From the NCBI GenBank assembly GCA_964457775.1, contig CAYWEW010000005.1, forward strand, positions 5,398 to 69,397: a stretch of 64,000 nt of DNA. The letters are read 5' to 3'. The position numbers were made by a program, and so were the translations under genes. This stretch comes from an uncultured Candidatus Saccharibacteria bacterium. Its GTDB lineage: Bacteria; Patescibacteriota; Minisyncoccia; Phycocordibacterales; UBA5272. Shown here piece after piece: positions 1 through 64,000 of the stretch (positions are counted from its first letter, which is position 1; each line of letters starts with the position of its first letter). The notes below the pieces were generated by a model that had not been told where the DNA came from, did no database searches, and worked only from the letters and a program-made list of their open reading frames with translations.

Positions 1-164
1 ACACTGTAAATTTTAGTAAATTGAGTTAGTGGGATATCATGTACCGCCATTCAAAATGATTAAATGATAAATAAATTTTAATACTAAATTAGTAATTAAT
101 TTAAAATTAAGACTTATTCACTTTTTTTATTTATAAAACAGTGATGATAAGGTATAATTAATTA

Positions 165-1124
165 ATGAAGAACTCCCTTCAGCAACTAAAAGGAATAACA
201 ATAGCAACCGTATTCTTCTTTGGATTGTTATATGTACAAGCATGGACCGGAGCTCCAGCAGGAACACCACCAGCTAATAACGTAGACGCACCAATAAATG
301 TTGGTGTTGTAACTCAACTTAAATCAGGAGCTCTCGGTATAGATGGATTATTTAGATCATATGGAAGTGCTATTTTTGACGGAAGTGTGAAGATTTCTAC
401 TGGTGCAGGTTCTGGTAAAGTTCTGACTTCCGATGCAGATGGGAATGCTTCATGGCAAACCACTGCACCAGTATCTTCTGGAGGGGGAGGAGGGAGTTCT
501 CCTTATTGTGCTTTTAGTGGGCAGAGTAAGAGTGTTCAGGCTGGAGATAGTCCAAACTTTCAGTTTAAAGTCGCTACCTGTGCAATGAGTGTTGATTCTT
601 CTGGATTTCAAACAATAACTGTTTCTGGAGGTAACATAGACTTTACAAAGTGTTCAGAAACGCGGAATAATCAAGACTCCTTAAGTTGCTCTTTTACATC
701 AATGTATGACACACAAGCAAGTGCAAACGTGTCTTTTGATAGAAACACTGGTGTTATGACATGTGTATACTCTGATCCGTCTGGTGGTGGTACGCATACA
801 AATAATTTTACTTTTACAAAAGATCAAAGTAAGTGTGCTGGAGCCGGTTCGGCAGCTGAGACTGATCCAACGGTACTTACAAGTGTAAAGGATGGAGTGA
901 GTTGGAGTGAGATAACTGGCACACCATCAGTTGCGGTGAAGGGTAGTGTTCTTGGTGGATGTACCGGAGGAACAGATTGTTGGGGACAAATAAACCCGCC
1001 TAATTATCCTAATAGATGTCCTGCAGGGTCGACAGCACGAACTACTGGAACTGTTGATAATGGTATGGGGGGTTCAGACCAACCTGGTGGATTTCTTACT
1101 GTTTTTCTTTGTATAAAAAATTAA
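165..1124 (+). CDS. Secreted/surface protein, paralog A of a variable family (conserved N-terminal module, Cys-rich C-terminus)
   Basis: N-terminal hydrophobic anchor then AWTGAPAGTPPANNVDAPINVGVVTQLKSGALGIDGLFRSYGSAIFDG.VKISTG..GK.LTSDA.GNASW, shared about 80-90% with the ORFs at 40714 and 41564. The C-terminal half is unrelated and has more than 15 Cys. A -10 GGTATAAT lies 6 nt before the ATG (leaderless). Confidence 0.6.
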   Translation: MKNSLQQLKGITIATVFFFGLLYVQAWTGAPAGTPPANNVDAPINVGVVTQLKSGALGIDGLFRSYGSAIFDGSVKISTGAGSGKVLTSDADGNASWQTTAPVSSGGGGGSSPYCAFSGQSKSVQAGDSPNFQFKVATCAMSVDSSGFQTITVSGGNIDFTKCSETRNNQDSLSCSFTSMYDTQASANVSFDRNTGVMTCVYSDPSGGGTHTNNFTFTKDQSKCAGAGSAAETDPTVLTSVKDGVSWSEITGTPSVAVKGSVLGGCTGGTDCWGQINPPNYPNRCPAGSTARTTGTVDNGMGGSDQPGGFLTVFLCIKN

Positions 1125-1133
1125 TATTATGAA

Positions 1134-1220
1134 ACACTTACACAAACACCTCAAAGGAATAGCAATATCAACACTGTCCTTCTTTGGATTGTTATATGTT
1201 AATATTTCAAAATAATTTTC
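1134..1220 (+). pseudogene. Orphan 5' fragment (28 codons) of a family-A-like gene start
   Basis: MKHLHKHLKGIAISTLSFFGLLYVNISK* is clearly homologous at DNA level to the start of the 165..1124 gene (ggaata.caata.caac...ttctttggattgttatatgt) and sits directly after its stop. It then terminates. Confidence 0.4.
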
Positions 1221-1272
1221 TTTGTGCATAACTTAAGACTAGATCATTAATATTAGGGTATAATTAAATCAA

Positions 1273-2790
1273 ATGAAAAAAATTTTTAAAAACAAATCAA
1301 TAAGTATTAAATGGCTACTATCTGGATTGGTCGCAACTTTTACATTAGCTACTGTTTGGGCTTATAGTGTTTCTGGTTTTTTAGGATTTAATGGATACGC
1401 TTGGAGTGATACCATTGGATGGGTTTCCATGTCTTGTAAAACTGGAGGTCCAACAGGAAATGATATATGTGCAACAAATAATTATGGTGTAACTGTTAGT
1501 ACATCCACTGGTAATTTATCTGGTTATGCTTGGAGTGATAATATTGGCTGGATATCATTTAATAGTAGCGATGTATCAGGTTGCCCAGTTTCTCCATGTT
1601 CTCCAAAACTTACATCAACAGGTTTATCTGGTTTTGCAAAAGCATTAGCTGGTGGAACTGCAGAATCTGGTGGATGGGACGGATATATTGATTTGAGTTC
1701 AGTGATTAGAACATCAGAAACAGTATTATCGGGGTATGCTTGGGGAAGTGATGTTGTGGGTTGGCTTGACATGAGCGGAAGCGCAACTGACGGAGTAACT
1801 TTGGTATATGAGCCAACAACAGCCACATTATCGGCAAATCCAACCAGGGTTTCTTATAATGGTACATCTACTCTAACTTGGAATTCAGTTAACTCAACTA
1901 GTTGTACAGCAGGTGGAAATTGGTCAAACCTCACTCCACCTGTAGGAGATGCTTTAAGAGGAAGTGGTGGAACAGGAGTGCTTACTGAGGATCAATTATA
2001 CACATTCCAATGTAACGGTGCAGGAGGAACGTCTACTTTAGCTAGTGCTACAGTCTCTGTTTGTGATTCTGGAACACCGATGTTAAATAATTCAACCTGT
2101 CACGATGTTTCAAATTCAGTAACTAACACTTTAGGAAACTGTAACTACACTGCAAGTTGTACACTTACTATCACAAGTACTGGTAATGATTCATGTGTTT
2201 TATATAAAGATGGTGTAGCTACATCAGACTCAATTTCAGCAAACGGTACAACCTTAGTTAATTTAACTCAAGAGGGTAAATATATAACAAAATGTACTAC
2301 ATTATCTGATGATGGAAAAACATTCCTATCTCAAGCTCCTGTTTCCATTAATTATTCACCATACCCACCTAAACCAATAGTATCTTTAAGAGCCTCCCCG
2401 ACAAATATATCAGTTAACTCACAAACAGTACTTAATTGGACAGTAACATATCCTAATTCAGTACAAGAACATCCAACTAGATCAGCTTGTACTCTAACTG
2501 CTAAACCAGTATGTGCATTAGGAAATTGTAACGCCAGTCAAATATTGGCTTCAACAACCATTAATAATATTATTAAAACTGAAAATACCGACTCAAACGA
2601 TCCAAATGGTAGTAGAAAAATTACATCAGATGCGGTTAATGAAGTAGTTGGTGACCCAACTGTTTGGCAAGCGCGTGGTAAGAAAACATTCATTCTCGAT
2701 AAATCTATGGACTTCATTCTTAGATGTGGAGATGGTGTGAATGAAAGTCAGGGGGTGAGAGTGTTGGTGACTAGTAGTACTGAGGGGTAG
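1273..2790 (+). CDS. Secreted repeat protein (GYAWSDNIGWISF-type repeats plus C-terminal Ig-like domains)
   Basis: Signal anchor. Three repeats: SGYAWSDTIGWVSM, SGYAWSDNIGWISF, SGYAWGSDVVGWLDM. C-terminal segments resemble bacterial Ig-like or PKD-type domains (..TLTWNSVNSTSCTA.., ..VLNWTVTYPNS..). Leaderless GGTATAAT promoter 8 nt before the ATG. Confidence 0.6.
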   Translation: MKKIFKNKSISIKWLLSGLVATFTLATVWAYSVSGFLGFNGYAWSDTIGWVSMSCKTGGPTGNDICATNNYGVTVSTSTGNLSGYAWSDNIGWISFNSSDVSGCPVSPCSPKLTSTGLSGFAKALAGGTAESGGWDGYIDLSSVIRTSETVLSGYAWGSDVVGWLDMSGSATDGVTLVYEPTTATLSANPTRVSYNGTSTLTWNSVNSTSCTAGGNWSNLTPPVGDALRGSGGTGVLTEDQLYTFQCNGAGGTSTLASATVSVCDSGTPMLNNSTCHDVSNSVTNTLGNCNYTASCTLTITSTGNDSCVLYKDGVATSDSISANGTTLVNLTQEGKYITKCTTLSDDGKTFLSQAPVSINYSPYPPKPIVSLRASPTNISVNSQTVLNWTVTYPNSVQEHPTRSACTLTAKPVCALGNCNASQILASTTINNIIKTENTDSNDPNGSRKITSDAVNEVVGDPTVWQARGKKTFILDKSMDFILRCGDGVNESQGVRVLVTSSTEG

Positions 2791-2914
2791 AGGGACAGTT
2801 ATTAGTCTTTAGCTTTCGACGAGCGAAGAGCGAGGAAGAGGTACGCAGTCAACAGACGGAGGACCAGACTAAATAATTCTTCCAAAGTTATTAGCCAAAT
2901 ACGAATTTAATACA

Positions 2915-2950
2915 AAAAGAGTGACCACAAAGTGGCCACTCTTTTTATTC
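2915..2950 (+). terminator. Intrinsic terminator hairpin plus T-tract
   Basis: agagtgaccacaaagtggccactct followed by ttttatt. Confidence 0.6.
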
Positions 2951-3172
2951 TTGAATTGTCACCACTAAATTTCCAGGTTCTATCCTTGGAGGTGTATGTG
3001 AGTCATCGCACGAGTAAGTATAAATTCTTCTACGATCAGGGTTATTACGGAGCAGGAGCCATAACAGCAGCTTGAGAGAGGTGTAGCGCCTGTGGCCAAA
3101 CACTGGTTCTGGTGGAACTAAAACATTTTTGGTTTAAGAGGATTTTGACTGAAGTTCTCTTTTTTATTTCTA

Positions 3173-4144
3173 TTAAAATAATTCACGGATACCTTTTTCT
3201 AGTGACATCTTTGGCTCCCAGTCAAGTTTACTTTTAACTTTTGAGTTATCACCAACAAACCTCTTTGGTTCCTTTCTTGGTTCTATGTGTATAATAGTCG
3301 CTTCGTCGTAATTTTTTTCTGTGGCTATATTTTTTATTAGATGTGCCAGATCTAAGATTTTACTTTCCACACCAGCACATACATTAAAAACTTTACCTCT
3401 AAGTTCATCTTTTTCAAGGTTTTCTAGAAGTTGTAGATTTAAGCTTACAACATCGTATACATGTATAAAATCCCTTGTTTGTTCACCGTCACCACAAATA
3501 GTTACGGGTTGTTTATCTTTTATTTGTTTAATGAATCTACCAATAGCTGGAGCATAACTTCCTGTATCGTGTTGATCTGGACCCCAAACATTAGAATATC
3601 TAATAGATGTTATATTCATCCCATATAACTCAACATAAAGATTACCAAGTTGTTCTTTAATATGTTTACTTAGTGCGTATGGGTTCTCTGGAGCAGGGGT
3701 ATGGGACTCATGTTTAATACCATCAGCATTTCCGTATACCGCAGCAGAACTTGTAATAATTATATTTTGACAATCATTATTTCTAGCGGCTTCAAGTACA
3801 TTAATAGTTCCTTGAATATTTGTTTCAAAAGCTTTTTTTGGTTCATTGACACTGTTTGGTGAACTTATAAAAGCCGCTAAGTGAATAACTGCTTTTGCGT
3901 TTTTAAATATTGGTAAAATATTGTAATAATCTAAAACATTTAACTTGTGTATTTTGTTTTTAATGAAATCATTACTGAAATATTTTTTTAGTATATCATT
4001 GGATACTTCTTCCCCAGTAAATTCGTCAACTAAAATATCTATAATATGTACGTCATACCCTTTATCTAAAAGCGCCTTTGATATATGTCGGCCAATAAAT
4101 CCTGCACCACCCGTAACAATAATTTTTTCTGTTTCTTTTTTCAT
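3173..4144 (-). CDS. NAD-dependent nucleotide-sugar epimerase/dehydratase (SDR family)
   Basis: N-terminal Rossmann motif IIVTGGAGFIGRHI, a YxxxK-type catalytic region, length 323 aa. Confidence 0.85.
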   Translation of the reverse strand: MKKETEKIIVTGGAGFIGRHISKALLDKGYDVHIIDILVDEFTGEEVSNDILKKYFSNDFIKNKIHKLNVLDYYNILPIFKNAKAVIHLAAFISSPNSVNEPKKAFETNIQGTINVLEAARNNDCQNIIITSSAAVYGNADGIKHESHTPAPENPYALSKHIKEQLGNLYVELYGMNITSIRYSNVWGPDQHDTGSYAPAIGRFIKQIKDKQPVTICGDGEQTRDFIHVYDVVSLNLQLLENLEKDELRGKVFNVCAGVESKILDLAHLIKNIATEKNYDEATIIHIEPRKEPKRFVGDNSKVKSKLDWEPKMSLEKGIRELF

Positions 4145-4153
4145 GTATTATTT

Positions 4154-5479
4154 TTAAACTCCACTTTTACTTAATAATACCTTAAATGTTTTTAGAATAA
4201 TAGCAAGGTCTAGCATTAAACTACTATGCTCTAGATAATACAAATCATAGGCAAGCTTGGTGGTGGTTTGTTTTACATCAACACCAAATTTCGGAGCTTC
4301 ATGTTGCTGTACTTGTGCCCATCCAGAAAGCCCTGGACGAACAACGTGTCTTATATTATAGAATGGGATATTTTTTGCATATTCTTCAACCAATGAAGGA
4401 GCTTCCGGGCGTGGACCAATAAGCGACACATCGCCACGTATAACATTTAATAACTGAGGAATTTCATCCAACCTTGTTTTTCTCAAGAAACCACCAACTT
4501 TACTGATTTTTTTGGTTTCATTCTTTTCATTTGTTGGCTTATTTTCCATTGTTCTGAACTTATAAATTGGTACCAGTTTGCCATGTTTCCCGACACGATT
4601 ATGTACAAAAAATATAGGACCTTTATCTTCTAGTTTAATTGCTAGATAAATAAAGGGATAAAATATTAACGAGAAAATATAAGCAGGAACAGAAAGTAAT
4701 AAATCCAAAAATCGTTTGAAACCATTGTATCTGTGAGTTACACTAACATATCTAAACACCCACTCTTGATTAATTAGTTCAAGAGGTACCATATCAAAAA
4801 TATCCTCGTAAACATCTACAATATCTAAGACCGCAGAACCCTCGAATACTTCAGTATAAAAATGCCCAAAGTATGGTTTAATCCGCTCATCTCGCATATC
4901 AATAATTACAGAGTTTGGTTTTGTAGATTGCAAAACGTTTAGTATTTTTGACATGTCATATGTATCTACATCAATAATTGAAATAAGAGTAATGCCAGTA
5001 TGAGGATTACGAGTTAATTCATCAACAAGTTTTTTGAATGTGTCCCCGCTACCGATAATTATACTTTTTTGTTTTTTATAACGTAAAACAATAGAAAATG
5101 CATAATGTCTCCACAAACTCATAAGAGCAGATGAAATAATTACATATAGCAAAAGTATTGTTTTTGGTGCAAACCCTGAAATAGGAAGGGTGTAAAAAAT
5201 AATAACCGCACTAAGTGCTGCCAAAACTTGGCTAGTTAGAATACGTTTACTGAGCTCTCTAATTAATCTAAGTGAAGGCTTGTCATATAGTCCATAACTA
5301 TAAAAAATAGAAATGCTAACTAGAGTTATTAAAGAAAAAGGGACTAAAAATGATAAAAATAAGGAGTTTCCAGGTATTTCTCCTGCTCTTATCATGATTG
5401 CGATATATAGTGAGCCAAATAAAATACCACAATCAGCTATTAAAAGTAATAATCTTCCAGGTGTGTGTCTAATAATCAT
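4154..5479 (-). CDS. Polyprenyl-phosphate sugar phosphotransferase (WbaP/bacterial sugar transferase family)
   Basis: N-terminal TM helices. C-terminal motifs GKHGKLVPIYKFRTM and DEIPQLLNVIRGDVSLIGPRPE are typical of the bacterial sugar transferase domain. Confidence 0.85.
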   Translation of the reverse strand: MIIRHTPGRLLLLIADCGILFGSLYIAIMIRAGEIPGNSLFLSFLVPFSLITLVSISIFYSYGLYDKPSLRLIRELSKRILTSQVLAALSAVIIFYTLPISGFAPKTILLLYVIISSALMSLWRHYAFSIVLRYKKQKSIIIGSGDTFKKLVDELTRNPHTGITLISIIDVDTYDMSKILNVLQSTKPNSVIIDMRDERIKPYFGHFYTEVFEGSAVLDIVDVYEDIFDMVPLELINQEWVFRYVSVTHRYNGFKRFLDLLLSVPAYIFSLIFYPFIYLAIKLEDKGPIFFVHNRVGKHGKLVPIYKFRTMENKPTNEKNETKKISKVGGFLRKTRLDEIPQLLNVIRGDVSLIGPRPEAPSLVEEYAKNIPFYNIRHVVRPGLSGWAQVQQHEAPKFGVDVKQTTTKLAYDLYYLEHSSLMLDLAIILKTFKVLLSKSGV

Positions 5480-5515
5480 ATCTTATAGTATAATAGTACT
5501 ATATTATAGTATATT

Positions 5516-6613
5516 ATGAAAATACTCTATCTGATCACTAAATCCAATTGGGGAGGCGCTCAGAGATATGTGTATGATTTAGCAACTACATTCCAAGTAC
5601 GAGGACATCAAGTATCTGTTGCAACTGGTGGAGAAGGTGAGCTAATAAGTAAGTTACAAGAAAAGAATATTCACGTATATACGATGTCTAATCTTATTAG
5701 AGATGTACGTATAATGGCTGAATTAAAAGCATTTAAGGAAATTTATAATTTAATCAAAAATCAGAATCCAGACATTCTACATTTGAATAGTTCAAAAGCA
5801 GCGGGTATAGGTGTAGTTTGTGGAAGAATACTTGGAATTAAAAATATAATTGTAACGCTACATGGAGCACCCTTTAGAGAGGATAGACCATTTGTAATTA
5901 GAAAGTTAATTTACTTTTTTACATGGCTTACTTGTATGTTTGCACACAAAATAATTACAGTAAGTAAACAAGATGAAATGGACATAAGTTCCATGATTTT
6001 TTTGAGAAAAAAAGTTAGCACAATTTATCTAGGTCTTGCATATAATGATTTACCAGAACGCTCCATACCAAAATCAAGAACTATACATATAGTTACTATA
6101 GCAGAGTTACATAGGAATAAAGGTTTAGTCTACGCCCTCTCTGCTGTAGATAATCTTCATAAAGAGGGTTTGGATTTTAAATATTCAATTTTTGGAGAAG
6201 GTGAAGATAGACAAAAATTAGAGGAGTTTATTAATGCAAAACAATTAGATAACATTGTTATCCTTCATGGGCACGTAACTGGTGTTGCTGACAGATTGCA
6301 TGATTTTGACTTATTCTTGCTTCCATCAATTAAGGAAGGATTACCATACGTATTATTAGAAGCTGGAAAAGCTATGTTGCCTGTAGTAACAACAACAACA
6401 GGAGGAATACCAGAAATTGTGAGACATGAAGAAACAGGGTTATTGGTTTCTCCTAAAGATGTGGAACATTTAACTAAAGAATTAAAGCGCCTTATTTTAG
6501 ACCGAAGATTTGCAAAAAAATTGGGCCAAGCATTACGAGAGCATGTAGTACAGAATTTTTCACATAGTAAAATGATTGTGGAAACATCTAAGGTTTACGG
6601 ATTGATTAAATAA
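5516..6613 (+). CDS. Glycosyltransferase family 4
   Basis: C-terminal GT-B motif EGLPYVLLEAGKAMLPVVTTTTGGIPEIV. Confidence 0.85.
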   Translation: MKILYLITKSNWGGAQRYVYDLATTFQVRGHQVSVATGGEGELISKLQEKNIHVYTMSNLIRDVRIMAELKAFKEIYNLIKNQNPDILHLNSSKAAGIGVVCGRILGIKNIIVTLHGAPFREDRPFVIRKLIYFFTWLTCMFAHKIITVSKQDEMDISSMIFLRKKVSTIYLGLAYNDLPERSIPKSRTIHIVTIAELHRNKGLVYALSAVDNLHKEGLDFKYSIFGEGEDRQKLEEFINAKQLDNIVILHGHVTGVADRLHDFDLFLLPSIKEGLPYVLLEAGKAMLPVVTTTTGGIPEIVRHEETGLLVSPKDVEHLTKELKRLILDRRFAKKLGQALREHVVQNFSHSKMIVETSKVYGLIK

Positions 6614-6699
6614 TTAATTTATACAAGTTATAATTAAGCTTTAAATCACACATAATAAGGCTTGATTAATAACCAAAAATAATGTATAATTCCACAACT

Positions 6700-7326
6700 A
6701 TGATGCAAATTACTACTTCGCCTAGAAAGGCAAAAGAAACCAAAAAAGATGGATTTATACCTGCTGTTTATTATGGAACACATGCAGCTTCTACTCCTAT
6801 TTTTGTTGATATGATTGAATTTACAAAGGTTTTATCATCAGCCGGTGAATCAAGTTCTGTAACTCTAAAAACTGAACATGGAAATGAAACAGCTATGATT
6901 CAAGATGTACAAGTTCACCCAGTTAAAGGCCAAGTTATACATGTTGATTTTTATGTTCTTGAAAAAGGTCAAAAAGTTCACGTTAAGACACCTATAGTAT
7001 TCGTTGGTGAGTCAGCTGCAGTAAAAGCAGGAGGAGTGCTTGTAAAAGTTTTACAAGAACTTTCTGTTGAAGGAGACTCAACAAAACTTCCTCATGAGTT
7101 TTCTGTTGATATTTCTGCACTCGTTGATTCAAAGAGTGTAATACATGTGAGTGATGTTAAGCTTCCAGTAGGTGTTGAACTTTATCACATTAATGAAACT
7201 GATGTGGTGGCATCAATTTCTGCTGCGCAAGAATTAACAGAAGATGTTCCTGTTGCTACAGACTTAAGTACGATTGAGGTGGAGGCTAAAGGTAAGAAAG
7301 AAACAGAAGAGGCACCTGCAGAATAA
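6700..7326 (+). CDS. rplY: Ribosomal protein L25 / general stress protein Ctc
   Basis: KDGFIPAVYYG motif and length. The track start at 6682 overlaps a TGTATAAT -10, so the start is more likely the ATG at 6700 or 6703 (leaderless). Confidence 0.8.
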   Translation: MMQITTSPRKAKETKKDGFIPAVYYGTHAASTPIFVDMIEFTKVLSSAGESSSVTLKTEHGNETAMIQDVQVHPVKGQVIHVDFYVLEKGQKVHVKTPIVFVGESAAVKAGGVLVKVLQELSVEGDSTKLPHEFSVDISALVDSKSVIHVSDVKLPVGVELYHINETDVVASISAAQELTEDVPVATDLSTIEVEAKGKKETEEAPAE

Positions 7327-7339
7327 TATTTTTAATTAA

Positions 7340-7368
7340 AAAGCGACCACAAAGTGGTCGCTTTTTTA
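7340..7368 (+). terminator. Intrinsic terminator
   Basis: aagcgaccacaaagtggtcgc plus tttttt. Confidence 0.65.
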
Positions 7369-7426
7369 TCTACATATACCCCAAATATCTAAAGGTCAAC
7401 TGCTATGTTTCTGTTATACTGTATTA

Positions 7427-8782
7427 ATGAGACACTGGTTCGCTATTTTTATTGTTGCTATATTATTTTCCTCGTCACTTATCGCAGGAGATATGAGTGT
7501 TTTTGCGCAGCAATCACGTGAACAATTAGAAGCAGACTTGGTTAACTTAGAGGCACAAATAAAAGCATTAAATAATACTATCACTCAAACAAAACAACAA
7601 GGAACGACCTTAAAGAGTGAAATAAAACGTCTTGAGGGTGAAATAGCAACAAGAAAGAATCTAATACAAACAAAAGCAAAAGTTATTTCTAAATTAAATG
7701 TAAACATTGGAGAGAAGAATAGAACCATAAGTTTACTTGATGCGAAAGTAGAAAGAGAAAAAGATTCACTTGCACAGATAATGCGCAAAACTAGATATTT
7801 AGAGCAGTACTCTATTCTTGATTTTGGTCTTCAGTCTGGAAGCTTGTCTACCTTTTTTTCTGACGCAGACTCTTTTTCAACTTTAAACAGAGCTCTCAAT
7901 AATAGTTTAGAGGAAATAAGAGGAACAAAAACAGAAGTGGAAGAAGTAAAATCTCAACTTGAGGAAGTAAAAGATACCGAGACTCAAAAAAAACTTTCCC
8001 TTGAAAACGAGAAGAAAATGGTAGAAAAAAATCAAAAAGAAAAGAGTACGCTTCTTGTGATAACTAAGAATCAAGAGACGGAATATAAAAAAGTTCTTGC
8101 TCAAAGAGAGAAAGAAGCTGCTCAAATTAGAGCTAGGCTATTCGAACTTCGTGATGCAGGTAGTATTTCATTCGGGTCAGCATATGATTTTGCGCTCACA
8201 GCATCTAAGTCTACCGGAGTTCGTCCAGCTCTTATTCTTGCTATTCTAATGCAAGAGTCGTCATTAGGTATTAATGTTGGTTCTTGTTATCTTCGTGATT
8301 ATGATACAGGTAGTGGTATTAGTATAAAAAGTGGAGACACAAAACCAAGAACAATGCACCCTACACGTGATGTTCCTGTTTTCATATCATTATTATCAAA
8401 ACTTGGTCGTGACCCGCAAAAGACACAAGTTTCATGTTGGATTGCAATGTATAGTAGAGGAGAGCCAACTGGTTGGGGAGGGGCAATGGGGCCTTCACAG
8501 TTTATTCCATCAACTTGGAAACTTTTTGAAACAAGAATAGAAAAGATAACCGGTTCTTCAGTTGCTGACCCTTGGATCCCGTATCATGCTATTACAGCTA
8601 CATCACTTTATTTAGCAGACTTAGGTGCAGTTGCAGGAAATGAAGCAAGTGAACGTAATGCGGCTTGTAAATATTATTCAGGAAGGTCTTGTTCAGCATC
8701 GGGTGCTGGTGCTGGATATGGTAATTCTGTGATGAAAAAGTTGTATAGCATGCAACAAGATATTGATAAATTACAGAAATAG
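7427..8782 (+). CDS. Coiled-coil protein with C-terminal lytic transglycosylase (SLT-like) domain
   Basis: N-terminal TM, about 230 aa coiled-coil. The C-terminal domain has ILMQESSLG (catalytic Glu context) and AMGPSQFIPSTW, an SLT-type motif. Confidence 0.6.
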   Translation: MRHWFAIFIVAILFSSSLIAGDMSVFAQQSREQLEADLVNLEAQIKALNNTITQTKQQGTTLKSEIKRLEGEIATRKNLIQTKAKVISKLNVNIGEKNRTISLLDAKVEREKDSLAQIMRKTRYLEQYSILDFGLQSGSLSTFFSDADSFSTLNRALNNSLEEIRGTKTEVEEVKSQLEEVKDTETQKKLSLENEKKMVEKNQKEKSTLLVITKNQETEYKKVLAQREKEAAQIRARLFELRDAGSISFGSAYDFALTASKSTGVRPALILAILMQESSLGINVGSCYLRDYDTGSGISIKSGDTKPRTMHPTRDVPVFISLLSKLGRDPQKTQVSCWIAMYSRGEPTGWGGAMGPSQFIPSTWKLFETRIEKITGSSVADPWIPYHAITATSLYLADLGAVAGNEASERNAACKYYSGRSCSASGAGAGYGNSVMKKLYSMQQDIDKLQK

Positions 8783-8932
8783 CAGAAACCGTTGGTAGTT
8801 ATTAGTTAGGACGTTAGGGTAAATCTAACGAAGAACGACTAAATTCATAACGACTACAAGGATATTTCTTGTTTGCAAGTAGTCTTAAAATATGGTATAA
8901 TCCTAAAACTAAATAAACGTATTAAAACTATT

Positions 8933-9145
8933 ATGAAATCAGATATTCACCCAACATATTTCGAAAATGTAACTGCAACTTGTGCTTGCGGTGCAACATT
9001 TGCTGTAGGTTCTACAGCAGAGAAAATTTCTGTTGAAATTTGTTCAAGTTGTCACCCATTTTATACTGGTGAGGAAAAGGTTCTTGATACTAAGGGTAGA
9101 GTAGATAAGTTCAAGAAGAGAATGGCCGCAGTTAAGAAGGCGTAA
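8933..9145 (+). CDS. rpmE: Ribosomal protein L31
   Basis: [23 protein letters not shown]...[10 protein letters not shown]. Extended -10 TGGTATAAT at about 8886. Confidence 0.9.
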
Positions 9146-9152
9146 CGTAGTT

Positions 9153-9190
9153 AAAAGCGCGAAAGACCATAGGTCTTTCGCGCTTTTTCT
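9153..9190 (+). terminator. Intrinsic terminator
   Basis: aaagcgcgaaagaccataggtctttcgcgcttttt. Confidence 0.7.
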
Positions 9191-9213
9191 ATGCTAAAAT
9201 TAATTCAAACAAT

Positions 9214-10182
9214 ATGAATTTAGAAGACTTCAAATCAAATCCACGTACAATGTATACCGCTCAAGAATATGAGCGAATTCTTAATGCAAAAAATGAAGCT
9301 GAAACATTATTATCCGATGATGATATGAAGGAACTTGCTCAAATAGAAGTAGAAGCTTTAACAGCGCAGTTAGAGTCTCTTTGGCTACAAATGGAAAACG
9401 ATGCTGAAGCTGCAAAAGAAGCAGAAGAAGCCCCGAAGGCAATGATACTTGAAATACAAGGTGGTGCAGGAGGGGACGAATCATCACTTTTCGCTGCAGA
9501 ACTTGCCCTTATGTATCAGAATTATGCTGAACAACGTGGTTGGGGTTGGAGTAAATTAGATGAATCACTTTCAGATGTTGGTGGCTACAAAGATGTATCT
9601 TTCGAAGTAAAAGGAAAAGGTTGTTATGAGGCTTTGAAATTTGAAACAGGAGTGCATCGTGTTCAACGAATACCAGAAACAGAGAAGAACGGTCGAGTGC
9701 ATACTTCAACTGTTACTGTGTCTGTTATGCCTATTCGTACTAAAACAAATGTTACCATTCCTATGAGTGATCTTGAATTCGAAACATCTCGTTCAGGTGG
9801 GGCAGGTGGTCAGAACGTGAACAAAGTAGAAACAGCTGTTCGAGTTATTCATAAACCAACAGGTATTGCTATTCGTTGTACCATTGAACGTAGTCAGTTA
9901 AAGAATAAAGAAAGAGCTCTTGAAATGTTACAAGCCAAATTAGACCAATTAGCTCAAGAAGAAGATGATAAGAAGCACGCTTCAGAAAAGCGCTCACAAG
10001 TAGGAACGGGGGACAGAAGTGAAAAGATTCGTACCTATAACTTTCCACAAGATAGAGTCACTGATCACAGAATTAGACAATCATGGCACGGTCTTCCAAA
10101 AATTATGATAGGGAACATGGGTCCAATTGTAGAGTCACTTCAAAACTTCACTGGAGAATTCGGCGAAGCAGAGGAGGAATAA
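9214..10182 (+). CDS. prfA: Peptide chain release factor 1
   Basis: GGQ motif (SGGAGGQNVNKVETAVR) and an RF1-type PxT tripeptide (RIPETE). Confidence 0.9.
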   Translation: MNLEDFKSNPRTMYTAQEYERILNAKNEAETLLSDDDMKELAQIEVEALTAQLESLWLQMENDAEAAKEAEEAPKAMILEIQGGAGGDESSLFAAELALMYQNYAEQRGWGWSKLDESLSDVGGYKDVSFEVKGKGCYEALKFETGVHRVQRIPETEKNGRVHTSTVTVSVMPIRTKTNVTIPMSDLEFETSRSGGAGGQNVNKVETAVRVIHKPTGIAIRCTIERSQLKNKERALEMLQAKLDQLAQEEDDKKHASEKRSQVGTGDRSEKIRTYNFPQDRVTDHRIRQSWHGLPKIMIGNMGPIVESLQNFTGEFGEAEEE

Positions 10183-10264
10183 TATGTTCGAATAAATTTT
10201 ATTTTTTGACTTCATTGTGGTAGAGTTTAGGTGGAGTATTTAAACACATATAAAGGAGGAAGTT

Positions 10265-10567
10265 ATGGAATTTTTTCTTAAAGAAAGATATGTGTTCAAG
10301 GGTGAATTTTATTCTTGGGTGGCTTTAATTGATTATTTGCTAAGTCTGCAGAGAATTACGTTGGTAGTTAAAGAAAAAGTTGAATTTTCTCGAACTCATT
10401 CTAGAATGACTTATCTTGGTACGGTAAAATATCTAGACTATTACGGGTATGAAGAAGCTCTGTATGTCGATGATATTTTGGAGAAGGAAGAGGAAACTTT
10501 ACTTGCCCAACTTCATGCTCTTGGTACCGAACTTGATGCAAAAATTTTGGAAACAGAAGATTTGTAA
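10265..10567 (+). CDS. Hypothetical protein
   Basis: Strong RBS AGGAGG 6 nt upstream. A terminator follows. Confidence 0.45.
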   Translation: MEFFLKERYVFKGEFYSWVALIDYLLSLQRITLVVKEKVEFSRTHSRMTYLGTVKYLDYYGYEEALYVDDILEKEEETLLAQLHALGTELDAKILETEDL

Positions 10568-10584
10568 AGTATCTATCTTACTCT

Positions 10585-10618
10585 GAAAAACCAGCGCCAG
10601 CGCTGGTTTTTGTTTTAT
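10585..10618 (+). terminator. Intrinsic terminator
   Basis: aaaaaccagcgccagcgctggttttt. Confidence 0.7.
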
Positions 10619-10799
10619 GGGTAAGTATTCCCAAAACGCCAATTCTGTGCTAGAATAACACCTGTTACATCCAATCATGCAAATCAGGATTTGGACACCT
10701 GAGCACACTTTTCGAGCACTATTGACGCTTACCAAACAGGTATTAAGGAGAAAAGGAGTTGTGGCATGATTACTTATTAATTAAGTAACACAAAAAAAT

Positions 10800-11477
10800 A
10801 TGTCAATCACACAAGACGCTCTTAAAAAAGCAGGACTTCAATACGGTTATTCTCGTACTCGTCGTCACCCATCAATCAAGCCGTTCGTAGAAGGAAACTT
10901 CAATGGTGTTGATTTTATTAACCTTGCCAAAACAGAAGAGCAATTAAAAAATGCAATCGATTTCTTAGTTTCAATGAACAATGCAGGAAAGGTAATTCTT
11001 TTTGTTGGTGTAAAACCAGAAATCCGCCAAATCGTAAAAGAAGTCGCGCTCTCACTTAATGCTCCTTATGTAGCAGAAAGATTTATTGGTGGAACATTAA
11101 CTAACTTCCCACAAATCAAGAAGCGTATTGAAAAGCTACATGACCTTCTTAAGAAAAAAGAAACAGGGGAACTCGCAGTATATACAAAGAAGGAACAACT
11201 TCTTATTCAGCGTGATATCGACCGTTTAGATCGTGACTTCGGTGGTATTTCATCACTTACTAATACTCCTTCTGCTATTGTTATGATTGATTCACGTCAT
11301 GAAGATATGTGTGTTAAGGAAGCAGCGCGTCTCCACATCCCTGTGGTTGCACTTTGTAATACTGACTGTACACTAGAAGGTATAGAGTATCCAATTGTTG
11401 GTAATGATGGATCTGTTTCGTCTGTACGTTTTGTACTCGAGGCAATCAAAGACGCACTTCAAGTGCAGGTTGCATAA
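10800..11477 (+). CDS. rpsB: Ribosomal protein S2
   Basis: GYSRTRRHPSIKPF...VDFINLAKT; conserved rpsB-tsf gene pair. Confidence 0.9.
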   Translation: MSITQDALKKAGLQYGYSRTRRHPSIKPFVEGNFNGVDFINLAKTEEQLKNAIDFLVSMNNAGKVILFVGVKPEIRQIVKEVALSLNAPYVAERFIGGTLTNFPQIKKRIEKLHDLLKKKETGELAVYTKKEQLLIQRDIDRLDRDFGGISSLTNTPSAIVMIDSRHEDMCVKEAARLHIPVVALCNTDCTLEGIEYPIVGNDGSVSSVRFVLEAIKDALQVQVA

Positions 11478-11526
11478 TGATTCTATTTGTTCGTTATTTA
11501 TTATTAAAATTTAATTTCTAAAATCT

Positions 11527-12003
11527 ATGTCAATGGACACAATAAAAGAACTTCGTGAAGAAACAGGATTATCATTTGCTCAAATTAAAAAAGCTCTTGA
11601 AGAGGTGGGTGGAGACAAAACAAAAGCCCTCGCTATTCTTTCAGAGTATTCAGCTGCTCAAGCAGAAAAGAAATCAGACCGTGAGCTCGCAGCCGGAGTA
11701 GTGTCTTCATATATTCACTCAACTGGAACTGTTGGGGTTTTGCTTCAACTCGGATGTGAGACAGACTTCGTTGCAAAAAATGAAGAATTCGTAGCGCTTG
11801 CACGTGATATCGCTATGCACATTTGTGCTATGTCACCAACATCAATAAATAATGAAGATGGACTAGGGGATGAAACTTCACTCATGAAGCAACCTTTTAT
11901 CAAGAATCCTGAAATGACAATTGAACAAAAAATCCAAGCCGCAGTTCAAAAGTTTGGTGAAAATACAAAAGTAATTCGTTTTTCTCGCTACAGCATTGCT
12001 TAG
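11527..12003 (+). CDS. tsf: Elongation factor Ts (short form)
   Basis: TIKELREETGLSFAQIKKALEEVGGDKTKALAIL (UBA-like N-terminus) ... GCETDFVAKNEEF. Confidence 0.85.
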   Translation: MSMDTIKELREETGLSFAQIKKALEEVGGDKTKALAILSEYSAAQAEKKSDRELAAGVVSSYIHSTGTVGVLLQLGCETDFVAKNEEFVALARDIAMHICAMSPTSINNEDGLGDETSLMKQPFIKNPEMTIEQKIQAAVQKFGENTKVIRFSRYSIA

Positions 12004-12009
12004 CTACTT

Positions 12010-12411
12010 ATGTCAACAATTCTTTTATTTATAAGTGGAGTAGTATCTTTTACAATAGGGTCTTCAATATTGGCTATTCAGAATTATAAATTATCGAAGG
12101 GTTTGATAAAAATAGAAGAGGGGTATAATGGTCCTGCACAAGTTTCAACAGTACTTCTGATTGTTATTCGCTATCTACTAAAAAGAAGCGTGTATTTCCG
12201 TAAATTTTTTATGCAGTACATGTTTCATATTCTAGTAAGAATAATGAGTTACATAGATACTGGAACAACATGGTTATATGCAAAATCAAGAAATTGGTTC
12301 GTTGAGCATTCAGTTCAAAACAGGGGCACAGTACCACACTTTTGGCATCACCTGAAAGTTTATAAAAAGGAGATGGATCAAGAAAAAGAAAATGAGGGTG
12401 GAATAAAGTAA
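12010..12411 (+). CDS. Hypothetical protein (weak)
   Basis: ORF immediately after tsf; a hairpin terminator lies at about 12427-12456. No recognisable motifs. Confidence 0.3.
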   Translation: MSTILLFISGVVSFTIGSSILAIQNYKLSKGLIKIEEGYNGPAQVSTVLLIVIRYLLKRSVYFRKFFMQYMFHILVRIMSYIDTGTTWLYAKSRNWFVEHSVQNRGTVPHFWHHLKVYKKEMDQEKENEGGIK

Positions 12412-12513
12412 ATTGTATTTTATAAAATAACGACAAACTGTCGTTATTTTATTTTTAGTATTATTGACAATTATAATAAAAATCAATTTAACAATTATGA
12501 TATACTTTTCTTC

Positions 12514-13071
12514 ATGGAAGATATTAAAATTTCAAATAATATAACTACTGATGAAGTCCCCAAAGATGTGTTTGAGAGTAATGTTACTTTGGAAGAAAAT
12601 AATACAGAATCAATCAAAGAACAAGTGGTAATCGATAAAAAAAGCGAACATGAACACAAACATGTAGATACTTCTCATATTAAAAAAGCTAAACAAAAAA
12701 GAGTTAAAAATATAGTTTTATCGCTCATAGTAATATCTTTTTTCTTTTTTATTACAACAATTTATTCTCAATATAAAGTCTATCAATTAAGTAAAATTGA
12801 GAACGCAAAAGCAGACTTGTTAAAAGGTGAAATACCAAATAACCCACAACAAATTATAGAAGCAGTGTCACGTCATATTTTATTGCCAAAATCAACACCG
12901 CAAGTTGCTGCTGTACAAGACGCCAATAAATTAGTCACCTCACAACCGTTTTTTAAAGATACACTAAATGGCGATGTTGTGCTTGTATATGAAAATACTA
13001 TTGTTATTTATCGACCTTCAAAAGATATTATAGTTGCAGTTGGTGATATTGGGTCAGGAATAGCAAAATAG
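12514..13071 (+). CDS. Hypothetical membrane protein (single central TM)
   Basis: ORF with one hydrophobic helix (LSLIVISFFFFITTIY). Confidence 0.4.
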   Translation: MEDIKISNNITTDEVPKDVFESNVTLEENNTESIKEQVVIDKKSEHEHKHVDTSHIKKAKQKRVKNIVLSLIVISFFFFITTIYSQYKVYQLSKIENAKADLLKGEIPNNPQQIIEAVSRHILLPKSTPQVAAVQDANKLVTSQPFFKDTLNGDVVLVYENTIVIYRPSKDIIVAVGDIGSGIAK

Positions 13072-13184
13072 TTAGTATTTTTTGATTGATGTATTCAGTA
13101 TTTAATAACATGACAATTAGAGTGTTTTGTGATAGAATAAATCCTATTGTTTTGGTAGTAAAAATAAATTATGCCGTGAGTAGA

Positions 13185-13247
13185 TCGAGAAGCTTGGCTT
13201 CGAAGATGTCAAAAATTAGCAATTTTTTAACCCGGTTGGTAGAATAT
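13185..13247 (+). repeat. Conserved hairpin element upstream of tRNA (copy a)
   Basis: cgagaagcttggcttcgaagatgtcaaaaattagcaattttttaacccggttgg; second copy at 51627..51680 with compensatory base changes in the stem. Confidence 0.55.
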
Positions 13248-13286
13248 TAAAACGTACATGGTCAGCAGGTAGTAGATAGTAAATAT

Positions 13287-13362
13287 GCCGCTTTAGCTCA
13301 GTTGGTAGAGCAACGGTTTTGTAAACCGTAGGTCCACAGTTCGAATCTGTGAAGCGGCTCCA
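13287..13362 (+). tRNA. tRNA-Thr (anticodon UGU)
   Basis: Acceptor GCCGCTT/AAGCGGC, D-arm GCTCAGTTGGTAGAGC, anticodon loop ttTGTaa, T-arm GGTCCACAGTTCGAATCTGTG, CCA encoded. Confidence 0.8.
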
Positions 13363-13421
13363 ATAATAAGCGGAGCTTATTATGGTGATGCTTCAGCAAG
13401 ACAACTGCTTGTCTTGCGACA

Positions 13422-13493
13422 GATTCTAATAGGGGTCGCGAGGTTTATATTTTGAGTTTACGAGGAATAGACCTTGTGACCGAATCTGACAAG
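13422..13493 (+). repeat. tRNA-trailer repeat module (GATTCNAATA-GGGGTCGCGA...GTGACC-GAATC)
   Basis: gattctaataggggtcgcga...cttgtgaccgaatctgacaag; related copies at 33894..33956 and on the minus strand at 50095..50180. Confidence 0.5.
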
Positions 13494-13514
13494 TTTTAGC
13501 CAATACTTCAATTT

Positions 13515-14207
13515 ATGATAGACACGAAAAAATATATCTTTACGTTTCTAATAACTTCTACAATTTTTATAACTGCTTTTTTTGCTTCTACTTTTTTTTC
13601 AAATAAGAGGGTTGAGAGTGTGAAGACAATTCAAGACACAATTGCAATAGACATTCTTTCATCAGAAACACAATTTGATTTATTAAAAGAAGTGCCATGT
13701 TCTAATGTAGGGGATACAATTTTGTCTGCTGAACTTTCAGCAATAGGAGATAAGCTTTCACGTACCGAATCAGATCGTGGAGAAGAAGATGATGATGTAG
13801 TATATTTGAAAAAATATTATTCATTATTACAAATAAAAGATTATTTACTTTCAAAAAAGTTAGTTGAAAAATGTGGACTTACTAAGAAACCAGTCTTTAT
13901 CGTTTATTTTTATTCTAATCAAGGAGATTGTCCTGAATGTGAAAGACAAGGATATGTGCTTACTCGTTTAAAAGAAATATATCCTGACCTACGTGTGTAT
14001 TCTTTTGACTATAATCTACAACTGTCAGCTGTTGATTCAATGAAGAAAATTTATCACATAAAATCAGAACTCCCAGCATTGGTTATAGAGGACAAAACAT
14101 CAACTGGTTTCAAAAATTTGGAAGAACTTAGTACTCTTTTACCGGATAATTTAAAAATGTCTACAAGTACAATAACAAGTGGAACAAGTACTAAAAAGAA
14201 AAAATAG
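13515..14207 (+). CDS. Membrane-anchored protein with possible thioredoxin-like CxxC (CPEC)
   Basis: N-terminal TM; GDCPECERQGYV motif. Weak assignment. Confidence 0.4.
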   Translation: MIDTKKYIFTFLITSTIFITAFFASTFFSNKRVESVKTIQDTIAIDILSSETQFDLLKEVPCSNVGDTILSAELSAIGDKLSRTESDRGEEDDDVVYLKKYYSLLQIKDYLLSKKLVEKCGLTKKPVFIVYFYSNQGDCPECERQGYVLTRLKEIYPDLRVYSFDYNLQLSAVDSMKKIYHIKSELPALVIEDKTSTGFKNLEELSTLLPDNLKMSTSTITSGTSTKKKK

Positions 14208-14221
14208 AATAAATATAAATC

Positions 14222-15484
14222 ATGATAGACCATATATTACAGGGTTTAATGTATCCATTTTTATTCCTATCAATGTTTTTTCAAGTTCTTCTTTTAGAGT
14301 CATTTTTTGAAAATCGTAAAAAAATAAAAGATGAAGAATTGTTTGATATAGAAATATATCCTAGTGTTACAATTGTTGTCCCATGTTGGAATGAGGAAAA
14401 AACATTAGGAGCTACTCTTGACTCACTGCTTTCTCTTGATTATCCAAAAGACAAGTTATCTATTTTTGTTGTTGATGATGGTAGTAAAGATAACACCCTT
14501 TCAATTGCAAAAGATTTTGAAAAGAGGTATCCGAATCAAATAAAAGCAATTACAAAAAATAATGGAGGTAAGCACACTGCTGTTAACTTAGCGCTAAACA
14601 ATTGTACTTCTGACCTATTTGGATGTCTCGATGCAGACTCATTTGTTGATGGCAAAGCTCTTAAAACAATTGTTTCTTATTTTGAAAGAAATAAAAGCGC
14701 AAAAGCTGTCACTCCATGTATTCATATTCGAAATCCAAAAACTATTATACAGCGTATGCAAGCCATCGAATATTTGATGGGGGTATTTTTACGAAAATCT
14801 TTTGGACAATTAGATGCAATACAAGTTACCCCTGGACCATTTTCTATTTTTAAAAGAGAGGTATTTTCTGTTATTGGTGAATATAGAAAAGCACACAATA
14901 CTGAAGACTATGAAATAACCCTTCGCATGCATAAAGCACATTTCAAAATTATGAATTCTCATAAAGCTCTTGTTTATACTGTTGGACCAGCAACTGCAAG
15001 AGGATTCTTTTTTCAGCGTCTTCGTTGGGCTAGAGGGTTTCTTGAAAATTCACTTGATTATAGAGAACTTTTTTTCAAAAAAGAATATGGTAATTTTGGG
15101 ATGTTTACATTACCAGTAGCCTTCTTGTTTGTTTTTTATGGACTCTATGCAGCTTTTTATATGGCATACTTGTTCGTTTCTCATTGGATAGATGTAGTAC
15201 AAAGGTGGCTTACTGTCGGGTTCCATTTTCGTATGCCAATTTTTGATTTATTCTATTTCAACACTGCTGTAATTACTTTCGTTAGTATGGTAATGCTTAC
15301 TATGTTTTTATTAACATTATATATCTCAAGCGTATTATCAGATGATAAGCAAGAATTTTATCGTAATTTTCCAATATTTTTTGTGCTTTACCCACTATTT
15401 GTGCCTTTGTTTCTCGCTAGGGCAGTTTTCGACACTTTTACAAATCGAAAGAACGAATGGGTATTGCAGGACAATAAGAAATAG
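14222..15484 (+). CDS. Membrane glycosyltransferase family 2 (processive, cellulose/chitin-synthase-like)
   Basis: VVPCWNEE, DDGSKDNT, DAD and the QRLRWARG (QxxRW) motif, plus C-terminal TM helices. Confidence 0.85.
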   Translation: MIDHILQGLMYPFLFLSMFFQVLLLESFFENRKKIKDEELFDIEIYPSVTIVVPCWNEEKTLGATLDSLLSLDYPKDKLSIFVVDDGSKDNTLSIAKDFEKRYPNQIKAITKNNGGKHTAVNLALNNCTSDLFGCLDADSFVDGKALKTIVSYFERNKSAKAVTPCIHIRNPKTIIQRMQAIEYLMGVFLRKSFGQLDAIQVTPGPFSIFKREVFSVIGEYRKAHNTEDYEITLRMHKAHFKIMNSHKALVYTVGPATARGFFFQRLRWARGFLENSLDYRELFFKKEYGNFGMFTLPVAFLFVFYGLYAAFYMAYLFVSHWIDVVQRWLTVGFHFRMPIFDLFYFNTAVITFVSMVMLTMFLLTLYISSVLSDDKQEFYRNFPIFFVLYPLFVPLFLARAVFDTFTNRKNEWVLQDNKK

Positions 15485-15533
15485 TTGTTTTATTCTATTT
15501 TAACCAGCACTATTATGTGCTAAAATCATTTAT

Positions 15534-15932
15534 ATGAATATGGAAAAATCAAATAGCTTGGTAAATCAGGAAATCGGTATAGATAAGAAACTTTGGGATG
15601 CAATGATAGAAATAATGACTGGATTTGAAGTGGAAAGTGGTTTTGATTTTTTGGAGCAATCAAAAATTCTTGATCGAATATATAGTGAGGTTATAGATGT
15701 GTGTCCAACTTTTACAGGTGAAGAGAAGAAAAAATACAGTTATTTAATTGATTCAATTAAAGATATTATGAATGAAATTATTTTTTCTAATAAAAGTATT
15801 GAAGAAAAGAAAGGTTTATGTGTTCAAAAGGCAGAATATATTGGAAAGCTCCCTTCTGCTTATGAAATACGACATAATGTTATCAGAATTACCACTATAC
15901 CAGAACTAGAAAATACAGAACTTCTTGGTTAA
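15534..15932 (+). CDS. Hypothetical protein
   Basis: ORF only; overlaps pheS start by 8 nt (operon). Confidence 0.4.
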   Translation: MNMEKSNSLVNQEIGIDKKLWDAMIEIMTGFEVESGFDFLEQSKILDRIYSEVIDVCPTFTGEEKKKYSYLIDSIKDIMNEIIFSNKSIEEKKGLCVQKAEYIGKLPSAYEIRHNVIRITTIPELENTELLG

Positions 15933-16701
15933 TAAATTCATGCAAGGACACATACATCCAATTACATTAGCTATAACGAAAATTTCAGACATCTTTTCTA
16001 AGATGGGGTTTGATACTGTTGATGGTCCAGAACTTGAAGATGAGTGGCATAACTTCGATGCACTAAATGTTGCGAAGAATCACTCATCGCGAGATATGCA
16101 GGACACTTTTTGGATTAAGAATAGAAAAGGTTTAGACAAGTATGGGGAGGAAACTGGTTATGTTCTTCGAACTCATACTAGTAATATGCAAATTAATACT
16201 ATGGAAAAGCATGTAAGAGAAGGGAAGGAATTTCCAATTGCCATTGGTTGTCCGGGTAAAGTGTTTCGTAATGAAGCAACGGATGCAACACATGAGGCAC
16301 AATTTCATCAAATTGAAGGATTTTATGTTGGGAAGGACGCTTCACTTTCTATGATGCTTGGTGTAATGCAAAAGTTGTTCTCAGAATTTTTTGAAACAGA
16401 AACCGTGATTAGATTGCGCTCGTCATATTTCCCATTTGTTGAACCAGGAAATGAATTCGATATGCAATGTTTCAAATGTAAAGGAAATGGATGTAATATT
16501 TGTAAAAGTACCGGCTGGATAGAAATTGGTGGAGCTGGGATGGTACACCCACATGTATTAGAATCAGGAGGAATTAACCCAAATGAGTATAGAGGTTTTG
16601 CTTTTGGTTGTGGAATAGATAGAATGTTAATGCTTAAATACGGTATTGATGATGTGCGTCTTCTTTATAATGGTGACCTTCGTTTGGTTAATCAATTTTA
16701 A
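15925..16701 (+). CDS. pheS: Phenylalanine--tRNA ligase alpha subunit (N-terminally short form)
   Basis: Class II core motifs FRNEATDATHEAQFHQIEG and GFAFGCGIDRMLMLKYGIDDVR. Confidence 0.9.
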   Translation: MVNKFMQGHIHPITLAITKISDIFSKMGFDTVDGPELEDEWHNFDALNVAKNHSSRDMQDTFWIKNRKGLDKYGEETGYVLRTHTSNMQINTMEKHVREGKEFPIAIGCPGKVFRNEATDATHEAQFHQIEGFYVGKDASLSMMLGVMQKLFSEFFETETVIRLRSSYFPFVEPGNEFDMQCFKCKGNGCNICKSTGWIEIGGAGMVHPHVLESGGINPNEYRGFAFGCGIDRMLMLKYGIDDVRLLYNGDLRLVNQF

Positions 16702-16707
16702 TACATC

Positions 16708-17139
16708 ATGAACCCTTCTTTTTTAAAAACACAATATTGGGAAGTTTTCTTTAATGAAGACCAGATGTATTTGGGTAGAATTGTGATAAAAACTATTACA
16801 CCCCACGAGTCTCTCCCTGATTTAATTGAAGAAGAACAAAAAGATTTTTTTTCACTTATAAAAAAATTGGAGAGTTTCTATAAAGAGACATTAGGAGCAA
16901 CTATGTTTAATTATTCATGTCTAATGAATAATGCTTACAGAGATAATGAATCTCCTCACGTGCATTTTCATTTTAGACCAAGATACAAAAACCCAGTAAC
17001 TATTTTAGGGCAAACATTTACAGATCCAAATTTTGGAGAGCATTATATAAGTCCAACTTTAACAAAAAGTGAACCAGTTAAAATATCAAATGAAGTTAGA
17101 GATTTTATTATTAATAAAATGGTGGAATATTTTAAATAA
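16708..17139 (+). CDS. HIT-family (histidine triad) protein
   Basis: HVHFHFRPR histidine-triad motif near the C-terminus, inserted between pheS and pheT. Confidence 0.5.
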   Translation: MNPSFLKTQYWEVFFNEDQMYLGRIVIKTITPHESLPDLIEEEQKDFFSLIKKLESFYKETLGATMFNYSCLMNNAYRDNESPHVHFHFRPRYKNPVTILGQTFTDPNFGEHYISPTLTKSEPVKISNEVRDFIINKMVEYFK

Positions 17140-17144
17140 CGAAT

Positions 17145-19496
17145 ATGAAATTCTCTAAATCATGGCTACAGGATTATATTGTTGAAAAACTTCCAGAAGA
17201 TGGAGTTATTGCTGATACTTTAAATAAAAAAGCATTTGAGGTTGAAGAGGTTATTACACTTTCCAATGATACAGTTTTTGATATTAAAGTTCTTCCAAAT
17301 CGTGCGCATGATGCACTTGGTCACCATGGTATGGCTTATGAACTTTGCTCTTGTTTTGGTTTTACATTTAAAAAAGACCCTCGAAATAAAGTTTTAGAAT
17401 TTACTGACAAACATATCGCATCACCAGCCGTTGTAATTGATGATGAAAAGTCATGTACTCGTTTCTTAAGCATGAGAATTGATAATGTGACAGTGGGTGA
17501 TAGCCCAGAGTGGTTGAAGAATAGATTAGAAGCAATCGGACAACGCAGTATTAATAATATTGTTGACGCAACCAATTATGTACAATTCGCACTCAATAAA
17601 CCAATGCACGCATATGATGTAAGAAGTGTTAAAGGATCACTTCGTGCGCGCTTTGCTAAAACTGGAGAAGCACTCACAACTCTTGATGGTAAAGAATTAA
17701 CTTTGAACGAGAAGACTCTTGTAATTTCTGATGATGAAAAGGTGCTTGGTCTAGCAGGAATAAAAGGGGGTAAATTTAGTGGAATACAACCCGACACTAA
17801 AAGTATTCTTCTTGAAAGTGCTAATTTTGAACCTACACTTATTCGCAAGACATCACAAAGTTATAATATTCACACTGATGCATCAAAGCGTTTTGAAAAC
17901 GGTATAGCAAACTCACTTTCAATTGAAGGGTTGTATATGACCGCTAATTTGATAAAGGAAATTTGTAGTGATGCTAAAGCGAGTGAACCAACAGATATTT
18001 ATCCTGAAAAGGATACAGCTTACTATGTCGGTGTTTCTCTTCTTGAGATAAATGAAATTCTTGGTACTTCTTACTCGGACGACGAGATTAAAAATACTCT
18101 CAATGGCATGTCACTTCCTTTTGAAATAGTTGTTCCAGAAACATATATAGAAGAAACATACAAAACATTAGTAGGGTCAGTATACAAAAACCCTTCAAGT
18201 ATGAGACGTGATGCACCACAAGCCTTTAGTTGTTCTTCACTCATTAGTTATCTATATAAAGGTGTATGGATGCCGAGTCTTTCCGTTGATAAATATGTTT
18301 TTTCAAAAAAGATAACAAAAGATGATTTAAAATTCGGTGACCTTATTTTTACTAATAGTGGGGAAGGAAATATTAGATATGAATCAGTAGAATTTTTGCG
18401 AGGCACAAAAGTACCTGCTGGGGTAGACCATGTTGCTATGTATTGTGGCGATGGAAAAGTTATTCATGCAACGAAAGTTCACGGTGTTGTAGTTATTGAA
18501 ACTCTCGAGGACTTCTCAATTCGTCGTACTATAGTTGGGTATGGAAGAGTAGCTGACAATTTGGATGAGGAAAGATACGTAGTGCGTGTTCCGTCTGTGC
18601 GTTTAGATTTAAGAATCAAGGAAGATTTGGCGGAAGAAATTGGACGTATTATTGGATATGAGAAACTTGTACCAACTTTGCCAAAACTTAATCGTGTCGG
18701 TATTCCACATAAACGTATGTATTATGAAAATAAAATTCGAGAGATTTTAATTTCAAAAGGATTTTCGGAAGTAATAACATACACTTTTGGAAATGAGGGG
18801 GAGGTAGAGATTGTAAAAGGTTTAGCTTATGATAAAGAAAAGTTGCGCAATAATTTGGGTAAGGGTTTGCTACAATCACTTTCCCTTAATATTTACAACG
18901 GACCAGTGCTTGGTCAAAAAATTATTAAGATTTTTGAAATTGGAAACGTGTTCGGAAAAGATTTGGAGGTTAGACACTTATCGCTTGCAATCGATGATGG
19001 CGCCAAGAAGAGTAGTTTTACGGAAGAAATAGATATGATTCTTGCAGAAATAAAAAGAACATTAAATATTAAAGAAATAGAATATCAAACAGTATCTACA
19101 AAACCTTATGTGATTGAAATTGATTTTGATACACTTATTTCAAATCTACCAGAATCATCAATATATGAAGCGCCTACGTTCACGTCTCTCCCTTTGGTTA
19201 ATTACAAACCAGTCTCTGCTTATCCGTTTATTACCCGTGATATTGCTATGTGGGTACCTGATACTGTCACATGGGAAGATATCAATTCTGTTTGTGCTGA
19301 AGTATCTAATCCTCTTGTTACTCGTATTGATATTTTTGATACGTTTTCAAAAGAAATAGAAGGTGTAAAAAAGACATCATACGCCTTTCGTTTAGTATTT
19401 CAAAGTTATGAAAAAACATTAACTGATGATGAAGTGAATATAATGATGGGGGATTATTATCAGGTTTTGAAAGATAGAGGGTACGAAATTAGATAA
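17145..19496 (+). CDS. pheT: Phenylalanine--tRNA ligase beta subunit with an inserted NlpC/P60-like module in the B5 domain
   Basis: B1 and B3/4 (VLPNRAHDALGHHGMAYEL), B5 (LLEINEILGTSYSDDEIKNTLNGMSLPFE ... RYVVRVPSVRLDLRIKEDLAEEIGRIIGYE), core and C-terminal FDX-like domain. A roughly 150-aa insertion at about nt 18147-18600 carries C-S-S-L and DHVAMYCGDGKVIHA motifs. Confidence 0.9.
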   Translation: MKFSKSWLQDYIVEKLPEDGVIADTLNKKAFEVEEVITLSNDTVFDIKVLPNRAHDALGHHGMAYELCSCFGFTFKKDPRNKVLEFTDKHIASPAVVIDDEKSCTRFLSMRIDNVTVGDSPEWLKNRLEAIGQRSINNIVDATNYVQFALNKPMHAYDVRSVKGSLRARFAKTGEALTTLDGKELTLNEKTLVISDDEKVLGLAGIKGGKFSGIQPDTKSILLESANFEPTLIRKTSQSYNIHTDASKRFENGIANSLSIEGLYMTANLIKEICSDAKASEPTDIYPEKDTAYYVGVSLLEINEILGTSYSDDEIKNTLNGMSLPFEIVVPETYIEETYKTLVGSVYKNPSSMRRDAPQAFSCSSLISYLYKGVWMPSLSVDKYVFSKKITKDDLKFGDLIFTNSGEGNIRYESVEFLRGTKVPAGVDHVAMYCGDGKVIHATKVHGVVVIETLEDFSIRRTIVGYGRVADNLDEERYVVRVPSVRLDLRIKEDLAEEIGRIIGYEKLVPTLPKLNRVGIPHKRMYYENKIREILISKGFSEVITYTFGNEGEVEIVKGLAYDKEKLRNNLGKGLLQSLSLNIYNGPVLGQKIIKIFEIGNVFGKDLEVRHLSLAIDDGAKKSSFTEEIDMILAEIKRTLNIKEIEYQTVSTKPYVIEIDFDTLISNLPESSIYEAPTFTSLPLVNYKPVSAYPFITRDIAMWVPDTVTWEDINSVCAEVSNPLVTRIDIFDTFSKEIEGVKKTSYAFRLVFQSYEKTLTDDEVNIMMGDYYQVLKDRGYEIR

Positions 19497-19497
19497 T

Positions 19498-20016
19498 ATG
19501 AAATTAGAAGTCCCTTATTACTCACAATTTATTGATATACAAGATTCTTTTTGGATGATAAGAGCATGTGGGGGTTTGTGTTTGAAGATGGTTGCAGAAT
19601 ACCACTTGCCCGTCGGTACCCCGAATAGGGAGGGTGTAATAGTTCCAGATATTTTGTCATTATGCAATGAAGCAAAAGATCGAGGTGGTTACGATATTCA
19701 AAATGGCTGGGTGCATGATTATATAGTAAGCAAAGCACAAGAGTTTGGACTAAAAGCACATAGAAAAGAAGGACTAAAAGACATAAATGAGATAACTACA
19801 TTTCTTGATGCTGGAAGCCCAGTGATAGTTTCGGTAGAAAAAAGAGTTCTTGAACAGACTCGTTTTCATATGATTGTGGTTGTTGGGTATGATAATGAAA
19901 ATATTATTTATCATGAAAGTGAATCAACAGATAAAGAAAAGGGTCAATATAGAAAATGTAGTAAAGAAATATTCATGAATTATTGGCGAGGTAAGGCAAT
20001 TTTTATTTCAAAATAA
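19498..20016 (+). CDS. Papain-fold cysteine peptidase-like protein (C39-like/BtrH-like)
   Basis: VPYYSQ ... RACGGLCLKM ... HMIVVVGYD (Gln/Cys/His order as in C39-like domains). Start overlaps the pheT stop. Confidence 0.45.
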   Translation: MKLEVPYYSQFIDIQDSFWMIRACGGLCLKMVAEYHLPVGTPNREGVIVPDILSLCNEAKDRGGYDIQNGWVHDYIVSKAQEFGLKAHRKEGLKDINEITTFLDAGSPVIVSVEKRVLEQTRFHMIVVVGYDNENIIYHESESTDKEKGQYRKCSKEIFMNYWRGKAIFISK

Positions 20017-20018
20017 TT

Positions 20019-20993
20019 ATGAAAAAAATAGTCACAATTGGGGGCGGAACAGGAAGTTATACATTACTAAGAGGTCTTAAACATTTTGATGATATAGAAA
20101 TATCTGCAATTGTTTCTATGGCTGATGATGGAGGGTCAACTGGAATGCTTCGTGACGAGCTCGGAGTTCTTCCACCAGGTGATGTTAGACAATGTTTAGT
20201 GGCGCTATCTCTTCATGATGAAGTAGTTCGTAAGCTGATGAAGTATCGTTTTGAGGAAGGGTCACTCAAAGGGCACAACTTCGGTAATATTTTGCTTGCA
20301 GGACTTGAGAAAACGGCTGGTTCTTTTGTGAAAGGCGTAGAAATTGCATCTGATATTTTAAAAATAAGAGGTAAAGTAATTCCCGTAACAGAAGATGTAG
20401 CGAATCTTCTTGTTGTTTTGAAAGATGGAACTGAATTACTTGGTCAAAATAATATTAATCATTCAGATATTCAATCTGTAGGGGTGAAGGAAGTTCTGTT
20501 TCAAGGGGCAGTAGAAATAAATGAATTAGCTAAAAAGGCGATTATAGAAGCAGATCTTATAGTTCTTGGCCCTGGTAATTTTTATTGTTCACTAATGCCT
20601 AATTTTATAGTTGATGGTTTTAAGGAGGCAATTAATGAATCAAAAGCAAAAATCGTGTTGCCTGTTAATCTTACAAATAAAAAGGGACACACATTATTTT
20701 TTAATGTCAGCGACTATGTTAGAGAAATCGAAAGCATGTTAGATAAGAAGATTGATTATATTATTTGTAATAATGAAACACCATCAGATGAACAAATTGA
20801 AATGTATAAAGTAGAAGAAGGGGATGGTGTAATGGTGTTAAATGATATGAAGGAAGACAAGAGAATTATTTCTACACCCGTATTGTCGCATGAAATTATA
20901 GTAAAATCAGAGCATGATAATGTAGCAAGTACCCGTAGTTTTATCCGTCATGATAGTAAGAAAATAGCCGAAGCAGTACATAATTTGTTATGA
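20019..20993 (+). CDS. YvcK/CofD-like gluconeogenesis-factor family protein (UPF0052)
   Basis: IVTIGGGTGSYTLLRGL...SMADDGGSTGMLRDELGVLPPGDVRQCLVAL. Confidence 0.85.
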   Translation: MKKIVTIGGGTGSYTLLRGLKHFDDIEISAIVSMADDGGSTGMLRDELGVLPPGDVRQCLVALSLHDEVVRKLMKYRFEEGSLKGHNFGNILLAGLEKTAGSFVKGVEIASDILKIRGKVIPVTEDVANLLVVLKDGTELLGQNNINHSDIQSVGVKEVLFQGAVEINELAKKAIIEADLIVLGPGNFYCSLMPNFIVDGFKEAINESKAKIVLPVNLTNKKGHTLFFNVSDYVREIESMLDKKIDYIICNNETPSDEQIEMYKVEEGDGVMVLNDMKEDKRIISTPVLSHEIIVKSEHDNVASTRSFIRHDSKKIAEAVHNLL

Positions 20994-21574
20994 AAATAAT
21001 TTTTGATTTTGATGATGTAATTTTTGATTCAAATGCATTTAAGCAAAGAATATTTTCCGGCCTCGTTTCATCCGGCATTCCAAGCGATGTGATTAAAGAT
21101 TTATATATTGGCCATAGAACAAATTTTAGTCCTATTATTTTATATAAAGACGCAGTAGAAAAAACCGAACTAAAAATATCAGAAAAATCAATCAAGAAAT
21201 CTGTTGAGGATTTAGTACAAAATGTTGACTCATATATTGATCAAAGAATAATTTCTTTAATACAGTCCCTAGGTAAAGAGAATTGTTTTATTGTTACTGC
21301 TGGAGATAAGGATTTTCAAAAATTAAAAGTAAAGGCATCTTTAGGTAATAATATTATTGAAGAACATTGTTTTTTTGTTGAGAAAAAGAAAAGTGAAGCC
21401 CTTAAAAGTATCTGTGAAATGTATCCAACTGAGTCGATTATCTTTGTTGATGATAAAGACAGATATATAGAGGAAGCTAAATCCTTAAATACCAAAAATT
21501 TATTCCCAATTCTTTACCGTCACGATGGATTTGATGTATTGTCTTCAAAAATAAAAGAATTATCTCATTTGTGA
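20990..21574 (+). CDS. HAD-superfamily hydrolase-like protein
   Basis: N-terminal DxD motif (IIFDFDDVIFDS) and C-terminal FVDDK. ATGA overlap with the upstream gene. Confidence 0.45.
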   Translation: MKIIFDFDDVIFDSNAFKQRIFSGLVSSGIPSDVIKDLYIGHRTNFSPIILYKDAVEKTELKISEKSIKKSVEDLVQNVDSYIDQRIISLIQSLGKENCFIVTAGDKDFQKLKVKASLGNNIIEEHCFFVEKKKSEALKSICEMYPTESIIFVDDKDRYIEEAKSLNTKNLFPILYRHDGFDVLSSKIKELSHL

Positions 21575-21705
21575 TATCATAAGACTTATATACTTGGATG
21601 AGATTCGAGGAAAGATAAGGATTTTTAAGGAAATGTACAATTAGTACATTGACGATAAAATCATTTTCTTGACGAAGAAGGTCTCCAAGTTTTAAGTCTT
21701 ATAAT

Positions 21706-22968
21706 ATGAAATTAAAGGATTATAAAAATGTGCACTGCATAGGCATCGGAGGAATTGGACTTTCTGCTCTCGCAAGATATTGTCATGTTAATGGTGCAAA
21801 AGTTACTGGTTCAGATGGAGGAACATCTAGAATTACAGAGGATTTGAAAAAAGAGGGTATGACTGTGTATTTCGGACACAATAGCGCTCATGTTTCAAAA
21901 GATACAGATTTGGTTGTTTATACAATAGCAGTGAACGACAACAATCCTGAGCTTAAAGTTGCACGTGAGCGAGGTGTCACATGTATGACCTATCCAGAAG
22001 CTCTTGGATTACTTACAAAAGAGTATGTGACAATTGCCGTATGTGGAACTCATGGCAAAACTACAACAACTGGAATGGTAACTTCAATGCTTAAAGGTTG
22101 TGGTGTTAACCCAACAGTTATAGTTGGAAGTTTATTATCGGAAGGTGGAACTAACTTTATACAAGGTGACAGTGAATATTTAGTTGTTGAAGCATGTGAG
22201 TATAAGCGCTCATTTCTTAATCTTAACCCAAAACATATTCTGGTAACGAATATTGATGAGGACCACCTCGACTACTACAAAGACTTAGCCGATATTCAAA
22301 CTGCTTTCCAATCATTTGCAGACAAACTTAATAGTAATGGCAATCTTATAACACATAATAATGTATCACTTAATACATCTGCTACAAAAATTGATGCAGA
22401 TATTATTAATGAACAAGAAATAGAATTAAATGTTTTAGGTGAACATAATAAAAAGAATGCACAATTAGTTATCGCACTTGCACAGTCACTTAAATTAAAT
22501 GATGAACAAGCAAGAGCTGGTTTAAAAACTTTCACCGGTACATGGCGAAGACTAGAATATAAAGGAACACAAAAGGGGGCAATTATGTATGATGATTATG
22601 GGCATCATCCAAAAGAAATAATGGCGACATTGGAAGCTATTCGTGAAAAATACAAATCTGGAAAGTTTAAATTAGTTGTCGTATTTCAACCGCATCTTTA
22701 TTCTAGAACAAAATTATTACTGGATGATTTCTCACAAGCATTCAACTTAGCTGATAAAATTTGCATACTCCCAATTTATGCATCCAGAGAAAAAGATGAT
22801 GGAAGTATTTCATCTGAGGATTTGGTAGAAAAGACAAATAATTCAATCTATATGGAAAGCTTTGAAGAAGTGAAAAAATATATTGATAAAAATTGTCATA
22901 GTGGAAGTGTAGTATTAACAATCGGCGCAGGGGATGTATATCGTATTCATGAACTTTTTGAAGTGTAA
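21706..22968 (+). CDS. murC: UDP-N-acetylmuramate--L-alanine ligase
   Basis: VHCIGIGGIGLSALA; Mur ligase P-loop VCGTHGKTTTT. Confidence 0.85.
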   Translation: MKLKDYKNVHCIGIGGIGLSALARYCHVNGAKVTGSDGGTSRITEDLKKEGMTVYFGHNSAHVSKDTDLVVYTIAVNDNNPELKVARERGVTCMTYPEALGLLTKEYVTIAVCGTHGKTTTTGMVTSMLKGCGVNPTVIVGSLLSEGGTNFIQGDSEYLVVEACEYKRSFLNLNPKHILVTNIDEDHLDYYKDLADIQTAFQSFADKLNSNGNLITHNNVSLNTSATKIDADIINEQEIELNVLGEHNKKNAQLVIALAQSLKLNDEQARAGLKTFTGTWRRLEYKGTQKGAIMYDDYGHHPKEIMATLEAIREKYKSGKFKLVVVFQPHLYSRTKLLLDDFSQAFNLADKICILPIYASREKDDGSISSEDLVEKTNNSIYMESFEEVKKYIDKNCHSGSVVLTIGAGDVYRIHELFEV

Positions 22969-23001
22969 AAGTTTTAATTATTACAATGTTATACTAAATA
23001 T

Positions 23002-23499
23002 ATGCAAAATTTCAGAGAAAAATATGCTTATAAGATAAGTCTTAATTTAATTATATTTCCAGGCATAGTCTTAATTGTTGCTTGGGGTTTGTTTTTTTTA
23101 AAATCAATAGAAATATTTAAAAACATTCCTTTTGTTGATTTTTATTTTGATATTATTTTTTTTATAAGTCTTTTTTTATGTGTATTATCACTCTTCTCTT
23201 CTTTAATACTAAGATTTTTATCTCAAGATGTTCAAAAACATTGGTGGGATATAATCTCTCTATTATTAGGCTACTCACTTATTATTATAGTAAAAATAAC
23301 AGGATTGTTTTGTGTCGATAAATTTCAAGGAGATATGGGGGTTCGCGTTTGTCCAGGTGCAATAGAAACTATTCATAGATTTTATTATTCTGTTAGTGTA
23401 TTAAATAATGTACTAAAAATATTACCAGTATTTGGTTTTATTGTGTGTATTGCTTTAGCAGTAAAGTATTTAACTGAATTTAAAAGAAGAAATATTTAG
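23002..23499 (+). CDS. Hypothetical multi-pass membrane protein
   Basis: Four predicted hydrophobic helices. Confidence 0.4.
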   Translation: MQNFREKYAYKISLNLIIFPGIVLIVAWGLFFLKSIEIFKNIPFVDFYFDIIFFISLFLCVLSLFSSLILRFLSQDVQKHWWDIISLLLGYSLIIIVKITGLFCVDKFQGDMGVRVCPGAIETIHRFYYSVSVLNNVLKILPVFGFIVCIALAVKYLTEFKRRNI

Positions 23500-23510
23500 T
23501 TGTCGACTTT

Positions 23511-24851
23511 ATGATAAAAGAACTCTATTCACCATATTTCGAGAATAAAAAAGTAACTGTGCTTGGACTTGGTTTGCTTGGTCGTGGGTTAGGTGATACT
23601 GAATTTTTACTCAATAACTGTGGAGAAGTTATCTGTACGGATACACGCTCTGTAGAAAAATTGAAGGGCTCTATATCTTTTATAACAAAACAAGAACATA
23701 ATAATTTAAAATTAATAATAGGTGAAAATCGTTTTGAAGATTTTGAAAATAGAGATTTTATTTTAACTTGTACAGGTTTACCAATCGATTATGTATATTT
23801 AATGCACGCTAAGGAAAATAGTATCCCTGTATATATGTCAGCTTCACTTGTATGTGACATTATCATGAAAGAATTACCAGACGTAGTGATTATTGGTGTT
23901 ACAGGTACACGTGGTAAAAGTACAACGACAGAACTAATTGCTCATGTACTACGTGAGAATGGCTCGAAAGTGCATCTTGGTGGAAATGTTCGAGGTCTTG
24001 CCAATCTTCCACTGTTAGATGAAATTGAAGATGGGGATTTCTTAGTGCTTGAACTAGACAGTTGGCAACTTCAAGGATTTGGAGATATGAGAATCAGTCC
24101 ACATATTGCAGTTTTTACATCATTTATGGATGATCATATGAATTATTATAAAAATGATAAAGAATTTTATTTTAATGACAAAGCAAATATATATCGTAAC
24201 CAACATGCAGGAGATGTGTTAGTTGCGAGTGCGCAAGCAAGTAGTGAGATAATTATGCGAGGGGAGAGGGTTGCAATTCTTGTGCCTGAGCAACAACATT
24301 TTGATATGAAATTAATTGGTGAGCACAATCAAGTCGCAGGTGGTCTTGCTTATGAAGTTGCGTCACAGTGTGGATTAGACGATGAAAGTATACGAAAATC
24401 AATCGCGACATTTTCTGCAGTAGATGGACGACTTCAAGATATGGGGTTGTTTAAAAATGATGTTCGTGTATTCAATGATAATAATGGTACAACAGAGGAC
24501 GCAACTATTGCTTCAATTAATGCAATCAATGAAACATATAATAAGAAACCAATAGTAATTGTTGGTGGATCTGATAAAGGTCTTCCCGTTAATGAATTAG
24601 AAAAATCTCTCCAAGAAAAAACAAAATCAGTTGTATATCTTTCAGGAACAGGAACTGAGAGATTGAATCTTAACAAAGAACATGAATTCGAAAAATTATC
24701 GGATTGTATTACGAAAGCATTTGAACTGGGAGATGAAGGGGATATTATTCTTTTCTCTCCAGCCTTTGCATCATTTTCAAAGTATTTTAACAACGAATAC
24801 GAACGTAACGATGAATTTGTGAAAGAGGTGGGGAAATATAGTCAAAAATAG
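23511..24851 (+). CDS. murD: UDP-N-acetylmuramoylalanine--D-glutamate ligase
   Basis: KKVTVLGLGLLG; P-loop GVTGTRGKSTTT. Confidence 0.8.
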   Translation: MIKELYSPYFENKKVTVLGLGLLGRGLGDTEFLLNNCGEVICTDTRSVEKLKGSISFITKQEHNNLKLIIGENRFEDFENRDFILTCTGLPIDYVYLMHAKENSIPVYMSASLVCDIIMKELPDVVIIGVTGTRGKSTTTELIAHVLRENGSKVHLGGNVRGLANLPLLDEIEDGDFLVLELDSWQLQGFGDMRISPHIAVFTSFMDDHMNYYKNDKEFYFNDKANIYRNQHAGDVLVASAQASSEIIMRGERVAILVPEQQHFDMKLIGEHNQVAGGLAYEVASQCGLDDESIRKSIATFSAVDGRLQDMGLFKNDVRVFNDNNGTTEDATIASINAINETYNKKPIVIVGGSDKGLPVNELEKSLQEKTKSVVYLSGTGTERLNLNKEHEFEKLSDCITKAFELGDEGDIILFSPAFASFSKYFNNEYERNDEFVKEVGKYSQK

Positions 24852-24933
24852 CCCAAAATAAGGCCTAAAACAGACCCTTTTCCACTTTCTTTTTTACTCA
24901 AAAAATGCTATAATTAAAGGATTAATTCCTTAG

Positions 24934-27030
<2,097 letters not shown>

Positions 27031-27190
27031 AGTCAAAAATTTTCTTCATTTACTTTGTCGCTACGATATTTTTTTCTGTCGCCGTAGGTCTACTACGTCT
27101 TCTTTAAAAAATATCTAAGCTTCTCGTAACTGAAGTAATTTTTGACTTTAGTCCTTCGTTCGAGTTTAGTGATAAATTTTTTTACTATTT
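27031..27190 (+). repeat. Intergenic repeat (family C, copy 1)
   Basis: Shares ctttgtcg / gtcgccgta / tacgtcttct / aatttttgacttt blocks with 45113..45250. Confidence 0.45.
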
Positions 27191-27218
27191 ATAACAATAA
27201 GTATGCTATATTTATTAT

Positions 27219-27458
27219 ATGAGACACCTAAAAAGAACTTTTTATATCATCATTGCTATTTTTCTTGTCCTTTTAGGAATTACTGGAATAATACTCCCTT
27301 TTTTGCACGGCACGATGTTTCTTATGATTGGGCTTATTTTACTATCCTTCGAAATTCCATACATTGAGTATCATTTGGAGAGGTTAGTTCAAAAAAATAA
27401 TCGTATTAATATTCTTCACAAAAAATTACATAAGTGGACGAGAGAAATATTTAAATAG
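27219..27458 (+). CDS. Small membrane protein, DUF454/YbaN-like
   Basis: LLGITGIILPFLHGTMFLMIGLILLS resembles the PGPGW/YbaN motif. Confidence 0.45.
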   Translation: MRHLKRTFYIIIAIFLVLLGITGIILPFLHGTMFLMIGLILLSFEIPYIEYHLERLVQKNNRINILHKKLHKWTREIFK

Positions 27459-27521
27459 TTAATATTATAAACTTACTGTCCACTAGTAACTAATAACTAG
27501 TAACTATATACTGTATTTATA

Positions 27522-28259
27522 ATGAAAAAGGATATATTCACACAAGGGCTTCTTATTGCAATTCTTATTATATTTTCCTATTTTTATTTTAAGATGCCAC
27601 AAGTGCTTCCTGAAATAGACAGGCTTTATATTACTATCACAACATTTTTCTTTTCTATATTTACTGGTTTTTTTGTTTCTCAACAAATGACAAGATATGC
27701 GAAATTACGTGAGGCTATAAGTGAATTTGATGGAAGAATGTCTAGTATATATAGGTCGTCAGAAAATTACAGTAAAGAAATTCAAGGGCACGTTGGAAAG
27801 ATTATCCTTGATCATTATAAGAAAATGATTCAATCAAATGAATGGGACTATCATTTGAAAAACAAGTCAAAAACATTATCTAATCTCCATGCACTACTTG
27901 AAGAAAAAGTGGGGGATACAAGTGTTGAAACATTACGTGGTCATGCTATTGGGGTTATTGTTGAGAATTTATCAAAATGTGAAGTATATAGAAAGAAAAA
28001 GATTATGCTTTGTCAGGAACGTATCCCAGCTTTCCAGTGGTTTATCATTTCTTTCTTTATTTCTATTCTTATACTAGCTGTAAGTGCTATTCCATCAGAA
28101 GGACTTATTCTTCAGAGTGTGCTAAAGGCAGCTTTTGGGGTGTCTATTTTATCTATTGCGAGTATTTTGCATCATTTAGATAACCTACATCTTTTTGAGC
28201 ACTTCATTGGTGAACATTCTGCGCAAGATGTAGTTGATTTGATTAAAGGGAAGAAGTAA
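27522..28259 (+). CDS. Hypothetical membrane protein
   Basis: N- and C-terminal hydrophobic helices. Confidence 0.45.
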   Translation: MKKDIFTQGLLIAILIIFSYFYFKMPQVLPEIDRLYITITTFFFSIFTGFFVSQQMTRYAKLREAISEFDGRMSSIYRSSENYSKEIQGHVGKIILDHYKKMIQSNEWDYHLKNKSKTLSNLHALLEEKVGDTSVETLRGHAIGVIVENLSKCEVYRKKKIMLCQERIPAFQWFIISFFISILILAVSAIPSEGLILQSVLKAAFGVSILSIASILHHLDNLHLFEHFIGEHSAQDVVDLIKGKK

Positions 28260-28310
28260 GGGTAGCTTTTAGTTAAATATAAATACACGTGTTAGTATTG
28301 AATTTATTAT

Positions 28311-28823
28311 ATGAAATGGGTAATTTTTACAGGGACATGGCGCCTTACGAATAAAGAAGTGGAGGAAGATGTGCGAAGTGCTGTTCGTGATTGTGTTTCA
28401 AATGGTTATGGAATAGTGACAGGAGGGGCGACAGGAGTTGATTATTTTTGTATGGATGAATGTGTGAAAAATAATTATACACACAAATTACGAGTATTTA
28501 TTCCATCTGATATTGATCATTACATAAATGATTATCATAAAAATTGGTGTCAGGAGCCAATTACAGAAAAAGATATTTCTGACGTTGAAAATATTTTACG
28601 AAAAATACAACGAATAAACCCTGTTTCTTTATTGGAAATTAAACATGGGGGAGGTGATATTACACAAGATCATTACAACGAAAGACATAATCAAGAAATT
28701 ATTTTTTCAGCTGATGAAGTACACGCTTTTCAAGTAAACAATAGTACTGGTACACAAGACACTATTGATAAAGCAAAAGCCTCAGGTCTTAATATTACTT
28801 TACATAAAAAATATACAATTTAA
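28311..28823 (+). CDS. Rossmann-fold protein, DprA/LOG/SLOG-superfamily-like
   Basis: GIVTGGATGVDYFCMDE resembles the DprA/SLOG SGGARGID motif. Weak. Confidence 0.35.
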   Translation: MKWVIFTGTWRLTNKEVEEDVRSAVRDCVSNGYGIVTGGATGVDYFCMDECVKNNYTHKLRVFIPSDIDHYINDYHKNWCQEPITEKDISDVENILRKIQRINPVSLLEIKHGGGDITQDHYNERHNQEIIFSADEVHAFQVNNSTGTQDTIDKAKASGLNITLHKKYTI

Positions 28824-28895
28824 TATACAGAATGTTGTTTTTTAACACCATATTTGTTAGTGTATTATAATTGTTGTACTTTTTAGGGGAAGAAA

Positions 28896-29321
28896 ATGAA
28901 TTCTAATGTAACCAAGTATGAAGTGATGATTTCCGACGCTACAAGATCTCAAATCGATGTTGAAAGAAAAGAAAAAGCATTGGAAAAATCAAAAGCTCTT
29001 TTGGACAAAAGATCTGTTGTGTTATTACAAGATTGCAAAAAATGTTTTGATGAGGCTGTTACAAAATATAACGCAACAGAAAATCCATATAAAATATTTG
29101 ATGCAAAAATTGGGATTAATTTGGGAGAACACGTAGTGTTCGCTGGAGTTAGACTTGATTGTTCTGGTAGTAACTGTGAACCAGATGAATTTTTTGACGC
29201 CGATGACCACGAAAAAATATTGTCAGTTTTGAAGCCATTAGTTGACGAAGAGCTAAAAAAACAAGGGATACCATTCACTTTTGATTCCTTTCATGTTCCG
29301 AATTGTTACAATCCAAAATGA
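28896..29321 (+). CDS. Hypothetical protein
   Basis: RBS AGGGGAAG upstream; bidirectional terminator follows. Confidence 0.4.
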   Translation: MNSNVTKYEVMISDATRSQIDVERKEKALEKSKALLDKRSVVLLQDCKKCFDEAVTKYNATENPYKIFDAKIGINLGEHVVFAGVRLDCSGSNCEPDEFFDADDHEKILSVLKPLVDEELKKQGIPFTFDSFHVPNCYNPK

Positions 29322-29330
29322 ATCAAAAAT

Positions 29331-29359
29331 AAAAGCGCGACCACGGTCGCGCTTTTTTC
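29331..29359. terminator. Bidirectional intrinsic terminator
   Basis: aaaagcgcgaccacggtcgcgctttttt between convergent genes. Confidence 0.7.
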
Positions 29360-29374
29360 TGTATTTTCTATGCT

Positions 29375-31129
29375 CTATATTCTATTTTTTATCTCTGTAC
29401 TCAACTTCTCCACCAATTCACTTATTTTCATCTCGCCAATTTTACCTAGTGTACGATGTTCAAGTGTTACTGTCCCGTTTGCAACTTCAGCATCTCCGAT
29501 AACTGCCCAGTAGGGGGTTTTCATTTCACGAGTATTACGAATCTTCTTACCAAGTCCTTCTCGACTGTTGTCTAACTTAATACGAATATTTGCTTCCTCT
29601 AATAATGAATGAATAGTTTTTGCGTATTCATTATGAGCATCTGAAATAGGAAGTATGGTGATTTGATTTGGAGATAACCAAAGAGGGAAGTTGCCTGCGA
29701 AGTGTTCTATCATTACACCCATAAATCTTTCAAGTGAACCACTTATTGCGCGATGTATAACCACAGGACGCTCTTTCTTTCCTTCCGTATTAATAAAATT
29801 CAAATCAAATCTTTCTGGTAAATTAAAGTCACATTGTATTGTGGCGAGTTGCCATTCACGACCAATTGCGTCCTTGAACATGAAGTCTAATTTTGGTCCG
29901 TAGAATGCCGCTTCGCCTTCGACTCTTTTATAATTAAGTCCATTCGCTTTTGCTGCTTTTTCAAGAGAACTTTCTGCTAAGTCCCATACTTCATCTGTTC
30001 CTAAATATTTACTCTTATCATCTCCACGAACTGACCATGACACCCAGTATCCTTCCATCATCCCCATTGTTGTATAAAATTCTTTTATTATTCCCACAAT
30101 AGTAGAAACTTCTTCTTCTATTTGTTCTACACGACAAAAGAGGTGACCATCATCTTGAGTGATAGCACGCACGCGCAAGAGTCCACCTAATTGTCCTGAT
30201 TTTTCATCTCTGTATACAGTCGCTGGTTCAAAGTATCTAACCGGCATATCACGATATGAGAATTGATTGTCGGCGAAAATCTGCATATGGTGAGGACAGT
30301 TCATTGGCTTCATAATAAACTTGTCTTCTTTTCCTTGTACACGGAAAAGTTCATCACCAAACTTTGCAGCGTGACCCGATGTTTCATAAAGTGCTTCCTT
30401 TGCAATATGTGGGGTCCATACACGTGAGTATCCTTTCTTACTATGAAGTGTCCATAGATAGTCCTCAATTTCTTTTCTAATTATCATGCCGTTAGGTTGC
30501 ATAAGTGGAAGACCAGCACCAATAAGAGGGGAAACAGTAAAAAGTTTTAGTTGTGCACCGATAATTCTATGGTCACGTTTCTTAGCTTCTTCTTGTTGGA
30601 ATATATATGCATCTAATTCTTCTTTTGTTTCAAATGCTAGACCATATATACGGGTGAGCATTGGTTTGGTCTCGTCTCCGCGCCAGTAAGCTCCAGCTAA
30701 GTGTGATAGTTTAAAAGAATCATGGGAAATTTCTTTAGTGTTATCAACATGTGGACCTTCACATAAATCAAAAAATTCTCCACCGGTATAATACAGTGTT
30801 ACATCTTGTCCTTTTGTTTTTATCCCATCAATTAATTCTATTTTAAATGGATTAACTTTGAACAATCCTTCAGCGATACCTGGAGTAACTGTCTCAACTT
30901 TAAAATCTAAGTTGCGCTTAAGAATTTCACGCATTGTCTTTTCTAATTTTGGCAAGTCTTCATTAGTTGGTTTTACTCCATCAACAAAGTCGATATCATA
31001 ATAGAAGCCAGTATCAGTTACAGGTCCAATAGTAGGTAAAGCGTGAGGAAAATGGTGTTTTATGGCCATTAAAAGCACATGGGCAAGGGAATGGCGTTTT
31101 TTGAATAGGGGGGATTTTTCTTCGTTCAT
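29375..31129 (-). CDS. thrS: Threonine--tRNA ligase (lacking long N-terminal domains)
   Basis: SLAHVLLMAIKHHFPHALPTIGPVTDTGFYYD plus class II core and C-terminal anticodon-binding domain. Confidence 0.9.
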   Translation of the reverse strand: MNEEKSPLFKKRHSLAHVLLMAIKHHFPHALPTIGPVTDTGFYYDIDFVDGVKPTNEDLPKLEKTMREILKRNLDFKVETVTPGIAEGLFKVNPFKIELIDGIKTKGQDVTLYYTGGEFFDLCEGPHVDNTKEISHDSFKLSHLAGAYWRGDETKPMLTRIYGLAFETKEELDAYIFQQEEAKKRDHRIIGAQLKLFTVSPLIGAGLPLMQPNGMIIRKEIEDYLWTLHSKKGYSRVWTPHIAKEALYETSGHAAKFGDELFRVQGKEDKFIMKPMNCPHHMQIFADNQFSYRDMPVRYFEPATVYRDEKSGQLGGLLRVRAITQDDGHLFCRVEQIEEEVSTIVGIIKEFYTTMGMMEGYWVSWSVRGDDKSKYLGTDEVWDLAESSLEKAAKANGLNYKRVEGEAAFYGPKLDFMFKDAIGREWQLATIQCDFNLPERFDLNFINTEGKKERPVVIHRAISGSLERFMGVMIEHFAGNFPLWLSPNQITILPISDAHNEYAKTIHSLLEEANIRIKLDNSREGLGKKIRNTREMKTPYWAVIGDAEVANGTVTLEHRTLGKIGEMKISELVEKLSTEIKNRI

Positions 31130-31287
31130 AATCTTCTTATAATATCAGAAAAATCAAGAAATGTGGAGTGTTTGTGGGTATATACTTCCTTGACTTAGTC
31201 TGCAGGTTTTGTACTATTAAATAACTGGCCAGAATTCCCGCACAACACACTGAAATAATATTCTGGCAAGTAACCTAATTTAACTTT

Positions 31288-31848
31288 ATGTCACCACTTT
31301 ATATTTTTATTGGAATTGCAGTTGTTCTAGTTTTTGTTGTTATTGGAATGTATAACGGACTGGTTCGAGCACGTCTTCATGTTAAGGAAGCTTGGGCAGA
31401 TATTGATGTACAACTTAAACGTCGCTTTGATCTTATTCCTAATCTTGTGAACACAATCAAAGGTTCAACAAATTTTGAAAGTTCTACACTTGAAAAAGTT
31501 GTTGAAGCTCGTGCAAAAGCAATGCAGGCAGGTACACCAAAGGAACACGGAGAAGCAGAGAATCAATTAACTGGTGCACTAAAGAGCATCTTTGCACTTT
31601 CTGAAAGTTATCCTGATTTGAAATCAAATCAGAACTTCCTGTCTCTTCAAAGTGAGCTTGCAGATACTGAGAATAAAATTCAGGCAGCTCGTCGATTCTA
31701 TAATAGCAATGTTATGGAATACAATACAAAGATACAAACAGTACCAACAAATATTTTTGCGAAAATTTTTTCATTTGTTGAGTCTGAATTCTTTGAACTT
31801 GGTGAAGGGGAGCAAGCAGCAAAACAACCAGTTGAAGTAAAATTCTAG
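31288..31848 (+). CDS. lemA: LemA family protein
   Basis: N-terminal TM, and LemA motifs RFDLIPNLVNTIKG, SESYPDLKSNQNFLSLQSEL, RRFYNSNVMEYNTKIQTVPTNIFAKIF. Confidence 0.9.
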   Translation: MSPLYIFIGIAVVLVFVVIGMYNGLVRARLHVKEAWADIDVQLKRRFDLIPNLVNTIKGSTNFESSTLEKVVEARAKAMQAGTPKEHGEAENQLTGALKSIFALSESYPDLKSNQNFLSLQSELADTENKIQAARRFYNSNVMEYNTKIQTVPTNIFAKIFSFVESEFFELGEGEQAAKQPVEVKF

Positions 31849-31921
31849 GACGAAGTACTTGGTTTGTGGTCAGGAGATTTTGTATTTCTACCCACTGATC
31901 ATCTAAAACTATCATCTACAT

Positions 31922-32836
31922 ATGACATTATATAAACAACAATCATCAAACGTAAAAAAGACTTGGTTCCTTATGACAGGGTTTTTACTTTTAGTTATTG
32001 CTATTGGTTTTGCACTGTCTTATTGGTATGGAAACTCAATGTTCTTATATATTGCTATCGCTTTTAGTTTTTTAACAAATATCGGAGCATATTGGTTTTC
32101 AGATAAACTAGTTCTTTCGATGGCAAATGCAAAAAGAATAGAATCAAAAGATGATTATCCTGAACTTTGGAATACAATGGAAAACCTTTGCATTACAGCA
32201 GGTCTTCCTATGCCAAAACTCTATATCATTGATGATCCTGCACCAAATGCTTTTGCTACTGGACGTGACAAAAAACATTCTGTGGTTGCTGTTACAACAG
32301 GATTATTGCCACTTCTCACCAAGTCAGAATTAGAGGGTGTACTTGCTCATGAGCTTGCCCACATAGGGAATAAGGACATGCTAATACAAACAGTAGTTGT
32401 TGTGTTTGCAGGTATGATTTCATTAATAGGAAATCTAGCATTCCACCTTTCTTCATTTGGAGGGCGTGATGATGAAAAGAAAAATCCTTTGTTAATGATT
32501 GTTGGAGTCTTGGCAATAATACTTGCTCCGATTGCTGCGACGATTATCAAGTTAGCTATTTCTCGCGAACGTGAATTTTTGGCAGATGCAACAGGGGCGC
32601 TTATTACAAGATATCCAGACGGACTTGCTTCAGCACTTCAAAAGATTAGTAATTTTCATCAGCCAATGCGAGTGCAGAACAGCACTATCGCCCATTTATT
32701 TATTTCTGATCCATCAGGAATAAATGATGAATCTGAGGCACGTGAAAATGAAAAAGTTTCTTTTGTTCAGAAGTTGTTCATGACACATCCACCAGTACAA
32801 GAGAGAGTTGATGCTCTTTTGGGTAAGAAGAAATAA
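31922..32836 (+). CDS. htpX: Zinc metalloprotease HtpX (M48)
   Basis: HELAHIGNKDM (HExxH), four TM segments. Conserved lemA-htpX adjacency. Confidence 0.9.
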   Translation: MTLYKQQSSNVKKTWFLMTGFLLLVIAIGFALSYWYGNSMFLYIAIAFSFLTNIGAYWFSDKLVLSMANAKRIESKDDYPELWNTMENLCITAGLPMPKLYIIDDPAPNAFATGRDKKHSVVAVTTGLLPLLTKSELEGVLAHELAHIGNKDMLIQTVVVVFAGMISLIGNLAFHLSSFGGRDDEKKNPLLMIVGVLAIILAPIAATIIKLAISREREFLADATGALITRYPDGLASALQKISNFHQPMRVQNSTIAHLFISDPSGINDESEARENEKVSFVQKLFMTHPPVQERVDALLGKKK

Positions 32837-32847
32837 AAATCCTTTCG

Positions 32848-32900
32848 TTATTAGTTAGGAAGTTATTCGTTCTTCGTTGTAATTTCCTAACGACCAACTA
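32848..32900 (+). repeat. Post-stop hairpin element with GTTATTAGTTAGGA motif
   Basis: gttattagttaggaagttattcgttcttcgttgtaatttcctaacgacc; related copies at 8803..8850, about 2802 and about 63250 (reverse complement). Confidence 0.45.
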
Positions 32901-32981
32901 CTAACGTTTATTTTGTTGTATACATACCAAATAATATCTCTATGGTACACTTAGATTAATAAATATTTTAATTTACTTATT

Positions 32982-33386
32982 ATGATGTTATTTGGAATGA
33001 TTTTCGGTGCTTTGGTAACTCTTGTGGTTGTTTTTTGTTATATCATAACAATATCTTTTACTGTTTGGATGATTGTTGATGCTGGCAAGCAAGATAGATT
33101 TTGGTGGCTTACATTTATTATAGGTGTTCCAATTATCGGTCCAGCGGTTTATTATTTCACTGAAAAGAAGCATGAATATATAAAGGCGCCAGTACATCAT
33201 TTACATGAAAGTGAAACAGAAGAACAACACGAGAGAGCTCCACGTAAGAAAATTTCTCGTAAAGCTAAAGCACAAACAGAAGATAAAAAAGAAGTGAGTG
33301 ATTTGAAAGAAGAAACATCTCAAAAATTAGAAGAGGGGCAAGTTACACAAGAAATTATAAATGAAGTAGAAACCAAGCAAGGATAG
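32982..33386 (+). CDS. Small membrane protein with PLD-nuclease N-terminal-like (PLDc_N) domain
   Basis: VWMIVDAGKQDRFWWLTFIIGVPIIGPAVYYF followed by a charged tail. Confidence 0.5.
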   Translation: MMLFGMIFGALVTLVVVFCYIITISFTVWMIVDAGKQDRFWWLTFIIGVPIIGPAVYYFTEKKHEYIKAPVHHLHESETEEQHERAPRKKISRKAKAQTEDKKEVSDLKEETSQKLEEGQVTQEIINEVETKQG

Positions 33387-33421
33387 TAATTTATTAAAAA
33401 TTCCACTAATAAGTGGGATTT

Positions 33422-33646
33422 TTAATGATAAATAATATCACCCACTTCCTTCAGTGCTTTATTTTCATCTTTTTCAAAATCATCGATAAACTCTGGGTGG
33501 TCATTTATTATATTTCTAAAATCAGATGAGTGTTTTTCAATAAAAGAATCAATAGATTCTCCATGTAATTGTGCAAGTTTTATTTGCATCATATTTGCAA
33601 TAAGCACTGATTTGTTTTGAGTTGGTTGCATTTCAAAATTTTCCAT
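33422..33646 (-). CDS. Hypothetical small protein
   Basis: ORF only. Confidence 0.3.
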   Translation of the reverse strand: MENFEMQPTQNKSVLIANMMQIKLAQLHGESIDSFIEKHSSDFRNIINDHPEFIDDFEKDENKALKEVGDIIYH

Positions 33647-33727
33647 ACATTAAGTATCTCATAAATTAATGCGAATAATCAAAGTAAATCTATTGTGATA
33701 TAATTGCAAGGTGTTTATTAAATAAAT

Positions 33728-33815
33728 GGAGAGGTGGCAGAGCGGTTTAACGCACTACCTTGGAAAGGTAGCAACTGGGTAACCGGTTCGGGGGTTCGAA
33801 TCCCCCCCTCTCCGC
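33728..33815 (+). tRNA. tRNA-Ser (anticodon GGA), no encoded CCA
   Basis: Acceptor GGAGAGG/CCTCTCC, anticodon loop ttGGAaa, long variable arm, T-arm GGGGGTTCGAATCCCCC. Confidence 0.85.
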
Positions 33816-33857
33816 AAAATAAAAAAACTAAAGCTTTTGCCTTAGTTTTTTATTTTA

Positions 33858-34150
33858 CGGAGAGGGAGAAAGTGACCTGCGTCACTTTCATGGGGATTCG
33901 AATAGGGGTCGCGAATCTACTTCGAGCAAAGCGAGGCAGATTTGTGACCGAATCCCTCACCCCTCCGCTTTGAAAATAAATTAACTCACTTTTTAAGTGA
34001 GTTAATTTATTTTGCGGTGAGGGAGAAAACCAACCGCTTGGTTTTCGTGGGGATTCGAATAGGCGAATCAGCAGATTCGGTTATTGGAACTAGCGAAACC
34101 CATTCTGACGAGCTTGCGAGGAGGGGTTTTGTGACCGAATCCCCATACTC
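33858..34150 (+). repeat. Two tandem degenerate tRNA-Ser-like units separated by a perfect palindrome
   Basis: Unit A 33858-33968 and unit B 34015-34150 each start cgg(a/t)gagggagaaa plus a hairpin, contain ggggattcgaatagg ... ttttgtgaccgaatccc and end with ..cccctccg or ..ccccatactc. The palindrome is 33972-34014. Confidence 0.5.
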
Positions 34151-34502
34151 AAACCACACTTCAAGGTATACTAAACAAATGAAATCAATTGTAAAAAATC
34201 CTTACCTGGATGCATTGCTTAAGCTAATGCTCCTGTCCGCCATTATTCATATGTTTGTGTTGGTTATTTATTCTGTGTTGAATGGCAATATTTTCTATTT
34301 AAATTTCTTTAAAATTATAAACATCGATTTGTTTTTTCCTCAAATAGTTAATTTGGATTGTTACGGACTTTATTCATTTGTTATTACTATTTGGTTGTAT
34401 ATATTAATTTATTACATTTCAAATATTAAAAATAAAAAATAAGTTATTTAATATAATATTAGCTATACAACCTCCACAATTTAGTGTATTTTGTATATAG
34501 CT

Positions 34503-35234
34503 ATGAAAGATGCTGTAAGAATAGAAAATTTAAAGAAGGTGTATCGTGGAAAGAAAGATAAAGAAGTTTTGCACGGTGTTAACTTAACTATCCCGAAAGG
34601 GCAGTTTTTTGGATTGCTTGGTCCAAATGGTGCTGGTAAAACAACAATGATTAGTTGTATAACTGGTGTATCTAATCCAACAGAGGGGAGTATTTTTGTT
34701 TTTGTAAAAGATGTTGTAAAAGAATACCGTGAAGCACGTGCTCATGTTGGTGTTTCTCCTCAAGAATTTAACATAGACACATTTCAAACAGTTGATGAGA
34801 TTTTGGATTATCAGGCAGGATTTTTTGGAATAGTTGGTTCTAATATGAAAATTCGCCGTGAAGAAATGCTTACTCAGTTTGATTTAATTTCTCATCGAGA
34901 TAAAAAGTTTCAATTTCTCTCTGGAGGTCTTAAGAGAAGGGTGACACTTGCAAAGGCTATGATGCATAATCCAGATTTATTAATATTAGATGAACCAACA
35001 GCAGGTGTCGATGTAGAAACCCGTCGTTCACTTTGGAAATTTTTGAAAGAGTTACATAAAAATGGAAAGACAATTATTCTCACTTCTCATTATTTGGAGG
35101 AGATTGAAGAATTGTGTGAACGTGTGGCTATTATAAAAGATGGTCAAATCATAATTGACGACAGTGTTAATAATCTTACTAAGGAACATAAACTTGAAAA
35201 GGTATATTTAGAGGCGGTGGGGCATATAGATTAA
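34503..35234 (+). CDS. ABC transporter ATP-binding protein
   Basis: Walker A GPNGAGKTT, signature LSGGLKRRV, Walker B LLILDEPTAGVD. The track TTG start at 34491 overlaps a -10-like TGTATATA, so ATG 34503 is preferred. Confidence 0.9.
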   Translation: MKDAVRIENLKKVYRGKKDKEVLHGVNLTIPKGQFFGLLGPNGAGKTTMISCITGVSNPTEGSIFVFVKDVVKEYREARAHVGVSPQEFNIDTFQTVDEILDYQAGFFGIVGSNMKIRREEMLTQFDLISHRDKKFQFLSGGLKRRVTLAKAMMHNPDLLILDEPTAGVDVETRRSLWKFLKELHKNGKTIILTSHYLEEIEELCERVAIIKDGQIIIDDSVNNLTKEHKLEKVYLEAVGHID

Positions 35235-35238
35235 AAAT

Positions 35239-36009
35239 ATGATAACAAATTGGATTGGATTTTATACATTAATAAGAAGGGAAGTAGGAAGAACAAAAAG
35301 AGTTATTGGACAAGCTCTTGTTGCGCCACTTGTTACTGCATCACTTTATATTTTTGTTTTTGGATATGTTATTGGAAGTAAAATAGAATTGATTGAAGGA
35401 ATAAAATACATTAATTTTGTTTTTCCTGGAGTGTTTGCGATGAATCTTATTTTGGCAGTATTTAGTGCAACGTCTTTTTCAACATTTTTTATGAAATTTC
35501 AAAAGACAATAGAAGATTTACTTACCCTTCCACTGTCGTATGCTGAGTTGGTTATTTCTCTTATAGTAAGTGGTATTGTGAGGGCTTTTGTTATTTCTGT
35601 CGCCTTGTCATTTGTTGCAATATTTTTTGGAGTAGCAACATTAGCTCACCCTCTTGTACTTATTCTTTATGTACTTTTAACAGGTATTTTTTTTGGATTA
35701 TTGGGAGTAGTTATTGGTGTTTGGGCAGATAGTAGTTTCGAAAAGATTGGTATAGCAACTAATTTTATTTTGACCCCGCTTACATTTTTGGGTGGAGCAT
35801 TTTATTCTATACACATGCTTCCACCTAATCTTCAGTTTTTGGTTTCTTTCAATCCAATTTTTTATGTAGTAGACGGTATAAGATATTCTCTCACTGGTTA
35901 TCACGAAAGTTCTTTATTACTAGGTGTGGGAGTTCTTACTTCCATGTCTGTTGTTGTTCTTACTATTTGTATTTATATATTTAAGACAGGTTGGAAATTA
36001 CGTGCATAA
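35239..36009 (+). CDS. ABC-2 type transporter permease
   Basis: Six hydrophobic segments, immediately after the ATPase. Confidence 0.8.
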   Translation: MITNWIGFYTLIRREVGRTKRVIGQALVAPLVTASLYIFVFGYVIGSKIELIEGIKYINFVFPGVFAMNLILAVFSATSFSTFFMKFQKTIEDLLTLPLSYAELVISLIVSGIVRAFVISVALSFVAIFFGVATLAHPLVLILYVLLTGIFFGLLGVVIGVWADSSFEKIGIATNFILTPLTFLGGAFYSIHMLPPNLQFLVSFNPIFYVVDGIRYSLTGYHESSLLLGVGVLTSMSVVVLTICIYIFKTGWKLRA

Positions 36010-36016
36010 TAATTTT

Positions 36017-36487
36017 ATGAAAGTTGTGGTACTTGATAATTTGCGTTCAGTTTATAATGTTGGTTCTATTTTTCGTACTGCTAATGCTGTTGGAATAGAT
36101 AAGATTTATTTATGTGGAACAACGCCAACACCACTAGACAAGAAAGGATTACGAAGAAAAGATTTTGCAAAAGTCGCGCTTGGCGCAGAAGATATTGTTG
36201 CTTGGGAATACGTAGAAAATGCAATTGATTGTGTTAATAAATTAAAAAATGAAAGTTATTACGTAATTTCTCTTGAACAAGATAATAATTCTGTGGATTA
36301 TAAAGAAGCGAGTATAAAAGATAAAGAAAATGTTGCTTTTGTAATCGGAAGTGAAGTAGATGGAATTAATCATGAAATAATTAAGGTGTCAGATGTTGTA
36401 GCAGAAATACCAATGCTCGGGACAAAGGAGTCGCTCAATGTAACTATCGCTTTTGGTATAGCTGTATATCGTATTTTGGGTGTATAG
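36017..36487 (+). CDS. SpoU/TrmH-family RNA 2'-O-methyltransferase
   Basis: MKVVVLDNLRSVYNVGSIFRTANAVGID...IGSE.DGI...ESLNVTIAFGIAVY. The track start at 35924 overlaps the permease, so ATG 36017 right after its stop is preferred. Confidence 0.75.
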   Translation: MKVVVLDNLRSVYNVGSIFRTANAVGIDKIYLCGTTPTPLDKKGLRRKDFAKVALGAEDIVAWEYVENAIDCVNKLKNESYYVISLEQDNNSVDYKEASIKDKENVAFVIGSEVDGINHEIIKVSDVVAEIPMLGTKESLNVTIAFGIAVYRILGV

Positions 36488-36558
36488 GAAAGTATCGGAT
36501 AATTATTACAAAATAAAAAGTGACCACCTTGATATTGGTGGCCACGATTGTGTGAGTG

Positions 36559-36900
36559 TTACATCGAGTCGATAACCAACTGGCAACATCCGCAATTTTT
36601 TATCAGTTTTTTTTCACAGCAAAACGGAGTCGTTGGTTTCCACTTTTGGTCTATTTTCCCACTACCACAGAATTGGCACCTACCATTTATTATTCCGATC
36701 GGTTCGTTATTTGGGTTGTTCTCTTCCCTCATTTTCTCAAACCTTTTGAACATTTCTTCCGGGAAAGGTTTTCCACCATGGAAACTGTTCTCATATTTTG
36801 GTTTATTCTGTCGGTTTGGTGTAAGAATGATTATAATGAACATTATAATCAGACCAAAAAGTAGCGCAACCCAAAAAGGAATTCCAGCTTCAGGGTACAT
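36559..36900 (-). CDS. Small membrane-anchored Cys-rich protein
   Basis: N-terminal TM (IPFWVALLFGLIIMFIIIILT) and C-terminal CQFCGSG...CCEKKLIKNCGCCQ. A hairpin (36517-36547) plus T-tract is correctly oriented for the minus strand just downstream. The overlapping plus-strand ORFs are rejected. Confidence 0.45.
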   Translation of the reverse strand: MYPEAGIPFWVALLFGLIIMFIIIILTPNRQNKPKYENSFHGGKPFPEEMFKRFEKMREENNPNNEPIGIINGRCQFCGSGKIDQKWKPTTPFCCEKKLIKNCGCCQLVIDSM

Positions 36901-37016
36901 TTTGTTCTCCTAGTTTAGTTCTACAGATGTACTTCTTCTATATATAACTCTACATCATTTGTAAAATTTGTCAATTTCACAAAGATACATTGTTATTTTT
37001 TGATATAATTATTTAC

Positions 37017-37784
37017 GTGATAAACATAAAAAAAGAACTTAGGAAATATGCAACCAAAGAAAGAGCAAAAGTAAATGCTTGGTTTTTTAAAACAGGAAAA
37101 GGGCAGTATGGTGAAGGAGATATATTTCTTGGTATTACGGTTCCGAATGTACGAAAGGTTGTGAAACTGTTTTTTCAGCCAGAGGCTGATCAGCCCCTGG
37201 CTGAAAATATTATTGATGTTGCAGTAGAATTATTGCAATCAAAATATCATGAAGTGCGATTAGCAGGCTGTATTCTTATGGTTGAAATGTTCAAACTGGC
37301 AATGAATAATAAGAATGAAAAAGAGTTAAAGAAAATTTATAAAACATATTTAAAGAATACAAACAGAATAAATAACTGGGATTTGGTTGATGTGTCGTGT
37401 CCTTCTATTGTTGGTATATATTTGTACAAGGTCCTTCCTTGTACTGAATACAAGGAAGGACCTTGTACAAAAATTTTATATAAGTTGGCAAATTCAAAAA
37501 GTCTTTGGGAGAGACGAATTGCTATTGTGTCGACATTTGCTTTCATTAAGCAAGGTAATTATAAAGTTACATTTGATTTGTGTGAAATATTGATGAATGA
37601 TAAAGAAGATTTAATACACAAAGCTTGTGGTTGGATGCTTCGTGAAGTTGGGAAGAATTGTGGTATAGAAACTTTAAATATTTTCTTAGAAAAACACGCA
37701 AATCATATGCCTCGCACAATGCTTAGATATGCAATTGAGAAACATCATCCAATAGAGCGAGCAAAATTTTTGGCAAAAAAATAG
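37017..37784 (+). CDS. DNA alkylation repair protein (AlkD/AlkC-like HEAT-repeat glycosylase family)
   Basis: RAKVNAWFFKTGKGQYGEGDIFLGITVPNVRKVVK plus HEAT-like repeats. The track TTG start at 36990 overlaps TGATATAAT, so GTG 37017 is the likely leaderless start. Confidence 0.6.
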   Translation: MINIKKELRKYATKERAKVNAWFFKTGKGQYGEGDIFLGITVPNVRKVVKLFFQPEADQPLAENIIDVAVELLQSKYHEVRLAGCILMVEMFKLAMNNKNEKELKKIYKTYLKNTNRINNWDLVDVSCPSIVGIYLYKVLPCTEYKEGPCTKILYKLANSKSLWERRIAIVSTFAFIKQGNYKVTFDLCEILMNDKEDLIHKACGWMLREVGKNCGIETLNIFLEKHANHMPRTMLRYAIEKHHPIERAKFLAKK

Positions 37785-37818
37785 AATGGTAACTTTTTTT
37801 ATGTTAGAATAAAACACT

Positions 37819-39843
37819 ATGAAAACTACCACATTACCACTTACACAAAAGGATTTCGATTGGGTGAAAATGACTCCGTCACTGATGAAAAAAACTGCTG
37901 ATGCATATTTAGAACACAAGAAAAAAACTTATAAAGAAATAAAAAATATTCTTCCAGAAAAAAGAACATTTCTAAATACTCTTTACGCACTAGAAAGATG
38001 TGATGATAAGTTCGAATCATTTTTCAGTAAAATGGGACTTCTTTCAGAAGTGTCACCAAAAAAAGAAATACGTGACAAAGCACATGAGATAGCAACAGAA
38101 GTATCTCAGAAATTGGTTGATATTGAATATGACAGGGATTTGTTCATTTCACTTTGTGAATATTATGAAGGGAATTTTCCTGATGAAAAAAAGAATCTGC
38201 GAAAAGAAGACATTAAGTTACTAGAAGAAACTCTTCGTGAATATCGCCGTATGGGTTTTGATTTACCAACTAAAACTCAAAAGAAATTAAAAGATCTGAT
38301 GAAGAAGGTGTCAAAGCTATCAATTGCATTTCGTCAGAATATAAATGATTATCAGGATTATATACTTTGCACACAAGAAGAATTATCTGGTCTTTCAGAG
38401 AGATTTATTTCGACACTCCCAAAACACACTGACGGAAGATATATCGTTTCATTGCAACATCCACACATTGGTCCATTTATGGGGGAGGCGGACAACAGAG
38501 AAAAGAGAAAAGAATTGGCAGAGAAGAATTTGAAGAAAGGAGGAATTAAGAATATAAAAATAATAGAAGAAATTGTGAAGTTGCGACAAGAGATTGCAAA
38601 AATTTTGGGATACAAGCATCATGCTGATTTTAGAACTGAGAATCGTATGGCAAAGAGTGGTAAGAATGCAGAAGATTTTCAAAATTCACTTCTTAAAACT
38701 TTAGCACCACTTGCAAAGAAAGACACAGAAACATTAAGAGTTCATGCGAAAAGTTTAGGAATTAAAAAACTTGAACATTATGATGTTGGTTATGTTGCTA
38801 CACATCTCAAAAAGAAAATGTATGACCTTGATCCAGAAACTGTTAGAGCTTTTTTCCCTCTAGAGCATGTACAAAAGGAATTATTTAAGTTATGTGAGAA
38901 TTTATTTGCAATTTCAATAAAAGAAATTCCATCCAAATTATGGCATAAGGATGTAAAGATGTATCAAGTAAATGATAAGGGTGATAACAAGGGTGCTCTT
39001 ATTGGATATTTTGTGCTAGATCTTTTCCCTCGTGAAGGAAAGTTTGGTCATGCTTGTATGGTGGATGTTGTAGTACCACATGAACAAGGGTATAAAACAG
39101 AAGAGTATGTTGCCCCACTTTCAACGATGATTTGTAATTTTCCAACACCAAATAAACAAAAAGGGAAATTGTTACCTTCACTTTTATCTATCAGTGAAGT
39201 AGAAACGTTGTTCCATGAGTTTGGTCATCTTCTTCATATGACATTATCTCGTGCACGTTTGGAATCACAAGCAGGTGCAAGTGTTGCGTGGGACTTTGTA
39301 GAAACACCATCACAAATCATGGAGAATTGGGTTTGGAATGAAGAAGTTATGAGTAAATTATCTAAGCATTATCAAACTGGTAAAAGAATGCCAAATGCAA
39401 TGATAGAAAGAATTATAAAAGGAAAGACATTTCAAAATGCATACTTCTATACAAGACAATTAGTACAAGGAAAATTAGATTTAGATTTACATACCGGCAA
39501 AGTTAAAGATGCTCGATTGGCATATCGTAAGATGAATAAATTATATTTCAACATTGAACTTCCAGAAAAGGAAACATTATTCCCAGCAGGATTCGGTCAT
39601 CTTGTTGGATATGATGCAGGATATTATTCTTATCTTTGGGCATTAGTATATGCATGTGACGCATTTGAAAGTTTTAAAACAAAAGGGAATAAAAATGTAA
39701 TGACAAATAAAGAAGTTGGAATGAGGTGGAGAAAAGAAGTACTTGAAAAGGGAAGTAGTGAAGACGAAATGAAACTTATTAAAAATTTCTTAGGACGGGC
39801 ACCGAGTCAGAAGGCGTTTTTGAAGGAGGTGATAGGGAAATAG
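37819..39843 (+). CDS. M3-family oligopeptidase (thimet/oligopeptidase A-like)
   Basis: Zinc site FHEFGHLLHM (HExxH) in a roughly 670-aa M3 fold. Confidence 0.85.
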   Translation: MKTTTLPLTQKDFDWVKMTPSLMKKTADAYLEHKKKTYKEIKNILPEKRTFLNTLYALERCDDKFESFFSKMGLLSEVSPKKEIRDKAHEIATEVSQKLVDIEYDRDLFISLCEYYEGNFPDEKKNLRKEDIKLLEETLREYRRMGFDLPTKTQKKLKDLMKKVSKLSIAFRQNINDYQDYILCTQEELSGLSERFISTLPKHTDGRYIVSLQHPHIGPFMGEADNREKRKELAEKNLKKGGIKNIKIIEEIVKLRQEIAKILGYKHHADFRTENRMAKSGKNAEDFQNSLLKTLAPLAKKDTETLRVHAKSLGIKKLEHYDVGYVATHLKKKMYDLDPETVRAFFPLEHVQKELFKLCENLFAISIKEIPSKLWHKDVKMYQVNDKGDNKGALIGYFVLDLFPREGKFGHACMVDVVVPHEQGYKTEEYVAPLSTMICNFPTPNKQKGKLLPSLLSISEVETLFHEFGHLLHMTLSRARLESQAGASVAWDFVETPSQIMENWVWNEEVMSKLSKHYQTGKRMPNAMIERIIKGKTFQNAYFYTRQLVQGKLDLDLHTGKVKDARLAYRKMNKLYFNIELPEKETLFPAGFGHLVGYDAGYYSYLWALVYACDAFESFKTKGNKNVMTNKEVGMRWRKEVLEKGSSEDEMKLIKNFLGRAPSQKAFLKEVIGK

Positions 39844-39887
39844 AAATCACATGTACTAGACATGTGATCTTGAGAAGTATCTGTTTG

Positions 39888-40100
39888 TTATTGTTTTTTT
39901 GGGAACAAGTGGGGGAATTTTCGTAAGGCTTGCATTACTTTGTGAACAGTTGGTGTATCGTACACGCTCACTTCATTTGAATGTTGTGCAATATGACGAA
40001 GTTCTTTAGTACTCGGTTTTCTTACAGAAAGATCATAGATGCTAGTCATGGCAATTCTCCTTAGTTTGTCTATATAGAGAATATATAAAAGTTGAGCCAA
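39888..40100 (-). CDS. Hypothetical small protein
   Basis: ORF only. Confidence 0.3.
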   Translation of the reverse strand: MAQLLYILYIDKLRRIAMTSIYDLSVRKPSTKELRHIAQHSNEVSVYDTPTVHKVMQALRKFPHLFPKKQ

Positions 40101-40168
40101 AGTAAAGTTTTGTAATTTAATTTGATAGTGGTAGGATACCCTTACTGAACGTTCTTTGGTATATTATT

Positions 40169-40339
40169 ATGAATGATGATTTTCTATATATGATTATCGT
40201 TGCAAATTTCTTTTCCTTTGTTCTAGTTTTAATTACTTCAGGTAGCATAAGGAAGTTCTTTGCAAAAGTCTTTGGCTTCATTTTTCTTGTTTTCATTGTA
40301 ACTATTTTAATTGCAGTAAGTAGTGGTCAACTGAAATAA
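40169..40339 (+). CDS. Small (56 aa) membrane protein, not in ORF track
   Basis: MNDDFLYMIIVANFFSFVLVLITSGSIRKFFAKVFGFIFLVFIVTILIAVSSGQLK; -10-like TGGTATATT immediately upstream. Confidence 0.35.
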   Translation: MNDDFLYMIIVANFFSFVLVLITSGSIRKFFAKVFGFIFLVFIVTILIAVSSGQLK

Positions 40340-40369
40340 ACCAAAATTTTATTAAAAAGGAGACTGAAA

Positions 40370-40573
40370 GTGCCAAAAAAAGAATTTGATGGTGTGAGAA
40401 AATCTAGAGAAGAGATGGCAAGATTAAATCAAGATAATTCTGCGAAAAGAGTTACTGAACTTAGAAATCAAATAGCAGAGTTACGGAAAAGTTCAATGAT
40501 TGATAGGTACACTGCACTTCAGAATATTTTGAAGTCAAAGATTGCTGAATTCGAAAGAATTACAGGACAATAA
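40370..40573 (+). CDS. Small coiled-coil protein (GTG start)
   Basis: RBS AAAGGAG 7 nt before GTG. Charged, helical 67-aa product. Confidence 0.4.
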   Translation: MPKKEFDGVRKSREEMARLNQDNSAKRVTELRNQIAELRKSSMIDRYTALQNILKSKIAEFERITGQ

Positions 40574-41043
40574 GTCCCACTTCAATAATGTCTTATCCCT
40601 AAAACGCATATTAATACTTATGTTTGAACATAGGTCACAATGTGCGTTTTTTGTTTTATAAATATTTTTGTGTACAATCAACTGTCCAAAGTTCTACAAA
40701 AAGGTATACTTAATTGCATATGAATACAAAGAAAGATTCTTTTAATAAAGCTTCAGTACTAGTTGCTTTAACATTTGTATTAGGAACAATAACATATGCG
40801 TGGACTGGGGCTCCAGAAGGAACACCACCAGCAAATAACGTAGATGCACCAGTGAACGTAGGTGTTGTAACTCAACTTAAATCAGGGGCTCTTGGTATTG
40901 ATGGATTATTTAGGTCATATGGCAGTGCTATTTTTGATGGAGGTGTTAAGATTTCTACTGATTCAGGTCTAGGTAAAATTCTAACAAGCGATGCAGCAGG
41001 TAATGCTTCTTGGACATCAACTTCTTCTTTGGGGATTAGTGGA
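40565..41043 (+). repeat. Tandem duplication unit 1 (promoter plus 5' coding cassette)
   Basis: About 99% identical to 41415..41893 (period 850 bp). Identity decays over about 30 nt, then the 3' parts are unrelated. Confidence 0.85.
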
Positions 41044-41376
41044 GGAAACGGTGGAGTTTCATCATTTGTAGAAGATTCTTACTCTGATCAAACAACAACA
41101 CGTTTGATTGGTTCCACATACACAAACACATTATTAACACCAAGATTTGTTATAGTCACCGCAAATACAATTCCAGGATCTGTTGTTCGAGCAGCTATAT
41201 TTGTTTATGTGAACAATGTTCGAATACAAGTAACACAAGTTACAGATGCGAATTACAACCAAGGGTGGTTACCATCTACGAATTCTGCTTCATTTATAGT
41301 TCCTCCAGGTGCAACGTATCGAGTCGACAGGTCTGTTAGCAATGTGCGTATAGTTTCATGGTATGAATTAAATTAA
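40714..41376 (+). CDS. Secreted/surface protein, paralog B of the variable family
   Basis: Signal anchor plus the conserved module (AWTGAPEGTPPANNVDAPVNVG...GNASW), then a unique C-terminus. Confidence 0.6.
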   Translation: MHMNTKKDSFNKASVLVALTFVLGTITYAWTGAPEGTPPANNVDAPVNVGVVTQLKSGALGIDGLFRSYGSAIFDGGVKISTDSGLGKILTSDAAGNASWTSTSSLGISGGNGGVSSFVEDSYSDQTTTRLIGSTYTNTLLTPRFVIVTANTIPGSVVRAAIFVYVNNVRIQVTQVTDANYNQGWLPSTNSASFIVPPGATYRVDRSVSNVRIVSWYELN

Positions 41377-41414
41377 TATTTAAAACATTAGTAATTTTTC
41401 CTAATCAAGTTGTA

Positions 41415-41893
41415 GGACAATAATCCCCACTTCAATAATGTCTTATCCCTAAAACGCATATTAATACTTATGTTTGAACATAGGTCACAATGTGCGTTTT
41501 TTGTTTTATAAATATTTTTGTGTACAATCAACTGTCCAAAGTTCTACAAAAAGGTATACTTAATTGCATATGAATACAAAGAAAGATTCTTTTAATAAAG
41601 CTTCAGTACTAGTTGCTTTAACATTTGTATTAGGAACAATAACATATGCGTGGACTGGGGCTCCAGAAGGAACACCACCAGCAAATAACGTAGATGCACC
41701 AGTGAACGTAGGTGTTGTAACTCAACTTAAATCAGGGGCTCTTGGTATTGATGGATTATTTAGGTCATATGGCAGTGCTATTTTTGATGGAGGTGTTAAG
41801 ATTTCTACTGGTTCAGGTCTAGGTAAAATTCTAACAAGCGATGCAGCAGGTAATGCTTCTTGGACGTCCACTTCTTCACTGGGTATTAGTGGA
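41415..41893 (+). repeat. Tandem duplication unit 2
   Basis: See unit 1. Confidence 0.85.
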
Positions 41894-42343
41894 GTTGGTG
41901 ACGTCACATCAATTACGGGTGGCGCCTGTGCGGTTGGGCAAGTAGTTCAGTCAATTAGTGCAACAGGGACTGTAACTTGTGGTGTTGATGCTGGAGGGGG
42001 TACAGGGTTTTCTGGAATACTGAGACCGCTTGAGGGAAAGGAGATAACTTGTAACATAACGCAGGGTGGCGCTGTAGCTGGAAGGGGATATGGGAAAGTT
42101 GAGGGAGGTGTATTTAAAGCGAGAGTTGTATGGGCTAGTATTGCGTATAGACCATATGATTCTGGATGGAAATCTGGTAATTCTATGGGTGTACAAGCAA
42201 ATTTAGTTAGCGCAACATACGGACATGTAAATGTTGGATTAAGTGGAGCAACTTGTACAGGATACACATCTAGTGGCGGGGGTGACAATGCTTCACTTGA
42301 TCAAATCCCAGAGTCAACATCTGTTCCTTGGCCAAATTTTTAA
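41564..42343 (+). CDS. Secreted/surface protein, paralog C of the variable family
   Basis: First about 110 aa essentially identical to paralog B. The C-terminus is Gly/Cys-containing and unique. Confidence 0.6.
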   Translation: MHMNTKKDSFNKASVLVALTFVLGTITYAWTGAPEGTPPANNVDAPVNVGVVTQLKSGALGIDGLFRSYGSAIFDGGVKISTGSGLGKILTSDAAGNASWTSTSSLGISGVGDVTSITGGACAVGQVVQSISATGTVTCGVDAGGGTGFSGILRPLEGKEITCNITQGGAVAGRGYGKVEGGVFKARVVWASIAYRPYDSGWKSGNSMGVQANLVSATYGHVNVGLSGATCTGYTSSGGGDNASLDQIPESTSVPWPNF

Positions 42344-42655
42344 TTATAACTATTTATTTCTAAATTTGATTATCTTTATTAATCCGTAGTTCAACAATAA
42401 AGTAAAGCTATAAAAATTAACGTAGTTGACTCATTGGCATTTTTTGTGCTGTTGTGATATACTTTATTAACTTTAGACATGCGTCTGGTCCCCTTATTTT
42501 TAGGGAAAAACGGCGCTCGTTTTATTAACGACGTAGAGTGAGAGAAGTGGAAAAGTAATCTTTTACATTTCCGAGCCGAGGAGTTGAAAAGGATCAAATG
42601 CCTCAAAGGTTATAATTGGGATCCTTTATTTTTATAGATTTATTATATACATATT

Positions 42656-44443
42656 ATGCAACAGGAAATTCGTAACATCGCCATTATCGCTCACGTAGAC
42701 CATGGTAAGACAACCCTCACAGACGCACTCATGCAACAGTGTGGTGTTGGTGTTGAAGGTCAAACAATGGACTCAAATCCAATGGAAAAAGAGCGTGGAA
42801 TTACAATTACAGCGAAGAATACTTCCGTTCCATATAAAGGTGTAAAAATAAATATTCTAGATACTCCAGGTCACGCTGACTTCGGTTCTGAAGTAGAACG
42901 CGTTTTGCGTGCTATTGATTGTGTGTTACTTGTTGTTGATGCACAAGAAGGTCCAATGCCTCAAACACGTTTCGTACTTAAGAAATCCCTTGAACTTGGC
43001 ATTAAGCCAATCGTCGTTATTAACAAAATTGATAAGCCAGCAGCAGATCCAAAGAAGGTTCACGATGAAGTGTTCGAATTATTCATGGAACTTGGTGCGA
43101 ATGATGAACAACTCGACTTCACTACAGTTTATGCTATTGGACGACAGGGTGTTGCGATGAAAAACTTGGAAGACGAGAAAAAAGATTTAACTCCACTTCT
43201 TGAAGTTATTTTGGAAAAGGTACCAAAGGCAACAGGGGATATAAATAACCCATTTAAGGCGCAAGTATTCAATCTCGCATATGATAATTTCCTTGGACGT
43301 ATGGCTGTTGCTCGTGTATATGACGGAGTCGCAAAAGTTGGTGAAGAAATAATTGTGAAGAAGGCAACTGGTGAAACAAGAAAGGGGAGAATCACTAAGA
43401 TGTTCACATTTAACGGCATCGCAAGAAATGATGCTCAAACTGCCGAAGCGGGAGATATCGTTATGATTGCAGGATTCTCAGATATTTTCATTGGTGAAAC
43501 ATTTATGAAAAATGAAAGTCAAGAACCATTGCCTGCTATTCATATCGATGAACCAACAATCGCTCTTAATTTCCTTGTTAACGATTCACCATTTGCTGGT
43601 AAAGAAGGAAAGTTCGTAACTGGTCGTCAGATTCGTGATCGTCTAGAAAAGGAACTTGAAATAAATGTAGGTCTACGTGTTGATTTTGATACAGAAAAAT
43701 ATTTAGTATATGGTCGTGGAGAATTACACATCGGCGTACTTCTAGAAACAATGCGTCGCGAAGGGTATGAACTTCAGGTGTCACAACCACAAGTTATTTT
43801 CCATGAAAAAGATGGAGTGAAAGAAGAACCATACGAAGAACTTGTTATTGATGTTCCAGTAGAATCTTCCGGTGTAGTGATGGAAAAGCTTGGACGTCGT
43901 AAAGCGATGATTACCGATATGAGTGAGAAGCATGGAGTGAATCGTATTAAGGCAGAGATTCCTACTCGTGGTCTTCTTGGATATCGTGGAGAATTCGTGA
44001 TTGATACTAAAGGTCTTGGTATTTTATCTGCTCGTTATCTTAAGTTCGGTCCATACGCTGGTGAAATTACTCGTCGTTTAGTTGGCTCTATGACTTCAAT
44101 GGCAACAGGAAAGTCTCTTGCATTCTCACTTTGGAATCTTCAAGATAGAGGTGTTATTTATATTCTTCCTACAACAGAAGTTTATGAAGGTATGGTTATT
44201 GGTAATACATCAAAAGGTGAAGAAATGATGGTTAACCCAACTAAAGGAAAGCAACTTTCTAACATGCGTTCATCCGGTGCGGATGAAGCAATCGTACTTG
44301 TTCCTGCATGGGAAATTAGTATTGAACGCGGACTTGAAATCATGAATGCGGATGAGTATCTAGAGGTTACACCTAAGTCAGTGCGTCTACGAAAGCAGTT
44401 GTTAACTGAGAGTGAGAGAGCGAGGTCAGGTAGAAAGTCATAA
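42656..44443 (+). CDS. typA: Translational GTPase TypA/BipA
   Basis: IRNIAIIAHVDHGKTTL, DTPGHADF, NKIDK; EF-G-like domains; length 595 aa. Confidence 0.9.
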   Translation: MQQEIRNIAIIAHVDHGKTTLTDALMQQCGVGVEGQTMDSNPMEKERGITITAKNTSVPYKGVKINILDTPGHADFGSEVERVLRAIDCVLLVVDAQEGPMPQTRFVLKKSLELGIKPIVVINKIDKPAADPKKVHDEVFELFMELGANDEQLDFTTVYAIGRQGVAMKNLEDEKKDLTPLLEVILEKVPKATGDINNPFKAQVFNLAYDNFLGRMAVARVYDGVAKVGEEIIVKKATGETRKGRITKMFTFNGIARNDAQTAEAGDIVMIAGFSDIFIGETFMKNESQEPLPAIHIDEPTIALNFLVNDSPFAGKEGKFVTGRQIRDRLEKELEINVGLRVDFDTEKYLVYGRGELHIGVLLETMRREGYELQVSQPQVIFHEKDGVKEEPYEELVIDVPVESSGVVMEKLGRRKAMITDMSEKHGVNRIKAEIPTRGLLGYRGEFVIDTKGLGILSARYLKFGPYAGEITRRLVGSMTSMATGKSLAFSLWNLQDRGVIYILPTTEVYEGMVIGNTSKGEEMMVNPTKGKQLSNMRSSGADEAIVLVPAWEISIERGLEIMNADEYLEVTPKSVRLRKQLLTESERARSGRKS

Positions 44444-44581
44444 ATTATCCATTTACGTTGTTCGAGCAGTTTGACTGCGAAGATGTCCGAAACTACCAAG
44501 TGTAGGACATGAATCGATTAACTGGAGCAATTTCTGACTTTCGGGCTCATACATACAGTTACATACGAATACAATTCGATT

Positions 44582-45112
44582 ATGAAAAAAAATAAATACA
44601 ATCAAAAACTGAAAGCAAAAGTTCTTGAAGCAAAAAATAATAAATTTTTTTCTGCAATAATTATTATACTGTTTTTCTTTGTTGGTATGTATGGTTACCG
44701 TTGTCTTTCTGAAAAGGTTTGTGAGATAGATGTTTTAGAAAGATTTGTTCGACATGATATAACTATTACTACTCCAAATGGAGCAATGACAGTGGAGGTT
44801 GCTGACACAAAAAGCTCTAGAGAGCTTGGTCTTTCTGGTCGCACTAAAATGAACGATAATGATGGTTTGCTTTTTATTTTTGATCATCCTGGACGGTATG
44901 GATTTTGGATGAAAGATATGTTATTCGCACTTGATATTATTTGGATAAATCAAAATGGCGTTATTGTTGAAATAGAAAGAAATGCAAAACCAGAAGACTA
45001 TCCAAAAACATATATTAATAAATCTGAAGCAAGTTATGTGCTTGAATTGAATGCTGGTATTGCAGAAAAGCAGGGACTTTTTATCGGCTCAAAAGTAAAG
45101 ATTATAGAATAA
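44582..45112 (+). CDS. DUF192-family protein (COG1430)
   Basis: GLSGRTKMNDNDGLLFIFDHPGRYGFWMKDMLFALDIIWIN. Confidence 0.7.
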   Translation: MKKNKYNQKLKAKVLEAKNNKFFSAIIIILFFFVGMYGYRCLSEKVCEIDVLERFVRHDITITTPNGAMTVEVADTKSSRELGLSGRTKMNDNDGLLFIFDHPGRYGFWMKDMLFALDIIWINQNGVIVEIERNAKPEDYPKTYINKSEASYVLELNAGIAEKQGLFIGSKVKIIE

Positions 45113-45250
45113 AAGTCATAAATTGCGAAGCTACTTTGTCGAAAGGCATATTTTTACAGTCGCCGTACTTACACGTACGTCTTCTGTAAAAATATGCCTT
45201 TCTTCGCGTATCTTCATCAATTTCTGACTTTTCTTACCATATCAAAGTCT
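45113..45250 (+). repeat. Intergenic repeat (family C, copy 2)
   Basis: See 27031..27190; also shares caatttctgacttt with 44521-44540. Confidence 0.45.
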
Positions 45251-45384
45251 GGTGATAATAAAGCAATAGATTCCTTTTGGTGCTGTTCACATCTTTATTT
45301 TTTTATACAAAAATTATATTAGTTCATAAAACCTTTTATTATCAATAGTTTTTATCTTAGTTCAATAAAGACTCTCAAAAAAGC

Positions 45385-45412
45385 TTGACAAAAAATATCT
45401 ACATGCTATACT
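45385..45412 (+). promoter_or_regulatory. Near-consensus sigma-70 promoter
   Basis: TTGACA (45385-45390), 16-nt spacer, TATACT (45407-45412). Confidence 0.6.
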
Positions 45413-45418
45413 ATAAGA

Positions 45419-45580
45419 GTTGAGACGAAGTGTTTACTTGAGGTGTCGGTCCGTGGGCCAAACCAAATGGTTTTCATGTAGTAATGAACTCAACCGCATC
45501 GGAATACCAGATGCGAACAGCGCTATGACCCAGATGTCTCCACGGAGGCAAAAGGCGAGCGCTTTTTATTTTGTATATTT
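45419..45580 (+). ncRNA. Candidate small RNA (about 155 nt, identity unassigned)
   Basis: Bounded by the promoter above and the hairpin aaaaggcgagcgcttttt plus T-tract. No ORF. Several internal helices (gttgag/ctcaac, gcatc/gatgc). Confidence 0.4.
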
Positions 45581-45624
45581 GAATTAAAAGAGCGACACCT
45601 TTCGGTGTCGCTCTTTTATCTTTT

Positions 45625-45960
45625 GTTCTATCTATAAGCCGAATTCTGTCCATGTGGTTACCCACATTGTGTAATCATGTATCTGGGCGATATTTTACAA
45701 TACCGCTCTAGCGACACTCTCATATTGCTATGAGCACGGTCTTGCACACACGTAAGGATTTAGCCGTTTCAATTTTATCTTTCGATAAACATATTCCCGA
45801 AGGAACCCTAGTCTTTCGACATTGGCGTCACTGCTCGCACCTCTATGATTGCTCACGACGGGTGTTACCCGCTACGATCACTAATTTAAAAGTAATGTGT
45901 TCGGACTTTCCTCTCTCGGTGGTAGTATTTCAACCACAAAGAGCGATTACCCAGTAGAAC
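45625..45960 (-). ncRNA. rnpB: RNase P RNA (bacterial type A-like, reduced)
   Basis: Minus strand reads GAGGAAAGTCCGAACAC (P4), GGGTAACACCCG, GGTGCGAGCAGTGACGCC and 3' ACAGAATTCGGCTTATAG (E. coli-like ACAGAACCCGGCTTATCG). P1 is GTTCTAC/ATAGAAC. A terminator hairpin 45587-45620 lies downstream. Confidence 0.75.
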
Positions 45961-46053
45961 AAAAAAATAATACAACATATTTTACAAAAAAGCAAGTATA
46001 GATACAATTCCACGTGCTTTTATCTGCATTTTTTGTTAGTATGGAGGGATATT

Positions 46054-47328
46054 ATGATTATTAAGAATTCTTTGCTTTTGGCTATTTTCAGTATTCTTTC
46101 AGTACTTTTGGGTATTGTTCGAGATAGATTACTTGCAACTAATGTTGGAGTTGGTCCGGTGCTAGATATTTATAACGCCGCATTTCGTCTACCTGATTTT
46201 CTATATGCGATGTCACTTGCCTTTGTTACGGCAGGGACAGTCGTACCATTTTTAACAGTAGAAAATAAAAATGGTGTAATAATTGATTCTCGTCACAAGC
46301 TGTCATCCATCTCACTTTTCTTCGCAGGTATGTCTTCACTCGCAGGACTTTTAATTGTAATAACAATACCAATGTATGCGCATATGATAGTGCCAGGATT
46401 TAATGAAGAGCAGTTAGCTATTTTTATTAGTGTTACAAGAATACTTATGATTCAGCCGATACTTATAGGTATAACATCATTAATATCCTGCTTCGCTCAA
46501 TTAAAAAATCATTTTGTTTTATATGGTATTGCACCACTTGGTTATTCTCTTGGTATTATTTTTGGAATACTGGCACTATTTCCTGTATATGGTGTACATG
46601 GATTAATTTACGGTGTGATTATAGGGGCGATTTTATCTCTAGGTATTCAGTCTTATTCATTAAGAGGGGCAAAAATGTTAGAAGTGCTCCCATATTTTTC
46701 TTTCAAACATATTAGAGAAATTTTCAAATTATCCTTTCCACGCACGGGAGTGAATATTCTTACCCAATCTCGAAATATATTTTTTACCGCATTCGCGACC
46801 ACACTCGGCCCAGGTGCGCTATCTAGTTTTTTGTTTGCACAAAGAATTACTGATGCCGTCCAACAAATTATTCAACAAAGTGTAACAACAGCTTCTCTAC
46901 CAGTTCTTTCAAAAGAATTTGTTGAGAATAGATTCAAGGAGTATAAAAAAGTAGTGAAGCGATATGTTCTTATTCTTGGAGCAATTGGATTTTTTGTCTC
47001 AGCGACAATTTATTTTTTGAAAGATATTATCATTAATCTTTTGTATGGAAACACTGACGCTCACTCACTTATCTCTTTCTTTTTAACTGGATTCTTAATT
47101 TCTCTTCCACTTCAAATGATGATAGGATATTTTACAATTAGTCTTTATTCAGCAAAAGACACAAAGAGTGTTTTTTATTCTAATTTTATTTCAACGTTAT
47201 TTGCAGTAGGGACATGTTATTCAACTTCGTATTTAGGTTATATAAGTCTTGTATACGGTGTTGTTGCAATGGCAATTGTTAATTTCTTTTTTATTTTTAT
47301 TTTTTATAGTAAGAAAAAATTAATGTAA
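46054..47328 (+). CDS. murJ: Lipid II flippase MurJ (MviN) family, short form
   Basis: LLGIVRDRLLATNVGVGPVLDIYNAAFRLPDFLY matches the MurJ N-terminal signature; 12 or more TM segments. The track TTG start at 46033 is replaced by ATG 46054, which has a GGAGGG RBS. Confidence 0.7.
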   Translation: MIIKNSLLLAIFSILSVLLGIVRDRLLATNVGVGPVLDIYNAAFRLPDFLYAMSLAFVTAGTVVPFLTVENKNGVIIDSRHKLSSISLFFAGMSSLAGLLIVITIPMYAHMIVPGFNEEQLAIFISVTRILMIQPILIGITSLISCFAQLKNHFVLYGIAPLGYSLGIIFGILALFPVYGVHGLIYGVIIGAILSLGIQSYSLRGAKMLEVLPYFSFKHIREIFKLSFPRTGVNILTQSRNIFFTAFATTLGPGALSSFLFAQRITDAVQQIIQQSVTTASLPVLSKEFVENRFKEYKKVVKRYVLILGAIGFFVSATIYFLKDIIINLLYGNTDAHSLISFFLTGFLISLPLQMMIGYFTISLYSAKDTKSVFYSNFISTLFAVGTCYSTSYLGYISLVYGVVAMAIVNFFFIFIFYSKKKLM

Positions 47329-47332
47329 TTAT

Positions 47333-49135
47333 ATGGAAATTCGTAACTTTTCAATTATCGCGCATATCGACCACGGAAAATCTACTCTTGCAGATAGATT
47401 ACTTGAAGTTACATCAACTGTAGATAAGCGACACATGAAAGAACAAGTGCTCGATAGTATGGAGCTAGAACGTGAACGTGGTATTACAATCAAAATGACT
47501 CCTGTTCGAATGGACTGGAAGGAAAAAGATGGTAAGGAATATATTCTTAACCTTATAGATACACCAGGACACATAGATTTTTCATATGAAGTATCACGCG
47601 CCCTTCAAGCAGTTGAGGGGACACTCCTTCTTGTTGATTCTACACAAGGTGTACAAGCTCAGACACTTACAACACTTGAGATGGCAAAGAACTCTCACTT
47701 AACTATTATTCCTGTTATTACAAAGATAGATAGCCCACTAGCAAGAGCTGATGATGTGAGGGAAGAAATTATGGAGTTACTTAATTGTGAACTTGAAGAT
47801 ATTCTCGCGGTGTCAGGCAAGACTGGTGAAGGGGTAAAAGAATTGATTAGTGAAATTATCAAAAAAGTCCCAGCTCCAAAAAGTGAGTTCGGAGATGCGA
47901 CATTTAATCAGTCACGCGCTCTTATTTTTGATTTTGAATATAGTAATCACATGGGAGTTATTCTTTATGTTCGTGTTCTTGATGGAAATGTAAAAGCTGG
48001 AGACACATTACTATTCACTCAATCGAATCATAAATTTATTATTCGTGAAGTTGGAACATTTTCTCCAGCAAAAAAAGAAGGCAAAGTTATTGGCGCAGGT
48101 GAGATTGGATATATCGTAACTGGCATCAAAGAGCCAGGTATTGCGCGCGTTGGAGATACAGTAACAACAGCGTCACGTCCACTTACTGCTTTCCCTGGAT
48201 ATGCAGAACCTGTGCCGATTGTATTCGCCTCTGTTTATCCTGAGAGTCAGGACGAATTCGATGACTTAAGAAGTTCACTTTTCAAACTTAAACTTTCAGA
48301 CTCATCACTTACTTTTGAAGAAGAATCATCCGGCGCGTTAGGTCGAGGATTCCGTTGTGGTTTCCTTGGTATGCTTCACATGGAAATTATCACAGAAAGA
48401 TTGCGTCGTGAGTTTGATCAAGAGTTGGTAGTAACAACACCATCTATTACTTATGAAGTGACACTCAAGAACGGTGATGTAGAAATGGTTTATACACCGA
48501 TACATTTTCCTGATCATGGACAATATACCTCTGTCCGTGAACCGTGGATTTTATTGACCATTATCACCCCTCATGATTATGTAAGCCCACTTATGCAACT
48601 TTTCCCTCCACATGAGGCTACAGTGTCAGATTTGGCCGATTGGGGGCATGATAGAGTTCGAATTAAGTTACAAATGCCACTTCGTGAGCTCATGCGTAAC
48701 TTTTTCAATGAAGTAAAATCTGCCTCAAGTGGATATGCTTCCATTGTTTATGAACCATTAGAAATGCGACCAGCGGATGTAACGCGTCTTGATGTATATG
48801 TTGCTGAGGAGCGTGTTACTGCTTTTTCTCGTGTGATACCAGAATATCGTGACCGTGAAGAATCTGAAGAGGTTGTTGAGAAGCTGGAAAAAATTCTCCC
48901 GACAGAAATGTTCCGTGTGAAGATACAAGCATATGTAAGAGGACGAATTATCGCATCTCGTTCTATTGCTCCAATGAAAAAGGATGTAACAGGTTATATG
49001 TATGGAGGGGATATTACACGAAAGATGAAGCTGAGAGAGAAGCAAAAGAGAGGAAAAGATAGAATGGAAAGAGAAGGGAAGGTGCATATATCACATGATA
49101 CGTTCCTCCAAATGATGAAACCAGGGGAGAAGTAG
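47333..49135 (+). CDS. lepA: Elongation factor 4 (LepA)
   Basis: IRNFSIIAHIDHGKSTLADRLL, DTPGH, LepA-specific C-terminal domain. Confidence 0.9.
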   Translation: MEIRNFSIIAHIDHGKSTLADRLLEVTSTVDKRHMKEQVLDSMELERERGITIKMTPVRMDWKEKDGKEYILNLIDTPGHIDFSYEVSRALQAVEGTLLLVDSTQGVQAQTLTTLEMAKNSHLTIIPVITKIDSPLARADDVREEIMELLNCELEDILAVSGKTGEGVKELISEIIKKVPAPKSEFGDATFNQSRALIFDFEYSNHMGVILYVRVLDGNVKAGDTLLFTQSNHKFIIREVGTFSPAKKEGKVIGAGEIGYIVTGIKEPGIARVGDTVTTASRPLTAFPGYAEPVPIVFASVYPESQDEFDDLRSSLFKLKLSDSSLTFEEESSGALGRGFRCGFLGMLHMEIITERLRREFDQELVVTTPSITYEVTLKNGDVEMVYTPIHFPDHGQYTSVREPWILLTIITPHDYVSPLMQLFPPHEATVSDLADWGHDRVRIKLQMPLRELMRNFFNEVKSASSGYASIVYEPLEMRPADVTRLDVYVAEERVTAFSRVIPEYRDREESEEVVEKLEKILPTEMFRVKIQAYVRGRIIASRSIAPMKKDVTGYMYGGDITRKMKLREKQKRGKDRMEREGKVHISHDTFLQMMKPGEK

Positions 49136-49143
49136 AAATACAA

Positions 49144-49172
49144 AAGAGCGACCATGGGCCGCTCTTTTTTAT
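49144..49172. terminator. Bidirectional intrinsic terminator
   Basis: agagcgaccatgggccgctctttttt. Confidence 0.65.
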
Positions 49173-49186
49173 TTACCAATAATAAT

Positions 49187-49296
49187 TACTGAATCAGCGC
49201 AACAAGAGAGAATCCAACCATACCAACGATGGCAACGATAGAAACAATTGCCCAAATTTTGTTTATTAACTTTCTGTTTTTTGAAGTGAATATCAT
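49187..49296 (-). CDS. Small (36 aa) hydrophobic peptide, not in ORF track
   Basis: MIFTSKNRKLINKIWAIVSIVAIVGMVGFSLVALIQ; TATAAT-like element upstream on the minus strand; shares the terminator. Confidence 0.3.
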
Positions 49297-49358
49297 ATAT
49301 GTTTTACCTTAATACTCCTAAGTGAGTGTGGTATTATAGACGTAATAATAGCAATTTT

Positions 49359-49748
49359 ATGAAAGAATATCAACATAAGCACATGGTCAGAACTCTTATA
49401 TATTCAAGGGTTACAATTGTAATTTTGTTTTTGTTGATTATATTATTGCTTCGCTCAATTATGGAACTGAATGACAAACGTATAGAAGTTGCAAAGTTAC
49501 GTAATGATTCTTTAGCTGAAAGAAAGATATTAACTGACAAAGTTGCAAAGGCTCAAAAACAGAGTGATGAGATAGCAACACCTAGAGGATTCGAGTCATA
49601 TGTTCGAACAACTTATCCAGTGGTGAAAGAGGGTGAGGGGGTTATTGTAGTTTATGACGGTGATAAAAGTCCAGTGAGTCAAGTTAGACAAGACATGAAT
49701 GTGTGGGAGAGACTTTTGGTTTTATGGCATACCGTGGTTAAAAAATAA
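49359..49748 (+). CDS. Septum-formation initiator family (FtsB/DivIC-like)
   Basis: TM plus coiled-coil plus C-terminal ESYVRTTYPVVKEGEGVIVV (FtsB-like E.iAR..lg.v.pgE). The track GTG start at 49326 overlaps the -10 TGGTATTAT, so ATG 49359 is preferred. Confidence 0.5.
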   Translation: MKEYQHKHMVRTLIYSRVTIVILFLLIILLLRSIMELNDKRIEVAKLRNDSLAERKILTDKVAKAQKQSDEIATPRGFESYVRTTYPVVKEGEGVIVVYDGDKSPVSQVRQDMNVWERLLVLWHTVVKK

Positions 49749-49791
49749 TACAAGTTTGTCTCCTGTTTTTATTCTGTTATACTAATCAAAT

Positions 49792-50037
49792 ATGGAAACA
49801 AAAAAAGTAGAAATTTATAGTACTGTAACCTGTCACTTTTGTCATTTAGCAAAGGATTGGCTCACAGAAAAGGGTGTGCCTTATGTAGATTATAATGTTG
49901 GAGAAAATGTTGAGAAGAGAAAAGAAATGATGGAGATGACAGGGCAACTAGGGGTTCCTGTTATAAAAGTTGGAAATGAAGTTATGATTGGATTCAATCA
50001 GGAACAACTCGCGAAGATATTGGAGATAGCGGATTAA
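49792..50037 (+). CDS. Glutaredoxin-like protein (CHFC active site)
   Basis: VEIYSTVTCHFCHLAKDWL ... GVPVIKVGNEVMIGF. Confidence 0.85.
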   Translation: METKKVEIYSTVTCHFCHLAKDWLTEKGVPYVDYNVGENVEKRKEMMEMTGQLGVPVIKVGNEVMIGFNQEQLAKILEIAD

Positions 50038-50094
50038 ATCATAAAAATATTCTGAAAAACATACAGAAAGCTGTATGTTTTTTTGTTTTGCATT

Positions 50095-50180
50095 GTCGGT
50101 AAGAATTGGCCACGAAACTACTACACTTCGTTCGAAGTAGTTTCGCGACCCCGTTATTCGATTCCCACATAGAAGCCAAG
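50095..50180 (-). repeat. Palindromic repeat module (GGGAATCGAATAAC-GGGGTCGCGAAACTACTTCGAACGAAG...)
   Basis: Reverse complement matches the tRNA-trailer module (ggggattcgaataggggtcgcgaatctacttcgagcaaag). Contains a roughly 36-nt imperfect palindrome. Confidence 0.5.
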
Positions 50181-50333
50181 CAGTTGGCTTTTTCTTGGGT
50201 ATAACAAAAAAAGCTTTGCATATTTTTGTTGTGCACCCTCATGGTCTCGGAATTTTAGTAATTAGGCTCTGTAATGGTTTTTTGAAAGAAATTGGATAGT
50301 TAGATCTAACCCTCTCGGTCGGCTCATTAATTA

Positions 50334-51002
50334 TTATTTAATAAACTTAAAACTAGAAATTACTCTATTCAGAGTAGGGTCATTCGTTACACTAGTATCT
50401 TTGGGAGGAACTAATGATATTAGATACTCAACATTATTTTTTATTGTGCAATATTCCGTAAAACGAATACTAGAATTTGGTAAATCTTGAATTACATCTT
50501 GTTCTGTAAAATTAATACCATTAATAGATGTTTTGGTAAAAGATTTTCCACCCGCCTTAACACGAGAACAGTCCAGATTTTCGCCAGACATTATATTTAT
50601 CACAAATGAACCCTGAGAGTTTTCCTTTGAGTTAATGGGTTGAAATCTTATCGCATTATCATTTGGTCCGTACATATGTTCAGGTAATTTTGTTCCATCA
50701 ACATAATCTATCTGAAATCCATATTGAGGACTTGCATATGTTTTCCATTTTACATCTTGTGATTCAGTACTCTCAGTTATCACTGAATTTATTTGGCTAT
50801 TTTTTGAAGTGGTCAGTGTTGCTTGAGAATTTTGTACTAACGAAACATTATTAGTAACAGCTTGCTGAGTTACGATGGGTGATGTTTTTTTAAACCAGTG
50901 CCATGTTAATGGATTCCACCACGAAGCAAAAACTTGAGTTGTTAATCCAGTGGTAAGAATAAAAACAAAAGAGATTATTTTAATTTTTTTCATATACTCC
51001 AA
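50334..51002 (-). CDS. Secreted hypothetical protein
   Basis: Signal peptide MKKIKIISFVFILTTGLTTQVFA. Confidence 0.5.
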   Translation of the reverse strand: MEYMKKIKIISFVFILTTGLTTQVFASWWNPLTWHWFKKTSPIVTQQAVTNNVSLVQNSQATLTTSKNSQINSVITESTESQDVKWKTYASPQYGFQIDYVDGTKLPEHMYGPNDNAIRFQPINSKENSQGSFVINIMSGENLDCSRVKAGGKSFTKTSINGINFTEQDVIQDLPNSSIRFTEYCTIKNNVEYLISLVPPKDTSVTNDPTLNRVISSFKFIK

Positions 51003-51074
51003 TGATACCTTACTAACTGGTATTAAGAAAGTGATTTATGAGATTTAGGCCTCACGGTCTGTCTCACATGGTTG

Positions 51075-51146
51075 TGCCCTCGGCGGGAATCGAACCTACA
51101 ATAACTCCTTAGGACGGAGCAGTTATATCCATTTAACTACGAGGGC
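51075..51146 (-). tRNA. tRNA-Arg (anticodon CCU)
   Basis: Minus strand GCCCTCG ... anticodon loop gtCCTaa ... AGGTTCGATTCC ... CGAGGGCA. One A-C mismatch in the T-stem. Confidence 0.75.
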
Positions 51147-51217
51147 GTGTACGCACTTAAACGATTCTACCATATTTGTACTTTTGATGACATTAGAAAA
51201 TAGGATATACTTCAAAT

Positions 51218-51541
51218 ATGTTAGACAAACACATGAACAATGAGGAAAAACTGGAAGCAATTTATCAAATGACTTTGGAGAATAATGAGGTGTTGCGTAG
51301 TGTTCGTAGACAGCAATACATGTCGTCATTTTTTAGTGTTATTTATTGGCTTGTAATACTTGGTTCAATCGGAAGTGCGTATTATTTTATAAAACCATTT
51401 ATTCCAGTTATCTCATCTAATGTTGGTAAATTTGAAGAGACGATTGGTCAATTTAATCAAATAAGAAACCAAATGACAGACCCAGGATTACTTCAAGGTA
51501 TGATGAAAAATGTGGGTACTGGCACACAGTCAACGGAGTAG
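51218..51541 (+). CDS. Hypothetical membrane protein
   Basis: One hydrophobic helix (FFSVIYWLVILGSIGSAYYFI). Confidence 0.4.
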   Translation: MLDKHMNNEEKLEAIYQMTLENNEVLRSVRRQQYMSSFFSVIYWLVILGSIGSAYYFIKPFIPVISSNVGKFEETIGQFNQIRNQMTDPGLLQGMMKNVGTGTQSTE

Positions 51542-51612
51542 TTGTTGCATCTTTCGAAGTATTTGTTTTTATGATAGAATCTTAAGGACAGCTATTAGTT
51601 TACAGTTGTTAA

Positions 51613-51632
51613 CATGCTTGGTTAGCTCGAGA
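51613..51632 (+). repeat. Duplicated 5' fragment of tRNA-Phe (acceptor plus D-arm)
   Basis: atgcttggttagctcgag vs the tRNA-Phe 5' end atgcttggatagctcag. Confidence 0.55.
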
Positions 51633-51680
51633 AGCTTGGCTTCGAGGATGTCAAAAGTTAGTAAACTTTTGACCCGGTTG
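51627..51680 (+). repeat. Conserved hairpin element upstream of tRNA (copy b)
   Basis: cgagaagcttggcttcgaggatgtcaaaagttagtaaacttttgacccggttg. Confidence 0.55.
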
Positions 51681-51760
51681 TGAATCAGCAGATTCATGGC
51701 TTGGCCAAAAATAGATTGTTAAAACGTGAATATATAATGTCGGTGGTATAATTAAAATAT

Positions 51761-51833
51761 GCTTGGATAGCTCAGTTGGTAGAGCGCTTCCCTGAAGAGG
51801 AATAGGTCCCCAGTTCGAGCCTGGGTCCAAGCA
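51761..51833 (+). tRNA. tRNA-Phe (anticodon GAA), no encoded CCA
   Basis: GCTTGGATAGCTCAGTTGGTAGAGC ... loop ctGAAga ... CCCAGTTCGAGCCTGGG TCCAAGC A. Extended -10 TGGTATAAT ends 9 nt upstream. Confidence 0.85.
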
Positions 51834-51837
51834 CAAA

Positions 51838-51885
51838 ATACAAAAAGCGATGTCACATGATATCGCTTTTTGTATTTTGTGCTTG
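51838..51885. terminator. Perfect palindrome after tRNA-Phe
   Basis: caaaatacaaaaagcgatgtcacatgatatcgctttttgtattttg. Confidence 0.55.
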
Positions 51886-52061
51886 GACAGCAAGACAGAT
51901 TACTGTCTTGCGGCCGGCTCGAACGAAAAACCGGTCCACGAATTTATTTCAAAAAATAGGGTTCAGTATTTTTTGAAATAAATTTGTCGGTTTTTCTCGG
52001 GGTCGAGGATAGGAGATTTTGTTTGAGTCGTTAGACGAAAAAGAAAATCCCTAGCGGTGAC

Positions 52062-52085
52062 CGAGCCTGGGTCCAAGCATTTTAA
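52062..52085 (+). repeat. Duplicated 3' fragment of tRNA-Phe (T-loop 3' half plus acceptor)
   Basis: ccgagcctgggtccaagca vs the tRNA 3' end ttcgagcctgggtccaagca. Confidence 0.6.
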
Positions 52086-52132
52086 AAAACTCTAAACTGT
52101 GACCAATACTGGCCAAGATAAAATAAAACACC

Positions 52133-52567
52133 CTACATCTGTAGGGTGTCTGAAGATTGTTCAATTCCTGGCTCAACAGGAAGGTCATCTTTGCCAAATA
52201 AATGCATTCTTAGATATCCTGGTCCAGAAGGTGTGCATTTAATGTTTAAAGTAACAGGAATAAAATTGGACTCAAATAATTCATCAAGAGCAGAGTTGAA
52301 TTTCTTAGCTAAGTATTCATCACTTAGCACAAGTGGCACTGGTTTTTTGAAATAAATTTGTATATCGGTTGGTTCACTCAATGAGACAGCTTCAAGTAAA
52401 AATTTTCTCAAGTCTTCTGATGTTATTTCGTAAGCTGGCCTCACGAAAGTAATTTTCAGTGTGACCCCCATAAAAGTATGACCATGACGGAATTTCCATG
52501 AGTCCTGTGGGGTTAATTTACCATCACGTAATTTACGGAACTTTTCTCCAAATGTTTCATCCTTCAT
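52133..52567 (-). CDS. Hypothetical protein
   Basis: ORF only. Confidence 0.4.
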   Translation of the reverse strand: MKDETFGEKFRKLRDGKLTPQDSWKFRHGHTFMGVTLKITFVRPAYEITSEDLRKFLLEAVSLSEPTDIQIYFKKPVPLVLSDEYLAKKFNSALDELFESNFIPVTLNIKCTPSGPGYLRMHLFGKDDLPVEPGIEQSSDTLQM

Positions 52568-52699
52568 TTTGCTTTCCTTTCGTATTTTTGTGCAACTAAT
52601 CGTTATACTACTATATATTATGAAAATAACAACACTTGCATTTTTGATTTAATAAAGTAGTATAAAATTATAAGTAGTTCCTTCATTTTGGAGAAAAAC

Positions 52700-53521
52700 A
52701 TGACATCTAAAAATGCTAATAGAAATAAAGGTCAACCTTATGTTGGGGTCACTGATTTTACAAGTCGTGACCAAGTAATTGAAGCAAAGAAGTTTCTTGC
52801 ACCTCGCTCAATTCACAGATTACATGTTGGTGCCATGACCAGTTACAAGGTTCAAAATGGTATAAAAACATTTACTGGATGGGAAAATATTTGGCTCAAC
52901 GAAGAAGGTTTAAAAAAACTTTTTTCAGACGATGACGATGTTTTTAATGTCATTCATTATGCTGATTATGATAATCCTCCTTTAACTACTTCATTAGATT
53001 TACATGAAGCAATAAGGCGGTCTGGTCCTTACTTGCATGGATTGCAACTGGATATGGTTTGGCCAGAAGTAAAAATAGTTAAAGAAATAAAATCTCAACA
53101 TCCTTCAATTGAAATTATTTTGCAAATTGGGAAAGACGCAGTAAAAGAATTAGATAATTCACTAGAAAAAGTGTTAGAAAAAGCTTTGAATTATCTAGAC
53201 TGTGTCGATTATTTTCTTATAGATTTTTCTATGGGTAAAGGGGAGCCGCTTAATCCCGAGGTTACCTTGGAATATCTTAGGATGTTTACAAAAGTTATAC
53301 CCATTGAAAAAATTGCAATTGGAGGTGGGCTAGGACCAGAAACAACTCATTTGTTAAAACCAATTGTTGAAGTTTTTCCAAGAATTAGTTGGGATGCTCA
53401 AGGTCAAATGAGAAAACCAAAAAGCCAAACAACACCAATTGAAATGCCTCGCGTGATTAGTTATGTATATGAATCATCAATGCTTGCGTACGAAAGTTTA
53501 CAAGCAAAAAACCAGCAGTAA
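52700..53521 (+). CDS. TIM-barrel protein with weak TrpF (phosphoribosylanthranilate isomerase)-like motifs
   Basis: YLHGLQLD (cf. QLHG), FLIDFSMGKGEPL (cf. LD.G.GGSG), IAIGGGLGPETT (cf. LAGGL..N). ATG 52700 has a GGAG RBS; the track TTG 52688 is rejected. Weak assignment. Confidence 0.35.
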   Translation: MTSKNANRNKGQPYVGVTDFTSRDQVIEAKKFLAPRSIHRLHVGAMTSYKVQNGIKTFTGWENIWLNEEGLKKLFSDDDDVFNVIHYADYDNPPLTTSLDLHEAIRRSGPYLHGLQLDMVWPEVKIVKEIKSQHPSIEIILQIGKDAVKELDNSLEKVLEKALNYLDCVDYFLIDFSMGKGEPLNPEVTLEYLRMFTKVIPIEKIAIGGGLGPETTHLLKPIVEVFPRISWDAQGQMRKPKSQTTPIEMPRVISYVYESSMLAYESLQAKNQQ

Positions 53522-53616
53522 TGCTGGTTTTTACTTTCTAGATTTTTGTCACCTTGCATTTTTTGATAACTAAATGTAGTATCTTATTTATCGCTCATTA
53601 TTTGTGGAGATACATC

Positions 53617-53838
53617 ATGTCTGAGGTTCAAAGTTCAATGCAAAGATTTGTTCCAAATCAAATGCTAGCCCTTTTTCAAGAAGGTGAGCACGTTGATGAT
53701 TTGGAAGTAGTTTCTTTTTCAGAAAACAAAGATTTGCACAGCTCAGATACACTAAAAGTCAGAAGTCTAAAACTATACCCAGGAGAGGAAGTAGAATTTG
53801 TATTTTCTGGGCATGAATTTTCAAAAGGTGATGCATAG
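53617..53838 (+). CDS. Hypothetical small protein
   Basis: ATG with a GGAGA RBS; terminator at about 53911-53943. Confidence 0.3.
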   Translation: MSEVQSSMQRFVPNQMLALFQEGEHVDDLEVVSFSENKDLHSSDTLKVRSLKLYPGEEVEFVFSGHEFSKGDA

Positions 53839-53942
53839 CGCTCACTTTTTGAAAACCCAATGTATCAAGGTCAATGTATAAGCAGGCAAAGATATTCTTT
53901 TCTAGAAATCAAAAAACCGCAGTAATGCGGTTTTTGTTTTTG

Positions 53943-54515
53943 TTATATCGACTTCACCTTCAACTTCGTCTGTCTAGCCTTATCCACCTTCGGTAATCTG
54001 ATGATAAGTAGTCCGTGCTTCTCAACTGCTTCTGCTTCTTCAATTTCTACCTCATGTGGAAGTAGTATTGTTCTTGTAAAAGTTCCCCAATATAATTCCT
54101 TGTAGAAATAATCATCATGAGTAACTTGAGTATTACCATCACGACGTCCTTTGATAGTAACCATATCACGAGTGATAGATAGGTGAAGGTCCTCTGGTTT
54201 TACACCAGCAACCATGGCTTCAATAATAATTTCATTTGCTGTTTGATAAACATCAACAGAAAGTTCTCCTTCTTCCATGTCTGGATCAACTTCTTCCATA
54301 TCTTCATCAAGTGTTAAATGGCGTGACTTTGCACGTGTAGGAGTAACAGATACAGAAGTAGACTCTTGTCTCCTTGAAGCTGTATGTTTTATTGGAACTT
54401 CTTCGACTTCTTCTTCCAGTTCTTGTTCTGGTTGGAAGTCTACCTGTTCTTCTTCGTCGTCCACGCTTATAGAGCCAGCAAGACGTTCAAAAAATGATTT
54501 TTTTTCTTTAAGCAT
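53943..54515 (-). CDS. Hsp20/alpha-crystallin small heat-shock protein with acidic N-terminal extension
   Basis: Alpha-crystallin domain (LSVDVYQTANEIIIEAMVAGVKPEDLHLSITRDMVTIKGRR ... HGLLIIRLPK). Confidence 0.8.
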   Translation of the reverse strand: MLKEKKSFFERLAGSISVDDEEEQVDFQPEQELEEEVEEVPIKHTASRRQESTSVSVTPTRAKSRHLTLDEDMEEVDPDMEEGELSVDVYQTANEIIIEAMVAGVKPEDLHLSITRDMVTIKGRRDGNTQVTHDDYFYKELYWGTFTRTILLPHEVEIEEAEAVEKHGLLIIRLPKVDKARQTKLKVKSI

Positions 54516-54741
54516 AATAATAGACAGTTATTTGTGTATGTGTCTAGTATACAGCTTGTATTGTTTTAATTGTTAAAAGTTATACACACCCAAGGTAGTC
54601 GAAAGTTGAAAGTCTATAAAGTTGAAAGTAAATATAAAACACAAGTGGATAACAACAAAGTTGTTATCCACTTAGTATCACTTTAAAGACTTCGATTTAG
54701 CAAAATCGTGTCTTTGACATAAACACTTTATGGACTTTAGA

Positions 54742-56886
54742 CTAATTCCATTTGGTAACAATTAATAAATCATCTCCATCTCTTTTTATATATTTCCAAA
54801 TTTCTTCAGTAATAAATGGCATAAATGGATGAATGGTAATTATTTGTTCACGAAGAAGTTTAAGTAATAATGTTTGAGCACTTACTTTGTCTTTATTTTC
54901 AAGAATTCTTGTCTTACGAGTTTCAATTATTTCATCACAAAATACTTTCCAGAAATAATCATAAACTTTTTCTGAGGCTAGATGTAGGCGATAGTTTTCT
55001 AAATCACTCGTTATATCTTTATGCTTTTCTATCCATGCATCATACGTTGCTTGATCTTCATCGTTTAAAGCAACTTCTTTTTCAAAGTCCTCAGTTTTTT
55101 CAAGAACGAATCGTGTTGCATTCCATATCTTATTCGCAAATAATTTGTAGGCCTTAACTTTATCTTCCCCAAGCTTCAAATCATTTCCAGGGCCATTGGC
55201 AACAAGGAGAGACATACGAAGAGCATCGGTCCCATACTTCGTGGATAAGTCACGAGGGTCAAGAGCGTTATTCAATGACTTACTCATTTTGCGACCTTGA
55301 ACATCACGAACCATGCCGTGAAGATAAACGTGTTTAAAAGGGGCTTCGTTAAATACATACATGGAAGCTAGAATCATGCGAGCCACCCAAAAGAAAAGTA
55401 TGTCATGTCCAGTCTCAAGAAGTGTGGTTGGATGAAATGTTTTCATGTCATCAGTATTCTCTGGCCAACCAAGTGTCGAGAATGTCCAAAGGCCTGATGA
55501 GAACCATGTGTCTAATGTATCTTCATCTTGTACCCAACCATCTCCAGTTGGTGGATTAATATCACAATGTATTTCGTCTCCTTTATAATAAACAGGGATA
55601 CGATGGCCATACCAAATTTGACGACTAATACACCAGTCATGCAAGTTTTCAATCCAATGGAAATATATCTTTTCGAAATGTTCAGGAATAATTGTAGTAT
55701 CTTTATTCTCGACAGCTTTTCTCATCAAATTTTTGAGAGTCGTTTCTACTCCAAAATGTTTAAAAGGTTTGTTCACTGCAATCCACCATTGTAACTTTGG
55801 TAATGGTTCAATTACACCGCCAGTACGTTCAGCTGTTGGAATATTTTGAGTTACATCTTCTTCACTAATAATTAAATTATTTTCTTTTAACCAGTTCACA
55901 ATATATTCACGTGCATCCGCTACTTTTTTGCCGTTCAACTCTTCATTTGCTAGTCCATACATCTTAGCGTATTCGTTAATCACTTGTTTCACAGGCAAGT
56001 TGTGGCGTTCTTTGATTTCCCAGTCTATTTGACTATGTGCCGGCGTTACACCGAGCGCTCCTGTTCCAAAATCTTTTTCTACTGCACTATCAGCAATAAC
56101 TTTTATTGTAATAGGACATCCTGCGAACACGACATTGTATTCTTTGCCAACATATTCTTTATATCTATCATCATCTGGGTGCACAGCAACTGCCACATCA
56201 CCAACTTTTGTTTCTGGTCGAGTAGATGAAATAGCAATAGGGAAGTCAGTGCTATATTTGAATGTATACATTTTTCCTTTTCTTTCTTCAGATACTGTTT
56301 CATCATCACTGATGGTGGTTTGACCTTTCGGGTCCCAGTTCACAATTCTTTGTCCACGATAAATTAATCCATCGTCATACATTTTCTTAAACATGGTCCT
56401 AACTGCGAGATTTCTTTTATCATCGAGTGTGAATGCGAGTCTTGACCAATCTAAAGACGCTCCCATTATTTTAGATTGTGAGATTATTGTCTTTTGGCTT
56501 TCAAGGGCGAATTCATTAATACGTTTTAGCATTTCTTCACGTCCGATGTCGTGGCGAGATTTTCCTTCATCTTTATATATTTTCTTTTCTACAACAGATT
56601 GAGTGGCAATAGCAGCATGGTCTGTTCCAGGAAGCCATAATGTCTTATATCCTGCCATGCGTTTATATCTAATGAGTGTGTCTTGTATAGCAAGCATAAT
56701 AGCGTGGCCAGTATGCAGTGTCCCAGTTACATTCGGTGGGGGAAGAACAATAGAGTATGATTCTTTTCTTTCACCAGGTAAATTGTTCGGATTGAAATAA
56801 CCACTCTTTTCCCACATATCATAGAGAGATGATTCAACTGTTTCTGCATTGAAAGGTTTATTTAGTTGTTCTGGGACTTGTTTCAT
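54742..56886 (-). CDS. valS: Valine--tRNA ligase (lacking C-terminal coiled-coil)
   Basis: PPPNVTGTLHTGHA (HIGH) and GRKMSKSLNN (KMSKS). Class I editing-type synthetase core. Confidence 0.85.
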   Translation of the reverse strand: MKQVPEQLNKPFNAETVESSLYDMWEKSGYFNPNNLPGERKESYSIVLPPPNVTGTLHTGHAIMLAIQDTLIRYKRMAGYKTLWLPGTDHAAIATQSVVEKKIYKDEGKSRHDIGREEMLKRINEFALESQKTIISQSKIMGASLDWSRLAFTLDDKRNLAVRTMFKKMYDDGLIYRGQRIVNWDPKGQTTISDDETVSEERKGKMYTFKYSTDFPIAISSTRPETKVGDVAVAVHPDDDRYKEYVGKEYNVVFAGCPITIKVIADSAVEKDFGTGALGVTPAHSQIDWEIKERHNLPVKQVINEYAKMYGLANEELNGKKVADAREYIVNWLKENNLIISEEDVTQNIPTAERTGGVIEPLPKLQWWIAVNKPFKHFGVETTLKNLMRKAVENKDTTIIPEHFEKIYFHWIENLHDWCISRQIWYGHRIPVYYKGDEIHCDINPPTGDGWVQDEDTLDTWFSSGLWTFSTLGWPENTDDMKTFHPTTLLETGHDILFFWVARMILASMYVFNEAPFKHVYLHGMVRDVQGRKMSKSLNNALDPRDLSTKYGTDALRMSLLVANGPGNDLKLGEDKVKAYKLFANKIWNATRFVLEKTEDFEKEVALNDEDQATYDAWIEKHKDITSDLENYRLHLASEKVYDYFWKVFCDEIIETRKTRILENKDKVSAQTLLLKLLREQIITIHPFMPFITEEIWKYIKRDGDDLLIVTKWN

Positions 56887-56944
56887 GATGTGTATGTGAT
56901 ATTATAATTGCTATTCTTATATTACTAATAATACTATCATATCT

Positions 56945-57481
56945 ATGCTTACAAAACAGTCAAAGATTTTAAAATCAGGTTCGAAGAAAAATATCGAAAT
57001 TATTACCAAAAAAATTACGAAGAAAAACGTAAAAATGGAAACGCATGCAAAACCATTACCAGACCATCATTTTAAAGTGGTGAAAGTAAAGCGCGGTGTT
57101 GCTGGACTCGGTCTTTTCGCAGGAGAGAATATCAAGAAAGGGGAATTGATTATAGAATATATTGGGAATATTTTAAATAAAGAAGAAGCAGACAAAAAAA
57201 CAACCAGCCAATATCTTTTCGAAGTGACTCGTAATAAAACAATTGACGGAACACCTAGATGGAATGTTGCACGTTATTGTAATCATGCTTGTGAGGAAGC
57301 GGCAAATTCCGAAAGTGAGATTAAGAAAGGGCGTGTGTTCATTAAAGCTATTAAGAATATAAAAGAAGGGGAAGAAATTTGTTATGACTACGGAGAAGAA
57401 TTCGTGAAGGAGCATATTGGTCATCATGGATGCAGATGTGCCGCAAAAAATCATAGTTACGGAGCATTATCTAGTAAGTAG
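56945..57481 (+). CDS. SET-domain protein (lysine methyltransferase-like)
   Basis: GxG region VKRGVAGLGLFAGENIKKGELIIEYIG, conserved Tyr (QYLFEV), NH.C motif (RYCNHACEEAAN), EL..DY motif (EEICYDYG), and a post-SET Cys cluster (HHGCRCA). Confidence 0.8.
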   Translation: MLTKQSKILKSGSKKNIEIITKKITKKNVKMETHAKPLPDHHFKVVKVKRGVAGLGLFAGENIKKGELIIEYIGNILNKEEADKKTTSQYLFEVTRNKTIDGTPRWNVARYCNHACEEAANSESEIKKGRVFIKAIKNIKEGEEICYDYGEEFVKEHIGHHGCRCAAKNHSYGALSSK

Positions 57482-57749
57482 TTAATAAAGATAAATTATA
57501 AATAAATATGATATAAAAAATAGCCATGAAGTGGCTATTTTTTGTTCTTCACTGAAGTCTAAATTTAAAAAAGTATTAATTTATATAGTATAACCAGAAG
57601 CAATAAATTTTACTTAATTTTATGCATTAATGCAAACTCTTCGCATTTGCATTTTACATGAAAAATTAAATTTTTAAATAAAAAAAGTTATCCACATAAT
57701 TAACATTGAAATCTATTGTATGTAGGTGTAGAGATGTAATACTTAATAT

Positions 57750-57800
57750 ATCGAGAGTAATGATTACGGTCGTGATCATAATAATTACTAATACTCTCTG
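57750..57800 (+). promoter_or_regulatory. Imperfect 45-nt palindrome upstream of the KAKK micro-gene promoter
   Basis: cgagagtaatgattacggtcgtgatcataataattactaatactctctg; extended -10 TTGTATAAT at 57803-57811. Confidence 0.4.
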
Positions 57801-57823
57801 ATTTGTATAATAAAAATATTTTT

Positions 57824-57931
57824 ATGGCAGCAAAAAAGAAAGCAGTAAAGAAAGTAGCAAAGAAGGCAACAAAGAAAGTTGCAAAGAAGGCTGCAAAGAA
57901 GACTGCAAAGAAGTCAGCAAAGCGCGCATAG
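57824..57931 (+). CDS. 35-aa Lys/Ala-repeat histone H1-like basic peptide
   Basis: MAAKKKAVKKVAKKATKKVAKKAAKKTAKKSAKRA. Own extended -10 about 13 nt upstream (near-leaderless) and own terminator hairpin (57955-57985) plus T-tract. Not in the ORF track (under 60 aa). Confidence 0.55.
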   Translation: MAAKKKAVKKVAKKATKKVAKKAAKKTAKKSAKRA

Positions 57932-57984
57932 TCGCATTTGTTTCTTCGGAAAAACGTCTCACTCCCATGAGGCGTTTTTCTTTT

Positions 57985-58135
57985 TCTGACCAGAAACTAC
58001 TTCATCTACTTCGTTAGAGAATATTTTTTCTCCATGCGACGTCGAATTAGCAGATTCGGGTCTTGGACCAAAATAGATCTCTTAGTCGAAAAAATATTCT
58101 CTACCTCGTATCTAAAGCAGTTTCTGGCCAGTAAA
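57985..58135. repeat. Nested inverted-repeat element
   Basis: Outer IR ctgaccagaaactacttc / aagcagtttctggccag, inner IR agagaatattttttc / gaaaaaatattctct. Core gaattagcagattcgggtc is related to gaatcagcagattc(g/a) at 34066 and 51682. gaaactacttcatctacttcgtt is related to the 50095-50180 module. Confidence 0.5.
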
Positions 58136-58206
58136 TCATATAGAGTATTTTATGATTACAAAAAACAAAAGAGAGTTACCTAAGGCAACTCTCTTTTCAG
58201 ATGAAT

Positions 58207-58539
58207 TTAAGCCGCAAAAAATTTTGGATGTTCTGCGATTAGTCGAATGATTTGTTTTCGAAGTTTTAAATCGAAAGGAAATGGAAGTCGATAAACTTCA
58301 ACACTAGGATAGAGATCACCGGTGTCTTCGCCGTCTCCTTGTATTTCAACTGTTTCAACTTCAATGTATGCAACGAGCTCCCACTCTTTTGCTTCATTTT
58401 GTTCTGCTGCTACATAGAGTCGTTTTATAACAAAATCATTTTCATCTCCGTGTGATGTATCACCACTTGATTCTTCATAACTTCTGTATTCTGAAAGAAC
58501 AAGGCCGTCAATATAGCGGGTCCCTATATAATTATTCAT
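58207..58539 (-). CDS. Hypothetical acidic protein
   Basis: ORF only. Confidence 0.4.
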   Translation of the reverse strand: MNNYIGTRYIDGLVLSEYRSYEESSGDTSHGDENDFVIKRLYVAAEQNEAKEWELVAYIEVETVEIQGDGEDTGDLYPSVEVYRLPFPFDLKLRKQIIRLIAEHPKFFAA

Positions 58540-58671
58540 AACACCAATCTCCTTAAAAGTAGTCTATTTTTGATACTACAGTAATTTTATTTTTTTAGCA
58601 AAAAACCCGTGTTTATGGTAGAATTTGTATTCACAACTAGTAACTATTAACCAGTAACTAACAACTATCCC

Positions 58672-61227
58672 ATGTCATTAATTTCTAAAGGAATAAGCAT
58701 GATTTTCCCGGATGAGTCGATAAAGACCATCAAGAAGCTAGAACCTCTTGTAGAGGGCGTTTTTTCGCACGAGGAGGCCTTAAAAACCCTTTCTGACCAC
58801 GAATTGAAGTATAAAAGTCTAATTCTTAAGGAAAAGGTAATGAAGGAAATTGAGGGGTTAAAAGGTGATGAACTAAAAGCTAAAGAAAAAGAAGTTTTGG
58901 AAAATGTTCTACCTGAGGCCTTTGCGTTTGTTCGTGAAGCATCTCGTCGCACACTTAAGATAATGCATTATCGTGTACAGGTTATCGGAGGAATACTTCT
59001 TCATCGTGGTCATATAGCAGAAATGCGTACTGGAGAAGGAAAGACTCTTGTGGCAACACTTCCAGCATACCTAAATGCACTCACTGGACGCGGTGTACAT
59101 ATTGTAACAGTGAACGATTATCTTTCTCGTCGTGACGCTGTTTGGATGGGGCAAGTGTATGACGCACTCGGTCTTACTATTTCAGTCATAAACAATCAGT
59201 CGTCTTTTATGTACGATAGTACACATCTTAGTGAAGAAGAAGAAAAGAAAGATGATACGGAGGCAGCCGAAGTTGGTTCATATAAAGTCGTATATGATTT
59301 TCTTAATCCATGTGGACGTCAAGAAGCTTATAAAGCAGATATAACTTATGGAACGAATAATGAATTCGGTTTTGATTATTTGAGAGATAACATTGGTTAC
59401 AGTAAAGAAACAATTACGCAACATACACATCATTATGCGATTGTGGATGAAATAGACTCAATCTTAATCGATGAAGCACGTACTCCGCTTATTATTTCTG
59501 CACCGGCACAAGAATCAAGTGATATGTATATGAAGTTCGCTCATATTGCAGACTCATTGGTTGAAGGTGATGATTATAATGTAGATGAGAAACAACGCGC
59601 GATAGCACTCACAGAAGTTGGTATTACAAAAGCTGAAACTAGTCTCGGTATTTCTAATATCTATTCTGTTGAAGGAATGAAATACGTGCACCATCTTGAG
59701 ACTGCTGTAAAAGCAAAGGCATTGTTCTTGCGTGAACGTGAATATGTCGTGAAGGATAATCAAGTTATTATTGTGGATGAATTCACTGGACGTATGCAAC
59801 CTGGGCGTCGTTGGTCAGATGGTATACATCAAGCAGTGGAGGCAAAAGAAAACGTAAAGATAGAACAAGAGTCACGTACACTCGCATCTATAACTTTCCA
59901 GAATTACTTCCGTTTTTATGAAAAGTTGGCCGGTATGACAGGAACCGCAGAAACATCGAAAGAAGAATTTTATAAAGTATATGGTCTTGTTGTTACACCA
60001 ATTCCAACTCATAACCCAATTCACAGAACCGACCACGCTGATTTTATTTTTCAGTCAGAAAAAGGCAAGTGGCAGGCACTTTCTAAGAAGATAAAAGAAC
60101 TACATGAGAAAGGACAACCAGTACTTATTGGTACTATTTCTATTGAGAAGAATGAAGAAGTTTCAGAATATCTAAGACGTGCTGGTGTGCCACATACAAT
60201 TCTTAACGCGAAGAATCACGAAAAAGAAGGAGAGATTATTGCTGCTGCTGGAAAGAAAGGAGCCGTAACTATCGCGACTAACATGGCAGGACGTGGAGTG
60301 GATATTAAACTAGGAGGGCCACAAGCAACTGAAAGTGAACGCGAGGACGTGCTTTCACTTGGGGGATTATTTGTGATTGGAACCGAGCGTCATGAGGCCC
60401 GTCGTATCGACAATCAGTTAAGAGGTCGTTCAGGACGACAGGGAGATGTTGGAGAAACGCAATTCTTCGTATCACTTGAAGATGATCTCATGCGAGTATT
60501 CGGTTCAAGTAATATCAAGAATATGATGGGGCGTTTCGGCATTCCAGAAGATGAACCAGTATCAAGTAAAATGGTATCTCGTGCTCTTGAAGGTGCGCAA
60601 GAAAAAATTGAAGGTTTCCATTTTGATACTCGTAAACATACACTTCAATACGATGATGTTCTTAATCATCAGCGTACAAGTATTTATACCAAGCGTCGAA
60701 AGATATTATTTAACGATGAAGAATTTGTAGATGAGGTGATTGCAGAACTTGTTGTAGAAAAACCAGAACTTGAAGAAGTTATAAAGCAAAAAGAAAAACA
60801 ATATACCAAAGAGGCCGTCAGACATATTTTCCGTGTTATGATGTTGCAAATTATCGATACATTATGGATGGAACATTTGGATGCAATGGAACATTTACGT
60901 TCTAGTGTGAATTTGCGTGCATACGGTCAACGTGATCCACTCGTAGAATATAAGAAGGAAGGACTAAGAATGTTTAGAGGTCTCGAGGGCTCATTACGTT
61001 CTGAACTTATTTTGTTTATTGAAAATATGGATGGATTTTTTGCACAACAACAAGCACAACAGATAGAGCAGAATAATTTTGTGCAAGTAATACCAAACGA
61101 AGGAGGTAGTAATCAATTAACAGGTGTTGAAAAGGTGAAAGCTGGTAGAAATGACCCATGTCCATGTGGTAGTGGTAAGAAGGTTAAGAAGTGTGACTGT
61201 GCAGAATATCTTTATTTAAGGCATTAG
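58672..61227 (+). CDS. secA: Preprotein translocase ATPase SecA
   Basis: DEAD-like motor (MRTGEGKTLVATLPAYLNAL), and C-terminal zinc finger CPCGSGKKVKKC. Confidence 0.9.
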   Translation: MSLISKGISMIFPDESIKTIKKLEPLVEGVFSHEEALKTLSDHELKYKSLILKEKVMKEIEGLKGDELKAKEKEVLENVLPEAFAFVREASRRTLKIMHYRVQVIGGILLHRGHIAEMRTGEGKTLVATLPAYLNALTGRGVHIVTVNDYLSRRDAVWMGQVYDALGLTISVINNQSSFMYDSTHLSEEEEKKDDTEAAEVGSYKVVYDFLNPCGRQEAYKADITYGTNNEFGFDYLRDNIGYSKETITQHTHHYAIVDEIDSILIDEARTPLIISAPAQESSDMYMKFAHIADSLVEGDDYNVDEKQRAIALTEVGITKAETSLGISNIYSVEGMKYVHHLETAVKAKALFLREREYVVKDNQVIIVDEFTGRMQPGRRWSDGIHQAVEAKENVKIEQESRTLASITFQNYFRFYEKLAGMTGTAETSKEEFYKVYGLVVTPIPTHNPIHRTDHADFIFQSEKGKWQALSKKIKELHEKGQPVLIGTISIEKNEEVSEYLRRAGVPHTILNAKNHEKEGEIIAAAGKKGAVTIATNMAGRGVDIKLGGPQATESEREDVLSLGGLFVIGTERHEARRIDNQLRGRSGRQGDVGETQFFVSLEDDLMRVFGSSNIKNMMGRFGIPEDEPVSSKMVSRALEGAQEKIEGFHFDTRKHTLQYDDVLNHQRTSIYTKRRKILFNDEEFVDEVIAELVVEKPELEEVIKQKEKQYTKEAVRHIFRVMMLQIIDTLWMEHLDAMEHLRSSVNLRAYGQRDPLVEYKKEGLRMFRGLEGSLRSELILFIENMDGFFAQQQAQQIEQNNFVQVIPNEGGSNQLTGVEKVKAGRNDPCPCGSGKKVKKCDCAEYLYLRH

Positions 61228-61330
61228 ACATATAAATTTAACAGGGTTGATAATACACATAAGAGCGACACCGAAGGTGTCGCTCTTATGTTAAACTATT
61301 AACTATCAAACTTAATCAGAAATTACCAAT

Positions 61331-62614
61331 ATGAAAGATCTCATTAAACCAATAATCATAAGAATCCTAACTTGGGAAGCAAAACTCGTCCTTAAGAAGC
61401 ATAAACCATTTATTATTGGGGTGACGGGGAATCTCGGTAAGACTAGTACTAAGGACGCAATTTATGCAGTGATGAAACAACACTTTTATACTCGCCGTAG
61501 TGAGAAGAGTATGAATAGTGAATTCGGAGTGCCTTTAACTATTCTTGGTGAAAAATCTGGCTGGAGTAATCCATTTAAGTGGATGGTTATTATGGTGCGT
61601 GGTATTTTTGTTATTTGGCAAAAAAGTTATCCTACTCACCTTGTTCTTGAAATAGGAGCTGATAGACCAGGGGACATAAGAGATATTGCTAGTTGGGTAA
61701 ATCCTAACATTACTGTTGTAACACAGTTCGGCCAGGTGCCTGTGCATATAGAATTCTTTCCTGATCGCGACGCAGTTATAACCGAAAAGGGGTATCTAGT
61801 GAAAGCACTTAAGGACACAGGTTTATTTATTTACAACGCAGATGATAATGATGCAAAGAAATTATTAGAAACAACAAATGCTCGTAAAGTAAGTATCGGT
61901 ATTCACGAGAATGCAGACATTAAGGCAGATCACGTTAAGATGTACGGTAATCCATTAGATGGTACTGAAGCAGATGTTGTAATGGGTAATGAAAAATGTC
62001 ACGTAGTCTTACCTGAAGTAGTTGGTAAGTCGCCAGTATATTGTGCGCTACCCGCACTTGCTATTGCTCGCGAGCTAAATATTTCCCTTGAAGTTGCGTG
62101 TGCGTCGCTTCGTGATGCCGATAAACCAAAAGGAAGAATGAGATTATTGAGAGGTATGAATGGTTCTACAATTATTGATGATACTTATAACGCATCGCCG
62201 AAAGCTACAGAACACGGACTAAAAACTTTAAGTGAAATGAGTGTGAAAGGGCGTAAGATTGCAGTGCTTGGAGATATGCTTGAACTCGGGCAACACACCC
62301 ACGATGAGCATTATAAGATAGGAATGGAAGCATCGAAGTCATGTCATAAATTATACACAGTTGGTATTCGTGCGCGCATAATGGCTGAGGGGGCACTTGA
62401 TGGAAAAATGTTAGATGACAATATTATGCAATGTGATACAGCAATTGACGCAGGGAAAGAATTGGTTCAAGTACTTGGTCCGAATGACGTTGTCTATGTG
62501 AAAGGTTCACAAGGAACAAGAATGGAAAGAGCTGTGAAGATGATATTGGCAAGTACTCATGACCCGAAAAAGGTACTCGTTCGCCAAGAATCCGAATGGC
62601 TTAAAAAGTCATAA
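61331..62614 (+). CDS. murF: Mur ligase, most consistent with UDP-MurNAc-pentapeptide synthetase MurF
   Basis: P-loop GVTGNLGKTSTK; IIDDTYNASPKATEHGLKTL (MurF-like DDSYNANP). Confidence 0.65.
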   Translation: MKDLIKPIIIRILTWEAKLVLKKHKPFIIGVTGNLGKTSTKDAIYAVMKQHFYTRRSEKSMNSEFGVPLTILGEKSGWSNPFKWMVIMVRGIFVIWQKSYPTHLVLEIGADRPGDIRDIASWVNPNITVVTQFGQVPVHIEFFPDRDAVITEKGYLVKALKDTGLFIYNADDNDAKKLLETTNARKVSIGIHENADIKADHVKMYGNPLDGTEADVVMGNEKCHVVLPEVVGKSPVYCALPALAIARELNISLEVACASLRDADKPKGRMRLLRGMNGSTIIDDTYNASPKATEHGLKTLSEMSVKGRKIAVLGDMLELGQHTHDEHYKIGMEASKSCHKLYTVGIRARIMAEGALDGKMLDDNIMQCDTAIDAGKELVQVLGPNDVVYVKGSQGTRMERAVKMILASTHDPKKVLVRQESEWLKKS

Positions 62615-62635
62615 ATTTTTTACAATAATATATAT

Positions 62636-63208
62636 ATGGAACCAATATTCACTTTACCTTTTTCAGAATATGAAGCAATAAATGAATTAAAAGGTAAATT
62701 AAAGAGTGGGTGTTCCTTTTATGTTCCAACAAGTCGACAACAGAAAGGAATTGATTTTCTTATTCATAACGATAAGAAAAATAATTTTTTAAGAATTCAA
62801 GTAAAAAGTTCACGTTCATATATTAGTGATTCACGCGAAAGGAAGGACAAGAGAAAAATATATAAATACCATTTCTGGTTTAATAATTTTATTGATAAAT
62901 ATAAACCTGGAAATGCTGATTATTATTTTTTGTTTGGTTTATATCCTGAGTATGAAACTAAAGATAATATTAAATCCAGACGAGAATTTTGGAAAACAAT
63001 GATTATTTGTTTTTCTGAAAAAGAAATGTTTTCTTTACTCAAAAAAATAAGAATGACAAAGAATAATAAGATTGACCGTTTTTTCGATATAAGTTTTGAT
63101 GTTCCAGGTCAAATTTATGGCTCAAGAGGTTTTGATAAAAATATTGACCTGTCAAAATTTTTATTAGATAACAAATTAACCGAACTAAAAAAGAAATTAA
63201 ATGTGTAA
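62636..63208 (+). CDS. Hypothetical protein, possible PD-(D/E)xK nuclease fold
   Basis: GIDFLIHNDKKNNFLRIQVKSS (D ... QVK pattern). Weak. Confidence 0.3.
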   Translation: MEPIFTLPFSEYEAINELKGKLKSGCSFYVPTSRQQKGIDFLIHNDKKNNFLRIQVKSSRSYISDSRERKDKRKIYKYHFWFNNFIDKYKPGNADYYFLFGLYPEYETKDNIKSRREFWKTMIICFSEKEMFSLLKKIRMTKNNKIDRFFDISFDVPGQIYGSRGFDKNIDLSKFLLDNKLTELKKKLNV

Positions 63209-63489
63209 GAGTATTAATATACTCTTTATCTCTGTTTGTGCTGTATCTTCCTAATAACTAACGTCTCTTTTTACTCGTTGTTGCTTTCCTACACTTACTA
63301 CTACAGAACTTAACACTTTCCCAATCCTCACGCTCCCTGAAACTTTTCATAGTGTTCAAGTCTATTTTACAAACGACACATTTTTTATTTGCTTTATCTG
63401 GATTCATAAGTAAGTAAGATTATGTGATTATGATACCACAGTAATTTGTTTTTTATTTTCCTAACGAGTAATGTTCTAACAAATAACTA

Positions 63490-64000
63490 TTATTTTGTAA
63501 TAGGAACAACTTGTTCTAGGTTGCCAAACACTGACTCAATAAACCTTAACACTTTTGTCCATGTTGTTTTTTTCTGTGTAGTTGCTGATGTTGTTGCTAT
63601 GTTAGTTTCCACTTTAGGGAGTATTTCTATAATTTTTTTCTTGTATGTTTTTACAGGTGAATATACATTATTATATGTTGATGTAGAAACTTCTAGAGTA
63701 GGGATTGTTCCTGTTGCTAATTGTAGACTATTTAAGAGTTCACGGGTACGAGGCCCAACAGTTCCAGGGTATGGTGCAAGATTATTTGCACGTTGGAATG
63801 AGATAACCGCATCACGTGTAACTGGTCCAAAGTATCCTGTGATAGTTGGGAATGTAAAGTAACCATAGTATTTTAGAATTTGTTGTAATGCAATTACATC
63901 ATTTCCAGTTGAACCAATAGTTAATGTACGAGTGAATGTGTATTTATCAGGTGATGTAGTTGTAGGTGTTGCGCTTGAAATTGGTATTGAGGTAGAAACT
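63490..64000 (-). CDS. Peptidoglycan-binding (PG_binding_1) domain protein, 5' end outside window
   Basis: Minus-strand frame open to the window edge. C-terminal region has LTIGSTGNDVIALQQILKYYGYFTFPTITGYFGPVTRDAVISFQRANNL (PG_binding_1 signature), stop at 63490-63492. Confidence 0.55.
   Translation of the reverse strand, partial: VSTSIPISSATPTTTSPDKYTFTRTLTIGSTGNDVIALQQILKYYGYFTFPTITGYFGPVTRDAVISFQRANNLAPYPGTVGPRTRELLNSLQLATGTIPTLEVSTSTYNNVYSPVKTYKKKIIEILPKVETNIATTSATTQKKTTWTKVLRFIESVFGNLEQVVPITK

Follow-up and report, generated by a model that had tools for sequence, protein, structure and literature searches.

Structured repeat units matched to the 3' end of the adjoining tRNA gene in a Saccharibacteria contig and other Patescibacteria genomes

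Introduction

The gene for tRNA-Ser(GGA) on this contig of an uncultured Candidatus Saccharibacteria bacterium is followed by two structured sequences that resemble parts of the tRNA itself, which raises the question of what these sequences are and how they are related to the gene beside them. The original prediction described them as degenerate tRNA-Ser-like units and proposed tRNA-derived retro- or SINE-like repeats, pseudo-tRNAs used as integration sites or a structured non-coding RNA. Here, the window denotes the whole stretch of DNA that was analysed (64,000 nucleotides, 64 kb), and positions are those of the window.

Results

The tRNA-Ser locus

The locus consists of an intact tRNA gene and two units, Ser-1 and Ser-2, each preceded by a palindromic spacer:

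33728..33815, + strand: tRNA-Ser(GGA), called by ARAGORN (Rfam tRNA model, 53.5 bits)
33816..33858, + strand: spacer palindrome 1, AT-rich and terminator-like
33859..33968, + strand: unit Ser-1, from fold, covariance model and exact boxes
33859-33866, + strand: Ser-1 antisense acceptor copy GGAGAGGG
33868-33889, + strand: Ser-1 P2 hairpin, CUGC loop at 33877-33880
33892-33906, + strand: Ser-1 box GGGGATTCGAATAGG, with the antisense T-loop/T-stem copy at 33892-33902 and the TAGG bulge at 33903-33906
33907-33949, + strand: Ser-1 P4 hairpin
33941-33956, + strand: Ser-1 box TTTGTGACCGAATCCC
33949-33968, + strand: Ser-1 CGA and sense copy of the tRNA-Ser 3' end (A1), its ...CCCCTCCG ending at 33967
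33973..34013, + strand: spacer palindrome 2, a perfect stem of 19 bp closed by a 3-nt loop, with a U-tract (fold z = -9.1)
34016..~34154, + strand: unit Ser-2, from fold, covariance model and repeat comparison
34016-34023, + strand: Ser-2 antisense segment GGTGAGGG, complementary to CCCTCACC in the tail of unit Ser-1
34025-34046, + strand: Ser-2 P2 hairpin, CCGC loop
34049-34063, + strand: Ser-2 box GGGGATTCGAATAGG, antisense T copy at 34049-34059
34064-34079, + strand: Ser-2 extra hairpin
~34090 to 34136, + strand: Ser-2 P4-like hairpin
34128-34143, + strand: Ser-2 box TTTGTGACCGAATCCC
34136-34154, + strand: Ser-2 CGA and degenerate tail
34179..34442, + strand: 87-aa ORF for a small hydrophobic protein, called as a gene in other assemblies; outside the element

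The template copied in both Ser units is the final ~20 nt of the tRNA gene, TTCGAATCCCCCCCTCTCCGC (segment A0). The arms of spacer palindrome 1 reach into the 3' end of tRNA-Ser and the 5' end of unit Ser-1, giving an inverted repeat (33806-33826 and 33846-33866) that is 95% complementary, and the start of this palindrome recurs as an 86% copy in the left arm of palindrome 2. The latter, at first placed at 33972-34014 as a perfect palindrome of 43 nt, is actually 41 nt long, with arms of 19 nt. The antisense segment GGTGAGGG at the start of unit Ser-2 pairs with the tail of unit Ser-1 and not with the tail of its own unit.

Unit Ser-1 folds at -55.8 kcal/mol (z = -6.4) and unit Ser-2 at z = -4.8, with 0 of 200 shuffles as good in either case, and the folds of the opposite strand are weaker. 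The predicted fold of the Ser units is a three-way junction with the segments in the same order as in a tRNA. A covariance model derived from relatives scores the two units at 120.5 bits (E = 5e-39) and 58.1 bits, respectively. The two units share a 58-nt direct repeat of 79% identity, and both boxes are identical between them. The description of the units as tRNA-related, structured and repeated is supported.

Their classification as degenerate tRNA-Ser-like sequences or pseudo-tRNAs is not supported. What the 5' segments contain is the exact reverse complement of the tRNA-gene 3' strand instead of copies of the 5' strands, the units have no D arm and no anticodon arm, and they are called neither by ARAGORN nor by the Rfam tRNA model; a relaxed tRNA search of the kind originally suggested (permissive cmscan of 33600-34300) matched only 33728-33814. 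The T-arm that appeared to be split by an insert was also misread, since the 5' box reads as the tRNA T-loop and the 3' strand of the T-stem in reverse complement. In the Ser units this box resembles half of a T-arm because TTCGAA is palindromic; at tRNAs with other T-loops it is the complement, e.g., AGTCGAA for TTCGACT and GATCGAA for TTCGATC. The acceptor-like 3' strand ascribed to both units is found in unit Ser-1 (CCCCTCCG), whereas unit Ser-2 has only the degenerate CCCCATACTCAAACC. A retro- or SINE-like nature is not supported, given the lack of a reverse transcriptase in the window, of poly-A and of any copy away from tRNA flanks in the window or in the loci fetched from other genomes.

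Two ORFs overlapping these structures had been judged probably spurious. This is correct for 33734..33973, which overlaps the tRNA gene, and applies to 34017..34442 in part: the first 54 codons, lying over unit Ser-2, are probably a false extension. In other assemblies the remaining 87-aa ORF is the one called, and its nucleotide sequence is 99-100% conserved, unlike that of the DNA immediately preceding it. This 87-aa ORF, which has no Pfam match, forms the downstream boundary of the hypervariable unit region. Unit Ser-2 lies directly 5' of an ABC-transporter operon.

Unit architecture and covariation

The units share the layout A - spacer hairpin - A' - hairpin - A, where A denotes the encoded 3'-terminal ~20 bp of the tRNA gene (T-loop CGA to ~2 nt beyond the discriminator) and A' is its exact reverse complement. 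A unit starts with A', the Watson-Crick antisense copy of the adjoining tRNA gene's 3' end, which a conserved CUGC-loop hairpin (P2) divides in two. It continues with an AAUAGG bulge and a GGUCGCGA/UUGUGACC hairpin of variable tip (P4), and ends with a CGA box followed by a decaying sense copy of the identical tRNA end. The conserved boxes are TAGGGGTCGCGA and TTGTGACCGA, the conserved P4 hairpin is GGTCGCGA...TTGTGACC preceded by the AATAGG bulge, and the junctions …TCGAA/TAGG and GTGAC/CGA are fixed. Segment A' includes the complement of nucleotides past the mature tRNA end and mirrors the encoded sequence, not the mature CCA end, and G.U positions of tRNA stems are replaced by Watson-Crick pairs in the unit (loci L007, L013 and L019).

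The comparison of homologous loci, which had been suggested as a check, revealed strong base-pair covariation: 94.1% of cells were paired, compared with 75.8% in shuffles and 36-44% in slid controls, and double-change cells numbered 428 against 148 in shuffles. In the variable stems, G.U pairs were no commoner than A.C mismatches (~18 vs. 16). Conservation extends to unpaired nucleotides (AG before P2, CGU after P2, the CUGC loop and AAUAGG), and the base of P4 contains a fixed G.U pair on the sense strand. The opposite strand was rejected as the source of a functional RNA, because its folds are weaker and the fixed G.U pairs would there become A.C mismatches. Decay affects each acceptor copy separately, while the antisense T box stays matched to the tRNA, and the acceptor-like helix is not conserved across the family. 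With TTCGA being universal, only ~5-7 nt of the antisense box are tRNA-specific; the identity of P2 is 0.63 for same-tRNA pairs and 0.63 for different-tRNA pairs. No k-turn, hammerhead or bulge-helix-bulge intron motif was seen by eye.

Units at other tRNA genes

A search of the window with the covariance model yielded exactly five units of 110-200 bases, all of them at its four tRNA genes (two at Ser and one each at Thr, Arg and Phe). The additional units that the original prediction had advised looking for thus have the same architecture and lie 3' of the three remaining tRNAs:

13373..13509, + strand: Thr unit, 3' of tRNA-Thr (13287-13362), modules as in the Ser units
50080..50215, - strand: Arg-type unit, 859 nt downstream of tRNA-Arg(CCT) (51146-51074)
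51880..52079, + strand: Phe unit, large, 3' of tRNA-Phe (51761-51834)

In the Thr unit (fold z = -7.0; covariance model 99.3 bits) the antisense box ACAGATTCTAA and the tail CGAATCTG match the T-arm of tRNA-Thr and the acceptor copies are decayed. The Arg-type unit (77.3 bits) contains GGGAATCGAA, complementary to the T-loop and T-stem of tRNA-Arg, from which it is parted by an inserted ORF (50334-50993); a partial copy of the tRNA-Arg 3' end lies at ~50245-50228. The Phe unit copies the tRNA-Phe 3' end exactly in both antisense and sense (TGCTTGGAC ... GACCGAGCCTGGGTCCAAGCA) and has the P2 hairpin and two extra hairpin modules; it folds at -93.5 kcal/mol (z = -9.8), and its covariance-model score of 30.5 bits reflects a partial match.

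A motif scan of species-representative genomes gave ~64 loci from ~38 Patescibacteria (CPR) MAGs, a set whose selection by a strict motif biases frequencies upwards. In the 467 kb of fetched loci the covariance model detected 118 units, and 85 of the 121 tRNAs in this motif-selected set, representing 15 amino-acid types, have a unit directly downstream. For 103 units the locus includes an upstream tRNA on the same strand, and 86 of these begin no more than 60 nt after the tRNA end. The units are always located on the tRNA strand, immediately 3' of the gene; the downstream genes are unrelated between loci and the upstream tRNA is constant. Every copy with readable upstream context follows its cognate tRNA or a fragment of that tRNA's 3' end, and the window and fetched loci contained no free or off-target copies away from tRNA flanks. 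The notion of P4 as an independent mini-MITE was dismissed, since no solitary P4 occurred in 531 kb. A strict-motif scan of viral contigs gave no matches, and the same was true of metagenome scans for close relatives of the Ser locus and of the Thr locus.

The longest common substring with the cognate tRNA is 11 for the antisense T box and 13 for the unit tail, compared with 5 for non-cognate tRNAs in both cases. An exact 10-mer from the last 16 nt of the tRNA recurs downstream in sense orientation at 53 of 120 tRNAs and in antisense orientation at 24 of 120 (controls <1%), and never upstream. Within the same anticodon family, the box fits the tRNA of its own genome better in 25 cases, equally in 32 and worse in 5, and A' fits the upstream tRNA better than the tail of its own unit in 49 of 54 units. 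The units associate exclusively with tRNA genes, and each is tailored to its own tRNA.

Turnover of units

The units form arrays and leave remnants. Covariance scores form a continuum between 122 and 20 bits, downstream remnants have the form '...GTGACCGA + tRNA end', and orthologous tRNAs free of units exist (Lys-CTT in L064 and L076). Locus L077 shows the arrangement of L064/L014 with one additional tRNA-proximal cassette bounded by copies of A, i.e., a filled versus an empty site. In four of five arrays the tail copies nearer to the tRNA are better preserved, the fifth being a tie. Identical recent copies within one genome were not found.

The interiors of units are replaced between near-identical strains, and their modules are common to several species. 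From the 87-aa ORF onwards L079 is 100% identical to the window (264 of 264 nt in the ORF), and L003 is 99.9% identical across 1942 nt beginning at this ORF, while leftwards of ~34160 (L079) or ~34125 (L003) a different unit interior takes the place of that of the window; the comparison is based on three short contigs beginning inside the repeat (L003, L079 and L002), for which an assembly error is unlikely. The unit modules of L079 match units in other species. Contigs L002, L003, L078 and L079 all begin or end within units, and look-ups of window proteins returned only short contigs terminating inside the tRNA or units.

Comparison with known classes and search for a partner enzyme

In the window, ARAGORN found only the four true tRNAs and no tmRNA, and Rfam 15 at gathering thresholds only RNase P and the four tRNAs; at E<=10, Rfam added only sub-threshold hairpin-like microRNA/sRNA matches. 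The original prediction had allowed for membership of a known non-coding RNA family, and none matched the units at Rfam 15 gathering thresholds. Identification as a T-box, a riboswitch, a Y-RNA-like RNA or an sRNA was rejected on the same ground. The permuted tmRNA model reached 17.6 bits (gathering score 47), with a match confined to the tRNA 3' end. Patescibacteria tRNA genes may carry group I introns in the anticodon loop (PMC13011429); this class was discarded, as the units lie 3' of intact tRNAs and give no Intron_gpI match.

Pfam searches of 49 window ORFs revealed no recombinase, transposase, HUH protein or reverse transcriptase, and no enzyme was seen consistently next to units in the fetched loci. 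A retron or retroelement was rejected, as none of these ORFs has an RT domain, and so was an integron attC site (no GTTRRRY core; no tyrosine recombinase in the window). As in MITE, REP and BOX repeats, there are many non-coding, hairpin-forming modular copies (5 in 64 kb and 118 in 467 kb) with shuffled modules, whereas dispersal to varied intergenic sites was not observed in readable contexts, nor a transposase among window ORFs. The direct repeat of the tRNA 3' end expected of an att remnant is present and encloses a non-coding hairpin cassette of 130-190 nt. Islands between a tRNA and a unit contain a large serine-recombinase-like ORF, a PemK/MazF-like ORF and a HerA-like ATPase, as assigned by eye from sequence motifs. 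They carry only a ~10-nt acceptor-end repeat before the spacer, so that the unit lies outside the island; integron-like ORF cargo between tRNA and unit was rejected for this reason.

Discussion

The best explanation of these results is a large family of palindromic cassettes, lineage-specific and uncatalogued, that occupies the tRNA 3' flanks of Patescibacteria and includes the Ser units. Tentatively, at a probability of about 0.45, we regard the units as repeat cassettes that are modular, specific to tRNA 3' ends and recombining at the DNA level; some at least would be co-transcribed as tRNA trailers. Such cassettes would be gained, lost and reshuffled at the DNA level, with incoming cassettes inserting beside the tRNA and duplicating segment A. 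The most economical route would be a recombination of incoming or ectopic DNA, with homology provided on the left by the conserved tRNA body and on the right by the tail copy of A; no dedicated enzyme was seen. Where tRNA and unit have no terminator between them, the 3' trailer of the tRNA transcript must include the unit, which would then fold on its sense strand and may have a role as RNA. Several points count against recombining cassettes. No recombinase, transposase, HUH protein or reverse transcriptase was detected in the window or consistently beside units, the absence of copies beyond tRNA flanks is atypical of MITE/REP-type repeats, and the initial gain of arms specific to each of ~15 or more tRNA types is left unexplained. 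Recombination using a right arm of 20 nt is inefficient. The conserved unpaired nucleotides, the fixed G.U of the P4 base and the selectively kept antisense T box fit a functional RNA.

A functional cis-encoded RNA, either within the primary transcript of the tRNA or as a small RNA of its own, is the main rival and a real possibility, albeit not one that we expect to prove right. The antisense box would base-pair with its own pre-tRNA at the T-loop and the 3' strand of the T-stem, and the tail copy would serve as an internal decoy. A protein or a ligand would be bound by P2, P4 and the AAUAGG bulge, and A-A'-A would form a switch for that tRNA, acting on its folding, its 3' processing (RNase Z) or its quality control. 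The constant strand and position of the units, the strong covariation with conserved loop and junction nucleotides, the sense-strand G.U with poorer folding of the opposite strand, and the antisense T box that keeps its match as acceptor copies decay all favour such an RNA. Moreover, the predicted MFE fold pairs the 3' half of the tRNA with A' in 13 of the 15 tRNA-unit pairs folded, units often have their own terminator after them, and in L014, L024 and L064, which have no terminator between tRNA and unit, co-transcription would be forced. At most loci, however, a terminator-like palindrome separates the two, and no promoter stands out. The units are also dispensable at orthologous tRNAs, often decayed and replaced between near-identical strains, A' copies the encoded sequence rather than the mature CCA end, and the variable stems show no wobble excess. 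We consider it improbable that the units are instead the non-coding part of a guide-directed insertion system with an enzyme encoded elsewhere, in which the antisense box would read the tRNA-gene 3' end by pairing, as RNA or as folded single-stranded DNA, and insertion would duplicate a ~20-bp target. The A-X-A layout with fixed junctions and a target-like duplication, the conserved hairpins with a variable tip, which resemble recombinase-bound folded sites, the better preservation of tRNA-nearer tail copies and the few tRNA-specific nucleotides of the box, which would make retargeting easy, point in this direction. Yet a candidate enzyme was not found, none of the genomes contained identical recent copies, the searches turned up no free or off-target copy and none in viral contigs, and islands at these tRNAs use another junction, in the acceptor 3' end. 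It also seems unlikely that the units are the guide-bearing non-coding part of an unknown programmable system pairing with each tRNA gene 3' end or pre-tRNA. In such a system, the antisense box would act as guide, with the tail copy as duplicated target or decoy, and either DNA would be inserted at tRNA genes without disrupting them or the maturation of single tRNAs would be switched on and off.

Direct repeats of tRNA 3' ends are a hallmark of integrase-type integration, and islands do sit between a tRNA and a unit. The units could accordingly be attachment-site scars, i.e., attR and an arm remaining after integrase-driven islands or prophages in tRNA genes were lost, but we judge this very improbable: the ~10-nt repeat of the islands precedes the spacer and leaves the unit outside, and a scar does not explain the exact antisense copy, the P2/P4 modules common to all tRNA types or the covariation. 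Fragments of tRNA genes provide a comparison for such scars (PMC9897764). The idea of decayed tandem tRNA duplicates with insertions, or of a leader or riboswitch of the downstream ABC-transporter operon, could draw on the tRNA-like segment order, the three-way-junction fold and the position of unit Ser-2 on the upstream side of the operon. It is hardly credible, being largely refuted by 5' segments that are complements and not copies, by the missing D and anticodon arms and by downstream genes that vary by locus while the upstream tRNA is the constant neighbour; moreover, there is no tRNA, T-box or riboswitch match, and every tRNA type has the same modules.

Among known systems, the partial tRNA-gene repeats left by integrative elements, which comprise att sites at tRNA 3' ends and arrays of tRNA fragments beside genomic islands, share with the units a direct repeat of the tRNA 3' end downstream of an intact tRNA, the possible formation of arrays and islands at the same tRNAs. 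The units differ in their non-coding insert of ~130-190 nt with an exact antisense copy of the tRNA end, in two hairpin modules common to all tRNA types, and in that the islands here use another junction. REP/BIME, pneumococcal BOX and MITE repeats are likewise non-coding and hairpin-forming, with interchangeable sub-modules, intact-to-decayed copies and strain-variable content, and dozens per genome would be expected. Unlike these, the units occur only at tRNA flanks, have arms tailored to the neighbour tRNA, and are without a seen RAYT/IS transposase, a generic terminal inverted repeat or a short target-site duplication. Integron attC and the folded attP of CTX phage resemble the units in an imperfect palindrome with conserved inner boxes, one-strand unpaired bases and a variable tip, in strand-specific reading and in cassette-like arrays growing at one fixed site. 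In contrast, the units have no GTTRRRY core or integron integrase, are mostly ORF-free, and would have every tRNA gene as a fixed site. A retroelement primer-binding site is the complement of the 3'-terminal 18 nt of a tRNA. The units similarly comprise the complement of the ~20 3'-terminal nt of a specific tRNA from near position 58, but it is that of the encoded and not the CCA-bearing end, it is split by a hairpin, and there is no RT and no element body. As in tRNA-like processing signals and mimics such as plant mitochondrial t-elements, mascRNA and bacterial YrlA (PMC4201824), the Ser-1 and Phe units can stack an acceptor-like on a T-stem-like helix with one side hairpin. In the units, however, the acceptor-like helix is not conserved, the T-loop is absent (paired and interrupted by P4), no Rfam match exists, and the tailoring is to the neighbour tRNA and not generic. 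Full-text literature searches yielded no description of such tRNA-end hairpin units, and Rfam release 15 has no family for them. We know of no repeat family whose arms are an exact antisense and a sense copy of the adjoining tRNA.

If this account is true, the majority of tRNA genes across much of the candidate phyla radiation would have a companion element. The units break short-read assemblies, produce spurious ORF calls and mark a hypervariable spot in otherwise identical strains, which may be of use for strain typing. An explanation of the tailoring, whether by recombination, templated copying or selection, would reveal either a new level of tRNA-specific RNA regulation or a new DNA-shuffling route, by which small genomes would acquire and shuffle DNA at their tRNA genes.

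Units at the tRNA genes of the window

The original prediction placed two units behind tRNA-Ser(GGA), and this layout is present in the sequence, with the boxes GGGGATTCGAATAGG and TTTGTGACCGAATCCC each occurring exactly twice at the places named; the spacer between the units is a perfect palindrome, as described, with a length of 41 nt and not 43 nt. The second box has a weak third match, which pointed to tRNA-Thr, and reading of the flanks then gave the same architecture at all four tRNAs of the window, the outer segments of each unit (an antisense box and a sense tail) tracking the adjoining tRNA and not tRNA-Ser. A scan of the 64-kb window with a covariance model built from units of related genomes found exactly five units and no other matches; the Phe unit matches only partially because of inserted hairpins.

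Units of the window, with covariance-model scores, and their setting at tRNA-Ser
33728-33815: tRNA-Ser(GGA)
Between tRNA-Ser(GGA) and unit 1: AT-rich terminator-like palindrome
33859-33968: unit 1 (Ser-1), 120.5 bits
33973-34013: perfect palindrome, 41 nt, between units 1 and 2
34016 to about 34154: unit 2 (Ser-2), 58.1 bits
Thr unit: 99.3 bits; antisense box ACAGATTCTAA, sense tail CGAATCTG
Arg unit (minus strand): 77.3 bits; antisense box GGGAATCGAA, sense tail degenerate
Phe unit: 30.5 bits, partial match; antisense box TGCTTGGAC, sense tail GACCGAGCCTGGGTCCAAGCA

The two Ser units share a 58-nt direct repeat. Both adopt one fold, in which an outer helix is combined with a hairpin of 9 bp and a 4-nt loop and with a second, long hairpin that is interrupted, and they do so far better than shuffled sequence (z = -6.4 for unit 1 and -4.8 for unit 2). 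Since GGTGAGGG of unit 2 complements CCCTCACC in the tail of unit 1, and not the tail of unit 2 itself, the period of the repeat is tRNA-end copy, spacer palindrome, antisense copy with hairpin P2, hairpin P4. The spacer palindrome, tRNA end and antisense copy together form one long inverted repeat (I2). A 141-aa ORF running through unit 2 is a product of gene callers. In independent short-read assemblies of the window organism, contigs end within tRNA-Ser or its units (contig ends of L002, L003, L078, L079, and L080); these repeats limit assembly.

The window is core chromosome, encoding ribosomal proteins, release factor, EF-Ts, PheRS, ThrRS, GyrB, SecA, Mur ligases, and RNase P RNA, and a Pfam search of 49 of its ORFs revealed no reverse transcriptase, transposase or recombinase. 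In the PheRS beta subunit (17145-19496), residues 358-457, located between the B3_4 and B5 domains, form an NlpC/P60 peptidase-like domain. The class A RNase P RNA (45619-45962, minus strand) scores only 107 bits versus a gathering score of 100, which would fit a reduced CPR-type RNA.

Structure of the units and their relation to the tRNA

Parts of a unit in the alignment, 5' to 3'
1: acceptor 3' strand of the tRNA and 2 nt more, in reverse complement
2: AG
3: hairpin P2, 9-10 bp, loop CUGC
4: CGU
5: T-stem 3' strand and T-loop in reverse complement, with terminal TCGAA
6: unpaired TAGG(G)
7: hairpin P4, whose conserved base GGUCGCGA/UUGUGACC includes G.U pairs
8: CGA, often with 1-2 nt added after it
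9: T-stem 3' strand and acceptor 3' strand copied in sense, continued for about 2 nt

The tip of P4 is of a few interchangeable types or bears extra hairpins. Covariance analysis across homologous loci, which the original prediction had called for, supports P2, P3 (antisense T box paired with the tail) and P4: 94.1% of their cells are paired, compared with 75.8% after shuffling and 36-44% with the partners slid, while double changes number 428 versus 148 expected and covariation occurs at all nine pairs of P2. The invariance of eight pairs in the P4 base comes from the search pattern, which fixed them; in units outside this pattern the first G.U is kept and the second becomes A-U or G-C. A mini-hairpin motif, GCGAAGC or C-GAA-G, recurs in spacers, P4 loops, and some tail copies (L028, L066), for instance as AAGCGAAGC in the relatives' loci L025, L057, L076, and L077, as CACGAAGTGAG in L014 and L064, and at 33925-33935 of the window. 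The oligonucleotide d(GCGAAGC) forms an unusually stable DNA mini-hairpin, and this hints at single-stranded DNA structure.

The fit of a unit to its own tRNA is evident from the longest common substring, which for cognate versus other tRNAs is 11 versus 5 in the antisense T box and 13 versus 5 in the tail; of 57 units, only 12 retain an intact acceptor antisense copy. Exact Watson-Crick complementarity links the antisense segments to the encoded tRNA 3' strand, and at G.U sites of the tRNA stems the unit bears the complement of the 3' strand and not a copy of the 5' strand. Hence, the units are not decayed tRNA copies, and the earlier reading of them as degenerate tRNA-Ser-like units is not supported. 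The antisense copy extends to the complement of 2 nt past the discriminator, and not of CCA. In 49 of 54 cases the antisense box fits the upstream tRNA better than the tail of its own unit, and in 13 of 15 pairs folded, the 3' half of the tRNA is joined to the antisense copy in the minimum-free-energy structure, and its 5' acceptor strand to the tail.

A relaxed Infernal search, as suggested with the prediction, left the units outside every Rfam family, permissive thresholds included. ARAGORN calls no tRNA or tmRNA in them. Group I introns in anticodon loops have been reported in tRNA genes of Patescibacteria (PMC13011429), and the units are not of this kind.

Occurrence in other genomes

Species-representative genomes were scanned once with TAGGGGTCGCGA-N15-45-TGTGACCGA, a pattern for which about eight chance matches are expected, and 72 loci resulted. 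About 64 of them lie in about 38 Patescibacteria/CPR MAGs deposited as Paceibacterota, Nomurabacteria, Parcubacteria, 'Saccharibacteria' or Gracilibacteria, and at least six of the remainder are GC-rich proteobacterial contigs without the architecture. In the CPR loci (467 kb) the covariance model found 118 units. The start of the unit is at most 60 nt from the tRNA end in 86 of the 103 that have a same-strand upstream tRNA in the locus, and several apparent orphans adjoin tRNA 3' fragments or tRNAs that the locus edge truncates. Units accompany 85 of 121 tRNAs of the fetched loci and 15 of 16 amino-acid types, His being the sole type without one (0 of 2 tRNAs), although these frequencies are biased upwards because each locus was picked for having one unit.

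Larger, divergent relatives, most of them missed or weakly scored by the model, are present in L064 (3784-3960), L077 (1773-2030), L021 (5150-5366, minus strand), and the window (51880-52079). In some, the antisense copy spans the entire T-arm and acceptor end without interruption, and others have added hairpin modules, e.g., GAATCAGCAGATTC and CGAAAAACCGG...CCGGTTTTTC.

Arrays, remnants and strain variation

Covariance scores form a continuum between 122 and 20 bits, intact units are followed by fragments of the type '...GTGACCGA + tRNA end', and the unit is absent at some orthologous tRNAs. P2 similarity is 0.63 both for the same tRNA in different genomes and for different tRNAs. In arrays of at least two units, the tail copy nearer the tRNA is better preserved in four of five cases, with one tie. 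Locus L077 has the arrangement of L064 and L014 plus one extra, different cassette beside tRNA-Cys with copies of the tRNA end on its flanks, that is, a filled-versus-empty pair with an A-X-A layout (A being the last ~20 bp of the tRNA gene).

Unit interiors are also replaced between strains. Contig L079 is identical to the window over ORF 34179-34442 (264/264) and then beyond it (91/91), and L003 shows 99.9% identity across 1942 nt, whereas upstream of about 34160 (L079) or about 34125 (L003) the unit interior is different; pieces of the L079 interior match units of other species. This comparison, made on short contigs whose starts fall inside the repeat, is the most telling sign of unit turnover.

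Islands and 5'-side elements

Between some tRNAs and their units lie islands of 0.9-5.6 kb. Their ORFs (positions noted: L073 5561-7072; L037 1904-2293; L022 6111-7865; L014 4099-6068; L067 1495-3473) resemble, by eye and by sequence motifs, a large serine recombinase, a PemK/MazF-type toxin, and a HerA-like ATPase. The islands bear a short acceptor-end repeat of their own before the spacer, which marks them as a separate, ordinary phenomenon. The putative recombinase ORF overlaps the tRNA-Ser 3' end, and a conserved two-gene cassette (404 aa and 252 aa) is found at tRNA-Leu(TAA) in two genomes. The window has a case of this phenomenon: tRNA-Arg is separated from its unit by an insertion of ~850 bp (50228-51073, minus strand), with the tRNA at one edge and, at the other, part of the tRNA 3' end repeated (GAGGGTGCACAAC at about 50245), so that it resembles a small island that has integrated in the tRNA 3' end. 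Its one ORF (50334-50993; 219 aa from the first ATG or 222 aa from TTG at 51002) has a signal-peptide-like N-terminus and zero matches in Pfam.

A second element family is located on the 5' side of tRNA genes (window 13173-13250 and 51616-51700; L068 ~7190-7290; L052, L056, L064, L077, L006, and L021) and consists of a direct copy of the first 7-13 nt of the tRNA fused to a conserved module (TCGAGAAGCTTGGCTTCGARGATGTCAAAA.TTAG.AA..TTTT.ACCCGGTTG). A sense copy of the first 13 nt occurs upstream of 10 of 123 tRNAs versus 0.4% in controls. Duplication in L068 also takes in the ~30 nt that precede the tRNA, and the 5'-side block of L052 is tandemly repeated.

Possible origin of the units

We consider the units, with a probability of about 0.45, to be palindromic cassettes of modular build whose accumulation and turnover at tRNA 3' ends take place at the DNA level. 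A cassette whose left flank is a highly conserved tRNA gene and whose right flank is a copy of the last ~20 nt of this tRNA could enter any cognate tRNA locus, we infer by recombination, and its entry would recreate the observed A-X-A layout with the tRNA undamaged.

The DNA-level reading gives no account of how each tRNA type acquired its first arms, of the precise antisense T box, or of the conserved unpaired motifs, and therefore two rivals are kept. The units may be functional trailer RNAs, each able to pair with its own pre-tRNA and using the tail as a decoy; the precise T box and the conserved unpaired motifs speak for this model, which we regard as possible but rather unlikely. The other rival, a guide-directed insertion system with an enzyme encoded elsewhere, we judge improbable. 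That the units are scars of attachment sites is very doubtful. Pseudo-tRNAs or riboswitches are largely excluded, with hardly any probability left; the constant neighbour of a unit is the upstream tRNA, so the unit is not the leader of a downstream operon.

The nearest known kinds to the cassettes are interspersed structured repeats (REP, BOX, MITE), tRNA fragments at att sites, and folded recombination sites (attC). None of them is known to have arms fitted to the adjoining tRNA in both orientations, as the units do.

Follow-up and report, generated by a model that had tools for sequence, protein, structure and literature searches.

Tandem paralogs of a modular, putatively surface-exposed protein family in an uncultured Candidatus Saccharibacteria bacterium: near-identical 5' modules joined to unrelated C-terminal tips

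Introduction

Two adjacent genes, A and B, in a 64,000-nucleotide stretch of contig CAYWEW010000005.1 (hereafter the window) begin with almost the same DNA, upstream region included, and end in DNA that has nothing in common. Which process gave rise to this arrangement, and what might the encoded proteins do? The original prediction, made from the window alone, saw a perfect tandem duplication at a variable surface-protein locus, diversified by recombination of cassettes onto a constant 5' module. The question bears on the biology of the group: little is known about host recognition and attachment by the ultrasmall, epibiotic Patescibacteria, as the literature covered here points out; that literature deals mainly with type IV pili in Saccharibacteria.

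Results

Extent and reality of the tandem repeat

A repeat search combined with an offset-850 comparison delimited a pair of direct repeats with a period of 850 bp, and within each a core that is probably a gene-conversion tract.

40564..41044, + strand: repeat copy 1, the 5' block of unit A, comprising the tail of the upstream ORF's stop region, a conserved S1 box, a hairpin, the upstream region, the signal peptide, the N-module and the junction
41414..41894, + strand: repeat copy 2, the 5' block of unit B, at a period of 850
40576..41015, + strand: core of copy 1, putatively homogenised, 1 mismatch in 440 nt versus 41426-41865
41426..41865, + strand: core of copy 2, putatively homogenised; Logan contig L069 begins exactly at 41426

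The copies differ at 8 of 481 nt (40574, 40575, 40961, 41016, 41019, 41028, 41029 and 41034), so the predicted pair of blocks about 99% identical was borne out, but "perfect" has to be read as near-perfect. The sole mismatch within the core, A/G at 40961, specifies D82 in A and G82 in B. A near-perfect match of 440 nt in 64 kb excludes chance. From 41045 on, the identity between copies is ca. 25-30%, which is the random level, and the C-terminal parts of the two proteins are unrelated (BLASTP of CtA versus CtB, E=10), just as the predicted decay into unrelated halves had it.

The contig is metagenome-derived, the repeat exceeds the length of a short read, and there are strain variants in which the modules are combined differently. 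One N1 block (see below) might therefore have been used twice by the assembler, or strain variants might have been mis-threaded via shared k-mers. Contigs of three other assemblies, however, stop exactly at the repeat edges expected in a de Bruijn graph from the structure of the window. Two runs yielded Logan contigs L070 and L071, each matching the window at 100% identity and each stopping at 40605, i.e., 40575 + 30 for k=31. Contig L072 (NCBI metagenome GCA_013558375.1) corresponds to 41684-54443 of the window and starts 127 nt ahead of the copy-B SNP. A matching copy-A contig was forecast from the repeat structure and located afterwards: L073, 719 nt long, corresponds to 40834-41552, starts 127 nt ahead of the copy-A SNP, and links this SNP, the junction, CtA and the spacer to 127 nt of the second block. 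The single A/G difference distinguishes the two copies. Contig L069 (41426-42569 of the window) passes the 3' fork unbroken, which counts against this account and is not fully explained. Since contigs break at the predicted graph positions, we conclude that the tandem repeat is real; an assembly artefact, one outcome that would have undone the original prediction, is very unlikely.

Anatomy of genes A and B

Each repeat copy leads into a complete gene.

40720..41376, + strand: gene A, 218 aa, with a putative signal peptide (40720-40800), N-module N1 (40801-41043) and CtA, a domain of phage-tail-fibre-tip type (41044-41373)
41570..42343, + strand: gene B, 257 aa, with a putative signal peptide (41570-41650), N-module N1 (41651-41893) and CtB, an orphan domain (41894-42340)
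41000..41015, + strand: recombination joint in gene A, N1/B-like upstream and CtA-like downstream, in the codons of the conserved GNASW motif (alignment columns 440-523)

Residues 1-108 of the two proteins are identical apart from D82G. At both N-termini a basic n-region leads into a hydrophobic stretch of 17 residues and then a TYA|W site. What had been called a signal anchor looks rather like a cleavable Sec signal peptide, with an A-x-A-type site (..TYA|WTG) at an Ala-Trp pair that is nearly invariant across the family described below. No G|F..E motif of a prepilin-type leader was visible in either sequence. Pfam and NCBIfam scans of A, B and a third paralog returned no match, and neither did PDB sequence searches.

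The duplicated upstream region contains the following elements.

40601..40650, + strand: terminator-like hairpin followed by a U-run, repeat copy 1 (z -4.2 in the window)
41451..41500, + strand: the same terminator-like hairpin in repeat copy 2, which would terminate gene A
40705..40710, + strand (second copy at 41555-41560): putative -10 box TATACT, 9 nt before the ATG at 40720, in a leaderless-type layout

The promoter is read from sequence only. A consensus promoter scan did not flag the TATACT site; the third paralog (at 165) and a gene at 1273 carry GGTATAAT 6-7 nt ahead of their ATG. The predicted duplication of a promoter thus stands insofar as a putative promoter is present, but the duplicated part also takes in a terminator-like hairpin. 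This hairpin structure is retained, with a different inner stem (z -7.6), in P2, the promoter variant of a sister strain, L001. The unit boundary takes in the last bases of the upstream ORF (AGGACAATAA).

The locus lies among housekeeping genes (M3 peptidase, TypA, LepA and MurJ). A scan of ten flanking genes revealed no recombinase or reverse transcriptase, and no virion or baseplate genes were found among the flanking genes scanned. The repeats at the locus are direct, with no inverted repeats, and no toxin or immunity genes were recognised.

A family of N-modules in Patescibacteria

Searches with the N-module retrieved 7,744 representatives at 50% identity, a family with no Pfam or NCBIfam model, of which literature searches found no description. 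In ca. 133 of the top 150 representatives the match lies at the N-terminus. A genome scan yielded 65 loci, and all records named to phylum are Patescibacteria, the others being unclassified; there were no relatives in 2.9 million viral contigs. The putative mature protein starts with WTG.P..PP.NNV.AP.NVG...Q.K.G, followed by a shaft unit ending in GK.LTSDA.GNASW. The family combines a signal peptide with the motif WTGP..PP.GNV.AP.N.G...Q.K.G, which is found at 21-33 residues from the N-terminus, immediately behind a hydrophobic signal segment ending in Ala; positions A22, W23, T24, P26, P31, N34, V35, A37, P38, N40, Q46 and K48 are invariant or nearly so. The second half of the module recurs as a repeat within long fibre-like proteins, in agreement with the suggestion that the motif at the end of the constant module is reminiscent of fibre or adhesin shafts.

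A, B and a third paralog in the window all carry the family motif.

165..1124, + strand: third paralog, 319 aa; its N-module matches N1 at 74% (aa) and ca. 85% (nt) identity, and its Cys-rich C-terminus is of a third, unrelated kind
1129..1215, + strand: fragment of a family gene, truncated to 28 codons of the signal peptide, 77% identical in nucleotides to 165-235

The fragment appears to be the remnant of a further family copy. Several genomes contain 2-5 family copies with variable, often fibre- or adhesin-type, C-termini, and paralog pairs in other genomes are alike over their 5' 110-340 nt only. Members range from 93 to 1049 aa. Pfam searches with 53 of them matched Peptidase_S74 five times, Shufflon_N and Gly_rich_2 twice each, and Collagen, C1q, GP38, fn3, Xlink and Hint once each. 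A neighbour-gene enrichment analysis of 40 loci revealed partial associations only and no universal partner. The exact 32-nt signal-peptide pattern had no match in JGI metagenomes; a protein-guided metagenome scan yielded no variants at strain level, its only matches being distant ones to the shaft motif; P0001, P0005 and P0010 had no exact match on record.

A tail-fibre-type tip and an orphan tip

CtA matched the tail-fibre family PHROG 26525 (E 2.5e-6) and, in tblastn, annotated tail-fibre genes of Edwardsiella and Pseudomonas phages. An AF2 model of CtA (pLDDT 81), compared by Foldseek, matched tail fibres in BFVD (E 1e-7, TM 0.7), and in the PDB generic jelly rolls only (HA head, TNF/C1q, CBMs; TM ca. 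0.5). A first MAFFT alignment, which had placed CtA homologs on the N-module, was discarded. The domain occurs in 67 viral contigs, and in all 15 viral ORFs inspected it ends one residue before the stop codon while the ORF has no signal peptide. We conclude that, by sequence and predicted fold, CtA is a jelly-roll domain homologous to the extreme C-terminal tip of phage tail fibres. Such homology was found for CtA only.

This homology, together with the Peptidase_S74, GP38 or Collar-like domains of other family members, raises the possibility that A and B are true tail-fibre genes of a phage-derived particle, left over from a prophage, tailocin or eCIS. The reading is very improbable. A and B carry putative N-terminal signal peptides, which the inspected viral tail-fibre ORFs do not; the N-module has no relative among the viral contigs; and the genes are isolated between housekeeping genes, each unit with its own terminator-like hairpin and upstream region. 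Neither the flanking genes nor the viral-contig search ties them to a phage structural module or to baseplate attachment.

The other tip, CtB, is an orphan. A word-indexed search of 5.8 billion proteins found only two relatives, and there were none among phage records, viral contigs or PHROGs. AF2 prediction of full-length B from a 10-sequence alignment was unusable (pLDDT 41). Two parts of CtB can be told apart.

41927..42064, + strand: 46-aa core (CAVGQVVQSISATGTVTCG.D.GGGTGFSGILRPLEGKEITCN), differing at 29 of 138 nt and 5 of 46 aa from P0014 of another organism
42170..42340, + strand: hypervariable end, aa 201-257, dN 0.26 and dS 0.41 versus strain L001

Judged from these substitutions, the core is under strong purifying selection; for aa 109-200 compared with L001, dN/dS was 0.03. 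The GC content of CtB is 45.6%, versus 35% for the window.

Module combinations in a sister strain

The comparison of strains rests on one syntenic sister strain, L001. Writing P for promoter variant and SP for signal peptide, the units of the window are W_A (P1-SP-N1-CtA) and W_B (P1-SP-N1-CtB), and those of L001 are L_A1 (P1-SP-N2-CtA), L_A2 (P2-SP-N2-CtA) and L_B (P2-SP-N1-CtB), i.e., two units versus three. N1 and N2 share only 54% nt identity, whereas CtA of the window is 98.8% identical in nucleotides to that of L001. The background synonymous divergence of the strains is 0.18-0.20 (typA, M3 peptidase). Within L001, A1 and A2 show no difference from the signal peptide onwards to the end of the unit.

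Because the units differ between the strains in promoter variant, N-module and tip, the modules reassort, with crossovers in the conserved stretches coding for the signal peptide and for GNASW. At the 3' joint, shared identity amounts to just 14-17 nt, a short length for RecA-dependent exchange. In L001, the same locus carries conserved orthologs of both tips. An invariant junction with conserved tips was the other finding that would have spoken against the original prediction; the tips are indeed conserved, but the module joined to them varies.

The comparison also bears on the age of the repeat. A partial tandem duplication, old or recent, could have fused the 5' half to a pre-existing or foreign 3' half, the identity of the blocks then giving the age of the duplication. 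The inclusion of AGGACAATAA at the unit boundary is typical of a duplication junction, and the GC content of CtB deviates from that of the window. Yet a multi-unit array with the same boundaries and both tips is present in L001 and must predate the strain split (dS about 0.18-0.2), while the blocks differ at 1 of 440 nt. Moreover, L001 has N2 on gene A and P2 on gene B, so the identity seen in the window stems from later homogenisation. We therefore regard duplication age as an unlikely explanation. Near-identity at this level, set against the synonymous divergence of the strains, indicates a recent tract. Deriving the state of the window from an L001-like array takes two or more conversion events, or else an unsampled intermediate.

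Is the variation programmed? If so, a constant, expressed 5' module would take up 3' cassettes by frequent directed conversion or site-specific recombination. The constant 5'/variable 3' architecture and the different module combinations of the two strains agree with this, and deletion or amplification could occur often between two direct repeats of 440 bp. However, each gene is complete and has the same upstream region as the other, tblastn with A and B as queries found no silent or promoterless CtA or CtB fragments in the 64-kb window, the repeats are direct rather than inverted, and neither a recombinase nor a reverse transcriptase occurs among the ten flanking genes scanned. The two tips are unrelated domains rather than versions of a single domain, and both are kept in L001. 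Programmed antigenic variation of the pilE/pilS or vlsE kind is not supported, and programmed variation in general seems improbable. Of the recombination onto a constant module that had been proposed, the reshuffling of modules between strains stands and the cassette-based programmed system does not.

A diversity-generating retroelement (DGR), with the repeat as its template/variable-region pair, can be set aside as extremely improbable. Papers do mention DGRs in Patescibacteria, and the single core mismatch is A versus G, but one mismatch makes no adenine-specific pattern; the repeat spans non-coding upstream DNA and the signal peptide and not a variable region at the C-terminus; the window has no further long repeat that might act as template; and the flanking-gene scan found no reverse transcriptase. 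Thus, DGR, shufflon, prophage remnant and assembly artefact were rejected on flanking-gene, repeat-orientation, viral-contig and contig-break evidence.

Discussion

The observations are probably best explained if tandem paralogs of a modular surface-fibre family, probably one that binds hosts, recently underwent RecA-type gene conversion. The locus would be a tandem pair of complete paralogs for Sec-exported, fibre-like surface proteins. In each, a signal peptide would precede a conserved N-terminal module, followed by a C-terminal tip that can be exchanged. The near-identical 440-480 bp would represent a recent homologous-recombination tract between units, with the conserved box behind the previous stop codon as its upstream limit and the GNASW codons as its downstream limit. 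Conversion in the window would postdate the split from L001, where gene A would have undergone a recent duplication or homogenisation of its own. Unequal crossing-over would alter the number of units, and conversion at the conserved joints would re-pair promoter, shaft and tip. We infer RecA-type conversion as the process, its direction being tentative; Sec cleavage and surface display of A and B, and binding of the tips to host or other cell surfaces, are putative.

Several known systems resemble the locus in part. Phage receptor-binding proteins (P2 gpH-like and T4 gp37/gp38-type) also combine a conserved N-terminal attachment part with horizontally swapped, unrelated C-terminal tips and recombine at conserved joints, and CtA is homologous to a tail-fibre tip. 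A and B, unlike tail fibres, are cellular genes in a housekeeping neighbourhood; tail fibres are assembled in the cytoplasm and have no secretion signal, whereas A and B appear to have one of Sec type, followed by a module absent from viral contigs.

In Neisseria pilE/pilS and Borrelia vlsE/vls, antigenic variation proceeds by gene conversion from silent cassettes. There, as here, homologous recombination between paralogs with conserved flanks alters what is displayed by a surface protein, but the present locus shows no asymmetry of expression site and silent cassette. Within the 64-kb window there is no expressed locus accompanied by promoterless cassettes that encode versions of one domain; the parts that vary are unrelated to each other and stably conserved in the sister strain.

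Polymorphic toxin, CDI and Rhs loci have a constant N-terminal region and orphan C-terminal modules, and their tandem partial copies, like the units here, share homology that permits recombination. In our case no toxin or immunity genes were recognised, and the copies are full, small genes (218-257 aa) with their own upstream regions.

In the shufflon, the Rci recombinase inverts segments encoding alternative PilV C-termini. The constant N-terminal region and alternative C-termini are shared with A and B, and two distant family members also match Pfam Shufflon_N. Inverted sites with a nearby recombinase were found neither at the locus nor among the ten flanking genes; the repeats are direct, and A and B have no visible prepilin-type leader. 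The DGR hallmarks, a reverse transcriptase and a template/variable pair with adenine-specific differences, were likewise not seen in the ten flanking genes or the repeats of the window.

Concerted evolution of tandem paralogs provides a further parallel: copies within a genome far closer to each other than to orthologs, a copy number that changes (two versus three), and sharp tract ends. It differs in that the tract here covers the regulatory region and 5' module only, so that homogenisation and shuffling coincide.

The locus thus exemplifies concerted evolution in a metagenome-derived genome, in a clean and validated form, and comparing the strains gives direct evidence of new pairings of shaft, tip and promoter through recombination. 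In addition, a secreted cellular protein appears here, quite clearly, to have recruited a receptor-binding domain of phage type. As a cell-specific, putatively exported N-module joined to tail-fibre-type tips, it is a concrete candidate for host attachment. More tentatively, and with rather less chance of being right than the gene-conversion account, Patescibacteria may possess, phylum-wide, Sec-exported surface fibres in which a conserved N-terminal leader and shaft serve as a shared module for docking or assembly and the tips, partly of phage tail-fibre origin, are swappable; tandem arrays would re-pair tips and shafts and so set the hosts to which a cell can attach. If this is true, the surface-fibre system would be the cell's equivalent of modular phage receptor-binding proteins.

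Tandem repeat and its recovery in independent assemblies

The array and its relatives elsewhere in the window are as follows:

40720-41376: gene A, ORF of 218 aa, with the tip CtA
41570-42343: gene B, ORF of 257 aa, with the tip CtB
165-1124: third paralog, 319 aa, with 74% aa identity in the module and a third unrelated, Cys-rich C-terminus ending FLCIKN
1129-1215: remnant of another copy, 28 codons, signal-peptide codons only, with 77% nt identity to 165-235

The gap between the last two is 4 nt. A fourth, similar protein (P0005, 315 aa) has no match in the window, so its gene presumably lies outside.

A repeat search and an ungapped comparison at offset 850 revealed 8 mismatches in 481 nt between 40564-41044 and 41414-41894. 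In the core (40576-41015), the sole mismatch is 40961 A versus 41811 G; from 41045 on, copy identity drops to the random level (about 25-30%). The A and B proteins are the same over residues 1-108 except for D82G, while their C-terminal parts, of 110 and 149 residues, show no relationship in BLASTP (E=10). The original prediction of a tandem repeat with unrelated C-terminal halves was thus confirmed.

That prediction had also considered an assembly artefact. Two Logan contigs, L070 (SRR10036063) and L071 (SRR10036065), are 100% identical to the window and both end at 40605, 30 nt (k-1, k=31) beyond the last copy-specific base, 40575. A third Logan contig, L069, corresponds to 41426-42569, starts at the first shared base, and crosses the 3' fork unbroken. 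Metagenome contig L072 (NCBI GCA_013558375.1) corresponds to 41684-54443 and starts 127 nt ahead of the copy-B SNP base, from which a partner contig for copy A was predicted to begin at 40834. A look-up of the predicted partial protein gave a 719-nt contig, L073, identical to 40834-41552; it contains the copy-A base at 40961 and continues through the junction, the whole CtA, and the spacer, ending 127 nt into the next block. Independent assemblies therefore bear the exact signature of the repeat structure in their breakpoints and in the contig that matched the prediction. We conclude that the repeat is real and reject an artefact. The assemblies were read as consensus contigs, and the locus may hold more than two copies.

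Anatomy of the 850-bp unit

Each unit opens with the tail end of the stop region before it (AGGACAATAA) and with a conserved box, followed by a structured element:

40601-40650 and 41451-41500: hairpin then U-run, z -4.2

In the sister strain's divergent promoter variant, the hairpin structure is kept with a different inner stem (z -7.6), and the hairpin is therefore probably the terminator of the preceding gene. After the hairpin comes ~60 nt of upstream sequence, with TATACT 9 nt ahead of the ATG; in the genes that begin at 165 (the third paralog) and at 1273, GGTATAAT is found 6-7 nt ahead of the ATG. This spacing suggests leaderless transcripts. The TATACT site was not flagged in a consensus promoter scan. 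The coding sequence starts with a basic n-region and a 17-residue hydrophobic stretch, then TYA followed by WTG. Because Ala-Trp is nearly invariant family-wide and the -3/-1 residues are small, the segment is more likely a cleavable Sec signal peptide than the signal anchor originally proposed.

The array is set between typA/bipA and the pair of an M3 peptidase gene and a 67-aa ORF (orf67), and further flanking housekeeping genes encode an ABC transporter, SpoU methylase, LepA, and MurJ. Relative to L001, the syntenic contig of the sister strain, the region upstream of typA carries a 104-nt insertion (42527-42630), unique in the window, with TTTATT at both flanks and a hairpin (AAAGGATC...GATCCTTT) then a T-run inside; L069 ends within it, at 42569.

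An RNA gene and tRNA-associated elements were also observed:

45619-45962 (-): bacterial class A RNase P RNA, 107 bits (gathering score 100)
33849-33906 and 34006-34063: 58-nt direct repeats, 79% identity, just downstream of tRNA-Ser (33728-33815)
13181-13238 and 51623-51680: conserved 58-nt element, 88% identity, about 50-80 nt upstream of both tRNA-Thr (13287) and tRNA-Phe (51761)

The RNase P RNA and the window's four tRNA genes are ordinary housekeeping RNAs, consistent with a chromosomal context. The repeats near tRNA-Ser, the second of which overlaps the beginning of ORF 34017-34442, contain a T-arm-like GGGGATTCGAA and may therefore be remnants of tRNAs or tRNA-like genes that escaped detection. 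The other 58-nt element probably serves both tRNAs as a promoter or leader.

The constant N-module defines a family in Patescibacteria

A profile of the N-module matched 7,744 of 1.84 billion cluster representatives at E<=1e-3, and 1,407 at E<=1e-10; the match was N-terminal in about 133 of the best 150. No Pfam or NCBIfam model covers the module, and no relatives were found among 2.9 million viral contigs. A scan of one genome per species yielded 65 loci, often several per genome. All phylum-named records among them are Patescibacteria (Paceibacterota/Parcubacteria, Kaiser-, Nomura-, Vogel-, Taylor-, and Campbellbacteria, Magasanikiibacteriota, and MAGs labelled Saccharibacteria), the others being unclassified. 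Family members are 93 to 1049 aa long, with the motif invariably placed 21-33 residues from the N-terminus. In 17 long proteins, 2 of which match phage depolymerase or Peptidase_G2 domains, the profile's second half is repeated 4-11 times and is, by this recurrence, a predicted shaft repeat. The C-termini of 53 members match Peptidase_S74 (5), Shufflon_N (2), and Gly_rich_2 (2) in Pfam, as well as Collagen, C1q, GP38, fn3, Xlink, and Hint.

Some neighbours of family genes recur. A 505-aa exported protein at 1273-2790, which matches nothing in Pfam or NCBIfam, carries GYAWSD.IGW(I/V)SF repeats; counterparts with these repeats adjoin N-module genes in 7 other Patescibacteria loci (L005, L009, L012, L013, L016, L019, L029), which suggests a recurrent genomic association. 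At ~10 unrelated Patescibacteria loci (L006, L014, L031, L035, L041, L042, L044, L058, L063, L065), a gene for a small single-pass membrane protein (about 100-150 aa) with tandem (P)LTxEEKxKILxxL-like repeats lies directly upstream on the same strand; at six others, the upstream protein has about 160-210 aa and one TM segment, and ends in ..EF.ASEIRIQ. Both kinds of TM protein may act as partners, or as anchors, for the fibre proteins. In the window, the ORF upstream of the array (40370-40573, 67 aa) encodes a charged product that resembles a coiled coil and lacks a TM segment.

Origin of the two tips

CtA matches PHROG 26525 'tail fiber protein' (E 2.5e-6) and, in tblastn, annotated tail-fibre genes of Edwardsiella and Pseudomonas phages. 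Its AF2 model is an eight-stranded jelly roll (pLDDT 81), for which Foldseek returned phage tail fibres in BFVD (E about 1e-7, TM about 0.7) and generic jelly rolls only in the PDB. The domain is encoded on 67 viral contigs, and in 15 of 15 inspected viral ORFs it ends one residue before the stop and a signal peptide is absent. Judged by homology and the modelled fold, gene A thus fuses a cell-specific exported N-module to a putative phage receptor-binding tip.

Only two relatives of CtB were found, the sister-strain ortholog and P0014 of another organism, in which CtB is preceded by a different N-part; phage records, viral contigs, and PHROGs gave no phage relatives. Between organisms, its 46-aa core differs at 29/138 nt but only 5/46 aa, which indicates strong constraint; the C-terminal 57 residues are hypervariable in the comparison of strains (dN 0.26, dS 0.41). 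The G+C content of 41894-42340 is 45.6%, versus 35% in the window, and that of L003, the contig of the only distant relative, is 45.7%; CtB may have been acquired horizontally, or the difference may reflect its Gly-rich composition.

Module mosaic in a sister strain

L001 (GCA_020049755.1) is syntenic with the window from M3 peptidase through typA. Its array has three units with a period of 851, comprising two identical A genes and one B gene.

Composition of units in the window (W_) and L001 (L_), from a five-unit alignment and segment identities: promoter variant, signal peptide (SP), N-module variant, tip
W_A: P1, SP, N1, CtA
W_B: P1, SP, N1, CtB
L_A1: P1, SP, N2, CtA
L_A2: P2, SP, N2, CtA
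L_B: P2, SP, N1, CtB

P1 and P2 are 60% identical, and N1 and N2 54% at the nucleotide level; signal-peptide codons are identical or one base apart in the five units, and CtA is 98.8% identical between strains. In gene A, B-like sequence gives way to A-like sequence within 41000-41015, where GNASW (the conserved motif ending the N-module) is encoded; the 5' edge of the homogenised tract lies within 41426-41449 of unit B. Against a background synonymous divergence between strains of 0.18-0.20 (typA, M3), the window blocks differ at 1/440 nt and L001 A1 and A2 are identical across about 750 nt, pointing to recent homogenisation in both lineages of an array older than their split. At least two events are needed to pass from an L001-like array to the window state, and with a single outgroup the transfer may have run in either direction.

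Divergence between window 38692-40800 and L001 1-2120 is very patchy: within the M3 peptidase gene, 38692-38991 differs by 7-20% per 100 nt, and 38992-40800 differs by less than 1%. For orf67 and CtA, dS is 0.025-0.03, as against 0.18-0.20 in typA and M3. These values indicate that a tract ending near the array was recently exchanged between strains by recombination. Such patchiness is typical of frequent homologous exchange between strains.

Mechanism and predicted function

Ordinary homologous recombination between tandem paralogs, by gene conversion and unequal crossing-over, is the best-supported reading of these sequences. Crossovers would fall in the conserved signal-peptide and upstream stretches and at the GNASW joint, and one process would both homogenise the 5' block and re-pair promoters, shafts, and tips. 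In how it works, the locus resembles modular phage receptor-binding proteins and tandem surface-protein genes in concerted evolution. A signal peptide, cellular surroundings, and an N-module with no relatives in the viral contigs set the locus in its entirety apart from the phage tail-fibre class. Silent-cassette antigenic variation is not supported, as each copy is a complete gene, the two tips share no relationship, and the 64-kb window holds no silent CtA or CtB copies. The ten flanking proteins scanned include no recombinase, RT, or phage gene; a shufflon was rejected on this lack of a recombinase and the direct repeats, and a DGR on the lack of an RT, the one mismatch, and the lack of any other long repeat in the window. 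What holds of the original prediction is a modular, recombining surface-protein locus, as the L001 mosaic indicates, but not a programmed system drawing on silent 3' cassettes.

Paralog pairs in other Patescibacteria genomes are alike only across the 5' 110-340 nt (69-98% identity). The same layout thus occurs elsewhere, and what is unusual here, and recent, is the near-perfect identity. As an evolutionary process this is ordinary, not new; the family, and the capture of a phage tip by an exported cell-specific module, seem to have no earlier description in the libraries and literature searched. Cultivated Patescibacteria are reported to be epibiotic; from this lifestyle and from the signal peptide, shaft repeats, and tips of the tail-fibre type, we infer that the products are putative exported surface fibres whose tips may bind cell-surface receptors. 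That they form a phylum-wide host-recognition fibre system with swappable tips is a tentative and rather unlikely extension.

Follow-up and report, generated by a model that had tools for sequence, protein, structure and literature searches.

The ORF-poor segment that separates the DUF192 gene from the RNase P RNA gene (rnpB) is tentatively interpreted here as a young or recently acquired, strain-specific non-coding RNA gene carried as a self-contained expression cassette, a reading to which we give somewhat less than an even chance. The candidate is probably transcribed and may work by base-pairing as a young sRNA; that it is instead a non-functional remnant of sequence turnover at this site is nearly as likely. 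Were it both transcribed and functional, it would exemplify a regulatory RNA that is young and confined to one strain, in a bacterium of the CPR/Patescibacteria type. The readings as 6S, SRP or tmRNA are rejected. The main value of the analysis is in fact this negative one, namely that the locus is not the missing 6S, SRP or tmRNA of the lineage and should not be annotated as such. The context proved more informative than the candidate itself, as it combines rapid turnover of cargo and inversion of rnpB with a conserved family of palindromic repeats, set at stop codons, alongside; the pervasive leaderless-looking gene starts are likewise of more note than the candidate.

The window, meaning the whole 64,000-nt stretch of DNA that was analyzed, derives from a CPR/Paceibacterota-type bacterium with a GC content of 35%. 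The interval between the DUF192 stop codon and the murJ start (45113-46047, ~935 bp) holds no convincing gene, in agreement with the protein-free interval of about 900 bp described in an earlier, sequence-only reading of this DNA. Amongst its components, in order, are a palindromic element, an AT-rich spacer, a promoter-like site, the GC-rich body of the candidate, an irregular hairpin, a 15-bp terminator and rnpB (Table 1). The candidate had been described as lying head-to-tail with rnpB; since rnpB is on the minus strand (45962 to 45619), the two are convergent (tail-to-tail) instead, and they meet at the shared hairpin 45585-45618.

Table 1. Coordinates of the features at and around the candidate. 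Positions are those of the window, except for the last row, which refers to the related locus L001.
Feature	Position	Strand	Remarks
DUF192 gene	44582-45112	+	upstream border of the protein-free interval
Palindromic repeat element, 120 nt	45112-45231	+	directly after the DUF192 stop, left edge of the variable slot; z -11.4
AT-rich spacer	45232-45384		homology to L001 stops near 45298 (CACATCTTTA)
Sigma-70-type promoter TTGACA-16-TGcTATACT	45385-45412	+	11/12 consensus match, extended -10
Predicted transcript body, ~150 nt, GC-rich	45419-45570	+	start inferred from the -10 box
5' domain, 78 nt	45419-45496	+	no structure beyond chance; z -0.20, 79/200 shuffles equal
55-codon TTG ORF across the body	45420-45587	+	judged non-coding
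63-codon ORF across the body	45474-45665	-	antisense to the body
Stable internal hairpin CGCAUCGG-AAUA-CC(A)GAUGCG	45495-45516	+	-10.3 kcal/mol; z -4.96, 0/200 shuffles
Irregular branched hairpin closed by AGCGCU/AGCGCU, then TTTTTATTTTG	45519-45573	+	weak intrinsic terminator
Perfect 15-bp hairpin terminator	45585-45618		between the cassette and the rnpB 3' end; z -8.6
rnpB, bacterial RNase P RNA class A, full length	45619-45962	-	RF00010, 107 bits, E 9.7e-32
murJ start	about 46048	+	downstream border of the protein-free interval
ORF-poor cassette of L001	L001:3190-3500		promoter TTTACT-16-TATAAT, ~210-nt body, own strong 12-bp terminator

The TTGACA-16-TATACT pair reported from the sequence alone is present, and a TG extension precedes its -10 box. 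The accompanying claim that it is the best -35/-10 pair of the window did not hold, as it ties with three other sites that match the consensus at 11 of 12 positions. Four such sites were observed in the window against 4.4 expected from shuffles, which counted against the sRNA reading; the consensus match by itself is not beyond chance. Only the candidate promoter amongst these four sites carries the TG extension. Upstream of this genome's genes, the -10 box is most commonly TATACT and often carries a TG extension, while native -35 boxes are poor (mean 2.8/6) and a perfect TTGACA is unusual. The candidate promoter is of the type native to this genome (TATACT with TG extension), with an unusually good -35 box.

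The same survey indicated that most genes of this genome look leaderless, because a -10-like box lies 4-13 nt before the ATG in 33 of the 46 ORFs of at least 150 aa in the whole window; only ATG starts were surveyed, and all of the leaderless-looking genes surveyed begin with ATG. Examples of such starts are found at 1273, 7427, 12514, 27522, 42656 and 44582. Shine-Dalgarno sequences are rare in this genome. A literature search for leaderless translation in Patescibacteria found nothing specific.

The body of the candidate stands out by its composition, with a GC content of 0.42-0.51 versus 0.19-0.23 in the spacer directly upstream; for comparison, rnpB has 0.43, the tRNAs 0.51-0.60 and the genes an average of 0.36. 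Folding of 45418-45575 gave a minimum free energy of -46.7 kcal/mol (z -1.75), and the body as a whole, with z values between -0.5 and -1.75, is no better folded than its shuffles, which was also counted against the sRNA reading. The internal helices described earlier are confirmed in part: they hold for the stable internal hairpin and for the terminal hairpin at 45519-45563 (-18.8 kcal/mol, z -2.57), but not for the 78 nt at the 5' end. Similarly, the hairpin and T-tract said to end the body are present, but the hairpin is irregular and went uncalled in a consensus terminator scan, which called only the perfect hairpin at 45585-45618. The latter is the sole part of the wider region delimited in the sequence-only reading that is kept in relatives.

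Sequence signals of an independent transcription unit are in place, with the promoter at 45385-45412 and terminators at 45519-45573 and 45585-45618. Transcription would start near 45419 and would end either at the weak terminator, yielding ~150 nt, or at the strong hairpin, yielding ~205 nt. The product would carry no 5'-terminal AUG, though most genes in this genome look leaderless. Its predicted layout is a ~75-nt weakly structured 5' region followed by one stable hairpin and then by a U-tailed terminator, and base-pairing in trans would be its most likely action because this is the layout of such sRNAs. Like orphan trans-acting base-pairing sRNAs, the candidate has a stand-alone promoter and terminator, is intergenic, measures ~150-200 nt and combines a weakly structured 5' part with a stable hairpin and a U-tailed terminator. 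Additionally, its phylogenetic distribution is very narrow, as is common for orphan sRNAs of this kind. It is unlike them in having no convincing target and no homologue, and so no covariation. We know of no use of base-pairing sRNA regulation in CPR-type bacteria, and a literature search for small or regulatory RNAs in CPR organisms found nothing specific.

The best duplex predicted between the candidate and an mRNA, amongst the 46 genes scanned, covers the start of the ORF at 28311 (-35.5 kcal/mol, equaled by 2 of 767 shuffles) and consists of two blocks, one of 13 bp that covers the start codon and one of ~14 bp from +17 to +35. This ORF (28311-28823) encodes 170 aa with a GGATGVD motif and ranks first among the mRNA partners predicted for the candidate's 5' region. 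The candidate pairs better, however, with at least eight unrelated segments of 50 nt in the same 64 kb, which was counted against the sRNA reading, and the pairing at 28311 is unremarkable relative to the genomic background.

The gene order TypA-DUF192-[rnpB]-MurJ-LepA is kept in more than 25 related CPR/Paceibacterota-type genomes. Nineteen syntenic GTDB loci were fetched via MurJ (57-85% identical), and the order is kept in the 13 of these 19 that reach far enough upstream. In searches with blastn (word size 7) and nhmmer and in an all-versus-all comparison of the intergenic regions, the segment 45267-45576 matched nothing in these syntenic relatives; their intergenic regions could be aligned solely in rnpB, in its terminator and in the palindromic element. 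Closer relatives were reached via DUF192 homologues with 94, 84, 76 and 73% identity, and none of them has the body. Altogether, the body is absent from L001-L019, L024-L027 and L036-L042 by blastn, and from L001-L019 by nhmmer as well. A covariance model (R1) that was derived from this one sequence and its predicted structure found nothing in 217 kb of 23 related loci.

Outside these loci, two pattern scans of JGI metagenomes (mixed exact and R/Y patterns) returned 0 and 8 matches, all due to chance, three scans of IMG/VR viral contigs returned 9 chance matches in one and none in the two others, and BLAST searches against phages and plasmids gave only AT-rich chance matches to the spacer. The body was found only in the same-strain copies L020-L023 (GCA_013558375.1, SRR10036065, SRR10036056), and these are uninformative about selection because they are 100% identical; the recurrence of the identical sequence in three data sets was nonetheless counted in favor of the sRNA reading. 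No diverged homologues of the body were found, and so neither covariation nor selection is indicated. The sequence-only reading had named a lack of conservation of the interval in related genomes, along with the absence of a transcript, as speaking against the RNA; for the body this lack was observed, as 45267-45576 has no blastn, nhmmer or covariance-model match in any syntenic relative. Its suggestion of a lineage-specific sRNA needs to be narrowed to a strain- or species-specific one.

The site occupied by the candidate is variable amongst relatives with the same flanking genes. In L024-L026 (DUF192 94% identical) the slot contains the gene of a 188-aa membrane protein and rnpB is inverted, in L027 (DUF192 84% identical) it is empty, with the rnpB terminator no more than 20 nt after the DUF192 stop codon, and in L036-L042 (DUF192 76% and 73% identical) it contains only rnpB in the plus orientation. 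The slot is empty in L006 as well. Unrelated genes of 188-391 aa fill it in L002, L008, L010, L016, L018 and L024, those of relatives other than L024 encoding 212, 257, 231, 264 and 391 aa, and a relative with a DUF192 protein 79% identical has a gene-free interval of 1040 nt. From these comparisons, the slot between DUF192 and rnpB is evidently hypervariable, with its cargo exchanged. It resembles variable genomic islets, in which a slot between conserved flanks contains unrelated cargo in closely related genomes; unlike such islets, the cargo here is ~280 nt long and non-coding, and no integrase, direct repeats or attachment site were found.

The orientation of rnpB is itself variable. Together with its AAAAGAGCGAC...GTCGCTCTTTT terminator hairpin, rnpB lies in opposite orientations amongst close relatives, as observed when the window copy (45619-45962) was compared with those of L008, L017, L018, L024 and L036-L042. 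Because the orientations differ between the same flanking genes, rnpB appears to have been inverted locally on repeated occasions.

This turnover bears directly on the strongest alternative, in which the candidate is a non-functional remnant of slot turnover, either leftover DNA or a recently acquired foreign fragment of higher GC content, that came by chance to lie behind promoter-like AT-rich sequence and ahead of the rnpB terminator, so that any transcript would be noise. We regard this as a serious contender, with a chance of roughly one in three. It agrees with a hypervariable slot that holds nothing, unrelated genes or a different cassette and next to which rnpB inverts, with the absence of the body from every relative examined, with 11/12 promoter sites being no commoner than chance and with a 5' half that has no structure beyond chance. 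Against it, no trace of a protein gene was found in the body by tblastn with the relatives' slot proteins (a test for a pseudogene) or by Pfam, nor was there any credible phmmer match; an old, neutral stretch this rich in GC would be expected to decay in a genome of 35% GC; and promoter, stable hairpin and terminator are all correctly ordered and oriented within 190 nt of intergenic DNA. The sRNA reading is ranked slightly above the remnant because a native-type promoter, the stable hairpin and the two terminators follow one another as they should within those 190 nt, because the body is similar in GC content to the stable RNAs of the genome and because no coding remnant was found.

That the slot can hold cargo of the RNA type is suggested by L001, in which a different promoter-RNA-terminator cassette is found at this position. 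Its MurJ is 85% identical, and its left flank is shared with the window up to CACATCTTTA (window ~45298). The body of the L001 cassette is predicted to form an end-paired multi-helix RNA with GNRA loops (z -3.83, 0/200 shuffles); the cassette has no Rfam match and no homologue amongst the other loci. The two cassettes share the slot and the left junction, and both have their own promoter, their own terminator and no Rfam match. They show no similarity in sequence or structure, and the L001 cassette is longer (~210 nt plus terminator) and clearly structured, whereas the window RNA is not. Homology between them was rejected, as their pairwise alignment is random beyond the shared left flank. A broader proposal would make the slot a cassette-exchange site, in which strains hold different self-contained cassettes, either protein genes or, as in the window and in L001, structured or semi-structured ORF-less RNAs, with the palindrome and the invertible rnpB as recombination substrates. 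We consider this proposal unlikely; if true, the window RNA would belong to a pool of RNA genes, exchangeable and fast-evolving, of ultra-small bacteria.

The region had also been described as free of ORFs, which is incorrect, as ORFs of 55 codons on the plus strand and 63 codons on the minus strand span it. The plus-strand frame raises the alternative of a small protein gene, read either as 55 codons from the TTG at 45420 (leaderless) or as 44 codons from a GTG at 45453, an internal start option behind GAGGTG-N7. This ORF covers exactly the interval from promoter to terminator, its TAA stop (45585-45587) lying at the 5' edge of the hairpin 45585-45618, the GAGGTG sits 7 nt ahead of the GTG, and the TTG coincides with the predicted +1, in keeping with the many leaderless genes of this genome. 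However, its GC3 is 0.48 versus 0.23+/-0.03 in this genome's genes, its codon log-likelihood of -0.175 is below the 5th percentile of genes (+0.137), its GC content by codon position is 0.41/0.45/0.48 versus 0.48/0.36/0.23 in genes, and codon-position periodicity is absent. By codon usage and positional GC it is atypical of the genome's genes, which speaks against a small protein gene.

Additional evidence against the small protein comes from the rarity of Shine-Dalgarno sequences and from the ATG starts of the leaderless-looking genes, in a survey that took ATG only. The Pfam search of the ORFs gave no match, and phmmer with the 55-aa ORF against 1.84 billion representative proteins returned only summed weak matches to giant Ig-repeat surface proteins, which are regarded as a repeat-inflated artefact. 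By our own estimate, a 55-codon open frame at such composition would arise by chance in about 1 of 4 cases over six frames. The region of the body is judged non-coding, and we hold a small protein gene to be quite improbable.

An orphaned cis-regulatory leader, i.e., a riboswitch or attenuator whose regulated gene was lost from the slot, or one that gates read-through across rnpB towards murJ, appears very unlikely. The order of promoter, structured segment and terminator does resemble a transcription attenuator, but no riboswitch or leader family was matched beyond terminator-driven noise, a transcript would meet two consecutive terminators and then cross rnpB in antisense, murJ is served by its own promoter-like sites (45981-46008) and there is no conservation.

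The weakest alternative is a divergent housekeeping RNA (6S, SRP 4.5S or tmRNA) missed by the Rfam models, which the size, the GC content, the strong promoter and the stable RNA gene next door might suggest, and which we consider hardly credible. The sequence-only reading had found no match to SRP RNA or tmRNA and had named an Rfam scan for 6S, SRP, tmRNA and small SRP as a check; its statement was borne out by that scan. A scan of the whole window at Rfam gathering scores found no 6S and no tmRNA, and a scan of 45100-45640 against Rfam 15 with permissive filters found no family matching the body even at E<=10, the matches listed at that level being noise driven by the terminator hairpin. SRP RNA (4.5S), marked by its helix 8/domain IV motif, was rejected, as no SRP family matched at E<=10, and so was tmRNA, marked by tRNA-like ends and a tag-peptide frame, as neither ARAGORN nor Rfam found one; on the window ARAGORN identified four tRNAs and no tmRNA.

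The suggestion of a 6S-like RNA failed on several grounds. The candidate is comparable to 6S RNA (RF00013) in its length, its stand-alone gene and its strong promoter, but unlike 6S RNA it has no model match at E<=10. Its predicted fold consists of a 5' multiloop, a separate hairpin and the terminator, with ends that are not paired with each other in either the MFE or the centroid structure, and so differs from the end-paired rod with a large central bubble. It is also not kept amongst close relatives: the candidate is absent where neighboring proteins are 84-94% identical, as an essential RNA would not be, and its covariance model found nothing in the 217 kb of related loci. Conservation would be expected of a housekeeping RNA and is not observed, so the candidate is not one. 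What stands of the earlier assignment as an unassigned small RNA does so weakly, in that no known family matches and the sequence is not protein-like; the housekeeping reading attached to it does not stand.

Amongst other possibilities, a link to tracrRNA or CRISPR was rejected, as no CRISPR arrays were found within the window, and a partial duplication of rnpB was rejected, as the longest match to rnpB is no more than 7 nt. No second copy of the body was found within the window.

Recoding of TGA was rejected as well. TGA is the stop codon of 1 of the 34 ORFs of at least 200 aa in the whole window (TAA 22, TAG 11), and it looks rare rather than reassigned because the long genes hold no in-frame TGA. 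The sole TGA stop, at 20991-20993, overlaps the ATG of the next ORF at 20990.

The palindromic element at the left edge of the slot belongs to a family of 110-120 nt with copies at 44434-44541, 45112-45231 and 27029-27149, and with its 5' motif alone at 62605-62617. The elements have AAAGTCA...TGACTTT ends and an apex with a GTCGCCGTAS hairpin, each start at the stop codon of the gene upstream or overlap it (TypA, DUF192 and a 693-aa ORF) and fold as long hairpins (z -4.5, -11.4 and -8.0). Orthologous copies occur in L001, L002, L005, L009 and L019, and the apical hairpin shows one compensatory change among them. These elements may be REP- or MITE-like, or may be terminators lacking a U-tract. 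Farther upstream, the neighboring ORFs 40714-41376 and 41564-42343 are nearly identical over their N-terminal 110 aa (MHMNTKKDSFNKASVLVALTFVLG...) but diverge beyond that point, and the pair has the appearance of a secreted or surface protein that was duplicated and whose C-termini vary.
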